From a virus: 64,000 bases of DNA. The translations under genes were made by a program, and so were the position numbers. The stretch is taken from IMG/VR virus record IMGVR_UViG_3300029414_000238, one strand, 5' to 3'. Below are positions 1 through 64,000 of this stretch, in pieces; position 1 is the stretch's first letter; each line of letters begins with the position of its first letter. The notes under the pieces are model-generated. The model was given only the letters and a program-made list of their open reading frames with translations, was not told the DNA's origin and did not search any database.

Positions 1-1060
1 GACATCATAATAAGCCTTGAAGGTCGCGTTGTTTCTGACAACGTTCCAAGCTGCATTTACAAGGGCATATCGTAAAACACGAGAGCCACGTTTGGACATC
101 CTTGTTGTCTTAGCCTGAAAGTTACCAGACTGATAAACAGAAGGATCCAGACCTGCAAAAGCAAGCAGCTTGTTTGGATTGGAGAAACGGTGAATATCAC
201 CTATTTCACCAAGAATCATTCCACCATTGATATAACCGATACCAGGAATGGTCATGATGACAGAATCGTTGAATTTCATGATATCCGTCATCTCAACTTC
301 AATCTTTTCTAATTGGCTATCCAGTAACTCGATTTGTTGAATGGTTTGAGTTATCTGAATAGATATAGCGCTGTCGTTGGCACCGACAGACTTCTGTGCG
401 AGAACTCTTAATTCTTTGGCCTGCTCTTTAGTAAAGTGTCCGTGCGAGTTCACTTTGAGCAGATTTGCCAGATGAGTCATATGCATGGAAGCAATCTCTT
501 TTGGAGAAGGTGCTTCTTTTAAAAGAGCATAGACAGCATTCTGATGCAGACCGGATTTGAAAAAGTATTGAATCTCCGGGAATACCTGATCAACATAGGT
601 TGTCAGTTGGATTTTCAATCGGGTGCGTTGCTTAATGGTTTTCTGCCGAAAGCGCCCCAAGGCCTTAAGATCCATCATATCAAGATCATAGAAACTGACG
701 AATCTGAGGTCATCCTGCATCATAAGAGTTTTAGCAATCACAAATGTGTCGACCTTATCTGTCTTCGTTTTGCGAATGTTGTTTTTACGCATCTGACAGG
801 TTTTGATGGGGTTCAACACACACACTTGGTAAAACTCAGCAACAAGGTATCGAACAAGGTTGTCACCGTAGTGTGCCGTTGACTCAAGACCGATGATGAT
901 GCTGTTCTTGTCGAATGATTCGAGCTTAGAGACCAGCAGTTGGAAGCCATCAGCGTCGTTTGTGAATTTGAACGGCTCAAGAATTATTTCACCGTTGGAA
1001 GAAATCGCAGCGGCGAAATGGTTGAGTTTGGCAATATCAATGCCTACATAAATTTTCATG
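1..1060 (-). mobile_element. IS110-family transposase, partial; the C-terminus runs off the window start
   Basis: The minus-strand reading frame from the ATG (revcomp at 1058-1060) translates as [20 protein letters not shown]... (DEDD N-terminal domain of IS110). Further on it reads ...[42 protein letters not shown]..., the typical IS110/IS116/IS902 C-terminal domain. No stop occurs before position 1, so the gene is absent from the ORF track. Confidence 0.85.
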
Positions 1061-1336
1061 AGGTTGTACCTCCCTTTCCTAAAGTCTGATACCATGATGT
1101 CCACCATCGATTATCATCGTAGACTTGATAGAAATAAGTACTCTGAGTGAAAAACACTCCGGCAACATCCAGCTGATAAACAATTCAGATAAAGGTAGCG
1201 GCAATACACTCCAGTTGAGTAGTCAAGCTACAGGAAAAAATCAAAAGTCCATAGTATCTGAATTGTATTGAACCACGATATTAAAAGAAAGGAAACGTGT
1301 GATAATTAACTTCCTAATTATCATACAAGATATAAT

Positions 1337-1555
1337 ATGTCAAAGAAAGCATCAGAAACACCGGAGGTGCCATCATATATCCCTCCGGCAAGTGAAAAGG
1401 AAAAGATTATAGAAAAGATCCGAAAAAAAGGAATTGAATGCAAACCGGATGGTACCGGGATTCCAATATTCTACACAAATGACCCGAAAGTAATGGATAT
1501 GATCCGAAAAGAGATCAATGAACGATTTTCGTTCGGGTTTCATATTCGTCCATAG
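1337..1555 (+). CDS. hypothetical small protein
   Basis: 72-aa ORF in an AT-rich context; no recognisable motifs. Confidence 0.3.
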   Translation: MSKKASETPEVPSYIPPASEKEKIIEKIRKKGIECKPDGTGIPIFYTNDPKVMDMIRKEINERFSFGFHIRP

Positions 1556-1635
1556 GGAAAATAATAGAAAATAAGATTATAGGAGAAATAGTACATGTCA
1601 AAGAAAAAAATATCAAAAAAGAAAATGTATTAAAG

Positions 1636-1926
1636 GTGTTATGGAATGAGTGTATAACATTCAAGGTGTTAATTTTTATCATAGCATATGTAGTGCTTGC
1701 GTTTATTAATATGCCATTTGAAAAATGGCTCTCGCTTTATTTCGAATGGGAAAAATTAAAGGATTATCAAGAAGTATTCATGGAGGAGATAACATTATTA
1801 GTAATTCTCCCTCTCATGGAGATAGCTGCTGTTGCATTAATTTGTTTTATTATCTATGAGTTTTTTTGCTCTGTCAGTAAGATGATTGCATCTGATGAAG
1901 TAATTTCGATTGAAAAGGAAGAATGA
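1636..1926 (+). CDS. small membrane protein, truncated or decayed paralog of the 22418-23064 gene
   Basis: WNECITFKVLIFIIAYVVLAFINMPFEKW matches WNECAVFKVVVCILAYVILGFINIPINRW of the 22418 gene. The upstream atgtcaaagaaaaaaatatcaaaaaagaaaatgtatTAA mirrors the MSKTKGISKKKDILKVF start of the paralog but is interrupted by a stop codon. Confidence 0.35.
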   Translation: MLWNECITFKVLIFIIAYVVLAFINMPFEKWLSLYFEWEKLKDYQEVFMEEITLLVILPLMEIAAVALICFIIYEFFCSVSKMIASDEVISIEKEE

Positions 1927-2485
1927 TACGAAAAGAACACCGCTATTAGGTCAGAAATAAATAGCAGAGGTTTGCAGATATAAGGAGGATCGGAATGTGT
2001 ACTTTAAAGGATAAGTTAGTGGAATGTGGAGCATGTGTAGCAGCTGTAATTCTTGTGTTGGCAGTTTGTTATGGACTAAGTTGGATTGTAATATGTGGAG
2101 TTATTAAGCTGATTACGATGTGTTTTGGATTAACATTTAAGTGATCCATTGCAACCGGTATTTGGTTAATAATTTGTATTTTGAAAAGTATTTTTAATGT
2201 AACTGTTAAGAAATAAATAGGAGAAATGAGCTATGACAATATTAAATTTTATCATTGAGTGTTGGAAGAATTCTTGCGACGAAAAAATCAAAAGGAATTA
2301 TGTTGAATCCCTTGCTAAAGTGGCGGTTTCAGTGGCCATCATTATTATATCTGTTTTATTATATTTGCACATATGAAATGTATAACGGAAATGTATATTT
2401 TGGGGGAGGAGGGGTAAGTACAAACATAATTTTTAAAAAAGTAGCGCAAAGAAAGAATTCACTAATGCAGAAGGGGCGTAACAAT

Positions 2486-4309
2486 ATGATCAACGGAGAA
2501 TTAGTTGTAGATAATTTTGCGGGCGGAGGAGGAGCTTCCACAGGAATTGAACTTGCTACCGGATACAGCGTAGACATAGCTATTAACCATGATCCGGAGG
2601 CCATTAAGATGCATAAAGTAAATCATCCCAATACAAAACACTATTGTGAAAACGTATGGGAGGTTGATCCAGTAAAAGCCTGCAAGGGGCACCCTGTCGG
2701 TCTTGCATGGTTTTCTCCGGACTGTAAGCATTTTTCCAAGGCCAAGGGGGGAAAACCGGTAGAAAAGAATATTCGCGGTCTTGCGTGGGTTGTGCTTAAA
2801 TGGGCGGCACTTGTCAGACCAAGAGTTATCATGCTTGAAAATGTGGAAGAATTTCAGACATGGGGACCATGTATTCCTATCAGGGATAAAGATACAGGAC
2901 GCGTTATTGTCAGCATGGTAGGAAGGCATGACAGAGAGAAGAACGAGCCGCGTACGAGGGTTGCAGATCCAGGAGAAGTTGTTCCTGCGGATCGCCAGAT
3001 ATTCCAACCAGATCCTAAAAGGAGCGGCCAGACATACAAAAAATGGAGAAAGCAGCTAGAAGCACTTGGATATGAGATAGATACAAAGGAACTTGTAGCA
3101 GCTGATTATGGCGCACCTACTATGAGAAAGAGATTCTTTATGATTGCACGGTGTGATGGCAAGCCGATTGTCTGGCCGGAACCAACACATGGACCGGCAG
3201 ACAGTGAAGCGGTTAAAGCAGGTCTTGCCAAACCTTATGTAGGAGCGTACACGCAATTGGATTTTTCCATGCCGTGTCCGAGTATATTCGATACATCTAA
3301 GGAAATCAAAGAGAAGTATGGAATACGCGCTGTACGTCCATTGGCGCAGAAAACAATGGATCGAATCGCAAGAGGATTAAAAAAGTTCGTATTAGACAAT
3401 CCGGAGCCGTTTATTATCCAATGCAATCATGGTGGAGAGCGTAGACAAAACGACATCAAAGAGCCTTTACCTACTATTACTGGAAAACACGGATATGGAA
3501 TTGTGGAACCTAAGATTGTTCCATATATGGGAACCAATACAACAAATCATCCAGGTGGAAATTGTAAAAATCCTATACATACAATTACAACAGGAAATCA
3601 ACAGTGCCTTATCAGCCCAACGCTGATTCAGTATCATTCCGAAACATCGAAGGATGAAGTCAGAGGCCAATCGATTGAAGATCCGATAATGACCGTGGAT
3701 GGTTCGAACCGATACGGATTGGTCACGTCGTTTCTACATAAATATTATGACGGAGGATACACTGGAGCTGGTGATACTGTCGAAAATCCGTTACCGACAG
3801 TAACATCCTGGGATCATAACAGTCTGTGTGCAGTTAATCTGATCCAAATGAATAATCATTGCGATGGAAGGGACGTGAAGGAGCCAATTCCAACAATCAC
3901 AGCAGGCGATGGTCATTTCGGAGAGGTTAGAGCATTTCTGATCAAGTATTATGGTCAGGGAACTGGACAGGATGTTAAGGAACCTTTGGATACGGTTACA
4001 TCAAGAGATCGATTTGGTTTAGTTACAATTAATGGTACCGACTATAAGATCGTGGATATCGGATTGAGGATGCTTGAACCGAAAGAACTGTATGGATGCC
4101 AGGGATTTCCAGATGATTACATCATAGACCGCGATTACACAGGGAAAAAATACCCACGGAGTGAGCAGGTACGCAGGTGTGGAAATGCTGTATGTCCTCC
4201 GATTCCGGCTGCTCTTGTAAAAGCAAATCTTCCGGAATTATGTGTGGCGAAGCGTACCGGCAATATGAAAATCCGGGAGGAACAGACCGGACAGCTTGGA
4301 TTTGCATAA
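2486..4309 (+). CDS. DNA (cytosine-5)-methyltransferase
   Basis: Motif I FAGGGGASTG, the motif IV region SPDCKHFSKAKGG, motif VI IMLENVEEF and motif X RRCGNAV are all present. The C-terminal half carries repeated (K)EP(L/I)PT(I/V)T modules typical of phage multispecific C5-MTases. The ORF-track start at 2255 is probably an artefactual extension; ATG 2486 follows a GGGG-rich RBS. Confidence 0.8.
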   Translation: MINGELVVDNFAGGGGASTGIELATGYSVDIAINHDPEAIKMHKVNHPNTKHYCENVWEVDPVKACKGHPVGLAWFSPDCKHFSKAKGGKPVEKNIRGLAWVVLKWAALVRPRVIMLENVEEFQTWGPCIPIRDKDTGRVIVSMVGRHDREKNEPRTRVADPGEVVPADRQIFQPDPKRSGQTYKKWRKQLEALGYEIDTKELVAADYGAPTMRKRFFMIARCDGKPIVWPEPTHGPADSEAVKAGLAKPYVGAYTQLDFSMPCPSIFDTSKEIKEKYGIRAVRPLAQKTMDRIARGLKKFVLDNPEPFIIQCNHGGERRQNDIKEPLPTITGKHGYGIVEPKIVPYMGTNTTNHPGGNCKNPIHTITTGNQQCLISPTLIQYHSETSKDEVRGQSIEDPIMTVDGSNRYGLVTSFLHKYYDGGYTGAGDTVENPLPTVTSWDHNSLCAVNLIQMNNHCDGRDVKEPIPTITAGDGHFGEVRAFLIKYYGQGTGQDVKEPLDTVTSRDRFGLVTINGTDYKIVDIGLRMLEPKELYGCQGFPDDYIIDRDYTGKKYPRSEQVRRCGNAVCPPIPAALVKANLPELCVAKRTGNMKIREEQTGQLGFA

Positions 4310-4449
4310 ATTGCATAAATTGCTATACTGTAAAAAGAAAATGTAAATATTGCTATCATTTGTATTTTTATAGACGTTCATATGCGCAATACATAATTCT
4401 TTTTGAAAAAGTAATGAGATGGTAACAAAGAAAAAAGGAGAGTGAAAGA

Positions 4450-4908
4450 GTGGTTCAAAATTTTGAGGCGTATGGAGTTGAAATTACGGTAGAGAAACCA
4501 ATTGCTGTATGCGTAGCGTGCTCATTTTGTGTAAACATAGATATGGCGGTGGATAAAAATGTTACTCATTTTTGTGAAATTCTTGGGAAAGAAATGACTA
4601 ATCAAGAAGCTGATAATAAACCTTGTTCAGAATGTCCAATTACATATAGAAATAAAGAGTCTTTAAATGAAAAGAAGGAGAAAGGAAAAATGTTGATAAT
4701 AAGTATTGTAATTTTATTTATGGGACTTGTATACATGGGGGCTATTGGAGTTGAAACTTTTTCACGCTCATTAATTTTTATTATGATTTCCATCGTTGAG
4801 CTTTTTCTTATCGTGTATGCGGACCGAAAAGATTTTGAAGAAAAAAGAAAACGTGATCATTCCATAACTCAATATGATCCGGATGAAGAAACAATAGAAG
4901 AGGATTAA
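4450..4908 (+). CDS. hypothetical membrane protein with N-terminal Cys cluster
   Basis: 152-aa ORF with CVACSFC...CSECP cysteines followed by two hydrophobic helices. Confidence 0.4.
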   Translation: MVQNFEAYGVEITVEKPIAVCVACSFCVNIDMAVDKNVTHFCEILGKEMTNQEADNKPCSECPITYRNKESLNEKKEKGKMLIISIVILFMGLVYMGAIGVETFSRSLIFIMISIVELFLIVYADRKDFEEKRKRDHSITQYDPDEETIEED

Positions 4909-4978
4909 AAAATGGGGGATGAAATTTGCTATTTGCATGCTTCAGAATAGGAAATTAAAAGGATAATGGAGAATAGAA

Positions 4979-5341
4979 ATGGGAGTTTTTCAAACAAAAG
5001 TATACAAGGAATGTTATCCATTTTCGAGAGAGGTTTTGTACAATACAGAAAAACGGAAATTAATAATTCATTTACTAGAATTCCGTAATCCGGATCTTGT
5101 TTATGGCTCAAAAAAGAAAGCAATGATAACTGGAAGAAAATTAAGGAAACAGGTTTTAGTTGCTGTTGACGAAGAATTAGATAAAATAGATGAAATTTAT
5201 ACATATATAGAAAATAGAGAGTATGCGAAAGTTGACGGTATTTATATGAATTGGCTTCTCAAATTCTACAAATCCAGGATACGATGTTTTTTGGGAATAG
5301 GATTATATATGCCATATCAATGCTTTCAGTTATTTGAATAA
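4979..5341 (+). CDS. hypothetical protein
   Basis: 120-aa ORF. Confidence 0.35.
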   Translation: MGVFQTKVYKECYPFSREVLYNTEKRKLIIHLLEFRNPDLVYGSKKKAMITGRKLRKQVLVAVDEELDKIDEIYTYIENREYAKVDGIYMNWLLKFYKSRIRCFLGIGLYMPYQCFQLFE

Positions 5342-5627
5342 AGGTGGTGATATAATTATGCATGAAATAGAAAACAAAATTTTAGAAGAATTGCTTGTTG
5401 CACCTTTGTGCATTGTTCAAGACCGGTATGGTGGATGTTATTCTGGAGCAGAATATCTGGCATTTAATATGGAACCGTATTTAGTAACAGAATTGGACGT
5501 AGATGCAGGTGATATGAGCTGTCGCGATTTTTGGGAATACGAAGCGAAAGAGTATATTATTGGAAAAGGAAATACTCCGTTAGAAGCACTATGCGATTTA
5601 CAAATTAAATTAACTTCAAAGAAGTGA
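5334..5627 (+). CDS. hypothetical protein
   Basis: 97-aa ORF overlapping the previous stop; looks operonic. Confidence 0.35.
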   Translation: MNKGGDIIMHEIENKILEELLVAPLCIVQDRYGGCYSGAEYLAFNMEPYLVTELDVDAGDMSCRDFWEYEAKEYIIGKGNTPLEALCDLQIKLTSKK

Positions 5628-5821
5628 TTGTGGCAGAAAGAACGGGTATAAAATGAAAAAGATTCCATGGCTTGTCTTATCTATCAATAACAGCAGAGTA
5701 CCACTTCCATATGATGCTCCGCATGGGAGTGGTAGTTCATAAAAAAGCTTCCATCAATGCTTTTGAAAAGCTATAATTATAACGTGTTATGGTCAAGCTT
5801 ATAATAAGGAGATGAATAAAT

Positions 5822-6037
5822 ATGTACGGTATATCAAGGAAAATCCATGAGAGATTCATAAATAGAAAGTCAAAGAAACACGATGAAAAATATACAGTCC
5901 CATTTCCTACGGACATTCCAAACCCAAATATCGTGGTTTTCGGTACTCATGGGAGTGGTAAATGTCGGATGCCTCTTCGCGTTAATGCTCAAATAAAAGA
6001 ACTGACTACATATGATGGACTGACAGAAAGGAGATAA
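5822..6037 (+). CDS. hypothetical small protein
   Basis: 71-aa ORF preceded by AGGAG. Confidence 0.3.
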   Translation: MYGISRKIHERFINRKSKKHDEKYTVPFPTDIPNPNIVVFGTHGSGKCRMPLRVNAQIKELTTYDGLTERR

Positions 6038-6039
6038 AT

Positions 6040-6384
6040 ATGGGAACTATTAGAAACAGATTGACGATTGTGAATGATTACAATTTTGATAGAATTACCA
6101 ACACAAGACAAAATGCGGTTGAATATTTTGGAAAAATCATGCGAGATGAATTTGACTTTCCGGATTATGATGTGAACACACAGATGATAAGTCCTATTTT
6201 GCCAAGTGTAGTAAACGGCATATACACCTTTGTTATTATGGGAGACTGCTCAAAAGACGGATGGGAATTATCTAACGATTTTAAAAAGTACAGAGACGAG
6301 TGGATTCGGAAAAATAAGGGTCTAAATATATTGGTTGCAGACTTTGGAGAGGGAGATGCAGAAGCATATATAAAAGAGTATTAA
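6040..6384 (+). CDS. hypothetical protein
   Basis: 114-aa ORF starting 3 nt after the previous stop. Confidence 0.4.
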   Translation: MGTIRNRLTIVNDYNFDRITNTRQNAVEYFGKIMRDEFDFPDYDVNTQMISPILPSVVNGIYTFVIMGDCSKDGWELSNDFKKYRDEWIRKNKGLNILVADFGEGDAEAYIKEY

Positions 6385-6595
6385 TGCCCGTTTACAGTCT
6401 ATAAAAGACATATTGTATCCAGAATTAAGCAAACAAGCCGTTTCTTCTCGCCTGTAGAAGGAAGGTTGAACTGGATGAAGATGTGACAGTAGACAACTGG
6501 AAGGCTCGTATAGATATTGATGAATTAGAAGCTACATATCGGGTCGCAGATTTATATACCGGTTCAATCGAAGCGTGATAGTTAATGTGTAAAGA

Positions 6596-6632
6596 AAGAG
6601 TCTTGGAATAAGGCTCTTTTTTTTATTTCAGA
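6596..6632 (+). terminator. rho-independent terminator
   Basis: Hairpin aagagtcttggaataaggctctt followed by a T-run. Confidence 0.5.
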
Positions 6633-6654
6633 AAAATTTTCAAGAAATTTCTGA

Positions 6655-6692
6655 TTTACTTTGACGATTTTTCAAAAGGCGCAATATGTGTA
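6655..6692 (+). promoter_or_regulatory. conserved promoter-like cassette, copy 1
   Basis: tttgacgatttttcaaaaggcgcaatatgtgtaatg. Copies occur at 6655, 9432, 13562, 14462, 17651, 17921, 41041 and 45471, with a weaker one at 35315. Confidence 0.55.
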
Positions 6693-6730
6693 ATGAAGAC
6701 GAAAATAAGACGATTTTGGAGGGAGAAAAA

Positions 6731-7060
6731 ATGAAAATTTACTTTGAGGATGGAAAACTTGTCAATATTAAGCAATTACCGATTGCGCCGGATTATGTGA
6801 TTGATGCTTCTGATGGAGTAACTGCCTGCATGGATATGCTGGATCGAATTTACTCGACTAATCGAGATGCAGTTGTATATACAAATTCAATTATTGCATT
6901 CAGTAACCGGTATGCATGGAATGAAGAGAAGAAAATTTCGGATGTTTATATCAGAGATGGAGAGGGTATGGAATTTACCAATATTGCGCTTCTGACAAAT
7001 AGACAACTTCGGGAGGGGCATAATCTCGCGAAGTTGTATCTTGGCGGTGAGTTCCGGTAG
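6731..7060 (+). CDS. hypothetical protein
   Basis: ORF 6686-7060; ATG 6731 follows GGAGGGAG and lies 40 nt downstream of the cassette. Confidence 0.45.
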   Translation: MKIYFEDGKLVNIKQLPIAPDYVIDASDGVTACMDMLDRIYSTNRDAVVYTNSIIAFSNRYAWNEEKKISDVYIRDGEGMEFTNIALLTNRQLREGHNLAKLYLGGEFR

Positions 7061-7454
7061 GAAAGAAAGGGAAAAATCATGGACAAAAGTGGAGTAATTA
7101 ACGGATAGACTTACGAGGAAACAAACCAGACTGCGAAAACTGCATGATTGTGGGAAAAAATATGTACAGATAGGATGTCCTACGACAGCTTATGGGATTT
7201 GTGTAGGCATACAAAAAGGAAATTGATGAATACTATGCGGTCGGAGTCCCAGAAGAGCGCCTGGAAAATGCAGAAAAGCAGAGAAAGGAAGAAAAACTTG
7301 AGCAAGAATCTAATTTGCATATGAGGGTATAGCAGATTCAAGATCGGTTGTATGTATTATTTTTGAAAGGGGTGATGCCTATTGAGAGTTAATTTTAAAG
7401 AGAGTACATAAATAGCAGTTTAAAAAATCATAAAGAATGTGAGGGAAAAAATAT

Positions 7455-9239
7455 ATGAGTGGTTTACCATTTGATCCTATTATTATTGCGGTTGTCGCGG
7501 TCGTTGTGATCCTTATCGGCATACTTGCCAGCGGGTATGTCAAAGCGCCGGCAGACAAGGCATACATCATTTCCGGACTTAAGAAAGTTCCGAAGGTGTT
7601 AATTGGCCGGGCAGGAATTAAGATTCCTTTTCTGGAAAGAAAAGACGAACTTCTGTTAAAGCAGATCGGTATTGATATTAAAACCGGAGGCTATGTTCCA
7701 ACGAAAGATTTCATCGGTGTTGATATTGATGCGATTGCAAAAATCCGTCTGATTTCCATGCAGGATGTAGGCAAAGAGAAAACCTATACCAGAACAATCG
7801 TTGATGAGATTGTTGACGGCAGCAATACAAAAGATGGAGATAAAGAATATTCAACTCATACAGAAACTGTTACAATCAAGATTACAGAAGATATGGCGCG
7901 TGCGGCAATGCGGAATTTCCTTAATATGAAAGAATCCAACATTGTTGAAGCTTTACAGGATTCTTTACAGGGAAATATGAGAGAAATCGTTGGTACGCAG
8001 ACATTGCGTGCTTTGTGCCAGGATCGTAAATCTTTTGGTGATGAGGTTCAGAGCAAAGCGCAGCCGGATATGAATGCCCTCGGTGTATGGATCGAGTCCT
8101 GCAATATTCAGCGTATTGAGGACGAACAGGATCTGATCAATGCTCTTGGTATGGATAACATGGCTGCTATCCAGAAGAGTGCAAGCATTGCAAAGGCAGA
8201 GGCTGACAAAGACGTTGCGATTGCACAGGCGAAGGCAGCAAGAGAAGCAAATGATGCAAAAGTCGCCGCTGATACGGAAATTGCTGAGAAGCAGAACGAG
8301 CTTGCAATCAAAAAGGCAGAATTACAGCAGCTCTCTGACACAAAGAAGGCGATTGCGGATGCTGCTTATAAGATTCAGGAACAGGAACAGCGTAAAGCGA
8401 TTGAGACAGCAAAAGTTAATGCAGATATTGCAGAGCAGGAAAGAACTGTTGAACTTCGCGAGAAGGAAGCACAGGTTGCAGAACAGACACTTAATGCGAC
8501 GGTAAAGAAGCAGGCGGATGCAGATAAGTACAGCAGACAGCAGGCTGCAGAAGCAAATCTGATTGAAAAATCCCGTCAGGCTGATGCAGAAAAATATCAG
8601 CAGGAGAAGGAAGCAGAAATCCAAAAGATTAAGGCAGAGGCCGATAAGGAAGCGAAGAAAAAAGAAGCAGAAGGTATTCTTGCAATCAAGAGATCAGAAG
8701 CAGAAGGTATCGCCGCTGTAGGTAAAGCAGAAGCTCAGGCAATCGAAGCAAAAGGTATTGCAGAAGCTCAAGCAATGGAGAAAAAAGCAGAAGCTTATTC
8801 AAAGTATAACAAGGCTGCTGTTGCAGAAATGACGATCAAAATGCTTCCAGAGCTTGCAGCCAAAGTTGCTGAGCCGCTTGGACAGATTGACAAAATCACA
8901 ATCATCGGAGGCGGCGATGGCAGCAATGGTATCGAACAGGTTGCCGGGAATGTTCCTGTTGTTATGGCGAAGGTCTTTGAGAGTGTCAAAGAAGCTACAG
9001 GGATAGATCTGACAAGTATTGTTAATGCTGAGTCTTACGATGCGAAGGTTAACCGCAATGTTAATTTAACCGGTATCAAAGATACGGTGGCAATTTCCGG
9101 CGGATCAAAGAGTGATACTGACGCAGATAAAACCGAGAATTCCGGCATCGATTCTGATTTATCAGGAGAAAATGCAGAGGTCATCCGTTCTTTGGCAGAA
9201 AATGCTAATCAGGAATCAGCTGACAGTAATCTGGACTAA
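7455..9239 (+). CDS. flotillin-like SPFH/band-7 protein
   Basis: N-terminal TM helix (IIIAVVAVVVILIGILASGYV), an SPFH region, then a long Ala/Glu/Lys-rich coiled coil (AKAEADKDVAIAQAKAAREANDAKVAAD...), as in FloT/YuaG. The internal overlapping ORFs 8108-8624 are frame artefacts of this repeat. Confidence 0.75.
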   Translation: MSGLPFDPIIIAVVAVVVILIGILASGYVKAPADKAYIISGLKKVPKVLIGRAGIKIPFLERKDELLLKQIGIDIKTGGYVPTKDFIGVDIDAIAKIRLISMQDVGKEKTYTRTIVDEIVDGSNTKDGDKEYSTHTETVTIKITEDMARAAMRNFLNMKESNIVEALQDSLQGNMREIVGTQTLRALCQDRKSFGDEVQSKAQPDMNALGVWIESCNIQRIEDEQDLINALGMDNMAAIQKSASIAKAEADKDVAIAQAKAAREANDAKVAADTEIAEKQNELAIKKAELQQLSDTKKAIADAAYKIQEQEQRKAIETAKVNADIAEQERTVELREKEAQVAEQTLNATVKKQADADKYSRQQAAEANLIEKSRQADAEKYQQEKEAEIQKIKAEADKEAKKKEAEGILAIKRSEAEGIAAVGKAEAQAIEAKGIAEAQAMEKKAEAYSKYNKAAVAEMTIKMLPELAAKVAEPLGQIDKITIIGGGDGSNGIEQVAGNVPVVMAKVFESVKEATGIDLTSIVNAESYDAKVNRNVNLTGIKDTVAISGGSKSDTDADKTENSGIDSDLSGENAEVIRSLAENANQESADSNLD

Positions 9240-9339
9240 CAGAATATGTAATTTAAGACATATACCGGGGTACTTGCGTATTCTGGTATATGTCTTTTTA
9301 TGCTTTTATGGTGAGAGTTTTATTTTTGATCATGGCGAA

Positions 9340-9432
9340 ACGATACCAAAGAAAGTCCGGTTTGCAGTGTACGAAAAATGCAACCACCGGTGCAGTTTTT
9401 ACTTCGAAAAGATCGGACTGGATATGGCGTAA
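9340..9432 (+). pseudogene. internally deleted remnant of an HNH endonuclease gene (paralog of 46757-47191)
   Basis: KKVRFAVYEKCNHRC (the HNH start) is fused directly to YFEKIGLD (the HNH C-terminus; compare QFYFEKIGINID at 47120). Confidence 0.5.
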
Positions 9433-9482
9433 GTTTTCAAAAAATCTTTGACGATTTTTCAAAAGGCGCAATATGTATAGTG
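9432..9482 (+). promoter_or_regulatory. conserved promoter-like cassette, copy 2
   Basis: aagttttcaaaaaatctttgacgatttttcaaaaggcgcaatatgtatagtg. Confidence 0.55.
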
Positions 9483-9619
9483 TAAAGGTCATAAACCGAG
9501 CTGCCAGGGTTACCGGCTGGCAGAAAATCCTTTCGAAAAATGTTTACGTTCCGGGAAATCCCCGGAAAGGATAGTGGGTACGCAGCGCAAGTTATTCCGG
9601 GTTCGACTCCCGGATATCC
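9483..9619 (+). ncRNA. structured tRNA-like RNA element, family A copy 1 (candidate 5' leader or sRNA)
   Basis: Three hairpins: ctgccag-ggttaccgg-ctggcag, ccggg-aaat-ccccgg, and a T-arm-like ccgggTTCGActcccgg closed by ggata/tatcc. The second copy at 14513-14646 shows compensatory changes. Confidence 0.4.
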
Positions 9620-9658
9620 TTTTTCAAAATTGCAGGAAAAATGTGGAGGAAAAGAGAA

Positions 9659-9963
9659 TGGATGAACTGATCAAGAAACTTCGGATGTATGCAGACACAT
9701 ACAAAAAAGAACCAGCCGGACGGGAAGTTGAAGGTACCGTGGAATTGCTCGAAAATTCTGCAGATGCTTTGCAGGAAGCAGGGGAGGCTGTTCAAAAATT
9801 AAAGCAGAGATTTGTGGATGGAATAGATGTCCATTACCAGGGACATGATGCCGACGATTACATTGAGTGTCCTTTCTGCGGATACGAGGTTGCAGCGATC
9901 GACGATTACTGTGAGCTGCGCCCAAATCATTGTCCGAAATGTGGAACAAAGCTGATATACTAG
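9659..9963 (+). CDS. hypothetical protein with C-terminal zinc ribbon
   Basis: ATG 9659 follows GGAGGAAAAGAGA. The C-terminus reads CPFCGYEV...CPKCGTKLIY. The ORF-track start at 9574 lies inside the structured leader. Confidence 0.45.
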
Positions 9964-10315
9964 ATATAGGAGGCTGGCATGAAAGAATTGAGGAAGTTGT
10001 GCATGCACCCATTGTGCGATGCAGAGCCAAAAATGCATACGATTTACGAATATATCGGAAAAGCCGGGACGAAAGGTACGACAGTTTTGTGGTTCCTTGA
10101 GATCCCAAAAAAGGAGCCAAAGTGTATGGGATCAGTGAGGAAGACCATGTTTCTCCGTATATGGAAGGCATGGCATTCCGGTATGCAGAATTCAAACCAT
10201 ACATGATTGATGAGATTTACAGCAATGGATTCGTTGTCTGCCACGAGTGTTAGGATGAGACAAAAATGCGTGTCCAATTAACAAGAAGGAATATGCGGTA
10301 AGTAATGGAGATATT

Positions 10316-10795
10316 GTGGATATAAATGCAGAATACCACAAAAGGGCATCAAATCTTGGCATGGAGAAGCAGAGGACTTACCTTCAGTATGAGATCTCCA
10401 AGCCAGATGCCATCAGAAAAGATCTTGAGACCGCAAAAAAGAGGCTGGAAAATGCAAAAGAAAGAAATTTTAAAACGTTGGATGAGTGGGAAGAAAAAAT
10501 TGAAGCTTATACGAAAGTGTTGGAAGATAGCAAAGTATCTTCCTTGTTTTACAATGATATTTCTAACGCCATTTCGGACGGAACAGCACAGTGCCGTATC
10601 TGTACCTTCGTTTGGCGGGGTAAATGGAAATATACGGAAAATATTTCCCTTGGAGTGTGCGTCGTGATCAAGCACATGGGGTACACCTACATTTTTGGCA
10701 CAAGTCCAGACAGCCAGTATTCTCCATGTTTTGCAGTATGGGAAAGCGAAGGAGAACCAGAGCTGGAAGAAGAAAACTACCTTATAGTCAAGTAA
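10316..10795 (+). CDS. hypothetical protein
   Basis: 159-aa ORF. Confidence 0.35.
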   Translation: MDINAEYHKRASNLGMEKQRTYLQYEISKPDAIRKDLETAKKRLENAKERNFKTLDEWEEKIEAYTKVLEDSKVSSLFYNDISNAISDGTAQCRICTFVWRGKWKYTENISLGVCVVIKHMGYTYIFGTSPDSQYSPCFAVWESEGEPELEEENYLIVK

Positions 10796-10847
10796 GAAAG
10801 AAGCCGGGGAATCCCGACTTTTCTGCTGCATTGTGTGTATATTTTAA

Positions 10848-10921
10848 CGCCGCCTGCGGGATTCGAACCCGCGGATAAAGAGTTCAAAGCTCCCTGCGTT
10901 AACCTTTTCGCCAAGGCGGAG
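10848..10921 (-). tRNA. tRNA-Gln (anticodon TTG)
   Basis: Revcomp gives D-arm GCG-AAAAGGTTAA-CGC, anticodon loop CTTTGAA and T-arm GCGGG-TTCGAAT-CCCGC. The anticodon stem carries GU pairs and CCA is not encoded. Confidence 0.4.
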
Positions 10922-10991
10922 CACACCCGGAAGGACTCGAACCCTCGTTACCGGTTTTGGAGACCAGTTTCTGTCCATCAGACAGGTGCAT
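10921..10991 (-). tRNA. tRNA-Trp (anticodon CCA)
   Basis: Anticodon stem-loop CTGGT-CTCCAAA-ACCGG, T-arm GAGGG-TTCGAGT-CCTTC and D-arm TCTG-ATGGA-CAGA. The acceptor stem contains wobble pairs. Confidence 0.45.
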
Positions 10992-10993
10992 AA

Positions 10994-11065
10994 CAGGCGA
11001 TAATGGAATCGAACCATTGTTTTCTGAGTCAGAATCAGATGTCTTACCATTGAACGAATCGCCCA
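10994..11065 (-). tRNA. tRNA-Gln (anticodon CTG)
   Basis: Anticodon stem-loop TCTGA-TTCTGAC-TCAGA, T-arm AATGG-TTCGATT-CCATT, acceptor GGGCGAT/ATCGCCT. Confidence 0.5.
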
Positions 11066-11066
11066 G

Positions 11067-11138
11067 TATCCCCAAAGGGACTCGAACCCTTAACCGACAG
11101 ATTAGAAATCTGTTGCTCTTTCCAATTGAGCTATGGGG
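11067..11138 (-). tRNA. tRNA-Arg (anticodon TCT)
   Basis: Acceptor ATCCCCA/TGGGGAT, D-arm GCTC-AATTGGAAA-GAGC, anticodon stem-loop ACAGA-TTTCTAA-TCTGT, T-arm AAGGG-TTCGAGT-CCCTT. Confidence 0.55.
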
Positions 11139-11145
11139 ATATATA

Positions 11146-11230
11146 GCGCAGACACCGGGGATCGAACCCGGACAGCGGGTGTGCCGCATGCCACATTAGC
11201 AGTGTGGAGGGGTACCATTTACCTTTATAT
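11146..11230 (-). tRNA. tRNA-Ser (anticodon GCT), long variable arm
   Basis: Acceptor GCAGACA/TGTCTGC, anticodon stem-loop CCACA-CTGCTAA-TGTGG, long variable arm, T-arm CCGGG-TTCGATC-CCCGG. The D-arm is atypical. Confidence 0.45.
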
Positions 11231-11239
11231 GTCTGCATA

Positions 11240-11313
11240 AGAGGCATCGGAGGGGATCGAACCCTCGCCTTCCGGGTTGCAGCCGGACGCCTTCGCCGTT
11301 TGGCTACGATGCC
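11240..11313 (-). tRNA. tRNA-Cys (anticodon GCA)
   Basis: Acceptor GGCATCG/CGATGCC, anticodon stem-loop TCCGG-CTGCAAC-CCGGA, T-arm GAGGG-TTCGATC-CCCTC. Confidence 0.6.
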
Positions 11314-11342
11314 ATATAATTCTTCCCGATAAGAGAAGATGA

Positions 11343-11429
11343 GCGCTGGGGCAGGGAGTCGAACCCTGATATCCTTTCGGAATGACGGTTTTCAGGACCG
11401 TTGCTTTACCAGTTGAGCCACCACAGCAA
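11343..11429 (-). tRNA. tRNA-Ser (anticodon TGA), long variable arm
   Basis: Anticodon stem-loop ACGGT-CCTGAAA-ACCGT, a variable-arm hairpin TCC-GAAA-GGA, T-arm CAGGG-TTCGACT-CCCTG. Position 33 is C, which is unusual, and the acceptor has one mismatch. Confidence 0.4.
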
Positions 11430-11672
11430 AAATAAAAGCATACACCTCTCAATCGAAAGATGTATGCTTTGCAATTCCAGGTATTTCCAATATTCTCCCG
11501 GAAATTTCCCTACAATGACCACATTTCTTTCAATTTGAGACAATATTTATTTGCACGACAACTACGCCAGATACATGACTGCGACTGACTCATACTTGCC
11601 TGTGAATATTGTCTCATTACTGCTGTAATCATTGATTTTCCCTTCCTTTCCTTGGTTTTCTTGAATATTTAG

Positions 11673-11749
11673 TGTGTCTGGTGGGACTTGAACCCGACGA
11701 CCCCACGATTAAAAGTCGCGTGCTCTGCCAACTGAGCTACAGACACATA
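11673..11749 (-). tRNA. tRNA-Lys (anticodon TTT)
   Basis: Acceptor GTGTCTG/CAGACAC, D-arm GCTC-AGTTGGCAG-AGC, anticodon loop CTTTTAA. The T-stem has an A.C mismatch. Confidence 0.55.
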
Positions 11750-11823
11750 AGCGGATCAGGAGGGAATCGAACCCTCATCTTCCGGTAGACAGCCGGATGT
11801 ACTAGCCGCTATACTACAGATCC
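11750..11823 (-). tRNA. tRNA, probably Asp (anticodon GTC)
   Basis: T-arm GAGGG-TTCGATT-CCCTC, anticodon stem-loop TCCGG-CTGTCTA-CCGGA. Position 37 is a pyrimidine and the acceptor has a U.U mismatch. Confidence 0.35.
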
Positions 11824-11827
11824 ATAA

Positions 11828-11900
11828 AGCTCCCGTCCGGCTTCGAACCGGAAACCTTCTGATTACAAGTCAGATGCACTACCAGTTGTGCTACAGGAGC
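11828..11900 (-). tRNA. tRNA-Thr (anticodon TGT)
   Basis: Acceptor GCTCCTG/CGGGAGC, D-arm GCAC-AACTGGTAG-TGC, anticodon stem-loop TCTGA-CTTGTAA-TCAGA, T-arm TCCGG-TTCGAAG-CCGGA. Confidence 0.55.
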
Positions 11901-11983
11901 AGGAACACTTCCGACGGGTGCTGCCCCGCTATCTCCGCCGTGACAGGGCGGTGACTCTGTTGTTTGTCCTCGGAAGTAAATAA

Positions 11984-12066
11984 GTGCGCCGGGGAGGACT
12001 CGAACCTCCGGTGTTTCTTTGTGGCTGATTTACAGTCAGCTGCTGTCGCCTCTGAGCCACCGACGC
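11984..12066 (-). tRNA. tRNA-Tyr (anticodon GTA), long variable arm
   Basis: Anticodon stem-loop GCTGA-CTGTAAA-TCAGC, long variable arm, T-arm GGAGG-TTCGAGT-CCTCC. Confidence 0.5.
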
Positions 12067-12071
12067 ATAAG

Positions 12072-12142
12072 CTGGTCCGGAGGGTCTCGAACCCTCAACG
12101 CCCCGGTTAACAGCCGGGTGCTCTACCATTGAGCTACGGATC
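12072..12142 (-). tRNA. tRNA-Asn (anticodon GTT)
   Basis: D-arm GCTC-AATGGTAG-AGC, anticodon stem-loop CCCGG-CTGTTAA-CCGGG, T-arm GAGGG-TTCGAGA-CCCTC. Confidence 0.5.
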
Positions 12143-12145
12143 AGA

Positions 12146-12216
12146 GCATGTGACGGGTCTCGAACCCGCCCGTCCTGCTTGGAAGGCAGGTGTGCCGCCA
12201 ACAACACTTCACATGC
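12146..12216 (-). tRNA. tRNA-Gly (anticodon TCC)
   Basis: Acceptor GCATGTG/CACATGC, anticodon stem-loop CCTGC-CTTCCAA-GCAGG, T-arm CGGG-TTCGAGA-CCCG. Confidence 0.5.
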
Positions 12217-12841
12217 ATGCGGATAAAAGAAGTGCCTGTTTTCTCTTATCCATTCAGTTTTTTTACCGCATCGCTGCGGAGTGGACAGGAGTGGTAACGA
12301 TCCACCCTGTAAGGATTTTCAGTCCTTCGCTAATCCATCTCAGCTACCTGTCCATGGCTTTTTCTGCAATAAAAAAGCCGCATCAAGAAATTTCCTCTTC
12401 TCTCTGCGGTCATCTGCGTTTTGCAATATTTCGGTTTTAAGTGCCTGGTTTAAAATCGAAATCGACCGCGGGAAGGTGTATCATAATAGTTCTGTCCCCA
12501 TGTTTTCCCGGATTTTGAGCATGAGAAACTAAACATATTGCTGAAATCGCCGTATGTTCTACAATCATTATTAAAATTTTTACTACTCATCATCTTTAAC
12601 ATGGTTTTCTTTTCCTTTCATTTTAATTAATGCTGGATAAACAAAAAGCCCGTCACTTAACTCAAAGCTACACATCCAAATAGCTCTGAGTTAAAAGACA
12701 GGCACTTCTTTTATCTCATGCACCTATCATATCATACTGATCGTGAAGTGTCAACAGGAAATTTAAAAAAGGTTATTTTCCTAAAGGTTATTTTTGGTTA
12801 TTTTGGTTATTTTTCAAAATAAAACAAAATAAAACAAATAA

Positions 12842-12870
12842 AAATCTCCGCCAAAATAGACGGAGATTTG
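12842..12870. terminator. bidirectional hairpin terminator
   Basis: aaatctccgcc-aaaataga-cggagattt flanked by A/T runs, lying 3' of minus-strand gene 12875-13495. Confidence 0.5.
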
Positions 12871-12874
12871 AAAA

Positions 12875-13495
12875 TTAACAGGTTAATTCGTAGTCGTACA
12901 GATCGAGCGGCGTTTTGTTTCCGCTGGACCACTCAAACTCTTCGTTGTCCCAAATGCTGCGGGCGTTGTTCAGATTGATCTCATCCGTCAATACCTTTTC
13001 TTCGATATTAATGAACCGTTCCAAAGATTCTTTGAAGCGGTTGATGACTTCCTCGGGATTCTTTGAATGCCAGCTGTATTCGTCGAAAAACCTTCCACTG
13101 GCGGTAATTGTTAATTTCTCGCCGTTATCCGACAATCCAGATAGTTCAAGTGTAACCATTCCCTCGGAAATATCGCTATAATATTCGCCTGGTTTGTTGG
13201 TATCGTTGATTTTGTTCCCTAGTTCTTCCGCTTTTTCCATCATGCCCCAAATTTCCCCTGGAAGCGTAAGGTAGTCTTCTGGATAGTATTCCACGGTTGG
13301 GTTGATTTCCTCTTGCAGGAGATCTTCAACAAAATTGTCTCCTTTAAAAATAGCAAAAGAGTCGACACCTCTTGCGGAAACCTCAACTTTCCCGCATTTG
13401 CATGGGAATATTTTAAAAAGTCTTCTATCTCGAGTGTCATAAGCTACTGAAAAAATGCCGCATTCTTTGCATTTAAAATTTCTTTGTGTTTTCAT
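12875..13495 (-). CDS. hypothetical protein with N-terminal Cys4 zinc ribbon
   Basis: 206-aa ORF with CKECG...CKCG at the N-terminus and the conserved minus-strand promoter element upstream. Confidence 0.5.
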   Translation of the reverse strand: MKTQRNFKCKECGIFSVAYDTRDRRLFKIFPCKCGKVEVSARGVDSFAIFKGDNFVEDLLQEEINPTVEYYPEDYLTLPGEIWGMMEKAEELGNKINDTNKPGEYYSDISEGMVTLELSGLSDNGEKLTITASGRFFDEYSWHSKNPEEVINRFKESLERFINIEEKVLTDEINLNNARSIWDNEEFEWSSGNKTPLDLYDYELTC

Positions 13496-13526
13496 GATTT
13501 TTCTCCCTTCATCAATGGTTTTATTT

Positions 13527-13552
13527 ACACTTTTAATATGAAATATTAAAAA
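13527..13552 (-). promoter_or_regulatory. conserved minus-strand promoter element (ATTTCATATTRAAAGTGTAAA family), copy 1
   Basis: On the minus strand: TTGAAA-N16-TATTAA, then atttcatattaaaagtgtaaa, about 35 nt upstream of ATG 13495. Related copies sit at 14428, 58346 and 58665. Confidence 0.45.
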
Positions 13553-13561
13553 TATTTCAAA

Positions 13562-13610
13562 AAATTTCCGGAAATTTTTGACGAAATTTCAAAAGGCGCA
13601 ATATATGTAA
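13562..13610 (+). promoter_or_regulatory. conserved promoter-like cassette, copy 3
   Basis: aaaaatttccggaaatttttgacgaaatttcaaaaggcgcaatatatgtaatg. Confidence 0.5.
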
Positions 13611-13632
13611 TGAAAGGAGGAGGAAATACAAA

Positions 13633-13965
13633 TTGAAATGTTTGACATGCAAGAAACACTGGTCGCAGGGAGGCCGCTGTTCAGAGAACGTGAGAAACTG
13701 CCTGCATTATGAGGAAGAACCAAGAGGAAAAATGGTCCGCACAGAACTGTCTTTTCGTATGGATGCAGAGGCGGAAACTCCGGTGGTCAGATTTGGAGAG
13801 AAAATACTGGTTTCCGATGGTTCAAAAGCGGTCGAGATGACTGTGGTCAAGATCAACTGGGTTAATCTTCGGGATATGCTCTGCAATGTATCCGCGGATT
13901 ATCATGAGAATGAGATGCCGCGATTTGAGAAAGAAAAGAAGTTCAAAGCATTACATGGAAAATAG
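13633..13965 (+). CDS. hypothetical protein
   Basis: 110-aa ORF; stop TAG 13963-13965 abuts the first CRISPR repeat. Confidence 0.4.
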   Translation: MKCLTCKKHWSQGGRCSENVRNCLHYEEEPRGKMVRTELSFRMDAEAETPVVRFGEKILVSDGSKAVEMTVVKINWVNLRDMLCNVSADYHENEMPRFEKEKKFKALHGK

Positions 13966-14071
13966 TTGCATTCCAGTGGAATGCATGGGGTGAAAGAAAT
14001 AGGCAAATCGCATGACAATTTCTGAAATTAAATTGTTGCGCTCCCGTGGAGGGGGGCGTATGGATTGAAAT
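13965..14071 (+). CRISPR. mini-array: degenerate repeat - 37-nt spacer - repeat (type I-C-like repeat family)
   Basis: gttgcattccagtggaatgcatggggtgaaag ... gttgcgctcccgtggaggggggcgtatggattgaaat. Confidence 0.6.
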
Positions 14072-14124
14072 GTGGAATCCTGTGATTGGCACATACTTGG
14101 GTGTAGTGCAGAAAAAGTGACCCA

Positions 14125-14400
14125 TTACAGATCACTTTCGATGAAAATTTGCTTTGCGATTTTTCCGATCACCCAATTTGGAATGTCGCTGCGGCATCCA
14201 GAATGGATTTCTCCGTTTTCAACAAAAAAGAATGCGGATTCTTCCGTTTTCATGCGGTCTAAAGCTTGCGCAGAAAAATATAAGGAATGGTGGAAGTCGC
14301 ATCTTTGTGCCTCCTCATATGTATGGACTTCCTCTATTTTCCCATCGATCAGGCTGACACAGCCGGACCAGAACTCTTTTCCTTCGAATATTGCTGCCAT
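14125..14400 (-). CDS. hypothetical protein
   Basis: 91-aa ORF with the conserved minus-strand promoter element upstream (14428-14452). Confidence 0.45.
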   Translation of the reverse strand: MAAIFEGKEFWSGCVSLIDGKIEEVHTYEEAQRCDFHHSLYFSAQALDRMKTEESAFFFVENGEIHSGCRSDIPNWVIGKIAKQIFIESDL

Positions 14401-14461
14401 GTTTTGCTCCTTTCAAAATACTTTCGTTTACACTTTCAATATGAAATGAAAATATTTCAAA

Positions 14462-14510
14462 ACATTTCCAAAAACTTTTGACGATTTTTTAAATGGCGCA
14501 ATATGTATCA
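14462..14510 (+). promoter_or_regulatory. conserved promoter-like cassette, copy 4
   Basis: aacatttccaaaaacttttgacgattttttaaatggcgcaatatgtatcatg. Confidence 0.55.
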
Positions 14511-14512
14511 TG

Positions 14513-14646
14513 TAAAGGTCATAAACCGAGCTGCCAGGGTTATCGGCTGGCAGAAATCTTTTCGATATTTGTTTACACTCCGGGGAAACCCGGAAGGGGT
14601 AGTGAGGACGCAGCGTGTGCTGTTTCCGGGTTCGATTCCCGGGTAT
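14513..14646 (+). ncRNA. structured tRNA-like RNA element, family A copy 2
   Basis: Same three-hairpin architecture as 9483-9619 with covarying stems (ccgggg-aaa-cccgg; ccgggTTCGAttcccgg). Confidence 0.4.
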
Positions 14647-14928
14647 CCCTTTTGACTGCCACATACGGTCTTCTCAAAATTCAGCCGTCTGCGGCCTGTG
14701 GAACTTTCCACTGGACCAAAATAACGATAACCGCCAGAATAACAGCAGCGTGCGTTGGCGTGAGAACTATCGGCGCACAGGGATTACTCCTTTCATATTT
14801 ATCTATCAAACCTTTCCGTACATCGTATGGAAAGGTTATGGGACAGCAGGTGCATAGACATGAACTATTCCGGGATCGTTTCCCGGATGTTCCATTTTTA
14901 AAACATTAAAACAAATCATAGGAGGGAA

Positions 14929-15657
14929 TTGATGATGGAGAAAGAAGTAGTATATGTTGCAGAACTGGATTCCGATGTTGATGATGTCGTTGCGGCACAT
15001 TACTTATTTAACGAGGGTGTGTTAAAGTGTGTAGTATGCGATCCATATCCAAGAACACCGGAGGGGTTGGCACGAAAGGGAAAGCTGGAAGCGCTTGGCA
15101 TCGATGTGGTTAAGAAAATGCCACCGGTTGCAAAATATGTGTTTGTTGGCGGCGCTCTTACGGCTGTTGCTGGCTATATCCGGATGCACCATGTCGACTG
15201 GCTGGTAATGAACGGAGGCTTTGTTGGAGCAAATATTGCGACCTTTGAACTGGATAAGTTCAAGGGGAAGAACACTGTCCGTACCTTCAATTTCAACTGC
15301 GATGTTGTGGCTGCAGATACGGTTTTGAAAACTGATGAGAAGCATATTTCTCATATTGTTCTTGTCGGAAAAAACGTCTGCCATGACGTCCGAAATACGA
15401 AAAATGGTCTCTGGAGTGGCGAGAAATACAAGAAATTGTTCGATGAGTACCGGGTTAAGGATGAGAAGCGTCAACACGACTTGCTTGCCTGCCATGAGGG
15501 GCTTGCATTTCTGCGGGGAACCAATGCGATCTGTGAGTATGAGATGGTAAGACCATACAACACAGGCTTGAATGGCAAGCTGACGCAGTGGGGTAGCACA
15601 AAAACCATGGAAACACCATATCGCGAAGTGCTTGCTGCTGTTGGCTACCAGAATTAA
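14929..15657 (+). CDS. hypothetical protein with a weak nucleoside-hydrolase-like N-terminal Asp cluster
   Basis: AELDSDVDDVVAAHY resembles the DXDXXXDD fingerprint but is one residue short. A long 5' leader of about 280 nt separates it from the cassette. Confidence 0.35.
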   Translation: MMMEKEVVYVAELDSDVDDVVAAHYLFNEGVLKCVVCDPYPRTPEGLARKGKLEALGIDVVKKMPPVAKYVFVGGALTAVAGYIRMHHVDWLVMNGGFVGANIATFELDKFKGKNTVRTFNFNCDVVAADTVLKTDEKHISHIVLVGKNVCHDVRNTKNGLWSGEKYKKLFDEYRVKDEKRQHDLLACHEGLAFLRGTNAICEYEMVRPYNTGLNGKLTQWGSTKTMETPYREVLAAVGYQN

Positions 15658-15659
15658 AA

Positions 15660-15765
15660 GCTGCATCATGTGCGGGGGTGTATGGATTGAAATGTCGGAG
15701 TATGGTGTAAGAATCATATATATTCCTACGTTGTGCTCCTCCCGGTTGGTGCACGGGTTGAAATA
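15660..15765 (+). CRISPR. mini-array: repeat - 36-nt spacer - degenerate repeat
   Basis: gctgcatcatgtgcgggggtgtatggattgaaat ... gttgtgctcctcccggttggtgcacgggttgaaat; it starts 3 nt after the stop of 14929-15657. Confidence 0.6.
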
Positions 15766-16462
15766 TAGTTCTAAAAATGGTTGGAAGACCTGTTTTTTGG
15801 TTACACCCATTGTCAGCTGTAAACCACAGTTAAGGCTTTCGGATGCGGTTAAAGTTTAAAAAGGCAACACCGCCAGATGGCTGTTCCTTTCGCGCCCTGA
15901 GATCAAGAAATCATTATGGGGCGGGCACTTACCAAATGAACTTGAAAGAAAGATCTACGTGGAATCCATGATCCACAGGACAAAGGATAATCCCATTGTC
16001 CTTTATGACTTTGATGACAGGTTTTACCAGTGCATGTACATGCTCCACTATGCGTGAAGATGGCACAGTCGCTGAAAGACGGTTCTTAAAACTCCCGGCA
16101 GAATACGACTCTCTGCAACATAAGATCGATCATATCAAACGTGCACGGCACCATGGTTCCAGACGTGTTTCAAACCTCTGGGCATATGCAGACGACGTCA
16201 ATAAAGACATTGTTGTAAAAACAGCCCAGTTTGTTACGGATACTGCCGTGCTGCATGTTAACAGCATGCAGTTGCGGTGTTATCACTGTGTCCTCAGTCA
16301 GCGAGTCCATACGGGAAAACAGGTATGGAAGCACGCGAATTTAGTCATGTGAGACTTCACGGCCGGCCGCCGAAAGGACGTACACTACAAAAGCCTTTTG
16401 CACCTGACTTTTCTGTGGTATACTGAAAATATAAAAGATATTTCAAGGAGAAGGCAGAGAAA

Positions 16463-17335
16463 ATGAGAAAAAGTGTGAAAGATTTTGGAAATTTTGTAAG
16501 AAAAGACAATTACCCGGAGCTTCCAGAAGAATTGAAAGAATTTAACTATTTTTTGAGTGATGGCGAGACGGGACATGTGATCATGGCTGTGCCTGAGCAC
16601 ACTTTGAATAAAGCAGAAGAAAATGTGGATGAACTGGATGATTACGAATGTCCAGTTCCAGTGGCATATGTTCTTAAGAATGGCTATCGGCTGTATAAGA
16701 ACCATGTAATATGCCAGGTTCCGTACGATGAGAAACTGGGGATGCGTATTCCGGAAGAATATTACGAACCGTCGATTATTTCTACAGATGCCGGGGAAGC
16801 AGAGAATCCGGTGTCCGGAGAGTTCCCTTATGAGAAAAGGAAATGCTATCCAGAATTTGCAAACCATGCAGAAGCTGTAGTTGCGGATATCGTTAAGGAT
16901 TACGTGCAGATCCGCGTATTTTTTAAAAATCCTACAGAAAACGAGATTGCACAGTTTTCTCCGGATGCCAGACTGAAAATTCGTTTTACGGAGATGGATG
17001 GAACCTGTCTGTTTACCGTTAAAGCTGGTGATTTGTCATGGATGGATGCACCATACCATGCAAAACTTGCAAAAGATTTGTCTGGATTCGACTTTACAGG
17101 TGAAAGTGAGATTCCGTTATATCTCCTCCTGATCGACTCATCGAATGGTGAGGTCAAAGCGGTTCGAAATGTCCAGTTGTCAGAAGAGTTTTCCAGCAAA
17201 TTGAGAAATCTGGTGGATCGTCAGGTCAACTCTGATTTTGATAAAAAGAAATATGCGGATATATTGTCCAACATTTATCTCCTTTTTTCATCGGATGAGC
17301 TGGCGGATGCCAGCACCATTAAGTGTCAGTGGTAG
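16463..17335 (+). CDS. hypothetical protein (290 aa)
   Basis: Good RBS AAGGAGAAGG; no recognisable Cas or nuclease motifs; lies immediately upstream of a four-repeat array. Confidence 0.5.
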   Translation: MRKSVKDFGNFVRKDNYPELPEELKEFNYFLSDGETGHVIMAVPEHTLNKAEENVDELDDYECPVPVAYVLKNGYRLYKNHVICQVPYDEKLGMRIPEEYYEPSIISTDAGEAENPVSGEFPYEKRKCYPEFANHAEAVVADIVKDYVQIRVFFKNPTENEIAQFSPDARLKIRFTEMDGTCLFTVKAGDLSWMDAPYHAKLAKDLSGFDFTGESEIPLYLLLIDSSNGEVKAVRNVQLSEEFSSKLRNLVDRQVNSDFDKKKYADILSNIYLLFSSDELADASTIKCQW

Positions 17336-17355
17336 GTAAGAAGATATACTTTACT

Positions 17356-17574
17356 GTTGCGCCCCATTGGGTGCATGGGTTGAAATCTTTATGACCTTCT
17401 GAAAAGTGAGGGCATCTTAGTTGCACCCCCGCAAGGGATGTATGGGTTGAAATTCAATAGAAACAGATGCATTCGAAGGCGTTACAAGTTGCACCCCGCG
17501 AGGGGTGTATGGGTTGAAATTGCAGAAAGCTCAGGATTGGAAGGTTGCATCCTATGGGATGCATGGATTGAAAC
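17356..17574 (+). CRISPR. CRISPR array, 4 repeats and 3 spacers, I-C-like repeats
   Basis: gttgcgccccattgggtgcatgggttgaaat / gttgcacccccgcaagggatgtatgggttgaaat / gttgcaccccgcgaggggtgtatgggttgaaat / gttgcatcctatgggatgcatggattgaaac. Confidence 0.75.
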
Positions 17575-17600
17575 GAACATATTTGTTATTATTTATTATT

Positions 17601-17650
17601 GAGATCAGAAAGGTCTGCAGTCAGTTAATCTGGCTGCAGATTTTTTTTTG
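17601..17650 (+). terminator. rho-independent terminator
   Basis: ggtctgcagtcagttaatctggctgcagatttttttttg. Confidence 0.7.
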
Positions 17651-17710
17651 CAATTTTTTAAAAATTTTCCAAAATCTTTTGACGATTTTTTAAAAGGCGC
17701 AATATACATA
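17651..17710 (+). promoter_or_regulatory. conserved promoter-like cassette, copy 5
   Basis: aaaaattttccaaaatcttttgacgattttttaaaaggcgcaatatacatattg. Confidence 0.55.
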
Positions 17711-17711
17711 T

Positions 17712-17920
17712 TGAAGGGATAAACAGGGGCTTACCGTTTGTTTCTTCAATAAGAGTTTTTCTCTTATATGCCTCCTTAAGTTTCCTGCGCTGCATTTACA
17801 GCATTTTGGCAGCGCAGGGGGAATCCACAGGACTGCATTTGACGTTGTGTGGCGGCCTGCTCATCCGGTTCAACCCCGGAGGATTCCCTTACCGCTTATT
17901 TTTGCGGAGACAAAAATTTT
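17712..17920 (+). ncRNA. candidate small RNA, family B, between two cassette copies
   Basis: No ORF is present. Starts aaacaggggcttaccg, as the cas-operon leader does (17981-, aaacaggggcttgccg). Contains a 10-bp perfect hairpin cctgcgctgc...gcagcgcagg and a T-loop-like ccGGTTCAAccCCgg, and ends in the terminator ccgcttatttttgcgg plus A/T run. Confidence 0.35.
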
Positions 17921-17975
17921 AAAAAATATTCAAAAATTCTTTGACGATTTTTTAAAAGGCGCAATATGTGTATTG
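17921..17975 (+). promoter_or_regulatory. conserved promoter-like cassette, copy 6 (candidate cas-operon promoter)
   Basis: aaaaatattcaaaaattctttgacgattttttaaaaggcgcaatatgtgtattg, 90 nt upstream of cas5c. Confidence 0.55.
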
Positions 17976-18020
17976 AAGGAATAAACAGGGGCTTGCCGCT
18001 GTTGATTACCAGAGTTAAAA

Positions 18021-18053
18021 GTTGTGCCCCTATGGGGTGCATGGGTAATAAGA
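18021..18053 (+). CRISPR. solo degenerate repeat-like hairpin in the cas5c 5' leader
   Basis: gttgtgcccctatggggtgcatgggtaataagag against the array repeat gttgcaccccgcgaggggtgtatgggttgaaat. Confidence 0.5.
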
Positions 18054-18060
18054 GAAAGGA

Positions 18061-18735
18061 ATGGAAAAAGAAAAAATGGGAGTGAAACTAAAAGTCTGGG
18101 GAGATTACGCATTGTTCACCAGACCAGAACTGAAAACTGAACGGTATACATACGATGTGATGACACCGTCGGCGGCTAGAGGAATTCTGGAATCTATCTA
18201 CTGGCATCCGGGACTTCGGTGGTATGTAGACAAGATTCATGTATTAAATCCGATTGCCACTACGAGCGTGAGAAGAAATGAACTTCTCAGTAAGATACCA
18301 AAGTCAAATATGCTGCAGGCATACAACGGCGGGGATGTGAAACTGTATAACTCGTCAAGAGACGATATTATCCAGAGGGCATCTGTTATTCTCCGGGATG
18401 TCTGCTATGTGATTGAGGCGCATTTTGAAATGACAGGGAAAGCGAGCCCAACAGACAGCCCGGCAAAGTTTATAAGTATCTTTAACAACAGGGCAAGAAA
18501 AGGGGCATGTTATTCGATGCCGTATTTTGGTGTAAGGGAATTCCCGGCACACTTTGAACTCTGCGAAGGAGATGAAAAGATCCCATCCTACTATGAAGGA
18601 CTTCCGGATAAAGATCTCGGGCTGATGCTTTATGATCTGGATTACTCCTGCGGTAGAGATATCCAGCCAATGTATTATCATGCGATTATGAAAAACGGCG
18701 TTATTGACGTTGGGAACAGTGAGGTGCTTCGATGA
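18061..18735 (+). CDS. cas5: Cas5c (Cas5d, type I-C)
   Basis: VWGDYALFTRPELKTERYTYDVMTPSAARGILESIYWHPGLRWYVDKIHVL is the Cas5d N-terminal signature; the gene overlaps cas8c by ATGA. Confidence 0.85.
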   Translation: MEKEKMGVKLKVWGDYALFTRPELKTERYTYDVMTPSAARGILESIYWHPGLRWYVDKIHVLNPIATTSVRRNELLSKIPKSNMLQAYNGGDVKLYNSSRDDIIQRASVILRDVCYVIEAHFEMTGKASPTDSPAKFISIFNNRARKGACYSMPYFGVREFPAHFELCEGDEKIPSYYEGLPDKDLGLMLYDLDYSCGRDIQPMYYHAIMKNGVIDVGNSEVLR

Positions 18736-20471
18736 TCCTTCAGTCACTTGTGAAATTATATGAAACACTTGCGGATCAGGGAAAAGTGTCCCGTCCTGGC
18801 TGGTGTAATGCAAAGGTATCCTATGCGGTGGTTTTAAACCATGATGGGACGATTAAAGATATTGTTTCCGTGAAACAGAAAGTGAAGAGAGGAAAGAAGA
18901 CTGTTGAAATTCCAATAATTATGCAGGTTCCAGAGATGGTCACCCGCGCTAACAACATTGCCTCCAGCTTTCTCTGCGAAAATGCAAAGTATCTCTTTGG
19001 GATTGACGAAAAGATGAGTTTGCGTACACTGGAATGTTTTAAGGCGGCAAAGAAAAAACATCTTGATATTCTTGATGTTGTGGATTCACCTGTAGCACAG
19101 ACGGTATGTAACTTTTTCCGTTCATGGGATCCGGAACAGGCGTTGGATCAACCGGCTGTTGCAAAACTTGCAGAAGAGTTTTATAAAGGCGGAAACCTCG
19201 TTTTTGAAGTAGATGGGGAATATGTGCATGATAATGAAGAAGTCCGCAGGGCATGGATGGATTACAGCAGTGTACCATATGAAATGGTAACTGGAAGATG
19301 CCTTATTACTGGAGAGGAAGCGGAGATTGCCCGCACGCACGGGAAAATCAAAGGAGTTCCGGGAGCACAGTCATCTGGCGCGTCGCTTGTATCATTTAAC
19401 GGAGCATCCCTTGAGTCTTATGAAAAAACACAGAGCTACAACGCGCCGATTAGCACCTATGCGGCGTATGCATATGTGACCGCGCTGAATTACTTGCTTT
19501 CTACGGACGGGTATCACAGCAAGGTAGGAGATTCCATGGTGGTTTTCTGGACAGATTCCGGGGATGTGGATGATGTGAGCAGACTGCGGAAGATGATGGG
19601 AAGCATCAATGAAAAGGATCACACCCCTACAGATACGGATGAAAAACTGTACGTCCTCTGCCTTGCACCAAATGCCGGGCGAATTGCAGTCCGGTTCTTC
19701 TATGAGGATGCGATCGGGGTAATCTGGGAAAACCTGTCCGAACATGCCAGTCGGATGAAGATTGTAAAACCAGTATTTGAGGATCAAGAATTTATCAATA
19801 TCTGGCAGATGCTCATGGAGACAGTCAACCAGAATCTTACAGATAAAATACCTGTCCCGCATATGTCAGCAATGACGTTACAGTCAGTCATTTCGGATAC
19901 ACCGTATCCGCAGAGTCTGTATGCAGGTGTGTTATCTCGTATCCGCGCGGAGCACAAAGGTGTTACTTACAGAAAAGCATCGATTATTAAAGCTTTTTTA
20001 ATAAAGAACTACAAATGGGAGGAAGGAAAAAATATGGAAGCATTAAATGAAGGCTGTAAGGATCGGGCATATATCCTTGGAAGACTGTTTGCGGTTATGG
20101 AAAAGGCACAGAAAGAAGCAGTTGGCAATATCAACCAGACAATTTGTGATAAGTTTTACAATTCCGCGTGCACAACACCAAGATCGATCTTTCCAGTACT
20201 GATCAGGCTATCTAACAGTCATTTAAGTAAGTTGAAACGGACAAAACCGGGGAGAGGATATTATTTTACAGCTAAAATGCAGGATTTAATGGATAAAATT
20301 CCGGTAACAGATGATGATCCGGGATTCCCGCGGCGTTTCTCATATGAGGATCAGGGTAAGTTTGCACTTGGTTATTATCATCAGATGCGGGCGGAATATA
20401 CAAGCAGTAAGTTAAAAGATAATGATTCAGAAGGTGATCAGACAAATGCAGAGAATATGGAGGAAAACTAA
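18732..20471 (+). CDS. cas8c: Cas8c (Csd1, type I-C large subunit)
   Basis: 579 aa; MILQSLVKLYETL is the typical Csd1 start; it lies between cas5 and cas7. Confidence 0.8.
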   Translation: MILQSLVKLYETLADQGKVSRPGWCNAKVSYAVVLNHDGTIKDIVSVKQKVKRGKKTVEIPIIMQVPEMVTRANNIASSFLCENAKYLFGIDEKMSLRTLECFKAAKKKHLDILDVVDSPVAQTVCNFFRSWDPEQALDQPAVAKLAEEFYKGGNLVFEVDGEYVHDNEEVRRAWMDYSSVPYEMVTGRCLITGEEAEIARTHGKIKGVPGAQSSGASLVSFNGASLESYEKTQSYNAPISTYAAYAYVTALNYLLSTDGYHSKVGDSMVVFWTDSGDVDDVSRLRKMMGSINEKDHTPTDTDEKLYVLCLAPNAGRIAVRFFYEDAIGVIWENLSEHASRMKIVKPVFEDQEFINIWQMLMETVNQNLTDKIPVPHMSAMTLQSVISDTPYPQSLYAGVLSRIRAEHKGVTYRKASIIKAFLIKNYKWEEGKNMEALNEGCKDRAYILGRLFAVMEKAQKEAVGNINQTICDKFYNSACTTPRSIFPVLIRLSNSHLSKLKRTKPGRGYYFTAKMQDLMDKIPVTDDDPGFPRRFSYEDQGKFALGYYHQMRAEYTSSKLKDNDSEGDQTNAENMEEN

Positions 20472-20472
20472 G

Positions 20473-21384
20473 ATGAGCACACCAATTAAGAACAGATATG
20501 ATTTCGTAGTATTATTCGACGTAGAGAATGGAAATCCGAACGGTGATCCGGATGCCGGAAATATGCCGAGAGTTGATCCAGAGACTGGCATCGGGCTTGT
20601 GACAGATGCCTGCATAAAGCGCAAGATCCGTAATTATGTGGAAACTGTAAAAGAAGATGCAGCCGGGTTCAAGATCTATATTAAAGAGGGGGTCCCGCTG
20701 AACCGGAGTGACCTTAAGGCAGTCGAAAGTCTTGGTATTGACGTCGGTGACGACAAAAATGCACTTGAAGATGTAAAGAAGCTGAAAAAGACAGATGAAG
20801 ATGTGGATCTTAAGCTCCGTGACTATATGTGTAGTAATTTCTATGATATCCGTACATTTGGTGCTGTCTTGACTACCTTTACAAAGGCGGCATTAAACTG
20901 TGGGCAGGTACGTGGCCCGGTACAGATTGGTTTTGCAAAAAGTATTGATCCTGTTTTCAGCCAGGATATTACTGTAACCAGAGTTGCAATCACAACGGAA
21001 AAGGATGCGGAAAAGAAAAATACAGAAATGGGAAGAAAGAGTATTATTCCTTATGGACTTTACCGTGTGGAGGGATATATTTCTGCTAATCTTGCCCGTA
21101 AGACCACCGGCTTTTCTGAAGACGATCTGGAACTGCTTTGGGAAGCAATCATTAACATGTTTGAGAATGACCATTCCGCAGCACGCGGGAAGATGGCAGT
21201 GCGTGAGCTCATCGTATTCAAGCATAACAGCGAGCTTGGCAATTGTCCATCGTACAAACTGTTTGAAACTGTTGATGTTAAGAAGAATGATGGTGTTGAG
21301 TTTCCTCGTAAATATTCCGATTATGCAGTGACTATTCATGAGGATGCGATTCCGGATGGCGTGACAATGACTCGCAAAATCTAA
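20473..21384 (+). CDS. cas7: Cas7c (Csd2, type I-C)
   Basis: MSTPIKNRYDFVVLFDVENGNPNGDPDAGNMPRVDPETGIGLVTDACIKRKIRNYV is the Csd2 signature. ATG 20473 sits 1 nt after the cas8c stop; the ORF-track start at 20422 is an artefactual extension. Confidence 0.85.
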   Translation: MSTPIKNRYDFVVLFDVENGNPNGDPDAGNMPRVDPETGIGLVTDACIKRKIRNYVETVKEDAAGFKIYIKEGVPLNRSDLKAVESLGIDVGDDKNALEDVKKLKKTDEDVDLKLRDYMCSNFYDIRTFGAVLTTFTKAALNCGQVRGPVQIGFAKSIDPVFSQDITVTRVAITTEKDAEKKNTEMGRKSIIPYGLYRVEGYISANLARKTTGFSEDDLELLWEAIINMFENDHSAARGKMAVRELIVFKHNSELGNCPSYKLFETVDVKKNDGVEFPRKYSDYAVTIHEDAIPDGVTMTRKI

Positions 21385-21634
21385 AAAGATTTCCAGAGAT
21401 TACAAGGCAACCCGCGTTTTGCGGGCTGCATCTGCTTGGGTTATGCCGAAATGTAGAATTCCGGTGCGAACTGAAAGCTTACATAGCTTCTCTGGGAGAC
21501 TCGCACCGGAAATGGAGGTATTAGTGTACAAAAAGAACACAAAACCCAACTGTATAAGGCCGTTTGAGAACAATTAATTAGAGGAATTGTTTATATTTTG
21601 GCGATCGGGAGAGTTGTTTCTGTTCACTTTTACA

Positions 21635-22346
21635 GCTACGCCCCATGGAGGGGCGTATGGATTGAAAATACCGCAACAATTAAAGGCAATGAAAATCTTG
21701 TACGCTACGCCCCATGGAGGGGCGTATGGATTGAAAATGATTGTTATTGTTTTTTATTCATGGAGAGGAAAGCTACGCCCCATGGAGGGGCGTATGGATT
21801 GAAAAGTAAGGTTTCGTCTCGAAGCCTTTATTCTGTTTTGCTGCGCCCCATGGAGGGGCGTATGGATTGAAATACCAAAATCTTTTGACATTCTTATAAA
21901 TGGTAACAGCTACGTCTTATGGGGTACGTATGGATTGAAATCATAATAATTGTAGAGATCTCAATACAAAATAAAGCTGCGTCTCATGGAATACGTATGG
22001 ATTGAAATGAAAAGGCGAGTTTGCGAAAGCAGATATTGGAATGTTGCGTCTCGTGGAGTACGTATGGATTGAAATTCCAACTTTAACTACATAACTATCC
22101 TGATAAACTTGCTGCACCCCATGGAGAGTGTATGGATTGAAATTTAAAAAATCATGGATAACATCTGCGATAAGACGTTGCACCTCGCTAGGGGTGTATG
22201 GGTTGAAATTTCCATAATCGGTAGCCAATTATTATCATTAGGTGTTGCACCCCATAGAGGGTGTATGGATTGAAATTATATAAAAATGATGAATATGTAA
22301 AAAAAATAAAAGAGTTACGCTCCATGGAGTGCGTATGGCTTGAAAC
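21635..22346 (+). CRISPR. CRISPR array, 11 repeats of 33 nt and 10 spacers of 33-37 nt, type I-C repeat family
   Basis: The first four leader-proximal repeats are identical (gctacgccccatggaggggcgtatggattgaaa); later repeats diverge progressively (..gtcttatggggtac.., ..gcaccccatagagggtg..). The period is 66-70 nt and the last repeat ends GAAAC. ORFs 21587-21870 and 21941-22228 are artefacts of the repeats. Confidence 0.9.
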
Positions 22347-22417
22347 CTCTTATTTTTTTAAAGATATCACAATTACGCCCAAAGTGGGCTTACGTAAATT
22401 TAAAGGAGAAAAGTACA

Positions 22418-23064
22418 TGTCAAAAACAAAAGGAATATCAAAAAAGAAAGATATATTAAAGGTATTTTGGAATGAGTGTGCAGTATTTAAGGTAGTTGTT
22501 TGTATTCTTGCGTATGTGATACTCGGCTTTATCAATATACCAATTAACAGGTGGCTTACATTTCATGTACCTAAATGGTTAGATGGGAAACTACATGATA
22601 TAACAGGATCATTTTTTGTTCTTCCTATCCTTGAAGTATTAGCGGTCACTTTAATTTATCTTATCGCTAATGGATGCTTTTATTTCATCAGCAAGATGAT
22701 CGCGTACAGGAATTACTGTTACATTCCGCTTACGGAAGATGAAATTAAAGGAAAGAAATTTAAGAATGCAAATGAGTATTTTTCCTATGTCCTCAATGTC
22801 CTTTCCTATGGTTTTAAGAATGAAAAAGAAAATCTCCAGGTTAGTGATGATGATCTTCGAGAAATGCTTATAACTTGTCTGATTGTATTCCCTGATAATG
22901 GGACAATATTTCAGATAAAACCAGAAACTGCGTGGAATGTTTCAGACGACATCCTTTTCTCCGAAGCCGTTGAATTGAATTGCGGAAAAGCAGAAATAAT
23001 TGATAAGCATGTTGTATTGTCTGGTGATAATAGAAACGGCAAAAGAGAAGAATATACAGTGTGA
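22418..23064 (+). CDS. membrane protein (paralog of 1636-1926)
   Basis: MSKTKGISKKKDILKVFWNECAV... The ORF-track start at 22261 runs through CRISPR repeats; ATG 22418 follows AAAGGAGAAAAG. Confidence 0.5.
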
Positions 23065-23115
23065 AAGTTGATAGGTCCTCATTCGAATTTTTTATCAAAT
23101 TATGGAGGAATGGCA

Positions 23116-23640
23116 ATGGAAACAATAAGAGATTACGAAGCAATGGTATACGTACTTGAACATAACCGGAAAAGTGCCGGAACAGGTGAAAATATCAGTT
23201 GGAAGAAAATATCATATGAAAAGTTAAGTAAAGAGATGAAAAGCTATACCGGACGGATTAAGCGTATGCTTGGAGAACTTATATTAAACGGACGGATAGA
23301 GATTAAAACAGAACGTCCTTTTGTTTACCGTGTTCTTATTAAATCCGTGTTTACAGAAGAAGAATTTAAGGAATACCAGGATACCCGTCTTCTTGGAAAA
23401 TTCCATGACTCATTATCAAAATTAACTGATACTGTGGAAACTGCTTCCGAAACAGTACAAGCTGTTTGGCGTCCAAGTGAAGCTATGCAGAAACGCCAGA
23501 CGGGTGCGGGGAATACGTTTGTGTATAGCAAAGGGAATTCTTTAAGCGTGCATGAGAGTTTTGAACGGTCAAAACAGAACCGGGAATACCGGCCGGCAGG
23601 AGAAAAGGCAGGAAAGAGAAAAGCTGTAACGATATGGTAA
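23116..23640 (+). CDS. hypothetical protein
   Basis: ATG 23116 follows GGAGGAATGGCA; 174 aa. Confidence 0.45.
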   Translation: METIRDYEAMVYVLEHNRKSAGTGENISWKKISYEKLSKEMKSYTGRIKRMLGELILNGRIEIKTERPFVYRVLIKSVFTEEEFKEYQDTRLLGKFHDSLSKLTDTVETASETVQAVWRPSEAMQKRQTGAGNTFVYSKGNSLSVHESFERSKQNREYRPAGEKAGKRKAVTIW

Positions 23641-23668
23641 TTAAAAAGTAGGAAGGAAGTGAAGCGGA

Positions 23669-24133
23669 ATGTATGGTCTTATTATTAAGAAAAAATGGTT
23701 GGATTTAATCATGAGCGGGCAGAAGACTCTGGAGATCCGCGGAAGCAGGACTTCCCATGCAGGAGAAGAGATTGCGCTTCTCGAAAGCGGATCACAGAAG
23801 ATCCGTGGTTTTTGTACGATTAAAGAAGTAACGGCCTTGGATAAAGGAAAATGGGAAGCACACAGGGATCGCCATTGCGTGGATGTGCCGTGGGAAAATC
23901 TTATTAAACGATATAAGACGCCATATGCGTGGCACTTATCTTCAATCACACCAACGGAGGAACTTACATATGAGCATCCAAAGGGTGCCGTGATCTGGGT
24001 TAACCTGGATCATGTTCCTGTATTTAAAAAAATGAACAATAAAGGAAGAAATTGTCATGAACAAATCAAGGGAACCAGCTTGCACAAATATTTCATCTCG
24101 GGAGGGTTCTATGGAAAATATCATAACTTATAA
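23669..24133 (+). CDS. ASCH/PUA-like domain protein
   Basis: MYGLIIKKKWLDLIMSGQKTLEIRGSRT matches the ASCH N-terminal pattern (K..W...I..G.KT.E.R). Confidence 0.45.
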   Translation: MYGLIIKKKWLDLIMSGQKTLEIRGSRTSHAGEEIALLESGSQKIRGFCTIKEVTALDKGKWEAHRDRHCVDVPWENLIKRYKTPYAWHLSSITPTEELTYEHPKGAVIWVNLDHVPVFKKMNNKGRNCHEQIKGTSLHKYFISGGFYGKYHNL

Positions 24134-24515
24134 AACGACAAACTTATTTTCAACACCAGATCTGGTTTCTCTTTTCACATCTGTTGGATGGGTTAATGAA
24201 AGTGCAGAATATCCTAATCGATTGGAAAATGCAATGTATCATTCAGATATTGTTTTTAGCGCATGGGACGGAGATAAGCTTGTTGGTTTATTAAGTACCA
24301 TAAGTGATACAATGCATGTTTATATAACATATCTTCTAGTCGATCCATCTTATCAAAATAGAAAGATAGGTACTAAATTGTTAAATATGTTTGAAAAACA
24401 TTATGTTAATTACAAAAAAGAACTTAAAACGGAGAAAGCATCAGATTATTATAAACGCTTTGGGTGGCATTCGGATTCTGTGGGGATGGTTAAGAATGAT
24501 CTTCCCCCTTTATGA
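24108..24515 (+). CDS. GNAT family N-acetyltransferase
   Basis: LVGLLSTISDTMHVYITYLLVDPSYQNRKIGTKLLNMFEKHY is the acetyl-CoA-binding motif A region. The start is ambiguous between 24057 and 24108. Confidence 0.55.
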   Translation, partial: SMENIITYKTTNLFSTPDLVSLFTSVGWVNESAEYPNRLENAMYHSDIVFSAWDGDKLVGLLSTISDTMHVYITYLLVDPSYQNRKIGTKLLNMFEKHYVNYKKELKTEKASDYYKRFGWHSDSVGMVKNDLPPL

Positions 24516-24670
24516 TTATTGATTCTTAACAAATGCACCAATTGCGAAGTAGAAGGAGACGCAAATGTCATATATGAGTGAGTGGATTTATTCCGAAGAA
24601 GATGCATATTTTATTATTTTAGCAGTTGCTGATATTGTAACAGGGATTTCAACACTTGGAGGTTTTAACC

Positions 24671-25096
24671 ATGAATAACGTTGTATTGATAATTATAGCT
24701 ATTGCCACAACATTTGTAATTGATAAAGTATTTGATGATGTTCTAAGTCCTGCTGCAAAGTTTATTGTGACATTGTTGACGATATTGTTTTTCGTTTTTA
24801 TTTATGTTTTTGGACAGTATGCAGCGGGTTCTGCCACTGCTGAACTACACAAATTTGTAGAACAACTTGATACGGAACAGCAGAATCAGGTAGTTGAGAC
24901 AGAAAAACAAGCTAATCCAAAAAAGCAAACAAGAAAAGAGCAGGAAGAGAAATTACATAAACTTGCCGCATCTGGTAAAGCGAAGATTGTAATAGATGGT
25001 GAACCGACAAGTGATGAGTTTGATATTGATGGCATTAAATTAAAAGATTATGATATCAAATTTAAGAATGGAAAAGTCTATTTGATATCAAAATAG
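24671..25096 (+). CDS. membrane protein with a C-terminal KxKNGKVYLISK tail (shared with 35029-35250)
   Basis: N-terminal TM helices; the tail DIDGIKLKDYDIKFKNGKVYLISK matches DINGINLDKYNIKIKEGKIYLIDK. Confidence 0.45.
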   Translation: MNNVVLIIIAIATTFVIDKVFDDVLSPAAKFIVTLLTILFFVFIYVFGQYAAGSATAELHKFVEQLDTEQQNQVVETEKQANPKKQTRKEQEEKLHKLAASGKAKIVIDGEPTSDEFDIDGIKLKDYDIKFKNGKVYLISK

Positions 25097-25333
25097 GAAG
25101 CTATTACTATGTATTTCATTACTCTTATCTAAGTTTTGTTAGAATTAAAGAGGTTTGTCATGCTTATTGTTTTGAGCGTCATTATAGTATTTATGGGTAA
25201 TTCAGAATGGGTATCCTGCAAGAATTGTAATAGAAAAATCTGAGGCTATTAATTCATTATTCTTTCCTAAAAATACAGAAGCCAAAGATTAGATTATTCT
25301 TGCAAAAATGCATTTAAGGAGGAACAAATTTTA

Positions 25334-25822
25334 ATGAATACGTTGGAAAATTTAGAAATGGTATTGTTTGACTTTGATGATACGCTGTGTATACATAGTC
25401 ATCGCTCAGATTCTTATGAGGAACTGATGGAATATTTGTCATATATTCATTCAGGTGAAACATTTCCAAAATCATGGAATAAATCAAAACCGAATTTGCA
25501 GTTAAAGAAATTCATGGATTATCTTGCTTATAAGAATATCCCTATGGGTTTAATTAGCGGAGTGCGTGATTGTAAGACTGCGGAAAGAAAGATCAAATGG
25601 GTTAAAGAAAATTACGGTTACTTACTGGAAAATTACTGTGTATCCAGTCAGGAACAGAAGATTATTGAACTTAAGGTCCTTGCAAAGGTTAACAGGCTTC
25701 ATGAAAACCAGATTGCTATTATCGACGATTTATATCCCAATCTTGAAAAAGCAGAAAGTGAAGGTTTCGTTGCTCTTTCCCCAATGCAGGTTGTCAATTT
25801 ATTTAATGAAATATCTAAATAG
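25334..25822 (+). CDS. HAD-superfamily hydrolase-like protein
   Basis: Motif I VLFDFDDTL; paralog of the N-terminal half of 26012-27007. Confidence 0.5.
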   Translation: MNTLENLEMVLFDFDDTLCIHSHRSDSYEELMEYLSYIHSGETFPKSWNKSKPNLQLKKFMDYLAYKNIPMGLISGVRDCKTAERKIKWVKENYGYLLENYCVSSQEQKIIELKVLAKVNRLHENQIAIIDDLYPNLEKAESEGFVALSPMQVVNLFNEISK

Positions 25823-26011
25823 AGACCTACTGATACTGCCGAGATTGCACAAGATTACGATTTTCCATTGCAGGATATGTGAGAGATAATTTGTTGAATT
25901 AGAGGTGATTATATTGGATTTATTTGGAAGAGATTTATGGACCCAAGCAGATGAAGATTTTTTAGGTAGAAAGTGTTATTTGTTGCAAAGTACGGTTGGA
26001 AGGGGATTTTA

Positions 26012-27007
26012 ATGAATAAGTTGGAAAATTTAAAAATGGTGCTGTTTGACTTTGATGATACATTGGCTGTGCATAGTCAAGGACATCGCATAAGCGATCA
26101 TCTGATGAAATATATGATAAACGTGCATTCTGGAAGTAAAGAATTATGGAATACCTCGAAACCGAATTTACAATTAAAGAAATTCATGGATTATCTCGCC
26201 TGTAAGAACATTTCTATGGGATTGATTAGTGGAGTACATGATTGTAAAGCCGCGGAAAGAAAAATCGAATGGGTCAAAGAAAACTATGGGTATTCATTAG
26301 AGAATTATTGTGTATCCAGTCAAGAACAGAAGATGATTGAATTATCAACCATTGCAGAGGTTAATGGATTTCATGAAAGCCAGATTGCTCTTGTTGATGA
26401 CTACTATGAAAATCTCGGAAATGCTGAAAAAATGGGATTTACAACATTTTCTCCTATGGAAATTGTTAATTTGGTTAATTGCTTTCAAAATACAGATTTG
26501 GAAAAAATGTTGATCAGCCCTGATCCTGGGTGGGGGATAAATTTACGAAATAAATACATATTCTGGGATATAGACGGCACTTTAGCGGAATACCGGTTTA
26601 ACGGGCATGTTTCAGATCCGGAAGGTACTGATAACGGTATGAGTTTAAAAGAAATTGAGGATGGGGTTTTTCTCAAGAGAAAACCATCTTATCATATGCA
26701 GATGGTATTGTCTACATGTGGCGCGAAGCAGAACATTGTAATGGGGCACTGCCAGGTACAGAAAAAAATGGATGATAAACAGCTCTGGCTGGACAAGTAT
26801 TATCCAAGTATCACAGAACGTTTACTTGTGTCGGAAGATAAATCGAAAGCAGATACCATTTTGCAATACTGTAAGGATCATGATATTAGCTTGCAAGATG
26901 TGGTATTTGTTGATGACACGATTCCATTTCTCCGCGAAGCAGAGCGAAAAGGGATTAAATCATTTCATATCAGCAGTTTTTTGGATTGGGATTTCGAAAG
27001 GAGGTAA
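26012..27007 (+). CDS. tandem HAD-like two-domain protein
   Basis: An N-terminal domain with VLFDFDDTL (about 70% identical to 25334) and a second domain with IFWDIDGTLAEY. Confidence 0.5.
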   Translation: MNKLENLKMVLFDFDDTLAVHSQGHRISDHLMKYMINVHSGSKELWNTSKPNLQLKKFMDYLACKNISMGLISGVHDCKAAERKIEWVKENYGYSLENYCVSSQEQKMIELSTIAEVNGFHESQIALVDDYYENLGNAEKMGFTTFSPMEIVNLVNCFQNTDLEKMLISPDPGWGINLRNKYIFWDIDGTLAEYRFNGHVSDPEGTDNGMSLKEIEDGVFLKRKPSYHMQMVLSTCGAKQNIVMGHCQVQKKMDDKQLWLDKYYPSITERLLVSEDKSKADTILQYCKDHDISLQDVVFVDDTIPFLREAERKGIKSFHISSFLDWDFERR

Positions 27008-27011
27008 CATA

Positions 27012-28079
27012 ATGGATTTATGTATTGACTACAACTTGTTGTTTGCAGAATTAAAGAAACATGGTTTCTGCCTTGGTTTTTCAACAATTGAGAATGTTGC
27101 GCTTTCAAAGGATCAGGTGGATTACTGGCATCGTGGCAATTTCATTTGTTGTGTAAAATCAAAGGGATTAATTGCAACTTATGTATGCTTTATTACTGGT
27201 GATGAATTGAAAGATGAATTCTCTACTTATAAGAGTGTTCATGAGTATTTGAATTTCACAGATACTATAGAAGCTCAGCGGAGACCATCAATCATTAAAG
27301 CATTTGAAAACGTTTTATTTGCCAGTTATTCTGATGCAGTTGCTAAATATAATCAGATGCTTGCTGTTTTTCCAAAATTTACACCAGCATTTAAAGAATT
27401 GTTTGCAGAAGAAATGGATGCTCTTGCAGTATCTAATACGTCAATTCAGGTTAAACCTGATTTGTCTAAAATTTATATAAATAAAGAGCATGAATATTGT
27501 TACATCTCAGCTGTTACACCGGATAGTGTTTGTGTTAACCGGCTCACCGCTGTATCTTTTGAAAAAGAGCTGGATTATCGTGAATTGCAGCAATACACTG
27601 CCGTTCCAGAAGTTTTTGACGAATTACGTTCACTTCTGTTAACAGTATTACACGGTCTTTCTTCTGTTATCAAGATAAATAATCTGCCTGAAGATAACAG
27701 TGTTTCTTTGAAATATTATAATGAAACCGATGAATTCCGTGATACAAGATATACTGCAGTTGGTCAAAATTTCGAATTGATACTTATCAATATGCTTGGT
27801 GCTTCCTGTTATTTGAGTGATAAGTCTCGTACACATGATTCAGATAATAAGTGTCACGCATACGATATTGCTGATGTTTTTTCAGCAAATGCTAAAGCCA
27901 AACGTATTCATGATTTTCTTGTAAAACTCATGAAAGAGTTTGCGCCTATTTTAGCAGGTGACCTGGCATTGCGGAAGCAGCTTTTCGATTATTTGTATAC
28001 ACTTGAGGATGGTGATAATTCCGTTAATGCGCAGCAACCAGGGTTGCCAGATAATACGGATTCTTTGCCTCATAAATAG
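27012..28079 (+). CDS. hypothetical protein (355 aa)
   Basis: ATG 27012 follows GAAAGGAGG; the ORF-track start at 26772 is an overlapping-frame artefact. Confidence 0.45.
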   Translation: MDLCIDYNLLFAELKKHGFCLGFSTIENVALSKDQVDYWHRGNFICCVKSKGLIATYVCFITGDELKDEFSTYKSVHEYLNFTDTIEAQRRPSIIKAFENVLFASYSDAVAKYNQMLAVFPKFTPAFKELFAEEMDALAVSNTSIQVKPDLSKIYINKEHEYCYISAVTPDSVCVNRLTAVSFEKELDYRELQQYTAVPEVFDELRSLLLTVLHGLSSVIKINNLPEDNSVSLKYYNETDEFRDTRYTAVGQNFELILINMLGASCYLSDKSRTHDSDNKCHAYDIADVFSANAKAKRIHDFLVKLMKEFAPILAGDLALRKQLFDYLYTLEDGDNSVNAQQPGLPDNTDSLPHK

Positions 28080-28107
28080 GAAGAAAAAGGAGGAAAATAA
28101 TTGCGAT

Positions 28108-28890
28108 ATGTATACTAAAATATATGCTATTTTTACGACAGTGGTTAAATATTTTATTCTGGCGTGTGGTATATCCTTATTACTATTTTTCTTTTATGAT
28201 AATGAATTAGAACCAACAAAAGACAATATTAAATGTGTAGTTAGCATAATATATATGAATTTATTAACTGCAGTAGTAATTACATATTTATTTAAAAAAT
28301 TAATTGGTAGTATTAAGGAAGACGTTGTAAATGCAAAGCCGTATGGAAAAGCGCAAATAGGAAATAAAGAAAAAACGTATGAGAATATAAGAGAAATGAT
28401 TACTGTTCACGAAGCAGGTCATGCAGTAATGTCTTATTTAAAAAATGCAGATACAATTATTGTGAATGCTTCTCTTTGCGAACCCAATGTAGTATCGGGA
28501 TATGATAGCGTAGTAAATGCAGAAGTTGTGAAAAGCATGATACTTATTAAATACGCAGGAGCAATAGCAGAAGAATTAATATTTGGACATTATGATGCAG
28601 GTTCTTTTCTCGGATCTAATTCAGATTTTAAAAATGCGACGGAATTAATTAAGGGCTACATTACTATGATTGATCCAGAACGGAGCAAAACACTATTAGA
28701 TGACGAACTGAAAGATCAACTTATAGATATATCAAAAACTTTTTATCAAGAATGCAAAGAATTACTTAGCTGTAATATAAAATTAGTTGAACATTTATCT
28801 AATGTATTGACATACAAAGAAAGATTAACCACAGAAGAAGTACTTGAGATAATAAATGCTTTCAAGGAGAGCAAAGAAATAAATACTTAA
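28108..28890 (+). CDS. membrane-anchored FtsH-like M41 zinc metallopeptidase domain protein, lacking an AAA domain
   Basis: Two N-terminal TM helices; HEAGHAVMSY (the HExxH zinc site of FtsH proteases) and AGAIAEELIFGHYDAGSFLGSNSDFKNATELIKGYITM, which matches the FtsH GGRAAEE..FG..TTGA.ND...AT..AR pattern. Confidence 0.6.
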   Translation: MYTKIYAIFTTVVKYFILACGISLLLFFFYDNELEPTKDNIKCVVSIIYMNLLTAVVITYLFKKLIGSIKEDVVNAKPYGKAQIGNKEKTYENIREMITVHEAGHAVMSYLKNADTIIVNASLCEPNVVSGYDSVVNAEVVKSMILIKYAGAIAEELIFGHYDAGSFLGSNSDFKNATELIKGYITMIDPERSKTLLDDELKDQLIDISKTFYQECKELLSCNIKLVEHLSNVLTYKERLTTEEVLEIINAFKESKEINT

Positions 28891-29443
28891 ATTTTTATCA
28901 TTTCCGGATGTCACGATTATCTGCAATGATTGCCACGGCAGAGGCTTTGCGGTTGTTGCAGAGAGTATTCGTGAACTGTCCGACAATATAAAGCAGCTGA
29001 TTGAACAGAACAATAAGGATTGAAGATGATATCCTGTATTTAATGTCAAAGTGAAAGGAGAATTGTATATGGTTGTTATTATTGGAGCAATAATTGTTTT
29101 TTGCCTTTTCATGGGAGTTATTCTTATAATTTCCGGATGTCACGATTATAACGAAGCAAACAGAGGAATGGAGATTGGCATTGGTATTTCTCTTATCCTC
29201 GCCCCAATTGTTGTTACGTTGACATATCTGGCTTTTGGAGGTGTGTTGTAATTTCTTGCGGAGCAGAGCAGAGGAAGGCTCACCGGGCTCATGACCTGGG
29301 TGTCGGATGTTCGATTCCTTTCTCCGCAATTAATTTTAAAAAAGGGAGGTTATAACATGTTCTAACTGATTAAAAAACATAAACAAGCATTCGTTCAAAA
29401 GAAAGATTCGTATGTGAAAAAAGGATGGGAGGAAAAGAAAATC

Positions 29444-30409
29444 ATGGGAATGGATGTAAACATGCTTGCCTGCGTGCGGGCACTTGCAGAAAACAGAATA
29501 CAGGATGCGAAGAAATACGCGGTCTGCTGTTGTGCCAATGACAATACGAAGAAAAATGAGAGCCAAGTCAGAAGATGTAAAAATCTTCTGCTCAACGGTC
29601 CAAATATGATCGAGCTGCCAGCAAATCTTAACGGGCTCCTACGTATGGAAGATGTGTCCAGCTTTCATGCCGAGCGGTACTACCTTGGGAAAACCCAGTG
29701 GGATCTTTTTGAAAAGATTAAACGTGGTGTGGCGGTCACGCTTAAATTAATGGAGTATGGGATTCCCTACAAAAACAGCACCCTCATATACGGCGTGCCC
29801 GGCACTGGGAAAACGGAGTTTGCCAGATATGTGGCGTATTCCCTGGGTATTCCTTATGCATATATTAATTTTTCCTTCCTGATCGACTCATTCATGGGGA
29901 ATACATCGAAGAATATCCAGCGTGTGTTCGATTTCTGCAAAGGGCAGAAATGTGTCCTGATGCTTGATGAGATCGACTGTATCGGATTAAAGCGCGGCAT
30001 AGGAGGAAATGGGGGACCAGATGGGGAAATATCAAGAACGACCATTTCTCTTATGCAGGCATTGGACGATCTGACAGACGGGCAGATCATCATTGCTGCC
30101 ACGAACCGGTACGACCTGCTTGATCCCGCTTTGTCCAGACGGTTCCAGAACCATGTGGAATTCCGTCCATTCAATTTTGAAGAAAACAGGGAGATGATGG
30201 AAAAATTCCTGGCGGCAGTGGACGAGTCTTTGCTGAGTGTTATGGAAATTGTAACGTATGCAAGAGAAAACCATACGCAGGCAGAGGTAACCGGGCATCT
30301 CATTGAAGTACTGACGCGCAAGGTATCGCAGGAAGTGGATGTGGAAGCGGCGCTGGAAGCACAAAAAAGTGGGAATGGAAGAACAGATGACTGGGAAAAG
30401 CTTTTCTAA
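29444..30409 (+). CDS. AAA+ ATPase (FtsH/CDC48-like ATPase module)
   Basis: Walker A GVPGTGKT, Walker B VLMLDEID and second region of homology IIIAATNRYDLLDPALSRRF. Confidence 0.75.
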   Translation: MGMDVNMLACVRALAENRIQDAKKYAVCCCANDNTKKNESQVRRCKNLLLNGPNMIELPANLNGLLRMEDVSSFHAERYYLGKTQWDLFEKIKRGVAVTLKLMEYGIPYKNSTLIYGVPGTGKTEFARYVAYSLGIPYAYINFSFLIDSFMGNTSKNIQRVFDFCKGQKCVLMLDEIDCIGLKRGIGGNGGPDGEISRTTISLMQALDDLTDGQIIIAATNRYDLLDPALSRRFQNHVEFRPFNFEENREMMEKFLAAVDESLLSVMEIVTYARENHTQAEVTGHLIEVLTRKVSQEVDVEAALEAQKSGNGRTDDWEKLF

Positions 30410-30438
30410 CCGGTATTAATGGCAATAAGGAGGAAAAT

Positions 30439-31363
30439 CATGGACAATCAGATTAACATTAAATATATGTTCACTGTGATCGGTGGAGGCTGGGAGCGTG
30501 TATCGAGGGCGTATTTTATTGCTGATGATAGGGTTTATTTTTTAAATAAGTTTTCACCAGATGATTTAAAAATGTTGGAGAATCATTTTGATGATATCAC
30601 AGCTACACTTGCTTCCGTGAATTTTGATACAACCGGGCTGGATTTTGTGAATCATGGCACGAATGTAGGGTTTGATATGCCGACAATTACCATGTACCGG
30701 TATGAGGATGGGAAATACAAAAAATTGTGGTCAGAAGGGGATTATCGAAATTCAGAAGCTGTCGATACAATCCAGAGCATTTTTCAGGATTCCGGCTACC
30801 TGGCAAAAGGGGGAAACCCGGTCTGCAAATACCGCTACTTCATGAGTGGGATGTTTTACCCGACTGACGGAAACGAATACGAGATCAATATTCCATCTCC
30901 AGTGATACATGACTCTGAAGAAGAAGCTATGGCTGATGGAAACTTTGGTTACCGCTTTATACAGATAGATAGATCGGTTGGACCGGTAATCGTTATATTT
31001 GAAAATGAAAATTTCAAAGTCACAACTGATGAAAAAGGTCAGTCCTGTTTAGAACAATGGGTTGAAGGGAAAATCGTCGGTACTTATACGTTTGAACAAT
31101 TCAAAAAATCGGGCGGATACATTCGAATGCTTAAACCGGAATGCAAAGGGAGAGGTTTCATTGATGGAAATACCGATTTTGTTCCAACGGAGAAAACGTT
31201 TGCGGACATATTCCCGGATATTCAGCCGCAAAAGCTTTATTACATTGATAACGAAGCATATTGGATTGGTGAATTAAAGAGAAATAAGGAAGAAACTCCG
31301 GATGGAAAGCCGAAGCTGTATACCGGGGATATTAACGAGCTGATCAAGAAGTTCCAAAAGTAA
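30439..31363 (+). CDS. hypothetical protein with shared C-terminal tail PDGKPKLYTGDINELIKKFQK
   Basis: 307 aa; the final 22 aa are nearly identical to the C-terminus of 45016-45402. Confidence 0.45.
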
Positions 31364-31434
31364 TCAGATCCGCAAAGTTGCCTCATGCCGGGGCAGTTTC
31401 TTATCGTCAAATACGGATACACAGAGGTTTAAAT

Positions 31435-32175
31435 ATGTTGGAAAAATACAGTTATGAATTGTGGAATGGAAATTGTCTGGAATTAATGAAATCTATTCCT
31501 GATAAATCAATAGATATGATTTTATGTGATCTGCCATATGGGACAACTAAGTGCAAATGGGATATCGTAATACCATTTAAACCAATGTGGGATCAATATA
31601 GTCGTATTGCAAAAGATAATGCTGCAATCGTATTGTTTGGACAGGAGCCATTTTCTTCTTTATTAAGGGTAAGCAATATCAGCGATTACAAGTATGATAT
31701 TTACTGGGAAAAAGAGCGGTTAACAAATATTAATCAGGTTAAACGGAGAGTTGGGAAAACTGTAGAGACAATATCTGTATTTTATAAAAAACAATGTACA
31801 TATAATCCTCAAATGATTAAGTATGAAGGAAAACTAAGGAAAAACAGGGTAAAAAATGGTAAACTCGGAAAACTTACAGATGAAAATGAAAAAAAAGTAA
31901 TTGAATATAATGATACTGGGTGGCGTTACCCTACGCAAGTTTGGAAATTTCAGAGGGATTGCCTAACTTCAAATTTGCATCCAACTCAAAAACCATTGCT
32001 TTTATGTGAAACGCTTGTCAAAACATTCTCTAATGAAGGTGATATTGTCCTGGATAATTGTATGGGGTCTGGAACAGTTGGTGTAGCATGCAAACTTCTA
32101 AATCGTAAATTTATTGGTATAGAACTTGAAGAGAACTATTTCAAAATTGCAAAGGAAAGGATTAGCCAAAATTGA
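31435..32175 (+). CDS. DNA methyltransferase (N4-cytosine or N6-adenine class, beta-type motif order)
   Basis: Motif IV DLPYG, then the QKP region, then motif I DNCMGSGT. Confidence 0.7.
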   Translation: MLEKYSYELWNGNCLELMKSIPDKSIDMILCDLPYGTTKCKWDIVIPFKPMWDQYSRIAKDNAAIVLFGQEPFSSLLRVSNISDYKYDIYWEKERLTNINQVKRRVGKTVETISVFYKKQCTYNPQMIKYEGKLRKNRVKNGKLGKLTDENEKKVIEYNDTGWRYPTQVWKFQRDCLTSNLHPTQKPLLLCETLVKTFSNEGDIVLDNCMGSGTVGVACKLLNRKFIGIELEENYFKIAKERISQN

Positions 32176-33992
32176 GAAAAGGACAGATTAAATTACTGGA
32201 AAAAGCAGAAAAAGAAGGATTTACAGAAGAACAGCTGGCTGTATTACGTGGTAATCAGATGTTATACACTTTAGATTATTATTACTTTTTGCTGAAGCGT
32301 GGTGTTTCTGCTTCTGTAATTAATGCAATCATCAAAGCTGGTGAAGGATGGGGAATGCATTCGTTTGGATTCCAGTTGATGGAATGTGGTTATTCATTGG
32401 AGGATATCCTTACATATATTGAGAAAAGCAAAAAGCTGTTACTTAATCATAATTATTTTTACGAAGAGATCATGACAGGGAAAAGTAAAAATGAAACTGA
32501 TGTGTCTTTGCGTAAAAGCTATGCAGAAACACTTATACAGATTCCCGAATTATTGAGTTGCCATGATCAATATATTACAAGGGCTGTCGAATTTGCAATC
32601 AATTCACGAATTTCAGTGAAAGATTTTATTGAGGAATTTTTCCCAAAGGAAGAGGATAGCTGGAAGGTCTTTAGAAACGGAAATTATAAAGATAGCCAGT
32701 ATACCGCTTTACTTTCGTTTTGGCGTAACCATATTCCACATTTATCAGACTTGTTATTGCCCAATGACAACAGTTTGTTTTACGAGCAGAAAGAAGTAGC
32801 TTTGGAAGATCAGATGAAACTTTTTATGGAAGCATGGAAAGCCCTTAACCATGTAACAGGGAAAGAACATTTCATTAAAATAAAAGACTGCCCCATGTAC
32901 TACAGGAGTATTGACATTAATAAGTCAGCAGTTAATATTTATCTGGCTTCGTCTTCTTATACAAATATTAACAAAGGCGAATTCCATTTTGATGTACCGG
33001 AAGTATCTATGAAACTGGTCATTTTCCATTCCGGTGGATATTACTATAAGGGTTTCAAAGACCGGCTGTTCCCGCTTTCCTTAAAGAAATTAAGTTCCAT
33101 ATGGAATGATTATGGAAATCTTGGAAAACAGGTGGTTACATTCATCCTTGGACATGCAATGGAAAAATTAAATGCCATGGTCATGAAGGATATCCTGCGG
33201 ACATTTGAAAAAGATAATTTTATGCTGCTTCCAATCAGACTTATCGACTGCCGGGATTCGTATAATTACAATCATCTGCTTCAAAAGAGGTGGGTTGCTG
33301 CGGATAAGATCAACTGGAACAGAACAGACGTCAACCTTGCTTACCTCGTAATTAAAAGTCTTCCGTACCTGGGACGTGAAAGCGATAAAAAACGATTATT
33401 ACAGACAAAAGATACATCCCTGCTTGATGTGGTGGATTCTTCCTTCTGGAAGAGGAGATGGAACAACAAATGTATTTCCACTTTCCTCGGATGCTTTATT
33501 GCAGGCGGTATCAGTGATGTGCCTGAAGACGGCGATCTGGATAATGTCAGAATCACAGCAGATGATTACATAAAAATGGCACACGAGATGCACCAAAAGG
33601 TTAAGCTTGGGTTCCATAGCTGGAAGAAACTTAAGGATGCGCATGACAAAATATCAAAGAAATACAAAAATCAACTTCACCGGGTGCATGTTCCAAAGAA
33701 CAGCAAGTTCAACCATCTGAGGGAACTGCTCCCGGAATCCTATGAATGGATCCGTACAGGCAGCCGTCTCCGCATGGAAGGTATTGAGATGGGACACTGT
33801 GTGAATTCTTACTGGCAATACATAAACCAGGATACCTGTGCCATATATTCCTTTACAGCAGGAGAAAAACGCTACACTGCAGAATTCCGTGTTGGCAGTA
33901 ACGGGAAATATACGGTCCGGCAGATCCAGTCAAAGTATGACAGGGGATGTCCGGCTTCTGTCCGGAAACAGGTGGGTAAGTTGATTTCCTAA
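32172..33992 (+). CDS. large hypothetical protein (606 aa), possibly PcfJ-like
   Basis: Overlaps the MTase stop. The C-terminal GIEMGHCVNSYWQ region is reminiscent of PcfJ-like plasmid proteins; this identification is weak. Confidence 0.4.
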   Translation: MRKGQIKLLEKAEKEGFTEEQLAVLRGNQMLYTLDYYYFLLKRGVSASVINAIIKAGEGWGMHSFGFQLMECGYSLEDILTYIEKSKKLLLNHNYFYEEIMTGKSKNETDVSLRKSYAETLIQIPELLSCHDQYITRAVEFAINSRISVKDFIEEFFPKEEDSWKVFRNGNYKDSQYTALLSFWRNHIPHLSDLLLPNDNSLFYEQKEVALEDQMKLFMEAWKALNHVTGKEHFIKIKDCPMYYRSIDINKSAVNIYLASSSYTNINKGEFHFDVPEVSMKLVIFHSGGYYYKGFKDRLFPLSLKKLSSIWNDYGNLGKQVVTFILGHAMEKLNAMVMKDILRTFEKDNFMLLPIRLIDCRDSYNYNHLLQKRWVAADKINWNRTDVNLAYLVIKSLPYLGRESDKKRLLQTKDTSLLDVVDSSFWKRRWNNKCISTFLGCFIAGGISDVPEDGDLDNVRITADDYIKMAHEMHQKVKLGFHSWKKLKDAHDKISKKYKNQLHRVHVPKNSKFNHLRELLPESYEWIRTGSRLRMEGIEMGHCVNSYWQYINQDTCAIYSFTAGEKRYTAEFRVGSNGKYTVRQIQSKYDRGCPASVRKQVGKLIS

Positions 33993-34091
33993 TCGGTACC
34001 GGAAACAAAACTGCCGTAAGGAAAACATGACATGCGGATTTTTATGTCATCCTTTAAATGCGGAATAAGATCGGAGATTCGATAATAAATC

Positions 34092-34283
34092 ATGGGTTTT
34101 AAATTTGAAGAAAAAAACGTCAGCTTAAAATGCACTGAGTGCGGTCAGGATTACGAAGATACGCAGATAATTGTGAATGGTGTTCCGAGCTGCAAATTCC
34201 ACATATGTCCGGAATGTCAAAGAAAGTTTGAGAAAGTTTTTGGAAAGATCAACGAAGTTAATAAGAAAGGTGATAGGAAATGA
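34092..34283 (+). CDS. small zinc-ribbon protein
   Basis: CTECG...CPECQ; a decayed paralog with an internal stop sits at 41805-41960. Confidence 0.4.
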   Translation: MGFKFEEKNVSLKCTECGQDYEDTQIIVNGVPSCKFHICPECQRKFEKVFGKINEVNKKGDRK

Positions 34284-34686
34284 GTACATTTTTTTTGATT
34301 TTTGGAATTATTATTGTAGTTGTTGGAGTAATTATCGCAATATTCGGCGGGGTTAAAAGGGATGGTGTAATGTATTATGCCGAATACTATGACGGTATGC
34401 AAGCACCATTTACAGTTTGCAAGTGGTGTAATGATTTTCAAATATTAGAAGAGTTATTAAAAATACTTCTGATATTTTATATCATTTATATTAACAATAT
34501 TGTGAGTCAAACACCTAAACTGAAAGCTTAGAGACAAATACCAACAGAAAGCAATCAAAGAGCGTGAGAAAGTTAACGACGTGTATGTAATAAATAAGAA
34601 TTAGATGAAGAAATTACCAAAATTGTTTAAAGAAAAAAGTCCAAAAATCAATAGTTTGGGGCTTGAAATTATAAGAGGAAGAAAAT

Positions 34687-34992
34687 ATGGACAATAGAAA
34701 AAAGAAGCCGGAAAAGAAAAAACTTCCGGAAGTCTTGGCATTAAAAACTGTACGAGGAGGTTTAGGTGACTGTGCGGGGAACGAGATGCTATACAGAGGG
34801 ATTCGGTGCGGAGAACCCTTGATCTGTACAGATCCGAAAGGAAAGCTTTACAGTATGACTTATAAGATGGCCAAAGAGCATAACTACATTGTGCGTGAGC
34901 TTAATCTTAACCAACCTATATTGTCTGACGGCTGTGATTTCATGAAGCGTAATACCTCAAAGGGAATAAAAAGAAAGAGAGCTGAAAAGTAG
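34687..34992 (+). CDS. hypothetical protein
   Basis: 101-aa basic ORF. Confidence 0.35.
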   Translation: MDNRKKKPEKKKLPEVLALKTVRGGLGDCAGNEMLYRGIRCGEPLICTDPKGKLYSMTYKMAKEHNYIVRELNLNQPILSDGCDFMKRNTSKGIKRKRAEK

Positions 34993-35028
34993 GTTGTAAT
35001 AAGAATGCTGCTACGATTATGAGGTATT

Positions 35029-35250
35029 ATGATTGTATTATTAGGCATTGGTATGATCATAGGACGGAATGAAAAATCGCCTTATGAAATACAGGAAGAA
35101 CTTGAATCAGAAGCTATTGAAAACTATGATAATGGTTCGGAAGTTTATATCAATGGCAAGAAAAACAATGATATAGATATTAACGGTATTAATCTTGATA
35201 AATACAATATTAAAATCAAGGAAGGAAAAATTTACCTGATTGATAAATAA
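35029..35250 (+). CDS. small membrane protein with KIKEGKIYLIDK tail
   Basis: Shares its C-terminal tail with 24671-25096; a terminator follows at 35258-35300. Confidence 0.4.
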   Translation: MIVLLGIGMIIGRNEKSPYEIQEELESEAIENYDNGSEVYINGKKNNDIDINGINLDKYNIKIKEGKIYLIDK

Positions 35251-35452
35251 GCAGCCAAAACACAGTTCCATATTCATGATATAGGACTGTGTTTTTTTTG
35301 TAAGAAAATAAATAAAATTTTAAATTTCCTTTGACGAATTTTGAGATGGATAAATATATATACTGAAGATAAAAATTGCCATACAGGAGACAGAACACAT
35401 AGAATTTTCTGTCATCCTTTAAATATCAGAAAATTAAAGGAGAACAATTTCC

Positions 35453-36889
35453 ATGAAAGAAAAATTTTTCCACCAGCTTCTTTCCATGTTTGGGGTAACA
35501 CCGGAATATCCGGAAACACTTATCCCGTCCGTAGAGGATACCGCGAGAATTTTAAAAATAAACCCGGAAATATATAAGAGATTTGAGAATGCCTATCAGA
35601 CTTCAGATGCTATAGGTATTCCCGGCTATCCCGTAAATGCAAAACAGGCTGCCAGAGAAAAAGAGGGAGTGGATACATCTGCTCCGGATCTTTCCTCTCT
35701 TATGAACAGAATCGTTAGAGAGTTGGAAAACGATACTTTTATCTGGCAGTACACGGATGGAACTGTTTCCCCATTCAGTATCAACATGCCGGAAATACCG
35801 GAACCTGTAACAGTGGAAGAGTTAAACATGGTTCCACGGGAATACCGCCCACAGCTTGCCGGGAATGTCGTCTGCAGGGGCTGGAATGACCATGCTGGAC
35901 GGCAGGCTGCATACTGGTATAACCTTGCAGTCACTGAAAAATCAGAAAAGAAAAGGGAAGAAGCTTATTCCATGTTCCGGAAAAGTCTGGATATCCTTAA
36001 CCCTGATCTTGTTACATACAAAATGATGGGGATGAATGTCAATTCCATGGGTTACTGGCTTCCAAAGATGGTGAATGCCATAAAGGAAGACGGCTTCTTT
36101 AAAATTCCAGACACAACAATCATTAAAATCCCGCTTCCTCTGTTACAGCTCACATTTCTGGAATACAGCGACATTAACCGTACAACCCTTGATATCGTTG
36201 ATGATTACTGCAGGAAGGTTTTTTCGTTGGACGAGACAAAGGAATACTTCATTAAAACCGGAGTTTTTTCATCCAAATATGATTTCAGAAATGCCCGTGT
36301 AAGTGGGGCAAAGGAAGTTCGTGAACTTGGCGAATACCTGCTGTATATCCATGGATTTTCAAGGGTTGTTGGTGGCCCAACATCCTATGGTGCTGCCACA
36401 ACTAACGAGTGGGTGGTTCGTGACTTTATTCCAGACACAGAGAATAACCCAACGATCTACCATGGTCTGCCGCTCCATACGGAATACCGGGTATTTGTGG
36501 ATTTTAATGCTACGGATCCCTTTGAGCAGGTGCTTGGTATCAGTCCATATTGGGAACCAAAAACCATGAAAAATCATTTCAAGCCTCTTGCAGAAGGTTG
36601 CAGGGGAATGGATCCGGATGCATACCATGACTACTGCACGTATTCCGTTGCCGAGGAAAAACTGATGAAGAGGTACGAAGAAAACAAGGAGAGGGTTCTG
36701 GATCATGTTTTGAATATCGTCCGCTGCAATGAACAGATGCACGGACAGTGGTCCATGGATATTATGCAGAATGGAAATGATTTCTGGTTTATCGACATGG
36801 CAACAGCAAGTGAATCTGCATTAAAAGAATGTATTCCGAAAGGAAAATTAAAAAAGATGAAAGAAAACTGGATTCCGGAGATCAGATAG
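35453..36889 (+). CDS. hypothetical protein (478 aa)
   Basis: Long ORF downstream of a weak cassette copy (35315-35360). Confidence 0.45.
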   Translation: MKEKFFHQLLSMFGVTPEYPETLIPSVEDTARILKINPEIYKRFENAYQTSDAIGIPGYPVNAKQAAREKEGVDTSAPDLSSLMNRIVRELENDTFIWQYTDGTVSPFSINMPEIPEPVTVEELNMVPREYRPQLAGNVVCRGWNDHAGRQAAYWYNLAVTEKSEKKREEAYSMFRKSLDILNPDLVTYKMMGMNVNSMGYWLPKMVNAIKEDGFFKIPDTTIIKIPLPLLQLTFLEYSDINRTTLDIVDDYCRKVFSLDETKEYFIKTGVFSSKYDFRNARVSGAKEVRELGEYLLYIHGFSRVVGGPTSYGAATTNEWVVRDFIPDTENNPTIYHGLPLHTEYRVFVDFNATDPFEQVLGISPYWEPKTMKNHFKPLAEGCRGMDPDAYHDYCTYSVAEEKLMKRYEENKERVLDHVLNIVRCNEQMHGQWSMDIMQNGNDFWFIDMATASESALKECIPKGKLKKMKENWIPEIR

Positions 36890-36898
36890 GGGGGAACT

Positions 36899-37585
36899 AT
36901 GAAAATTATTTATTCTAAATATACATTTGAAGAAGTCCACAATACAAGAAGAAAATGGTTATCTGATGAACCTGGTACATCGCGTGAAAAAATAAAAATT
37001 GTATTACGATCCTTTCCATTTTTAGTTTATTTTTTATTTTGTGAGTATATCCTTCTCATTAACATATTTGATTATTCACAGCCGCTGGCTTATAGAAATG
37101 TTATGAGGAAAATAATGAACCTTGATATTTATAAAAGCGCAGGGGTTTATAAGAGGCTTTCAATCGATATACTATCGTACGTATGCTATATGAGCGCTAT
37201 TGGCATTGCATTATGTCTAATAGCGATACTAATTCGCAAAATATATAAAAATATTGTATGCAGGATTATACCAATCAGTACGCCATGTATAGATAGAAAT
37301 AAGAAAAATCGATACGGGTATGATAAAACAATTGATATTGAAAAATTACTTGAAAGACAGAAAATGTTAAAAGAATTTATCAGTGATCATAATGCTACAT
37401 TTACTCTAACAGGGAACGTGTTAAAAGTGACAATTTGTGAAGATGGATATTGCGAAGAAAAGTCTTTCCAGTTATCAGAGACAGAAGCAGAAAACATTCG
37501 GGAAAATGGGACATTTGATTTTTCTTATCTTGATGAAGAATGGGAAAAAATAATGTCGTACATACGAGGAGAAGAGAAAATATGA
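36899..37585 (+). CDS. hypothetical membrane protein
   Basis: 228 aa with two TM segments. Confidence 0.4.
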   Translation: MKIIYSKYTFEEVHNTRRKWLSDEPGTSREKIKIVLRSFPFLVYFLFCEYILLINIFDYSQPLAYRNVMRKIMNLDIYKSAGVYKRLSIDILSYVCYMSAIGIALCLIAILIRKIYKNIVCRIIPISTPCIDRNKKNRYGYDKTIDIEKLLERQKMLKEFISDHNATFTLTGNVLKVTICEDGYCEEKSFQLSETEAENIRENGTFDFSYLDEEWEKIMSYIRGEEKI

Positions 37586-38160
37586 ACAGTGAAATATTTA
37601 GAGTAGGTCAAACCTACAGTTTCATGGGTTACGATTGGACGGCCTGTGATCTTGTTAATGATGGTAAAACCCTTGTGATTCAGTCCCATGGTGTAACCCA
37701 TGGGGAATGGCCGGGTTTTGTAATGCCGCAGTTCGGCAACGGGAATTTTTATGCAGCAGATATTGATGGCGAGGATATTAGTGCCTACGATGACAAGATG
37801 CAGACACTCTACGATGCCATCAAGGATGCTGAGGATTCATCCGCTTCCTATGGTAAGGGATTGTTTCTTATTAGCAAAGAAAAAGCCAATTTTACGAAAT
37901 GTGGAGAACCTGGTTCCAAAAATTACTGGCAGGCACTGAAGACAGCAGCGGAAAACGCCCGTTCGTTCTGGGCTACCTACTGCGCGTGGCTTGGTACTGT
38001 CGACGACAGCCACAATGCGTGGTATGTTCACTCGAATGGCTACGTCTATAGCTACGGCAATCAGAGCAGCGACTTTGTTGTCGCGCCGGCTTTCAATCTC
38101 GACTTGTCCAAAGTTGAGGTTGTTGAAAATCAAATTGTCAAAATAAGGTTAGAAAGGTGA
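37582..38160 (+). CDS. hypothetical protein, tandem paralog 1
   Basis: GYDWTACDLVNDGKTLVIQSHGVTHGEWPGFVMPQFGNGNFYAADIDGEDISAYDDKMQTLYDAIK is about 85% identical to the next gene. Confidence 0.5.
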   Translation: MNSEIFRVGQTYSFMGYDWTACDLVNDGKTLVIQSHGVTHGEWPGFVMPQFGNGNFYAADIDGEDISAYDDKMQTLYDAIKDAEDSSASYGKGLFLISKEKANFTKCGEPGSKNYWQALKTAAENARSFWATYCAWLGTVDDSHNAWYVHSNGYVYSYGNQSSDFVVAPAFNLDLSKVEVVENQIVKIRLER

Positions 38161-38165
38161 AAAAT

Positions 38166-38783
38166 ATGAATAGTCAAATTACAAAAAATAACAATGTTTT
38201 AGAACTCGGAAAAACATACCAATTTGCCGGTTATAAATGGACAGCCTGTGAACTGATCAATAAAGGTAAAACTCTTGTGATCCAGTCTCATGGTGTAACC
38301 CATGGCGCATGGCCGGGATATGTAATGCCGCAGTTCGGCAACGGGAATTTTTATGCAGCAGATATTGATGGCGAGGATATTAGTGCCTACGATGACAAGA
38401 TGCAGACACTCTACGATGCCATCAAGGAGGCTGAGGATTCATCCGCTCCCTATAGTAAGGGATTGTTTCTTATTAGCAAAGAAAAAGCCGGTTTTACGGA
38501 ATGGCGTGAACCCGGCTCTGGAAATTACTGGCAGGCTTTGAAAGAGGCTGCGATGAATTATCAGTCGTTCGGGGCTGCCGACGGCATCGCGTCGCTCGGT
38601 ACTGTCAACGGCAGCAACAACGCGTGGTATGTCTACTCGGATGGCTACGTCTACAACGACGAAAATCAGGACTACGACTTTGTTGTCGCGCCCGCTTTTA
38701 ATCTCGATTTATCCAAAATAGAGATTGTTGGGGACGAGATTATCATTATGCATAAAGAAAATTTTAAAGATGAAGAAAAATAA
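38166..38783 (+). CDS. hypothetical protein, tandem paralog 2
   Basis: GYKWTACELINKGKTLVIQSHGVTHGAWPGYVMPQFGNGNFYAADIDGEDISAYDDKMQTLYDAIK. Confidence 0.5.
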   Translation: MNSQITKNNNVLELGKTYQFAGYKWTACELINKGKTLVIQSHGVTHGAWPGYVMPQFGNGNFYAADIDGEDISAYDDKMQTLYDAIKEAEDSSAPYSKGLFLISKEKAGFTEWREPGSGNYWQALKEAAMNYQSFGAADGIASLGTVNGSNNAWYVYSDGYVYNDENQDYDFVVAPAFNLDLSKIEIVGDEIIIMHKENFKDEEK

Positions 38784-38819
38784 TATAATGAATTACGTTT
38801 TAAATTTATGGCGAAAAAT

Positions 38820-38837
38820 CCACAGGCTTGCCTGTGG
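38820..38837. repeat. 18-bp perfect palindromic hairpin CCACAGGCTTGCCTGTGG, left copy
   Basis: An identical copy sits at 40769-40786; the pair brackets the TnpB-like gene and neither is followed by a U-tract. Confidence 0.6.
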
Positions 38838-38928
38838 GATGAAAGCTACATTTTTCACTTACTTGTTTCAACAGTTGGACACATAAGTGAAACTACAGTG
38901 ATCAAATACATTGAGGAGCAGAAAATAC

Positions 38929-40539
38929 ATGGATGCTGACGAGTACAAAAAACTTCTGAAAAAATTTCATAAACTTTCTGACCGGCATATCCTGGTCGCT
39001 GAGGCGGATATGTCCTATCCTGATGTGCAGAAGGTTGTAAATCTCTCCGACAGGATCCGCAAAGCCGGCAATGAGCTTGTAGGTGTCATGAAAAAGAATT
39101 ACGAACAGCTCATGCGTACCAAAAAGTACCGCAAGCTGCTTCAGCTGTATGGCTCCACTGAGGACAAAAACAAACGCAAAACATATGCCGGACAGCTCAA
39201 CGGAATGCAGGAACAGTACAACGTCACATGGGATTTCTGCCGGGTTTCAATGATACCCATTGGCAAGAAGTACGGCATTGATGCCATATTTGCCCTCGCA
39301 AAAGCCGAGGACGTGTGGCGAGGCGTTGAAAAATGCCTTTGCGGGAATGGAAAAACGCTTCATTTCTCCAAATATGGGGACCTGCCATGCATCAGGGCGA
39401 AGCAGATCAACCGCGGCATTCCGATGTCCGTAAAAAACAATGAACTGCAGTTTAAGCTGGGGAAATTAGTTTTCGGGATACAGGTCAAAGACCGGTTCCA
39501 GACAGACGAAGTCAATGCCGTCCTGGATTACCTTGCACAGCCGGAAGTCATAGACAACAAGGCAGTAAAGACTCTTCAGGATGAAGCGTGCTGTATCAGC
39601 ACGTACCGGCCTTGCTACGCAACGCTCGTACCGAAATTCATCCGTTGGAAATACAGGGTATACCTGCATCTCGTCATCGAAGGAAAGGCAAAACCGAAGT
39701 ACGACAGTTCCGGCAATCCACGGCATAAATACGGCAGGGGCGTCATTGGCGCTGATATCGGCATGCAGACGGTAGTCTATACTTCCGATACAGAGACAGG
39801 ACTTAAAAACTTATCGGAAAGAGGCAACAGCATACAGAAATCCGAACGTCTGGAAAGACTGTATTACCGCGCCATGGACAGGAGCAGACGCGCTACTAAT
39901 CCACAGAACTATAATGATAATGGTACTGTTAAAAAGGGTAAAAAGACTTGGAATTATTCCAATCACTATAAAAAACTGAAGGCAAAACATGCAGAACTCT
40001 GCCGCATAAATGCAATCAACAGGCAGCTTGCCATAAATGAGGATGCAAACCACCTGCGGAGCCTTGGAGATATATTTGTCACGGAACCAAAAAATGCAGC
40101 CAGACTCATGAAACGGGCAAAAGAGACAACTGTTAATGACAAAGGCAAGATCAACAGAAAGAAACGTTTTGGAAAGTCGATAAAGAACCGGTGCCCGGGC
40201 GGTTTCCAGGCTGCCGTGGAAAACAAGTTCAAAACATCCGGCGGTACATACATAGAGGTACCCAATCATTACAGGGCAAGCCAGTATGACCACACGGCAG
40301 ATGATTACATAAAAAAGAAGCTGTCCGACAGGATGTATAAACTTACAGACGGGACACTGGTACAAAGGGACTGGTACTCTTCATTCCTGTTGTACTGCTA
40401 CAATTACAAAACTAATGATATAGATAAAAAGAAATGCGTGGCAGAGTTTAAAAAATGCTACAGCATGGAAAAGGAATTAATTGAATGGATCAAAAAACAT
40501 AAGATCAAAGTGCTGAACAGCGGAATTAAAACCGCTTGA
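38929..40539 (+). CDS. TnpB-like RuvC-fold protein (IS200/IS605 OrfB / Cas12-ancestor family) with degenerate zinc finger
   Basis: RuvC-I-like GVIGADIGMQTVVYTSD, a candidate RuvC-II E in IFVTEPKNAARLMKR, and KSIKNRCPGGFQAAVENKFKTSGGTYIEVPNHYRASQ aligning with the TnpB KSISDAGWGEFVRQLEYKA...VVKVDPFFPSSQ block. LSDRMYKLTDGTLVQRDWYSSFLL aligns with the l.lsdR.f.C..CG...dRDhNAAiNIl (RuvC-III) block, but the Cys pairs are replaced. The WED-like segment GIPMSVKNNELQFKLGKLVFGIQVKDRF matches TnpB G.P.FKsk...l..kiG.vk. GAGGAG RBS before ATG 38929. Confidence 0.55.
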   Translation: MDADEYKKLLKKFHKLSDRHILVAEADMSYPDVQKVVNLSDRIRKAGNELVGVMKKNYEQLMRTKKYRKLLQLYGSTEDKNKRKTYAGQLNGMQEQYNVTWDFCRVSMIPIGKKYGIDAIFALAKAEDVWRGVEKCLCGNGKTLHFSKYGDLPCIRAKQINRGIPMSVKNNELQFKLGKLVFGIQVKDRFQTDEVNAVLDYLAQPEVIDNKAVKTLQDEACCISTYRPCYATLVPKFIRWKYRVYLHLVIEGKAKPKYDSSGNPRHKYGRGVIGADIGMQTVVYTSDTETGLKNLSERGNSIQKSERLERLYYRAMDRSRRATNPQNYNDNGTVKKGKKTWNYSNHYKKLKAKHAELCRINAINRQLAINEDANHLRSLGDIFVTEPKNAARLMKRAKETTVNDKGKINRKKRFGKSIKNRCPGGFQAAVENKFKTSGGTYIEVPNHYRASQYDHTADDYIKKKLSDRMYKLTDGTLVQRDWYSSFLLYCYNYKTNDIDKKKCVAEFKKCYSMEKELIEWIKKHKIKVLNSGIKTA

Positions 40540-40624
40540 CTATATGTTCGTAGGGAGACTGACTATGCTTCCTTGTCGCCAGACAGAAATTTACTGAAAA
40601 ACAACTAGCTTTCTTTACATAATA

Positions 40625-40652
40625 ATGTGGCCGTAGGGCTGCATGGTAATAA
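40625..40652 (+). repeat. CRISPR-repeat-like hairpin downstream of the TnpB-like gene
   Basis: gtggccgtagggctgcatggtaataaag against the cas5c-leader pseudo-repeat gtgcccctatggggtgcatgggtaataagag; both share a hairpin plus tgcatgg(g)taataa(g)ag. Confidence 0.35.
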
Positions 40653-40768
40653 AGTCCTTGCTTAAAACAGACTATACCTGTATTCCAAAGCCTATGACAA
40701 TTGAACCGCTAAAGTCCGATTGTATACGAATGGTGTACGATTACAGGCAAAACTTGAGAGCAAGAACC

Positions 40769-40786
40769 CCACAGGCTTGCCTGTGG
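40769..40786. repeat. 18-bp perfect palindromic hairpin CCACAGGCTTGCCTGTGG, right copy
   Basis: Identical to the copy at 38820-38837. Confidence 0.6.
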
Positions 40787-40929
40787 AAGTAGTCAGTTAT
40801 GCCGTATTAAACGATTGTCCTCCTGGAACAACGACATATTTTTTTGTTGAAAAAATGTTCAGAAGAAAAATCAAATGAGAATATTAGAGATAACATTCTT
40901 AAATCAAGTAACACTTATAGTTTCATGGA

Positions 40930-41035
40930 GAGATAGGTTAACTACTCCTGACAATGCAGGAGACTTTTTCTTAGATATTTTATTAAATAAATGACCGATA
41001 GCCTTGTGTTTTTTACACAGGGCTATTTTTTTCTA
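40930..41035 (+). terminator. two tandem rho-independent terminators
   Basis: ctcctgacaatgcaggag+cttttt and atagccttgtg...cacagggctat+ttttttt. Confidence 0.55.
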
Positions 41036-41040
41036 ATTTC

Positions 41041-41105
41041 GCAAAAATTTTTAAAAACTTTTCAAGATTTCTTTGACGATTTTTCAAATGACGCAATATC
41101 TATAG
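41041..41105 (+). promoter_or_regulatory. conserved promoter-like cassette, copy 7
   Basis: aaaaatttttaaaaacttttcaagatttctttgacgatttttcaaatgacgcaatatctatagtg. Confidence 0.5.
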
Positions 41106-41142
41106 TGTAAGGATAAAAATGCGAAGTACAAGGAGGAAAAAT

Positions 41143-41775
41143 ATGGGAAAATTAAAGAAAATTGTTGTATCAGCACTGATTGTCGGCATGTTGTGCGCAT
41201 GTACCGGGTGCGGGTTGTTTGATAGTGAGGTTAATGAGTTGAACGGAACGATAAAAGGAAATACCTATAATATTTCCTTTTATTCCAATGAAGGAGAGAA
41301 ATTCATGGAAATGTCCGGTCAGAAGATTGACATGAATTCGAATACTGTTGAAGAACCTACATATACGGATAGCGGGTGGGGATATACCCAGACTCTTTCC
41401 AGTGTAGTCACAATTACTGTAGATGGCAAGGAAGTTGAAAGTTGTGGAACTACAATGTTGTTTGCAGAAAATGGCCTGTCGCCGGATGTTGATTTTACAC
41501 AGCCGGATAAAATTAACAGTAAGACGGATGGGAAGCTGTCTGATAATACTATCATTGCCAAGACGGTAAATAAATATAAAAACTATTTTGGAAAGTCTAG
41601 GATTGTAGTCATTCAATCACAGCTTGGAGATCCAATCTGCGCATATTCCGGGGATGAAGTGTATTGGAAAGTGTGCAAGGACCTACCAAAGACAACAAAA
41701 CTGATGGTTGATGGAAAGGCGTTGTATATCCACCGTGCGAATTTCCAGATCATCGACAAAGCACTTCTTAAATAA
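41143..41775 (+). CDS. lipoprotein
   Basis: Signal peptide with lipobox MLCACTGCG. Confidence 0.55.
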   Translation: MGKLKKIVVSALIVGMLCACTGCGLFDSEVNELNGTIKGNTYNISFYSNEGEKFMEMSGQKIDMNSNTVEEPTYTDSGWGYTQTLSSVVTITVDGKEVESCGTTMLFAENGLSPDVDFTQPDKINSKTDGKLSDNTIIAKTVNKYKNYFGKSRIVVIQSQLGDPICAYSGDEVYWKVCKDLPKTTKLMVDGKALYIHRANFQIIDKALLK

Positions 41776-41979
41776 CGGGAGAAAAATAATGGAAATTCAT
41801 AAAAGAAACGTTGTGATCAAATGTCATGAGTGAGGTCGGGATTACGAAGATACGCAGATAATTGTGAATGGTATTCCGTGCTGCAAATTTCATGTATGTC
41901 CGGAATGTAAAAGAAAATTAGTTGAGGCAGTTTTTGGGAACCACGGAAATAACATAAAATAACATAAGGAAGTGAATGT

Positions 41980-42735
41980 ATGAAAAAAATAATAAAGCGT
42001 ATGCTTCAGGCAAAAACAAAAGAAGAACTTTTGACATGCGAGGTAGATCTGCAGATTCAATACAATCATCTTTCAGAAGAATTGTTGGAGGATGGTGCGA
42101 TAAGTGAAAAGGATTACGAGGGAATTTTGACGTTTTACCGTTCCTCTCGAGAATTGTTGGTGGATATTAATGAGAAAGCAGAAAATTTACAAAAAAAATT
42201 TCCGAGAGCCATTGAGATTTTACAGCTTGCGATTTTGTACTATTCCCGAGAAATTCTGCATTTGTTGTATTCGGGATATTGGGATAATCTGCTTGTGATG
42301 AAGGGTAAGAAAAAAGAACGGTTTGTTAATCTGGTTGAAGAACTTGAAAAAAGCCAGATGGGATTATTCCTTGGTCTGTGGCAGTGCTTTTCTTTTACAA
42401 TCATCGGTATTGGGGATTACAAAAAGAGGTCAGAAAGCCGGAATCGCAAAAGGTGGACTGAATATTGTACTGTATTAGAGTTGGATCAGCCAGAGGAAAT
42501 TACTATTTATAACAATGATTATGAAGAGCTTTTGAATCATTCTTTAACTTCCTTTGGTGGAAGCCTGTTTTCGCAAATTGTAGACAGGTGTCTCGGGCAA
42601 TACATTGCTTATTTTACAAAGATCGAATACATACTCAATTATCAGCCGATTTTCGTAGGTGCGGCATTTACATTGTTAAAAATTATAGCAGAAGAAAAGA
42701 GAAAATCGCAGAAAACGGAGGTGCAAAAGATGTAA
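41980..42735 (+). CDS. hypothetical protein (251 aa)
   Basis: ORF with RBS GGAAGTGAATGT. Confidence 0.45.
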   Translation: MKKIIKRMLQAKTKEELLTCEVDLQIQYNHLSEELLEDGAISEKDYEGILTFYRSSRELLVDINEKAENLQKKFPRAIEILQLAILYYSREILHLLYSGYWDNLLVMKGKKKERFVNLVEELEKSQMGLFLGLWQCFSFTIIGIGDYKKRSESRNRKRWTEYCTVLELDQPEEITIYNNDYEELLNHSLTSFGGSLFSQIVDRCLGQYIAYFTKIEYILNYQPIFVGAAFTLLKIIAEEKRKSQKTEVQKM

Positions 42736-42916
42736 AGTAAGGTCAGAAAATTAAAATAGATTAATGCGGCGGTAAAGATTGCAGCAATCATTGTAATTTT
42801 TTTGTTTCTCTGATTGTTTTTGGAATCGGATTTGCAGATTTGTCATTTTACACAAAAATCGGGGGGAAGACAGCATTGGTACAATCTATCTCTATTTGTC
42901 CATCATCGTGACAAAT

Positions 42917-43020
42917 GTTGCACTCCCGCGGAGGGGGTGCATGGATTGAAATCGACTTTCAAAACGGTAATTGGATTTTACTACGCTGCGTCCCCGCGAG
43001 GGGCGCATGGATAAAGAAAC
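42917..43020 (+). CRISPR. mini-array: repeat - 32-nt spacer - degenerate repeat, in the 5' leader of gene 43039
   Basis: gttgcactcccgcggagggggtgcatggattgaaat ... gctgcgtccccgcgaggggcgcatggataaagaaac. Confidence 0.6.
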
Positions 43021-43038
43021 AGGGAAAGGGAGGGAACG

Positions 43039-43438
43039 TATGAGTATATTACAAAATGTTGTCGATGAGTATACAAAAGATTACCATCCGACGGAGAAGC
43101 AATTGGATACGGTGGACGAACTTTATACAAACAATAGGGAATTGGATGTTGGTAAGTATTACGGTGATGCCTCAATGGTTATCGGTGGAGCAAGAGGAGA
43201 TATAGCTGCAATGGAAACGATCGCAGGTGTTTGCGCCCGCCTTTGTACAAAACCAGAGGAGGATATGACGGCGGCTCCGCAGATTGCGGCAGGTGTGCAT
43301 GCCCGCTGGCCTGACGAGCAAATGGTTCTTTCAAAGGCGGACAGCGGGATGTCGTTTGCTACAAAAATGGATGTTGTTCGGACGTGTTTTAACGAGAATG
43401 ACGTGCAGGTTGTGATTGATCCGAAGAGGGAGGTTTGA
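43039..43438 (+). CDS. hypothetical protein
   Basis: ATG 43039 follows AGGGAGGGAACGT; the ORF-track start at 42971 runs through the second CRISPR repeat. Confidence 0.45.
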
Positions 43439-43442
43439 AAAA

Positions 43443-43979
43443 ATGAGAAAAAATAAGATTCTTGGAAGAGTAGCAGCGTGCGTAGCTGCAGGCGTGCTTG
43501 TACTTTCAAGTTGCACAGCTTGTGGCGTCAATATATACAGTACTATGGATGACAAAATTGATCTTGTGATTGAAGGGGAGAAGAACATTGCGCAAATTTC
43601 ATCCATTGTCGGATCACCGGTGGCATCATTGACTTCAAAAGATAATGTATTGGTAGTCAGGTATAAAAATGGCGCATCTTACACATCTGGAATAAAACGT
43701 GACGGATGTAAGCTGATTTTTACAAATAAGGTTACAAATACAAGCAATGTCCTTTCAGATCAGCAAGTTAAGGACGTCATCTGTTACTCATTTGAAGACT
43801 ATATGGATAACCAGGATGTGCAAAAAGTAGTAGATGAGATCTGCCATGCGTATAAAGAGGACATGCTTTACAACGGTTCGTTTAAAGACGAGGGCATAAA
43901 ATACGATGTATTGTTTGTTACGAGTGATCGAGGTGAAGAGTTGAGGGACGTTACCCTGCAGATAACTGCAAAACATTAA
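43443..43979 (+). CDS. lipoprotein
   Basis: MRKNKILGRVAACVAAGVLVLSSCTACG lipobox. Confidence 0.55.
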   Translation: MRKNKILGRVAACVAAGVLVLSSCTACGVNIYSTMDDKIDLVIEGEKNIAQISSIVGSPVASLTSKDNVLVVRYKNGASYTSGIKRDGCKLIFTNKVTNTSNVLSDQQVKDVICYSFEDYMDNQDVQKVVDEICHAYKEDMLYNGSFKDEGIKYDVLFVTSDRGEELRDVTLQITAKH

Positions 43980-43999
43980 CAATAGGAAGGAGAAAATTA

Positions 44000-44767
44000 T
44001 TGAAGAAGAGAATAGTAGTTTCGGTGATTGAAATTCTGCTGGCATGTCTGGTTATTGTTGCAATGCTTTTTGGTACTTTTTATGTCAGTCGGAAAATTGA
44101 TCAAAGATTTTTTACAGGTAAGTCCTACATATATTTGTATCCAGAAGAAGATAACACACCTATTTCTGTTAGTCTTTCTGATGATACGGTGTATGCGTCA
44201 GAAGATCCTTATCCAACATTCAGTCATGAAAGCACATGGAATGTCAAGGGAGACCATGATGGTTTTATTGAGTGTAATGGAGAATATTATAACAAATTGG
44301 GACGAAAAGTGGAGGGATTTGATTGGAAATGGGATTTCCGTAAGGGATACTGTGTTTCAAAGGAAGAAACATATTCGTTTATATATAAATCATTGAAACA
44401 GCTTGGCGTGAATGATTTTGAGGCAAGGGAATTCCTACATGACTTACCATGGATGGATCGTTCTCCATATAATGTTATTTCGTTTCAGTCAGATATATAT
44501 CAGGACCATGTGAAGCTGAAAACGGAACCGGAGTCTGATACCGTGAACCGTATATTTATGGTTTGGTATCCGTCAAAAAAGAAAATTAATATTGAACCTC
44601 AGAAGCTTGCTACTTTGAAAAGAAAAGATTTTGATGTTCTTGAACTAGGTTATACGGAAACGGAAAAATGGATGTGCGTTTTTTCAAAGGAAGATCGATT
44701 TTATCCAAGACCGTTTTTGTCTTTTCATCCTGAAATAAGAAAAATAATGGATAATATCAGGAAATAG
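44000..44767 (+). CDS. membrane-anchored hypothetical protein (TTG start)
   Basis: AGGAAGGAGAAAATTA-TTGAAGAAGAGAATA; the same start module occurs at 45016. Confidence 0.45.
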   Translation: MKKRIVVSVIEILLACLVIVAMLFGTFYVSRKIDQRFFTGKSYIYLYPEEDNTPISVSLSDDTVYASEDPYPTFSHESTWNVKGDHDGFIECNGEYYNKLGRKVEGFDWKWDFRKGYCVSKEETYSFIYKSLKQLGVNDFEAREFLHDLPWMDRSPYNVISFQSDIYQDHVKLKTEPESDTVNRIFMVWYPSKKKINIEPQKLATLKRKDFDVLELGYTETEKWMCVFSKEDRFYPRPFLSFHPEIRKIMDNIRK

Positions 44768-44792
44768 ACGATTTTAGGAGAAAAATTGATTT

Positions 44793-44993
44793 ATGGGATC
44801 AAAGGATTTTATTTTTTATTATTACATAGTTTGCGGAATATTATTTATGGTATATGGATTCGTGTTGATTGGCGGTTTTCTTAAAATGAAAAGCAACGAT
44901 ACTGGTGTGCCTTATCTAATAGTAGGTATTGTTGAAATTTTTTTAGGTATTTTATTGATGTTTTTGTTGTGGAAAACAAAATTTGCTTATTAA
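44793..44993 (+). CDS. small membrane protein
   Basis: 66 aa with two TM helices. Confidence 0.35.
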   Translation: MGSKDFIFYYYIVCGILFMVYGFVLIGGFLKMKSNDTGVPYLIVGIVEIFLGILLMFLLWKTKFAY

Positions 44994-45015
44994 AAAAGTG
45001 ATGGAGGAAAGATTA

Positions 45016-45402
45016 TTGAAGAAGAGAATAGGAATGCTTACAGTAATTGGATGTATTTTTTTTAGTGGAATGTTTGTCGGTGGATGCAGAATGCCGGATA
45101 CGGTTAAAGGAACATTGTCGTCAGATGGAACTATCTATGATGTTGAGTCGTACAAGTTGAGTGGAGACGTTACGTTTCTTCCAATTTCTGTACAGAAGAT
45201 TGATAACCACAGTGCAGAGTCGACTGTGATTACAGAATTTGTTAATATCAAGGATAAGACGGTGTGGATGCAGTCGTACAAAGGATATTATCGGGCAGAC
45301 AGTGGTGTTGGGCAGAGCATGGTTCAAGAACTTGATCCGGATGGAAAACCGAAGCTGTACTCTGGGGATATTAACGAACTGATCAAAAAATTTCAGAAAT
45401 AA
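45016..45402 (+). CDS. lipoprotein with shared C-terminal tail DPDGKPKLYSGDINELIKKFQK (TTG start)
   Basis: GGAGGAAAGATTA-TTGAAGAAGAGAATAGGAATG, lipobox FVGGC, and a tail identical in pattern to that of 30439-31363. A terminator follows at 45415-45445. Confidence 0.45.
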   Translation: MKKRIGMLTVIGCIFFSGMFVGGCRMPDTVKGTLSSDGTIYDVESYKLSGDVTFLPISVQKIDNHSAESTVITEFVNIKDKTVWMQSYKGYYRADSGVGQSMVQELDPDGKPKLYSGDINELIKKFQK

Positions 45403-45470
45403 TAAGGTTACTTTATAAAACTGCCTCGTTTTGGGGCAGTTTTTGTTTAAAATTTAAAAAATGAAAGAAA

Positions 45471-45518
45471 ATACAGATTTGACTTTGACGATTTTATAAA
45501 TGGCGCAATATGTATAGT
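45471..45518 (+). promoter_or_regulatory. conserved promoter-like cassette, copy 8
   Basis: aaatacagatttgactttgacgattttataaatggcgcaatatgtatagtg. Confidence 0.5.
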
Positions 45519-45605
45519 GAATGGAGAAATAGGGGTTCTCTTAAATCTTAACTTAGCCAATTCAAGGCTTAAAAAACATTACAATAACAGAAACGGAGGA
45601 AAAAT

Positions 45606-46329
45606 TATGAAGAAAAGAACAAAATTAGTAGGATTGATCCTTTTGGCAGCACTTTTGACGGCCACTTTTTCTGGGTGTTCCTATGAAGAGGAATATGTTC
45701 CAGTAGATACACAGACTGATGTTTTACAAAATACCGAAAACAGCAATGGCACTGTAAGTATTCCAAACTTAACGCAGATTCTTCCTGTAAATGGAGAAGA
45801 TTTCTCATTGATATGTAAGTATGATACGGGAAAGTATTCTTTGAAAAACTGGCATGTAACGGATACAAAGTCGATCAACATGAATGTGCATACCAAAAAT
45901 TTGCCGGATGGGTATGATGTCATGGTGGAGCATATGCATGCAGACATCTCACTTGTAAGCACATCTCCGCAGATTAACGGTATTACACAAGATTCCATGG
46001 ATAATTCTTTCCACGGAAACACCCAGGACGGTTTTGTAATTGATAATAAAACAAGCTATTACCGGACTTTCGCAATAGAAGGATACACGGATCAGTTTTA
46101 CCAGTTATGGGGGTGTGCATTCGGAGATTTCGGAACTCTAAGCAGTACTTATAAACGTTTGACAGAACTCAATATTATTAAAGTTGGGACATATGCTGAA
46201 CGCTTATCAGTTGTTTATGATCTTGCCATCAAGGCTCCAGGCGATAAGAAATACCATTCCACTTCTGTAAAGAGTGAGATTTTAATCCCCGTCAGCCAGA
46301 ATGTCAAAACAAGAACCGTGGAATATTAG
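45606..46329 (+). CDS. lipoprotein
   Basis: ATG 45606 follows ACGGAGGAAAAATT; lipobox LLTATFSGCSYEE. Confidence 0.55.
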
Positions 46330-46340
46330 GAGGTCAGGTC

Positions 46341-46622
46341 TTGAGGATTTATATAAAGAATAAAAATAACTTTGGAGATTTTCTGATTCTTATTTTTGTC
46401 ATCATTTTTCTAATCTTGTCAATTATTCTTTCTATTGTATATGGTATAGATGCCCTTATAGCTATTACTGCACTTTTAACAATATGTTTTTGCGGAATAA
46501 TTGCCGTTATGCTTATCATTTTTGCAATTTATGGCATGGTTATTCTTATAAAAAATACATTCGGGATAAAATTTGACAGGTCAGAGGGGAAAGATAAAAA
46601 TGGGAAAAAGAAGAAAAAATAA
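46341..46622 (+). CDS. small membrane protein (TTG start)
   Basis: RBS TAGGAGGTCAGGTC; two TM helices. Confidence 0.35.
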   Translation: MRIYIKNKNNFGDFLILIFVIIFLILSIILSIVYGIDALIAITALLTICFCGIIAVMLIIFAIYGMVILIKNTFGIKFDRSEGKDKNGKKKKK

Positions 46623-46756
46623 GGAAATTCCAAAATACGCAAATCGAACAGGGTGGACCCAGCCGGTATATGCCTGTCCGACATGCGGGGCGCGTTTGAT
46701 CAGTCCTGATACCTGTATTGAATGCGGCCAGCGAATTCGATGGACGGATCCAAAAA

Positions 46757-47191
46757 ATGAAGGATGGTGAAATAATGTCAGCACATAAAAAGATACCCAA
46801 GAAAATCCGGCTTCTGGTGTATGAAAAATGCAACCACCGGTGTGCATACTGTGGATGTGAGCTGGAATACAAGGATATGCAGGTGGATCATGTAAAGTCT
46901 GTTTTTGCCAATACCGATGTCAGCCATACAATGACAGAAGAGGAAATGTATTCGGAAAAGAACTTTCTTCCGGCATGCCGGCAGTGTAACTTTTATAAGT
47001 CATGTGGTAACCTGGAGTCTTTCCGGGAAGCATTAACAAGCACACTAATGAGAAATCTGCAGAAAACATTTCAGTATCGTCTGGCAATTAAGTATGGACT
47101 CATACAGGAACATATTGAGCCGGTGCAATTTTATTTTGAAAAAATTGGCATTAACATAGATGCCTCAGATTGCGGTCAAAAGGAGGAATAA
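46757..47191 (+). CDS. HNH endonuclease (McrA-like)
   Basis: KIRLLVYEKCNHRCAYCGCELEYKDMQVDHVKSV...ENFLPACRQCNFYK is an HNH ββα-metal motif with Cys4 zinc knuckles. Confidence 0.7.
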   Translation: MKDGEIMSAHKKIPKKIRLLVYEKCNHRCAYCGCELEYKDMQVDHVKSVFANTDVSHTMTEEEMYSEKNFLPACRQCNFYKSCGNLESFREALTSTLMRNLQKTFQYRLAIKYGLIQEHIEPVQFYFEKIGINIDASDCGQKEE

Positions 47192-47196
47192 CATGG
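47039..47196 (+). repeat. direct repeat copy 1 (3' end of the HNH gene plus RBS and next start), about 95% identical to 47693-47870
   Basis: ctttccgggaagcattaacaagcacactaatgagaaatctgcag...aaaaggaggaataacATGgaaga. Confidence 0.65.
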
Positions 47197-47692
47197 AAGA
47201 TAGATATTTATTGCGGTCAGAAATTGGAAATGAAATTTAACTTTCTTTGGTGTGGAAGAGAATTAACTAAAGAAAATTTTGGTGGAGTTTTTAATGATAA
47301 GTCAGATACGAAAGAGAGGATAAATTATGAAAAATAGTATCAATAATTGGTTCAAAAAGAATACTAAAGAAGAAGAAAAAATATTTAGACAAGGGTTACT
47401 TGCTTTTTTAATATTTATTATTGTAGTGATACTCTTAAAAGTATTTAGATTGGGAATTTTTTATGGGTAAAGGGAGAGAACAATGAAAGTAATAACTGCA
47501 AGCACAATTGGAAATCTTATCTCAGCACACATAGAAGGGGATGAGAAAAAATTTCTCGCATATGCAAATTTTATTGCAGATGCATATGACGAAGCAGGAG
47601 AAGAGCGTAGTGCTAGAATTATTAGAAAAAGGATAGACGGTACATATAAAAATGAACCACAAGTTACTTTGGATTAGAACGATAAACTGACA

Positions 47693-47870
47693 CTTTCCGG
47701 GAAGCATTAACAAGCACACTAATGAGAAATCTGCAGAAAACATTTCAGTATCGTTTGGCAATTAAGTATGGACTCATACAGGAACATATTGAACCGGTTA
47801 AATTTTATTTTGAAAAAATTGGAATTAACATAGATGCCTCAGATTGCGGTCAAAAGGAGGAACAACATGG
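47693..47870 (+). repeat. direct repeat copy 2 (orphan HNH 3' end fused to the YopX gene start)
   Basis: ctttccgggaagcattaacaagcacactaatgagaaatctgcag...aaaaggaggaacaacATGgaaaa. Confidence 0.65.
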
Positions 47871-48301
47871 AAAATAGATACTTATTCCGTGGCAAGCGGA
47901 TCGACAATGGTGAATGGGTGGAAGGATATCTGTCATACCCATTTTGCACGAAAAAGGGCAACGAAAGTTATTATTTCTACGCAAAGGATAGTTTGGGTTT
48001 CTTCTGTCGTTGTGTTGTAGATGCATCTACTATCTGCCGGTGCACAGGATGTGAGGACATGAACGGTAAGCTTATTTTTGAGAATGATATTCTACACAAT
48101 GGAAATTATTTTGTTGTTAAATGGAATGCACCTTGTGCAAGATTTGACATTGTATTAAATAATTCACATAACATTCCAATAGGAAAATGGGAACCAATGA
48201 TTTGTGATTGGGAAACCAATGATTTTAAGGAATATAGAAAATCCGTTGATTATGAAGTTATCGGCAACATCTTTGACAACCCGGAATTATTGGAGGTGTA
48301 G
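47867..48301 (+). CDS. YopX-family phage protein
   Basis: MENRYLFRGKRIDNGEWVEGYL is the characteristic YopX N-terminus (KFRAW....GEWVYGYL). Confidence 0.55.
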   Translation: MENRYLFRGKRIDNGEWVEGYLSYPFCTKKGNESYYFYAKDSLGFFCRCVVDASTICRCTGCEDMNGKLIFENDILHNGNYFVVKWNAPCARFDIVLNNSHNIPIGKWEPMICDWETNDFKEYRKSVDYEVIGNIFDNPELLEV

Positions 48302-48611
48302 GCATGATTAAAGGAAGAAAAGTATATGATCCGCTGACAAAAACATGGAGCACCGGATATTGGATTATGGATAATAAGGGTAATTATTATCCTGTGTGGT
48401 CGGAAAGGAATAGCCATGACGATTGATGAAGCAATTATCATCATGATTGTTCTAGGAATTATTTTAGTTGTTAATTCATTTAAACTTAAAGATGATGAGG
48501 ATGATTGGTGGGTTGGTCTAATAGGCGGTATTGTCGTATTTTTTTTGGGTGTTTTAACGATGATATTGGCATACAAATATCCGTCAATAATTCATTTATT
48601 GGAGGTGTAGG

Positions 48612-48930
48612 CATGATTAAAGGAAGAAAAGTATATGAGGCGGCTGTGGAACGAAACAATGAAAAAACTCGGATAATTGATGGAGTTACAGAGTGTTGCG
48701 GATATTATGTTGGACCAGGTGTGTTTCAAGTGGAACTGTTAAATCCTGCCCTATTTGCGGAAGGAAAATTGAAAGGAGCAATGAAGAATGAGATTATATG
48801 CGGTAAATGCGGATGTGCTGGTCCGTATGTAAAAATTAAAGAATTTCCTAACAAGATGGACGCGCAGGGAAAAGCAAAGGAAACATGGAACAGGAGGGTA
48901 AATGATGGGAAGATTGATTTATGCAGATGA
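48612..48930 (+). CDS. small Cys-rich protein (Lar-like zinc-finger restriction-alleviation family?)
   Basis: CCGYYVG...CGKCGCAGPYVK; starts with the MIKGRKVY module shared by 48304 and 49245. Confidence 0.35.
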
Positions 48931-49225
48931 TGTAATATCATTGCTTGCCAATCATCATTTTGATGACAGCAAGGAAAATACGAAGATACTGAACGGCAGG
49001 GGTTGCTTCTGCGGTTGCCAATCAGTGAAGATGCACCAGTGTATTCCATCGAGTATTGTTGCGGGAAAAACAAAAGTAATCGGTCTGGAATGTGTTTTAG
49101 AGGATTTTGCGAGAATTGTAGTGATAAGGCGTACTACATACGTGAAAGCGTTGCTAAACAATGCAGCATTTGCGAAATTATTAAATCAGTATTCTTTACT
49201 CGTGAGGAAACAGAAACTAAGCTGA
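48902..49225 (+). CDS. hypothetical protein, MMGRLIYADDVISLLANHHFDDSKENT family
   Basis: The first 27 aa are near-identical to the 49414 gene. Confidence 0.4.
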   Translation: MMGRLIYADDVISLLANHHFDDSKENTKILNGRGCFCGCQSVKMHQCIPSSIVAGKTKVIGLECVLEDFARIVVIRRTTYVKALLNNAAFAKLLNQYSLLVRKQKLS

Positions 49226-49413
49226 AAGAAATGGAGGAAAATCAATGATTAAAGGAAAGAAAGTAGTAATAAACGACAAATACTATGTGTCAGAGAAAAA
49301 TAAAGGCAAGATTTTTGAAGTTACAAGTGAGCCGTATAGTGTATGCGGAACCGTAGTTGTAAAGCTGAAAGGCTTAAGCGGCTGTTATGCGTTGGATGGA
49401 TTAGATGAGGTGA

Positions 49414-49710
49414 ATGATGGGAAGACTGATTGATGCAGATGATGTAATATCATTGCTTGCCAATCATCATTTTGATGACAGCAAGGAAAATACTGATTTG
49501 TTGATACACGATTTATGCAAGGAAGTAAAGAGTGTTCCAACCGCCTACGATGTGGATGCAGTTGTGGATAAATTAAAGCAGCGAAGCAAAGAATATAATT
49601 CTGGCGTTAGGCTTCATGGGAAACCAGAAGAAATGATTACCACTGAAGCAATCGAGATTGTTAAAAGCGGTGGCGGTGGTGTAGATGCAATTAGATCTGT
49701 CGGCAATTGA
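49414..49710 (+). CDS. hypothetical protein, MMGRLIDADDVISLLANHHFDDSKENT family
   Basis: Paralog of 48902. Confidence 0.4.
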   Translation: MMGRLIDADDVISLLANHHFDDSKENTDLLIHDLCKEVKSVPTAYDVDAVVDKLKQRSKEYNSGVRLHGKPEEMITTEAIEIVKSGGGGVDAIRSVGN

Positions 49711-50052
49711 GAATAGAAAACAGTTGGTGACTATGAGAGAAATCATACCGATCAATATCATGAATGTCCTTATTCCGACAAAGACGATGTAGACGATTGT
49801 ATGGATTATTTTATGGGTGAATGCCAGAACACATGCAGTTTCTGCCCTATGGAAGACAAATATGGAGTGATCTGGTAAATTACTTGTTGAGGGGAAAATA
49901 AGAATTTATTTTAAAAGGGAAAGAAGAAAAAATTATGGATCAAAATACTAAAGTGGTAGTTTCAGCAGCTATTATTGTTTACTTTATTTTCCGTATATTC
50001 CAATTCTTTCATATGAGATAGTGATACAGGTTGTAAAGGAGTGGTGATAAAG

Positions 50053-50712
50053 ATGGCAATAAAAGCGATTTTATTCAATACAGAGATGGTCAGGGCAATT
50101 CTGGAAGGTAGAAAGAGTTGCGCCAGAAGAATTGTGAAACCGCAACAGCTCATAGGGATGTTGCCGGATAAATGTAAAAATGGAGCACCTGAAAAATTCT
50201 TGAAAGAAAAGAAACTCATGTTCAAACCATATTGCGATATGACAGATATAGAACTGATAAATACTGCATACAAAGCTCCATATCAGCCGGGCGATATTCT
50301 TTATGTCCGGGAAACATGGAAAAAGGCGCCGAACGGATACTATTACTACGAAGATTGGCAAAGGAATGACATTGCCGATGTTACAAAGTGGAAACCATCC
50401 ATCCGCATGCCGAAAGAAGCAGCGCGTATCTGGCTGAAGGTTACGAATGTGAGAGTGGAGCATTTACAGGAGATAACCGATGAGCAAGCAAAACGTGAAG
50501 GCATACAGTATGATGAATGTCCAACAGGATTTACCTGGAAGCAAGAAACAGATATGCATAATTGCTACACAACTCCAATAGGAGCTATGCAAGCATTATG
50601 GAATTCCACCATCAAAAAATCCGACCTTGACGGCTACGGTTGGGATGCAAATCCGTGGGTGTGGACTATCGAATTTGAGCGGTGTGAGAAACCGGAAGAA
50701 ATTAGTGGTTAG
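50053..50712 (+). CDS. ASCH/DUF3850-like phage protein
   Basis: MAIKAILFNTEMVRAILEGRKSCARRIVKP matches the K.ILF.TEMV.AIL.GRKT.TRR pattern common in phage ASCH-like proteins. Confidence 0.45.
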   Translation: MAIKAILFNTEMVRAILEGRKSCARRIVKPQQLIGMLPDKCKNGAPEKFLKEKKLMFKPYCDMTDIELINTAYKAPYQPGDILYVRETWKKAPNGYYYYEDWQRNDIADVTKWKPSIRMPKEAARIWLKVTNVRVEHLQEITDEQAKREGIQYDECPTGFTWKQETDMHNCYTTPIGAMQALWNSTIKKSDLDGYGWDANPWVWTIEFERCEKPEEISG

Positions 50713-50723
50713 CGAGGCGAAAA

Positions 50724-51416
50724 ATGGTAAATAAAGAAGAAACCAAAAAAATAAAAGCACAAAACCTTCGATACAAGAAACCTATAGCAAAGAATTTGAA
50801 TCTTGATGCAATAACGCAAGACTTGTGGAACATGCAGGAAGTGTGCGAAGAAATTCGTTGGTATACGGATTCCGAAGACGGAGGAGACAGCCTTATAAAT
50901 GCGCTATCTGGTGATGAAGATGAAGCTTATGAATTCAAAATGGCTTTCGCAGACCTATGTGCAGAATGTGAAAGAATGCTTGAAGACCTACAGGAAGAAT
51001 GGGTGCCGGAATGCTTTGATATATTCTTTGTGGCTGTAGGTGCTGGAGATTTGCTTGGGTGGGATTCCTACGAGGGAGATTATTTTGGAATATCCTCTTA
51101 CGAATCAAACCTGGCAGAAAAAGACTCTAAGGGAAAATTAAAACGCATGACAAAAGATGAATTAATAGATGCGTCTAGGCAATGTTTCATAGTGTATCAA
51201 GCATACATAGGACTTCGTAATCGTTATGATAGTCTGAAAGCGGCTATAGACATTCTTAGAGATCAGAATACCGGTGTACTTCAAACGGTAAAGGAAATCG
51301 AAAAGCTTTATGATGCCGCGCAGAAAAAACAGGGCAATTATGCCGAATACAGTAAAGAGTGGGAAGAATTTGACAGATATGCAGATGCGATGCCACAAGA
51401 AGCGTGGATAGCATAG
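50724..51416 (+). CDS. hypothetical protein
   Basis: 230-aa acidic ORF. Confidence 0.4.
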   Translation: MVNKEETKKIKAQNLRYKKPIAKNLNLDAITQDLWNMQEVCEEIRWYTDSEDGGDSLINALSGDEDEAYEFKMAFADLCAECERMLEDLQEEWVPECFDIFFVAVGAGDLLGWDSYEGDYFGISSYESNLAEKDSKGKLKRMTKDELIDASRQCFIVYQAYIGLRNRYDSLKAAIDILRDQNTGVLQTVKEIEKLYDAAQKKQGNYAEYSKEWEEFDRYADAMPQEAWIA

Positions 51417-52296
51417 GTCTGAAATTTTGGAGGTGGAAAATGCCTAAAGCAGTATTGATTATGGATATGCCGGAATCGTGCGATATGTGTGATTTTGCAG
51501 ACGATACACAGCCACCAAGGTATGGAGAGCGAACGTTGTATTGCAATGCTCCAGGTATTGGAGATGATGTGACAGATTATATTGCGTGCAGACCAGATTG
51601 GTGTCCGCTCCGGGAACTGCCATAGAAACAGTAAGTGAATATGCAAATCTTGTCTGGAAAATTGCAGGTTGGAATGTGTGCCTGGATGAAATCTTAAAGT
51701 GAATGGGAGTAGAATTGTATGAATAAACGAATTGCGAAAAAGAAATATAAGAAAGCTGTTGAGATCATAAAAAATCCTAAAGCACATGGATTAGCTTCAG
51801 TAATGATTATCAACCAAGCTTGTGTTGATACAAATGGGCAGCCGTGTGATCCGAGGGAAAAACCGGATTCAAGGATAATTCGCCTTAAACGTCCAAAGAT
51901 CATCTATATTCGCGATTGCAAAACCGATAAGGAAAAGTGGAAGTGGTGATTGAAGGAAGTGTGTTTCCGCCTATGACAAACGAAAGGATTTTGATTATGA
52001 AACGTATTTTATTTTGTATATCACTAAGGTTTATTATGGCGTCTTTTTTTGTCCATGTAACTTTATCAGAGCCGGTAGTTAAATTCTTTATGAAATTTTC
52101 AAATAATATAGAGGAAGTGGCTTGGTTCCTTATAGTATGGTTTTTAATAGTGGAATGGTTTTTTACTCTGGTTGTAACAACAGATTTGGCAAGTTTGTTT
52201 TTCAAAAACGATTCTGAAAACAATGAACCGAAGTATCAGGCAAGTGGAAAGAAGTTACCCCAGAACAAGATGTCTGGGAAAAGCAAATAGACATCG

Positions 52297-52821
52297 TTGC
52301 CTATTATGGCACTTAATTTTGTAATCCATGACAAAATTGATAACGAAGAAATTGCTGGATTATGGATATCCTCACAGAAGAAAGCGTCGTCGATACTATC
52401 TTGGAAGCAAGTTGTTTTGCAAATTAAAGAAGGTATACTTAATCTAACCGGCATTCCTCAAATCCATATCAGAAATAAATTAGAGCAAAAACTAATTGAT
52501 TTCATATTAACAGAATTCAACGCTATAAAATTACTAAAATTTCAGTGTAGCTGCAACACCTACATCGCAGTTATCCTAACAGACTTTAGGTGTTGCAATA
52601 ATTTTAAAAAAAATGGAGATACAGAAATGAAATATGATAATATTAAATACCATCTAATCAATACTATCAATGAAGTAACTAAAGAAATTAATTCTTTAGA
52701 TGAATTTTCTCAAAATCAAATATTCAATGAAGATATCATTCCAGATGAGCCAACTTTATTATTTTTAAATAATAGCTACTATTGTTTAAACGAATTACTC
52801 TTAAGCCTTAATAACCTATGA
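52297..52821 (+). CDS. hypothetical protein
   Basis: 174-aa ORF. Confidence 0.35.
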   Translation: MPIMALNFVIHDKIDNEEIAGLWISSQKKASSILSWKQVVLQIKEGILNLTGIPQIHIRNKLEQKLIDFILTEFNAIKLLKFQCSCNTYIAVILTDFRCCNNFKKNGDTEMKYDNIKYHLINTINEVTKEINSLDEFSQNQIFNEDIIPDEPTLLFLNNSYYCLNELLLSLNNL

Positions 52822-53404
52822 TTTTTTTGTGATACCTGGCGTATGGATCTTTCTATTCACCAAAATAATAAAATTTAGGATGCCAATCGGGAATCCTCTG
52901 CTATTCAAATATGCTATTTTTTTCAGTTCTTTTCATTGCATTCCATTCCTGCTTATTGGTTTATGCCATCAGTCACGAAACGAGAAGAAAAAAGTATCCG
53001 TGCCACCGGTATATGTCAGGGAGCCGACTTTGGACGAAGTAAGGGAAAAGATAAATGATGTGATTGGTTTTACGAGAGTTCAGTTTACTTATTTAATTTA
53101 AAACGATATCTAAAAGGAAGATTCTAAAATGTCATACAGGACTTACATCAACAATACGCAGGTGTTTGGTAATAACGAATGTTACCCAGAATGGATCAAG
53201 TACGTTGAAAGCAAGGGTATTACAGTCGGTGAAGACGGAGATTATGAGGGAGAACTTGACGATTTCATGGAAGCTCTGGATGTCGTCGAGTCGATCTTCA
53301 AATAGAGAAGATTTTGAAACAGAGAATATAATTTGGAGAAGTCTGAATGCGGTAACCTGTGAAAAATGCAAAGAACTAGGGAGTAAGAAAGGATAAAATG
53401 AATA

Positions 53405-54007
53405 ATGAAAATATTTGAAAGAATTAAAAGAAAATATACAAATGGAGATCCATCTTCTGAAGAAAAAACGGGAATACAGAAGAAAAGAATACCATATGGT
53501 TACACATTTTACCCGGTGTTGTGGAATGGGGGGAAATATGCAGTTAATCTCTTATTGGGAGCATATGGGTATATGTATGTTTATGCATATATTTACGAAT
53601 ACAGAGAAAAAAAGAGCTTTTTGAAAGGACACAACGGAAAATTTCTGTTCAATGCAGGAGAAATAAGCATGCAAGATGTTGCGCCATCAGATATTCCCCC
53701 GGATCTTAATTCTGAAAAGGCACTTTCTTTGCTTTACCCGAATATCATCATGGAAGCCTTTGCTATATATGGGGCAGATCTGCATAACCGGTCCTGGCTG
53801 AATGAAGAAGAAAAGAAAGCTGCTGAATGGGATGGGGTTATAGATGCCGTTCAAGATTCTTCCAGCAGACGAGAAAGGTTAGAAAAACGACTCATATATT
53901 TAAAGGATTATTTACAAAAGTACGATGGTGTGAGTGAACAGATTTATAATAGTTTTAGCAAAGAAATTACAGAAATAGAAGAAGAACTGGGGAAGCTTGG
54001 AGGTTGA
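53405..54007 (+). CDS. hypothetical protein
   Basis: 200-aa ORF. Confidence 0.4.
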   Translation: MKIFERIKRKYTNGDPSSEEKTGIQKKRIPYGYTFYPVLWNGGKYAVNLLLGAYGYMYVYAYIYEYREKKSFLKGHNGKFLFNAGEISMQDVAPSDIPPDLNSEKALSLLYPNIIMEAFAIYGADLHNRSWLNEEEKKAAEWDGVIDAVQDSSSRRERLEKRLIYLKDYLQKYDGVSEQIYNSFSKEITEIEEELGKLGG

Positions 54008-54105
54008 TACATATCCGCAACTTTTTAGGGTGTTTCGTTATTTCTTAGCTGATAAGATATTTTGGAGACATAAGATTTACGTTTGATAAAAAGGAGAGAA
54101 GTGAT

Positions 54106-54849
54106 ATGTTTAACAATTACGTGGAAATGCTTAAGAAGGCAACGGAAGCAATGACAAGTTTGCACCACACAGAGGCAGGCCCTGCGGAGTACTTCAGCGC
54201 AGTAGGATATGAATTTGCGGTAATAGGACTTGGGATTCTTTGGTTAGCCATTATTGTTGCTGTTATTGCAATTCCCATAGTGATTACTAAATGGGTATTA
54301 AATGGAAAATTTGCAACCAGAAAATGGAAAAAATTTTGCAGCATATGGAAAGATGCAAAAGCTATTATTAAACAGAGAAATGATTTGGAAGTTGATTTTC
54401 GCTTTTCGATATTACACGATGTGAATGATGTTGTTAATACAATCTTTTCGTTTTATCAGCAGCACTGTGGAAAGGATCGGGTAAAACCGTTTATAGACGC
54501 TGCTGCTAAACTTTCAGCAAAAAAACTTTGGAAATACATACAGTTTGAAGATCTAACAAATCTGTACTCTAAGAGTTGGGAAAAGAGTGGTGTTTTTATA
54601 GATAAAAAAGATAAAATAAATATTTTTATGACGGGTTTAGGAGTAGAAAAACCAGATGATCATGATTATGATTTAATCGTAAATTCCGATTATATTGATT
54701 TGAAAGAAGATGCAAAAAAAATATTTACAGATGTAGGTGAATATAAAAAAGAGAAAAAGATAAACCATATTATGACCAATGTGTATTTGATCTTGTTATA
54801 TGCAGTATATGCAATATTTCTGATTCCTTTAATTTTGATTTTCATTTAA
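54106..54849 (+). CDS. hypothetical membrane protein
   Basis: 247 aa with TM helices at the N- and C-termini. Confidence 0.4.
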   Translation: MFNNYVEMLKKATEAMTSLHHTEAGPAEYFSAVGYEFAVIGLGILWLAIIVAVIAIPIVITKWVLNGKFATRKWKKFCSIWKDAKAIIKQRNDLEVDFRFSILHDVNDVVNTIFSFYQQHCGKDRVKPFIDAAAKLSAKKLWKYIQFEDLTNLYSKSWEKSGVFIDKKDKINIFMTGLGVEKPDDHDYDLIVNSDYIDLKEDAKKIFTDVGEYKKEKKINHIMTNVYLILLYAVYAIFLIPLILIFI

Positions 54850-54852
54850 GAT

Positions 54853-55635
54853 TTGCAAATTGGAGAGTACAATACTGTTTTTAAGGAGAGATTTATGTTA
54901 GTAAAACTTGTACCAGGATTAGAAAAATATGCTATGGATTCATCAAACGTAACGCTTTTACTTCTTGTAGTATTTGCGTCAATTGTTATCAAGGATATTT
55001 TTGAGCAGAAAAAACTGTTGAAGGAGTATGAGGCTTTTTGGATATACCCTATTATAAGTGTTATATTGTTGATTGGCATTGCTCTAAGTCCGGATATAAC
55101 ATCAGATTTATTTATGATACTTGAACTTCTCTGTAGTGTAAAGATGGGGGCGCTCCAATACGAGCTGAATAAGAAATCAAGGAACAGAATGGGGTCATGT
55201 GCGATTTATATACTCATATTGCCGGATAATACGGTAATTGTTGAAAAACCCATGTATGAAAATGAAATGCAGTTGTCAGGATGTATATTTTATAATCCAG
55301 AATCCAAGAAATATGAAACTTATGGGACTGTATCGGATAAAACACTTGCAAAAGTCAGAAATAATGAACCCGATCTATATAAAAAGATAGTCAATAATGA
55401 GCCGGTCAATGCGCAGGATTATCCTTTATCATGTGTATGGGAAAGTAATATCCCAAAGGAACATGATGAGCTGCTGCAATACATAATCGAAGAGTGTGTT
55501 TATCTGTATTCAGATCAGCTTATAGAGTTTGGAGAGTACATGGATAAAGAGACAAATATTATTTTCCAACTTTACGGGAAAAGAAATGATGCAGTCAGCA
55601 TAACACTTAATGAGTATTTTCAGCATTACCGATAA
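54853..55635 (+). CDS. hypothetical membrane protein
   Basis: 260-aa ORF. Confidence 0.4.
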   Translation: MQIGEYNTVFKERFMLVKLVPGLEKYAMDSSNVTLLLLVVFASIVIKDIFEQKKLLKEYEAFWIYPIISVILLIGIALSPDITSDLFMILELLCSVKMGALQYELNKKSRNRMGSCAIYILILPDNTVIVEKPMYENEMQLSGCIFYNPESKKYETYGTVSDKTLAKVRNNEPDLYKKIVNNEPVNAQDYPLSCVWESNIPKEHDELLQYIIEECVYLYSDQLIEFGEYMDKETNIIFQLYGKRNDAVSITLNEYFQHYR

Positions 55636-55699
55636 ATGAAATTATAGACAAGATTAAGGCAGAGTTGAATAAACAGTCCTCAGAGAAAGACACATAGGT

Positions 55700-56296
55700 T
55701 ATAAAATAAATTGGAATATATCTGCCGTTGGGCGGGGCTTGTGAAACCGAGAGTGATCATGTTGGAAAACGTAGAAGAATTTAAAACATGGGGACCATTG
55801 AACCGGCGGCATCATCCAATTAAGGCAAAACAGGATAAGACATTTGAGCGGTTTGTGCAACAACTTCGGGAGCTTGGCTATGAAGTGGAGCTCCGTGAGC
55901 TGATTGCTGCCGATTATGGTGCGCCGACTATGCGCAAACGATTCTTTATGATCGCGCGGTGTGACGGCAAGCCGATTGTATGACCAGAGCCAACACACGG
56001 ACCGGCAGACAAGTGAAGAGGTAAAAGCCGGACTGTTAAAACCATACGTTGGAACATACACACAGATTGATTTCAGCCGGCCGTGTCCTTCGATTTTTGA
56101 TACATCAGAGGAGATCAAAGAAAAGTACGGCATCCGGGCAGTACGTCCGTTGGCTCCGAAAACAATGGATCGGATCGCAAGAGGTTTGAAAAAGTTTGTA
56201 CTCGACAATCCGGAACCATTTATCATTCGGTGTAACCACGGCGGCGAGCGCAGACCGAACGATATCCGGGAACCAATACAACAAATCAAATGTTAA
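55700..56296 (+). pseudogene. C5-cytosine MTase paralog, N-terminal fragment, truncated and frameshifted
   Basis: VKPRVIMLENVEEFKTWGP...APTMRKRFFMIARCDGKPIV, then an in-frame TGA (55975-55977); the homology (PEPTHGPAD..., KPYVGTYTQIDFS..., IRCNHGGERR) continues in another frame. Motifs I to IV are missing. Confidence 0.7.
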
Positions 56297-56322
56297 ATGC
56301 CTCACAAAAAAGGAGAAAAAAT

Positions 56323-56742
56323 ATGTTAGAAATGATCGAAAAAGTTATTAGAGATGGAGGAAATCTGCATATTGAACCTGCATTATACGGAGGAGATATC
56401 TTTGTCTGCATTGATTTCCCGTGTTATTTTGGTTTAAACAATGCAACTGAGTTGTCAGACGCTACTATTGTTTACGAAGGAACAGAACTAAAAGACACCA
56501 TTGTCGACATCTGCTCACCTGGAGATATACGTGCGATAGCAGTTGAAGATTTTTTAACGGATTATGCAGTCAAAGATCCGGCTTTGTTGGTTGCAAGAGC
56601 AGAAAATTTACAGACGGCATTAAACCATCTCGAAGAGCGTCTGGCAGAATGGTACCATCTGACAGACGCTCAACAGAAAACAATACTGCTCTCTTTTGCA
56701 GCGGAACGGAAAAAATACCTCGAAAATGTAGTACAATATTGA
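56323..56742 (+). CDS. hypothetical protein encoded by the insertion that splits the MTase pseudogene
   Basis: RBS AAAAGGAGAAAAAAT before ATG 56323; 139 aa. Confidence 0.45.
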   Translation: MLEMIEKVIRDGGNLHIEPALYGGDIFVCIDFPCYFGLNNATELSDATIVYEGTELKDTIVDICSPGDIRAIAVEDFLTDYAVKDPALLVARAENLQTALNHLEERLAEWYHLTDAQQKTILLSFAAERKKYLENVVQY

Positions 56743-56995
56743 AAACTATCATGACTTAAAGGGAAATACCCTATACCCACCCACCATCACAAGAAAGGAT
56801 TTTTTATGAGACAAAATAGATTGACAAAACAGAAGATTCTTTTGTTTACCTTGATGTTTGCAATGGCCGTAGAATATATTCCGCAGCCCTCTTCTGCAAC
56901 AAACTCCACGACCATCGTGACATCTGAGGCTAAAGAAAAATTTTCATTATCGGATGTCCCGAAGTACAAAGACCAGGCGGTTGCCAGGGCTTTCC

Positions 56996-57193
56996 AGATG
57001 ATTACATCATAGACCACGATTACACAGGAAAAAATACCCAAGAAGCGAGCAGGTACGCAGGTGTGGAAATGCTGTATGTCCTCCGATTCCGGCTGCTCTT
57101 GTAAAAGCAAATCTTCCGGAATTATGCGTAGCGAAACGCACTGGGAATATGAAAATTCGTGAGGAACAGACCGGGCAGCTTAGGTTTGCTTAA
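56996..57193 (+). pseudogene. C-terminal fragment of the same MTase paralog (motif X GNAV region)
   Basis: About 93% nucleotide identity to 4100-4309 (ccagatgattacatcatagacc...gtaaaagcaaatcttccggaattatg). Confidence 0.7.
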
Positions 57194-57304
57194 ATTTTGG
57201 AAAATGATGGTAGGAAATTTAAAGAGCATGATTAAAAATGAATAGAAGAAAAGCCAAAAAGTGAAAGAATAACACCTATCTTTTATGTAGTAAGTATATT
57301 TACA

Positions 57305-57396
57305 GTTGCATCCCTTATGGGATGTATGGGTTGAAATGCAATCAGGCTGCGGATGCTACCGGCTTGTTGCGCTTTATGAGGCGCATGGATGGAAAT
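57305..57396 (+). CRISPR. mini-array: repeat - 28-nt spacer - degenerate repeat
   Basis: gttgcatcccttatgggatgtatgggttgaaat ... gttgcgctttatgaggcgcatggatggaaat. Confidence 0.6.
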
Positions 57397-57472
57397 TGCA
57401 GAAAAAAAGTGGGAAAAGACAGACAGTAAAAAAAGAGCTGCAGATTTTTGCAGCTCTTTTGCGTGTCCGCGG

Positions 57473-58315
57473 TTAAGCGTACATTTTCTCCATGATTTTT
57501 CTGATATTTTCCTTCTTCTTCCCGGATACTCCAGGGAGTCCGGTCATCAGGAAATCAAACATCTCATCCTGACAGCCGCCTGTGGAATAGAGCATGTATC
57601 CAACCAGTTCCTCTTCTTTTGCGGTTTCGAGGAATTTCTGGAGGGCAAGTGCACCTGCATTTTCTCCAGTTTCCGCTTCTGCTTCAAGTACATACTCGTT
57701 GCAGGAGCCATACCAGTTGATGTAAAGCCGGACGAAAGTATCTGGTGTTTGATACAAGAGGACTTCCATCTGGCTGATCGCCTCCTGGCAGGTAATATTA
57801 CGTCCAGAGTCAGTGTCAGCGAAAAAGTACCAGTTTCCGCGATATTTGAATTCGTTAGTGGAGAGGTCGTAACCTTGGATAAGCTTTTGGCCTTTCCTTG
57901 GTCCATCAAGATACCCGGACCCATCTGGGAACTTGTGCCAGATGCAGTTCGGGAAAATCTCAGATACAGAGTCTGTTGCCCTCATATCTTCCGGAATTTC
58001 CTCTGGATCCATATGGCGGAATACCAGCACCTTAAGATCTCCCAGCTCGAATTCGTCATACGAACTGCACCTGGAATCGGAGCGGGTGTTGAAGATGAGA
58101 AAACTCAGCTTGTCAAGCAGCTCCTTGTTTGATAGGTTGTATCCGAGAGCTTTCGCTCCCTGAAAGTTCATGTAACCGGAAACTTTTTCCTTTCGGTCAT
58201 GTGACAGCAGCTCAAGCGGGATCGCACCGGATGCCTCACTGTTGTCAATTCTGATTAAAAGATCCTCGTTTACTTCCTTTTCCTGGAGGATAATATCATA
58301 TCTTGCGTATTTCAT
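57473..58315 (-). CDS. hypothetical protein (280 aa)
   Basis: Minus-strand ORF with the conserved ATTTCATATTGAAGATGTAAA promoter element upstream (58346-58372) and a bidirectional terminator at 57425-57460. Confidence 0.5.
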   Translation of the reverse strand: MKYARYDIILQEKEVNEDLLIRIDNSEASGAIPLELLSHDRKEKVSGYMNFQGAKALGYNLSNKELLDKLSFLIFNTRSDSRCSSYDEFELGDLKVLVFRHMDPEEIPEDMRATDSVSEIFPNCIWHKFPDGSGYLDGPRKGQKLIQGYDLSTNEFKYRGNWYFFADTDSGRNITCQEAISQMEVLLYQTPDTFVRLYINWYGSCNEYVLEAEAETGENAGALALQKFLETAKEEELVGYMLYSTGGCQDEMFDFLMTGLPGVSGKKKENIRKIMEKMYA

Positions 58316-58435
58316 GGTTTTTCTCCTTTCGATGTTTAAAAAATCGGTTTACATCTTCAATATGAAATAAAAAAAAGACACGGACAAAGCCGCGCCATGA
58401 GTTGATTTTGTATGTGTGATGGATTTTTATCCGGA

Positions 58436-58633
58436 TTACCTGGTGGTGCCAGATTGGGAAACTTTTTGCACTTCTTCGAATGTCACGCTTGGGAAAGATG
58501 CAAAACAGGTTGTTGGCAGAGCGTTATTAATCTCCACGACTTTAAGAAGTTTCCCGTCTTGTTCGACCACGGAACCAATTTTGAATTCCTCTTTTAATTC
58601 TTCAACAGATGCCATATATTCTTTCGTAATCAT
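58436..58633 (-). CDS. hypothetical small protein
   Basis: 65 aa with the conserved minus-strand promoter element at 58665-58690. Confidence 0.4.
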   Translation of the reverse strand: MITKEYMASVEELKEEFKIGSVVEQDGKLLKVVEINNALPTTCFASFPSVTFEEVQKVSQSGTTR

Positions 58634-58828
58634 GCATTTTCTCCTTCAGTTCAGATATGTTTTTATTTACATCTTTAATATGGAACAAAAAAAGACACGG
58701 CCTGAGCTGCGCCCTTTTTGTCACCGAAAACTAAGCTGGAAGCTGCCGCGTCTTCGCGTGCAGATCAGTTAGCGATGGATGCCTGATCGGGCGACCCGGT
58801 ATTGGGAATGTAGCCACGCGGTTGCGCA

Positions 58829-59023
58829 TCAGGTGTTGTGGTATCCAATGGTGCTTCGCCTCTGTTTACCAGCTCCTGCCTCAGCTTCCACGAAAACACA
58901 TCCGGGAACCGGATGCCCGCAGTTCATTGTATCTTCAGTCAGCGAGTCCATGCCCCAGAAAAACAGGCATGGAAGCACGCGGTCTCGGCCGTGTGAGGCT
59001 TCATTGCCATCCATATCAAACAT
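58829..59023 (-). CDS. hypothetical small protein; a decayed antisense-homologous copy lies at 16286-16350
   Basis: RBS AAAATGGAGGAAAATTT before ATG; 64 aa. About 80 nt are homologous to 16286-16365, where the reading frame is broken. Confidence 0.3.
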   Translation of the reverse strand: MFDMDGNEASHGRDRVLPCLFFWGMDSLTEDTMNCGHPVPGCVFVEAEAGAGKQRRSTIGYHNT

Positions 59024-59329
59024 AAATTTTCCTCCATTTTCTCATAAAAATTACAGATCCTCGGTTTTTTGTTGTGCGCCGCACGGCTTCTTTCATAGTT
59101 TCCTGTGCGGGAAATTGTACAGAATGGAAGCGCGGGTTGTACGATTTTTGAAGCCGTCTGGAGCGGGGCACGGGGCGCGTATCCTGTTTTTCTTACTTTC
59201 CGCCCCATTTTCCTATGGGTTTCTGCTCCGCTGCCTGCCATACTTTTTGCCTCCGCTCTTTACCCTGTTTCCTGCTTTGTGCGGCTGGTGGTACTGTTTT
59301 GTGGTACTGTTTCCAAAAAAAACGCAGTT

Positions 59330-61030
59330 CCGTCCCAGAAAGTGATACTACTTTGCGTGATGACTTTGTTTCGAGGTGATACTATTTCCAAAAATTCTGT
59401 AGAAAATCCAGTAAAACATAAGGGCACCCGCGGAAATCGGCCGTCACAAAAAACTAAGCTGGAAGCTGCCGCGTCTTCGCGTGCAGATCAATTAGAAACC
59501 AGCTTCCGTACAGAAAGAAACCCTTCTGCCAAGAAAACAACGCAGAATTTTCCAATACCAGCTTTCCAAAGCCCCAGAAGAGTACAGCAGGAGAGCAGCC
59601 TTTCGGTGGAAAATAGTATCAGTAAAGCAGGCCGGAGTAAAGAAAAACAACAAAAATGGTATCACCAGAAGAACAGAAAATAGTATCACCTCAAAAATAG
59701 TTTCAGTAAACCAGCTCCCACATACCGATAAGGAAATATCCGGATAAAGACAGATTGCTGCTGATACTATTTCCCGTACAGATACTTGCTGCGCATGGAT
59801 ATCGCCTGATACTAGCCTGATACTATTTTCCATATCCGTCCCCGCACATTTCCCCCACACCTGCTGATACTATTTTCACCGCACGGATATCGCCTGATAC
59901 TTTTTTTTTAGTGATACTATTTTAAACACATAGAATTCGAGTGGTTTAGGCAAATACTGTAAGGACTAGGGCAGAAGCACAGAAAATACAAGAAAACCGG
60001 GTGATACTACTATTCCTTTATAAATCCGTCCAAATAGTATCACCTTTGTGGTATTGGATAGTATCACCTTATTGGTACTATATAGTATCACCCGTATGAT
60101 ACTTAACAAAAGGAAAACATACAGATCCTGCCGCTTTCGTATCAACTTGCTGATATTAAATAGTATCACCTTATTGATACTAAGCAGTATCACCTTTATG
60201 GTATTCTTTTCTTTCCCATTTTTCTCCCTGGTTCCACGCAAGCCTGTGAAATAAGTATAGGAAGCGGCAGACAGGGGAGGGTGGGAGTATTTTTTATGTT
60301 CAAAAGTATCACCTTACTGATACTAAACAGTATCACCTTTATGGTACTGAATACAGAAACGACCGTGGCAATCCATTTTAGTATCATCTTGTTGGTACTA
60401 TGTAGTATCACCTTGCTGATACAAATCTTACCGCAAGAACGCGAGAAAGCAGGAATAACAGGACAAAACAGGGATACACCTTGAACATAAGGGGAGGGGA
60501 TGGGAAGTAAAAAGAAAACAAAAGTATCACCTTGGTGGTACGGTGTAGTATCACCTTACTGATATGATACATGGTAGAGGACAGAGAAAACGTGTGGGGT
60601 ACGTGGGAGAGACAAGGAAGAAGCAGGGTATCCCGGCGGTCATCTGGTGCTTTTATTCCGGGCAGAGCCGGCCTGACCGCTTTATGAAACTACAGACACT
60701 GATGCTTTGCGGCGCATATACAGTACAAATGTGCTTGTGTGGCGCCGCAGAAGGGTGAATGCGGGAAGAAAAAGGGAAAGGTAAGAAAGAATACCGTAAA
60801 AGTTCATAAGGACGTGCAAGAATACAGCACGGACAAAACGTGTGGGGCGCGAGAACTCAAGAACGCAAGAATTCAAGAAATAGTATCACCAAGGTGGTAT
60901 CACTTAGTATCAGTAAGGTGATACCGGTACTGGTACTGGAAATACAGGAGGAAGATCAGGGATGGTACTGGGAACTACCTTGGAATGTGTAAAATAGTAT
61001 CACCAAGGTGGTATGTTTCCGTGGCGCGAT
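59330..61030. repeat. iteron field: more than 20 copies of AGTATCACC / GGTGATACT, mostly in pairs spaced about 25 bp apart
   Basis: For example tagtatcaccttattggtactatatagtatcacc (60054, 60079); 60161/60186; 60306/60331; 60522/60546; 60880; 60995. Inverted copies gtgatactat sit at 59338, 59375, 59765, 59815, 59868, 59902 and 60000. Confidence 0.75.
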
Positions 61031-61633
61031 ACAGAGCGTACAGAGTGTGAGTACAGCACAAGGGAACAACGCGAGAATGCAAGAAAAGAATTCGGGCAAG
61101 GAACCTGTAGTGTGGGTAGCAGATGTGAGGTGTGAGGGCGTGGATTGCAGGCAGAATACAAGAACGCAAGAATGCAAGAAATGTGCTAAAGTGGAGGAAA
61201 TACTTTATTTGTACGGTGCGAAAATGTATAGAGGTGGGGAAAAAGATGGATATATAGGGGGAAAGTGGAGGATGTTTCCGTAAACTTCTTAATGCGTGGA
61301 GTGGTGTGGGCGCGGACTTATGTACGGTGGTTTTATAACTGAGCGCGGGTAAGTGGACTGTGGTGCAGTGTGAGGTTAGCGCGGACTTATTGTGCAGGAA
61401 GTACTGGGCGGAGCGCGGGCAGGGTGAATACAAGAGTGCAAGAGCGTTAAAACATGAAAACGTGAAAGCGCAAGAAAAGCTTCGTGGAAGAAAAAAGGGG
61501 ATAAATGTGGGGTGAGATATGAGAAAGGAAGGATGATGTGGAAACAGGGTTCCGTGGAGCAGATGGCAGATGAGAGGTGTGAGTAGAGGATTGGGAGGAA
61601 AGCAAGAAAGCGAGAAAACAAGAAAGTACTGGG

Positions 61634-61690
61634 GGCAAAGTGCTATAGCACCTAATACTTTGCCAAAGTCCTGTCGCAAACTTTTTTTTA
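61634..61690 (+). promoter_or_regulatory. palindromic hairpin plus T-run immediately upstream of the MobV gene (candidate oriT or terminator)
   Basis: ggcaaagtgctatagcacctaatactttgcc contains the perfect palindrome AGTGCTATAGCACT and is followed by ctttttttta. Confidence 0.35.
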
Positions 61691-61731
61691 TTTCATATTG
61701 TGGTTGCAGGGGTAAGGAAGGAGAATAAAAT

Positions 61732-62787
61732 ATGTCTTCAGTTAACTGGGGCGGCAATCACGGAAGTGCAAAATGCAGCAAAAAAGATCATATCCGCGGA
61801 GTAAATCTTTTAAAGCATTGTGATCAGACGTTCCGAGCTGATCCAACAAAGCAGCACAGCAATATCGAGATTGATCCGTCAAAGTCATATCAGAACCAAA
61901 ACTTCACAGGAATGTCATGGAAGGAATCAAGGGAAAAATGGGAAAAACGTCTTGTGGAACTAGATAGAACAACAAATACAAACAAAAGGGATGACCGGGT
62001 TGAAATGACAAGTCTGGAAATGCCGGTACCGCTTGGAATGACAAATGAAAAAGCAAAGGAGTTGTTTCAAGATTTTTACGATATGTGCCGGGAAAAATTC
62101 GGGGATGAGAATATCATCAGCGCAACAAGCCACTTTGATGAGATCGCTCCTTACACGGATGCGAAAGACGGAATGATTAAAGTATCCAGACCTCACATTC
62201 ACATTCAGGTTGTTCCGGAGGTAAATGGAAAATTAAGCAACAAGGATTTCTCTTCCCTGACCAATATCCTGAAAATGAACCAGGCAGTTGAAAAGCTGTG
62301 CAACGAAAAGTACCACGTAAGATTTAACACAGGGGAAACCCCAAGGCGGCAGAGTACGGAACATCTGAAAAAGAATTCCCGGTATGCAGAGAAGCTTACA
62401 AAGGAAGTAAACCAGAGACAGGAATATATGAAAAATATAATCCTTGATGACGGACGGACCGCGGAAGATGATTTTATGGATGGCGGTGATGGATCGGTTG
62501 TAAATGAGGAAAAGAATAAAATTCCAGAAGAGTTGGTGAAGCAGAGAGATGATGCTTACAGAGAGAAAAATGAACAGGGAAAAATTCTTAAGCAGATGCA
62601 GGAGGAGAATGAAAGATTAAAACGGGAAATCAAGGAACGTGACTACAAAAGGAAATGCATCGAAAAAGGGATTGAGTTGCAGAAAAACGGGGAATCGATA
62701 CGTGAAGAATTGCATTCACTTTTAAGTAATCTTGAGGAAACAGGACGGGAGGAACTTGATTTTACGGAAGATCTTGACAGATCCTGA
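61732..62787 (+). CDS. MobV-family (Mob_Pre / plasmid recombination enzyme) relaxase
   Basis: N-terminal GGNHGSAKCSKKDH..R and the HxDE...PHxHxxVVP motif (SHFDEIAPYTD...SRPHIHIQVVPEVNGKLS) match pMV158 MobM (VHLDESTPHMHMGVVPFENGKLS). The C-terminus is a coiled coil. Confidence 0.7.
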   Translation: MSSVNWGGNHGSAKCSKKDHIRGVNLLKHCDQTFRADPTKQHSNIEIDPSKSYQNQNFTGMSWKESREKWEKRLVELDRTTNTNKRDDRVEMTSLEMPVPLGMTNEKAKELFQDFYDMCREKFGDENIISATSHFDEIAPYTDAKDGMIKVSRPHIHIQVVPEVNGKLSNKDFSSLTNILKMNQAVEKLCNEKYHVRFNTGETPRRQSTEHLKKNSRYAEKLTKEVNQRQEYMKNIILDDGRTAEDDFMDGGDGSVVNEEKNKIPEELVKQRDDAYREKNEQGKILKQMQEENERLKREIKERDYKRKCIEKGIELQKNGESIREELHSLLSNLEETGREELDFTEDLDRS

Positions 62788-62872
62788 TGTGGCAGACTGG
62801 TCAAGCGGAAGAAATAATAATACATATTGTTGTTATCCGGATATCCGGAGGAAATTACAGGAGGAATGACAG

Positions 62873-64000
62873 ATGGAAGAAGCAAACAAAGTGGTGAACA
62901 ACACAATAAAAACTCTTGATCCAATGGCAAGCGTGATTGTCGGGACAGTTACAGGATCAGTCGATACACTTTTAAGACATTTAACAATGGTGCAGAAGTT
63001 ATCTATGCTTTTGCAGGAAGCAGAGATGGCAAACAAAGACCTGCTGGATAAACTGGCGAAACAGAGCATGGATGTGGAAACGTTCAAACAGGACAAGCAG
63101 GATGAGATTCAGAGGGAGACAGGGCTGTCCGTTGTAGAAGCGGAAGATCTTGCAATTAAAGAAGCCGATAAATACTGGGTTGAGAAATATGGTGACTCGA
63201 TTGGATTCGTACAATTAGACAACAGGGACTGCTTCAATTTTGAAAGGGAAATGGCGGCAGGTCATATGCCATTTGTCATGATGCCGGTCCATGCACAGGA
63301 TTACACTTCGATCTATATGGTATCCGGCGACAACATGGAACAGATCATGGATATCGCAGCAAAATTTGAAAGCCAGTCCTTATTCATGGATGCAGACAAA
63401 GCAAATGATCTTATGAATGACAGCTTTGTCCGTCAGATGGAAAATCTTTCTTATCCGCAGATGCAACAGGTCCAGCTTATTCTCGCAGAAAAAGGAATTG
63501 CTTCCCGGATCAGGGAAGACCCGAACAAGAACCTTTTCCTTGTGTCAGAAAAAGATATTGGTTCTCCGGAAAAAGAAAAAATCTTCAATGAAGCGGTCGG
63601 GGTTGTAGCTTTGCAGAAGACAACAAAGCTTTACAAAGCGATGGAGCAGGTTCAGGCTGTCAATATGAAAGCATTCGAACCGATTAGCCGGATCATGGAC
63701 GGCGAAAAAGTAAAAGGCATTACGATTTATGACTCCGCACATCCGGAAAATTATATTGTCCTCAGAACGGGAGGAGCGATCGTATATAAGAATCAGGAGA
63801 TTGAAAAAGAACTGAATTTTGCAAATCCGGAATGTGTCAAAGAGCTGCAGGATACATTCCATTTCTATGTCTGTCCCGCTTCGACAGAAGGAAGAATACA
63901 GGAATTTTCATTAAGAGAACTTGCAAAGCCGTATGTATCTTTATCTATAATTGAGCAGATGAACGGGATCCAGAAAGACTACATGGAACATCTTTTTGAA
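62873..64000 (+). CDS. hypothetical protein, partial; runs off the window end
   Basis: RBS GGAGGAATGACAG before ATG 62873; the reading frame is open to position 64000. Confidence 0.45.
   Translation, partial: MEEANKVVNNTIKTLDPMASVIVGTVTGSVDTLLRHLTMVQKLSMLLQEAEMANKDLLDKLAKQSMDVETFKQDKQDEIQRETGLSVVEAEDLAIKEADKYWVEKYGDSIGFVQLDNRDCFNFEREMAAGHMPFVMMPVHAQDYTSIYMVSGDNMEQIMDIAAKFESQSLFMDADKANDLMNDSFVRQMENLSYPQMQQVQLILAEKGIASRIREDPNKNLFLVSEKDIGSPEKEKIFNEAVGVVALQKTTKLYKAMEQVQAVNMKAFEPISRIMDGEKVKGITIYDSAHPENYIVLRTGGAIVYKNQEIEKELNFANPECVKELQDTFHFYVCPASTEGRIQEFSLRELAKPYVSLSIIEQMNGIQKDYMEHLFE

Follow-up and report, generated by a model that had tools for sequence, protein, structure and literature searches.

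A probable tnpA-deleted copy of an IS200/IS605-family insertion sequence encoding a zinc-finger-less TnpB in a viral genome

Organization of the locus and its ends

The window, that is, the whole 64-kb stretch of viral DNA that was analyzed, carries on its plus strand a tnpB gene (38929..40539; ATG start, with an alternative TTG start at 38911) encoding a 536-aa TnpB-type RuvC nuclease of a zinc-finger-less, ISCbt1-like clade. It is preceded by the remnant of a Y1 HUH transposase gene, tnpA (38860..38939, plus strand), whose final 24 codons (38868-38939) read STVGHISETTVIKYIEEQKIHGC followed by a stop codon that overlaps the tnpB start, and is followed by a structured 3' region that reaches the right end (RE). 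Altogether, the locus (approximately 38802-40796) is very probably a copy of an IS605-type insertion sequence of the IS200/IS605 family that has become non-autonomous by deletion of tnpA but still has its tnpB, its two ends and its RNA region intact. The core of the initial annotation, which had proposed a TnpB-type RuvC protein without a zinc finger, bracketed by palindromes like IS200/IS605 subterminal hairpins, is thereby borne out.

The left end (LE; 38802..38846, plus strand) is made up of AAATTTATGGCGAAAAAT, the hairpin CCACAGG-CTTG-CCTGTGG (38820-38837) and the conserved stretch GATGAAAGC. The 18-bp palindrome CCACAGGCTTGCCTGTGG that forms this hairpin occurs exactly twice in the 64-kb window, at 38820-38837 and 40769-40786, which is 91 nt upstream of the tnpB ATG and 229 nt downstream of its stop, a spacing that had been given correctly before; no further copy with up to 3 mismatches exists in the window (chance expectation 0.02). 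Both hairpins are in direct orientation on the same strand and are not accompanied by terminal inverted repeats, as is typical of IS200/IS605 ends. The LE hairpin begins 18 nt inside the proposed left end and 23 nt from the start of a conserved GTTAT block, and the LE is found in register in more than 40 loci, with paired stem changes (CCACACGCTTGCGTGTGG, CCATAGGCTTGCCTATGG) around a constant CTTG loop. The RE subterminal hairpin (40769..40786, plus strand) has the same sequence as that of the LE and is followed by a 10-nt tail, AAGTAGTCAG (40787-40796), with which the element ends. Its position is fixed at 10 nt before the point of flank divergence, its stem variants include CCACGGGCTTGCCCGTGG and CCACTGGCTTGCCAGTGG, and homology between loci breaks off exactly after GTCAG, the right boundary. 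The two hairpins are conserved LE and RE structures of the element.

It could be argued that the palindromes have nothing to do with the gene and are REP-like elements or terminators of a generic kind, and they do have a terminator-like score on the minus strand; a related proposal, in which the type I-C system of the window would use the 3' hairpin as a CRISPR-type repeat, is taken up below with helix 4. Taken together, these proposals are extremely improbable. In more than 50 loci spread over several phyla, the palindromes keep their positions relative to the gene and show compensatory stem changes, and a search of the window for further copies, which the initial annotation had suggested along with the concern that such elements might be common throughout the genome, returned only the two that flank tnpB. 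The REP-like or terminator interpretation was ruled out by copy number, fixed positions and compensatory stem changes.

Directly 5' of the LE lies a pentanucleotide (38797..38801, plus strand), GTTTT in this copy and GTTAT in the consensus, which by analogy is probably the TnpA target site and the TnpB TAM. Among approximately 45 independent left flanks, conservation starts exactly at the G of GTTAT and the preceding base is variable; no flanking direct repeat was found among the approximately 45 different left-flank loci compared. As the searches for an empty site gave none, the precise point of left cleavage and the TAM are predictions, and GTTTT at 38797-38801 may be assigned either to the flank or to the element.

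An intact tnpA was found nowhere in the 64-kb window, and the Y1 HUH TnpA of the family is thus missing from this copy; the statement of the initial annotation that no TnpA is present holds for the intact gene, but 24 terminal codons survive. The absence was traced, by alignment with a full-length relative (L063), to an internal deletion of approximately 560 bp in the window copy that took an RHH-like ORF and most of tnpA. Full-length elements are arranged as LE hairpin, small RHH (Arc-like) ORF, Y1 TnpA, TnpB, structured 3' RNA region and RE hairpin, both ORFs thus lying between the left hairpin and tnpB. A Y1_Tnp ORF is located upstream of tnpB in L063 and in a second relative, L021, and that of L063 (2580-3011) matched Pfam Y1_Tnp (E = 8.6e-37) and NCBIfam NF033573 (IS200/IS605 transposase; 140 bits). 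The RHH-like ORF (56 aa, just inside the LE and upstream of tnpA and tnpB) gave no match in Pfam or NCBIfam, its RHH assignment being by pattern alone. Arc (RHH)-containing IS605 elements have been reported, many of them with arc and tnpA divergent from tnpB (bioRxiv 10.64898/2026.09.24.754181). The full-length relatives resemble these elements in carrying the RHH-like ORF inside the LE but differ from many of them in that all three genes are co-directional, and the window copy differs in having this ORF deleted. Given that the relatives carry a Y1 TnpA and the window copy only its remnant, the latter is considered a deletion derivative of an IS200/IS605 member, and since the window encodes no TnpA, its present-day mobility depends on a helper elsewhere.

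Fold, catalytic residues and the missing zinc finger of the TnpB protein

The TnpB models of Pfam (OrfB_IS605/OrfB_Zn_ribbon) and NCBIfam (NF040570) did not match the protein even at E<=1, and a single-protein sequence search of the PDB found nothing. Because these single-protein searches were empty, a profile of 60 sequences and structure prediction were needed. The AlphaFold (AF2) model of the 536-aa protein (pLDDT 94.9) had its best Foldseek matches in the PDB to ISFba1 TnpB (E = 1.6e-12, TM 0.70) and ISDra2 TnpB, then to Cas12f, Cas12p and Cas12m. In this comparison, which had been proposed with the initial annotation, the best 40 PDB matches by fold were all TnpB, Cas12 or Fanzor, and the model and its Foldseek matches display a WED-REC-RuvC architecture like that of solved TnpB structures. 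The 60-sequence family profile matched Cas12n (9J09; E = 2.7e-9) and a designed TnpB-like nuclease (2.9e-7) among PDB sequences; the protein also matched PHROG phrog_506, "transposase" (E = 2.7e-17), and, by BLASTP, WP_025774705.1 of the TnpB family (E = 5e-49). Relatives at 28-36% identity are annotated as ISCbt1, ORFB IS605-like or TnpB, and those at approximately 30% identity score 120.9, 98, and 54 bits against NF040570 (cutoff 100). Judged from these sequences, the tie of the window protein to curated TnpB models is transitive, via the relatives of approximately 30% identity. As modeled, the protein folds like TnpB and Cas12, and its RuvC D-E-D triad is conserved.

Across the 60 relatives (28-57% identity), neither D276 nor E386 varies, and conservation of R480-D481 is at least 90%; the motif contexts are GADIG (D276), VTEP (E386), and QRD (D481). 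These residues align with the RuvC-I, II and III motifs of Cas12n 9J09 in the split D...E...D arrangement. The protein blocks recognized by the initial annotation are therefore real, being invariant or nearly so, and the alignment that it had called for finds the triad conserved among diverse relatives. The stretch that would hold CxxC...CxxC, on the other hand, reads SQYDHTADD...LTDG, from which the cysteine ligands are absent. The C4 zinc finger (TNB) between RuvC-II and RuvC-III is missing from the protein and from the whole clade, including an ISfinder-type ISCbt1 OrfB and a TnpB named by PGAP, so that the "lost zinc finger" described earlier is correct as an absence but did not come about in this gene. 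For large branches of TnpB, loss of the zinc finger is already on record (PMC10691335).

A possible consequence would be a catalytically altered or inactive nuclease, which, having lost the zinc finger, would no longer cut DNA or would cut it differently, so that only RNA-guided binding is left. The missing cysteine ligands between RuvC-II and RuvC-III and the failure of standard TnpB HMMs to detect the protein would fit such a state. We regard it as very unlikely, given that the D-E-D triad is kept across the 60 relatives at 28-57% identity, that the zinc-finger-less state is ancient and common to TnpA-linked, evidently mobile ISCbt1-type elements, that PMC10691335 reports large-branch losses without inferring inactivity, and that the model has a confident beta-hairpin at the zinc-finger position (aa 450-480). 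Of the catalytic alteration raised by the initial annotation there is no sign, and the triad is intact.

The closest known elements are of the ISCbt1 type within IS200/IS605, represented by OrfB/TnpB of Clostridium botulinum plasmids (WP_025774705.1), the Clostridioides phages phiCD211 and AR1086-1, and ORFA and ORFB of Geobacillus virus E3, in which a Y1 TnpA lies directly upstream of ORFB. The likeness, known from the proteins and the upstream TnpA alone, comprises full-length alignment at 28-36% identity (E down to 1e-57), the D-E-D triad and a shared KASQY(D/N)H...KKxLSxR...(I/V)QRDxYS(A/S)FL block without the C4 zinc finger. The window protein nevertheless exceeds them by approximately 55 aa, carries an additional helical insert around aa 190-235 and extends further at its N-terminus. 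It scores under all TnpB thresholds of Pfam and NCBIfam, while the ISCbt1-type relatives reach 54-121 bits on NF040570. The characterised TnpB proteins of ISDra2 (PDB 8H1J/8EXA) and ISFba1 (PDB 8IAZ) share the same fold (Foldseek E ~1e-12, TM 0.61-0.70, target-normalised) but only 13-14% identity, and are approximately 400 aa long against 536 aa in the window protein, which is without their zinc-finger TNB module. Cas12n (type V-N, PDB 9J09; PMC12216341) is the best profile match in the PDB, with RuvC-I, RuvC-II, the bridge region and RuvC-III aligned, and in the fold comparison the structures of Cas12f come directly after those of TnpB. Cas12n, however, retains CxxC...CxxC, and in contrast to Cas12n and Cas12f, no CRISPR array or adaptation genes adjoin tnpB, which is accompanied instead by transposon ends and a tnpA remnant. 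Branches like RIIIr-4 (PMC10691335; Altae-Tran et al., 2023) share with the window family the absence of the C4 zinc finger, some RHH-linked members and occurrence in viruses and mobile elements. In RIIIr-4, the RuvC-III aspartate is described as replaced by histidine, whereas the window family keeps QRD (D481 at least 90%); membership in RIIIr-4, considered on account of the missing zinc finger and the RHH links, was not adopted because of this aspartate.

The structured 3' region as a putative omega-RNA scaffold

The 257 nt from the tnpB stop to the element boundary (40540..40796, plus strand) covary among relatives and represent the RE and a putative omega-RNA scaffold. A pseudoknot is formed by a stem (40553-40557/40568-40572) whose loop (40559-40566, CTGACTAT) pairs with the terminal 40789-40796 (GTAGTCAG). 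On the plus strand there follow helix 2 (40573-40586) and helix 3 (40591-40649), and then helices 5-8, which are long (40654-40767). Across 52 sequences, the 55 consensus pairs are 98.8% paired, with compensatory changes in 18 pairs as against at most 5 in slid controls and 0 of 500 shuffles. The pseudoknot stem is 100% paired, with an AU<->CG exchange in 11 sequences, and approximately 10 G-U pairs, likewise conserved, tie the structure to the plus strand. This conserved, covarying, pseudoknotted RNA-like structure, whose end coincides with the right boundary of the element, fits a putative omega-RNA, and the initial annotation had placed an omega-RNA or guide in this very region. No Rfam family matched the 3' region, and a scan for promoters and terminators yielded no signal above background by which the RNA ends could be defined.

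As in characterised TnpB systems, the gene is positioned at the 3' side of an IS605-type element, with a structured region from the tnpB stop to the RE and a pseudoknot beside the guide position. Unlike in characterised omega/reRNAs, the scaffold is contained wholly in a 3' UTR of 200-257 nt. By the same analogy, the guide segment is predicted at 40797..40816 (plus strand; TTATGCCGTATTAAACGATT), in the flanking DNA just past the RE. No second match to this predicted guide was found in the 64-kb window, and related contigs that share the left flank have three different sequences at the guide position.

The hairpin that had been described as CRISPR-repeat-like is helix 4 of the scaffold (40625..40643, plus strand; GUGGCC-GUAG-GGCUGC), which has seven pairs, two of them with compensatory changes, and is conserved family-wide. 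A 28-mer that overlaps it (40627-40654), present once in the window, aligns to the lone type I-C repeat-like sequence just upstream of cas5c (18024-18051) with a local score of 16, reached in 0 of 100 shuffles. This likeness is real but confined to the present sub-lineage, and it could be taken to mean that the type I-C system uses the hairpin as a repeat. Against such a role, the family consensus of the same stretch scores 9, which is at chance level, and helix 4 is kept in genomes whatever their CRISPR content. A CRISPR repeat as a feature of the family was rejected on the basis of this score and of the family-wide conservation of helix 4. The same window contains a Cas3-less type I-C Cascade operon.

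Distribution of the family and proposed function

The element belongs to a widespread family, of which 70 genomic loci with 73-90% identity were collected from Lachnospiraceae, Erysipelotrichaceae and Spirochaetes. Several copies per genome are observed, some contigs consist of the element alone, members also occur on phage- and plasmid-like contigs, and at 50% identity the family falls into at least 1903 clusters. At least 12 related contigs share this very insertion together with its tnpA deletion. A comparison with these same-site copies gave a dN/dS of 0.12 at dS 0.12 for tnpB, indicating purifying selection; two of them (L081 and L082) have a disrupted tnpB, and decay is under way in part of the same-site lineage.

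An empty site was sought in several ways. The exact right-flank 20-mer had no match in viral contigs, and the gapped left-plus-right pattern had none for a further locus (L002). The left-flank 28-mer recovered six metagenome contigs, all occupied, while a search by way of the neighboring proteins and homologues of these gave nothing but occupied sites and contigs that diverge elsewhere. The joint of an empty site would read GAATTACGTTTT, then directly TTATGCCG, AATATCGA or ACAATGGA.

By analogy with characterised IS605 and TnpB systems, a TnpA provided in trans would mobilize the top strand, both excising and inserting it in single-stranded form, with cuts expected behind the GTTAT-like target, GTT(A/T)T, on the 5' side of the LE and behind the GTCAG of the RE. 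The partner of TnpB would be the omega-RNA derived from the RE, with the first ~16-20 nt of right-flanking DNA as the guide, and TnpB would cut guide-matched, GTTAT-adjacent sites, i.e., those that have lost the element. Cutting of element-less sites would favor retention of the element.

The initial annotation had also raised domestication, whereby the fixed, transposase-less copy would no longer be a selfish IS but would serve the plasmid- or phage-like element as an RNA-guided nuclease or repressor (TldR-like, defence-like). The same insertion and deletion in at least 12 related contigs with no empty site seen, the purifying selection on tnpB and the type I-C Cascade operon in the same window could be taken in this sense. 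TnpB homing alone, however, also accounts for the purifying selection. This copy has an intact triad, two intact transposon ends and an intact RE boundary, as is typical of mobile copies; near-identical members are multi-copy and mobile across phyla; the sequence at the guide position varies among related contigs and matches nothing else in the window; and tnpB is disrupted in some same-site copies. Domestication is thus very unlikely, and the multi-copy spread of the family across phyla does not require it.

Another proposal, to which we likewise give little credence, is that this large zinc-finger-less sub-branch, unannotated in databases, represents an RNA-guided nuclease with a zinc-independent target-binding module. 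Selection would keep its TnpA-less copies at one site, marking the junction where plasmid- or phage-like elements exchange modules and perhaps also creating it by RNA-guided breaks at the right end. One left flank is indeed joined to three different right flanks, each of which yields another predicted guide. An even more novel form of this proposal would connect the element functionally, by way of the repeat-like helix 4, with the type I-C Cascade of the window, which is Cas3-less.

As a non-autonomous IS605-type copy, the locus is a further example of a kind already known, the IS200/IS605 family being a very common mobile gene of gut bacteria, and the current view of how IS605, TnpB and omega-RNA work is unchanged by this element. 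The family to which it belongs is abundant, yet it is undetected by Pfam and NCBIfam and mostly labeled "hypothetical protein" in the sources. The element boundaries, catalytic residues and covariation-supported RNA scaffold now make this family annotatable, and they also give a ready design for testing a zinc-finger-less TnpB.

TnpB identity and the missing zinc finger

The tnpB ORF runs on the plus strand from an ATG at 38929 to a stop ending at 40539 and encodes 536 aa, with a TTG at 38911 as an alternative upstream start. Single-sequence searches of Pfam, NCBIfam and PDB sequences gave no match to its product; among PHROGs, phrog_506 ('transposase') matched aa 230-496 (E=2.7e-17). The family itself is large: more than 2900 clusters at 90% identity have words in common with this protein and, at the 50% level, 1903 clusters have E<=1e-3; of the 120 clusters listed, none has a precomputed Pfam domain. 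In an alignment of 60 full-length members (28-57% identity), D276, E386, N324, G332, G415, A450, S451 and S484 are invariant, and conservation is at least 90% at Q479, R480, D481, Q452, Y453 and H455; the RuvC D/E/D residues (D276, E386, D481) are among them. The profile of this alignment matched Cas12n (PDB 9J09; PMC12216341) at E=2.7e-9, with alignment of the GxDxG (RuvC-I), xxE (RuvC-II), KRFGKS/ASQ bridge and RD (RuvC-III) blocks, and a designed TnpB-like RNA-guided nuclease at 2.9e-7. An AlphaFold2 model built from the alignment (pLDDT 94.9, pTM 0.85) found ISFba1 TnpB (8IAZ; Foldseek E=1.6e-12, target-normalised TM 0.70) and ISDra2 TnpB (8H1J) as its top two PDB matches, a further ISDra2 TnpB structure (8EXA) at rank 9 and, after TnpB, Cas12f, Cas12p, Cas12m, Fanzor2 and Cas12k; no other folds occur among the best 40 matches.

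Among the relatives recovered by tblastn (28-36% identity across about 90% of the length) are ISCbt1-type OrfB genes of Clostridioides phages, the ORFB of Geobacillus virus E3, which has an IS200-like ORFA directly 5' of it, and a C. botulinum plasmid protein named 'RNA-guided endonuclease TnpB family protein' by PGAP (BLASTP E=5e-49). On NCBIfam NF040570, whose cutoff is 100 bits, these three score 120.9, 98 and 54 bits. Profile matches, fold, conserved residues and annotated relatives together identify the protein as a TnpB with an intact D-E-D triad, in agreement with the TnpB-like RuvC protein of the initial annotation.

The cysteines of 9J09 (SQTCSECG...CAYCG) align to D, T and non-cysteine residues in the family, and all tblastn relatives carry a KASQY(D/N)H...KKxLSxR...(I/V)QRDxYS block while none has the four cysteines. 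The zinc finger had been described as lost from this gene; the cysteines are indeed absent, but throughout the clade, from which the C4 zinc finger is ancestrally missing. Zinc-finger loss was already described in large TnpB branches (Altae-Tran et al., PMC10691335). The zinc finger is absent too from the major clade RIIIr-4 of that study, in which histidine replaces the RuvC-III aspartate; because the present family retains this aspartate, assignment to RIIIr-4 was not adopted.

Element ends, spread and loss of tnpA

The palindrome CCACAGGCTTGCCTGTGG is present at 38820-38837 and again at 40769-40786, the proposed distances of about 90 nt upstream and 230 nt downstream of tnpB being correct. 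No further copy is present in the 64 kb at up to three mismatches (chance expectation 0.02), in contrast to REP-like elements scattered throughout a genome. The two copies lie in direct orientation, since the central TT is identical in both, and both fold into a 7-bp stem capped by a CTTG loop. We compared 74 related loci from isolate genomes, MAGs and viral contigs, and in all of them a hairpin of the same design lies about 180-230 nt past the tnpB stop and is followed by GAG(C/T)AGTCAG, directly after which between-locus similarity ends; the right end of the element is therefore placed at 40796. The upstream hairpin comes after GTTATAAATTTGTGGCGAAAAC, and conservation starts at the G of GTTAT, the preceding base being freely variable. 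Stem positions co-vary between loci (CCACGGGCTTGCCCGTGG, CCACACGCTTGCGTGTGG, CCATAGGCTTGCCTATGG, CCACTGGCTTGCCAGTGG) while the loop is always CTTG, so the hairpin structure itself is under selection. TTAT follows GTCAG directly in three of about 48 independent right flanks (the window and loci L008 and L009), somewhat above the base-composition expectation.

Genomic copies with 73-90% protein identity are found in Lachnospiraceae, Erysipelotrichaceae (Sharpea, Catenibacterium, Kandleria, Holdemania) and Spirochaetes (Bullifex, Treponema). The element is multi-copy within genomes, with many copies at contig ends or as element-only contigs of about 2.5 kb, which is the signature of an active repeat. 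One full copy (81% identical) lies on a 4.4-kb contig, L006, binned to a Methanomethylophilaceae archaeon MAG, more likely a binning artefact than a cross-domain transfer.

The distance from upstream hairpin to tnpB ranges from 140 to 1250 nt across loci. The longer intervals hold two ORFs, one of 56 aa with a ribbon-helix-helix (RHH)-like pattern and one of 143 aa whose product is matched by Pfam Y1_Tnp (E=8.6e-37) and by NCBIfam 'IS200/IS605 family transposase' (140 bits). RHH ('Arc') genes in IS605-family elements were recently reported to repress the promoter of the transposon (bioRxiv 10.64898/2026.09.24.754181). Against the full-length relative L063 (90% identical), the window copy lacks some 560 bp, a deletion that took out the RHH-like ORF together with most of tnpA. 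The earlier statement that TnpA is absent thus holds for an intact gene, and no second tnpA is encoded elsewhere in the window, but the last 24 tnpA codons (STVGHISETTVIKYIEEQKIHGC*) remain, their stop overlapping the tnpB start. Loci L004 and L005 carry other deletions in the RHH/tnpA region, and tnpA loss is therefore recurrent. In a Butyrivibrio MAG (L021, 2596-4611) tnpA and tnpB form a single 671-aa fusion ORF with no intervening stop.

A putative omega-RNA in the 3' region

The 200-257 nt between tnpB stop and right end are better conserved than the coding sequence. RNAalifold on 52 distinct sequences predicted 55 pairs in nine helices, with 98.8% of cells paired and 18 pairs changed on both sides (161 such cells); controls with partners slid by 1-3 columns gave 28-50% paired and at most 5 such pairs, and none of 500 shuffles reached the observed values. 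The outermost helix joins TTGACT(G/A)T, about 20 nt past the stop, to G(C/T)AGTCAG, the element's terminal 8 nt, and switches between G-C and A-U (25 versus 23 sequences). Its 5' strand lies in the loop of another hairpin (GGGAG...CTTCC), which is 100% paired and changes from A-U to C-G in 11 sequences. Together the two make up a pseudoknot at the extreme end of the scaffold. In the window, the covariation-supported pseudoknot stem is at 40553-40557/40568-40572 and its loop (40559-40566) pairs with 40789-40796; helix 2 (40573-40586), helix 3 (40591-40649, enclosing helix 4 at 40625-40643), long helices (40654-40767) and the right-end hairpin (40769-40786) follow, all on the plus strand. About ten conserved G-U wobbles would turn into A-C mismatches on the opposite strand, which ties the structure to the sense strand of tnpB. 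Folded alone, the window sequence gives z=-2.75, and no Rfam family matches the region. These are the features expected of an omega/reRNA scaffold, whose predicted guide would come from the flanking DNA that starts at 40797.

A 28-mer in this region (40627-40654), comprising helix 4 and the 3' strand of helix 3, had been likened to the repeat upstream of cas5c. It is unique in the window, and its next-best match there, 18024-18051 just 5' of a cas5c gene, has a local score of 16 that 0 of 100 shuffled queries reached. The likeness is real for this copy, and the window does encode type I-C Cascade proteins (cas5c, 18061-18735; cas8c/Csd1, 18732-20471; cas7, 20422-21384) together with degenerate I-C repeats. 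Against that repeat the family consensus of this stretch reaches a score of just 9, and helix 4 is conserved across genomes of several phyla. The resemblance is therefore treated as a coincidence at this locus or, at best, a curiosity without explanation; it is not a functional CRISPR feature. Short degenerate I-C repeat clusters flank the Cascade set (18061-21384) on both sides, with a lone repeat-like sequence directly 5' of cas5c (related sites at 17356-17575, 18021-18051, 22177-22276 and 57305-57337). No cas3 or cas1/2/4 was found in the subset of window ORFs scanned, and this could be a Cas3-less I-C system carried by a mobile element.

The window copy and its proposed activity

At least 12 metagenomic contigs share the insertion, left flank, GTTTT and tnpA deletion of the window, and no empty site was recovered. 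Compared with two same-site copies, the window tnpB has dN/dS=0.12 at dS=0.12, and has therefore been under purifying selection since the deletion; in L081 and L082 the tnpB ORF is broken. The left flank (38400-38801) is 100% identical to contigs L076 and L077 over 401 nt whereas the element (38802-40796) is only 95.7% identical, which places it at a mosaic junction. Three unrelated sequences (TTATGCCG..., AATATCGA..., ACAATGGA...) start exactly after GTCAG in same-left-flank contigs (junctions at window 40796/40797, L076 5474, L077 7847, L095 3054, L093 3516 and L082 6162), and the predicted guide differs accordingly. The right end of the element is a mosaic or recombination breakpoint. L093 carries at the same site a different, L005-like variant with another deletion junction; this and the lower identity of the element than of its left flank suggest replacement or gene conversion among element copies.

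Directly 5' of the insertion lie tandem paralogous genes (37540-38160 and 38157-38783; 206 and 208 aa) with weak phrog_9958 matches; relatives of the second come in 199-aa and ~300-aa versions, with divergence about 50 nt upstream of the insertion site. A promoter-like 28-nt cassette, TTTGACGATTTTTNAAANGNCGCAATAT, has eight plus-strand copies (6660, 9447, 13577, 14477, 17678, 17940, 41072, 45484; 0 expected by chance) 5' of genes that include cas5c and the DUF5052 gene after the element, which suggests a regulatory module shared within the host mobile element. The window has few PHROG matches, no structural phage genes among the ORFs scanned, and genes for a Mob_Pre relaxase (61732-62787), a PcfJ-like protein (32172-33992) and a DNA methyltransferase (2255-4309); it resembles a mobilisable plasmid or ICE more closely than a tailed phage, and is not clearly phage. 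Related contigs are classed as viral.

The anatomy comprises the TnpB fold, catalytic triad, left- and right-end hairpins, tnpA remnant and structured 3' region; the steps beyond it are drawn from the characterised IS608, ISDra2 and Geobacillus IS605 systems. By this analogy, Y1 TnpA acting in trans would mobilise the element by single-strand 'peel and paste', with cuts just 3' of a GTTAT-like target at the left end and of GTCAG at the right end. The two putative cleavage pentanucleotides, GTTAT and GTCAG, resemble each other, which would fit how IS200/IS605 TnpA reads its cleavage sites. TnpB with its omega-RNA would then cleave guide-matched, GTTAT-adjacent sites without the element. A few kb downstream on L076, a second, canonical IS605-type pair (8212-10059; Y1_Tnp and OrfB_IS605, the latter also weakly matching Cas12f1-like_TNB) might supply TnpA in trans.

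The core interpretation of the initial annotation was right overall and the finding is real: the locus is a tnpA-deleted IS605-family element with a divergent, zinc-finger-less, otherwise canonical TnpB and an omega-RNA-like right end. Because clade-wide zinc-finger absence and RHH-bearing IS605 elements are both already in the literature, it is a poorly annotated new member of a known group, and its practical value lies in the annotation, the defined boundaries and RNA structure, and a candidate zinc-free TnpB for testing.
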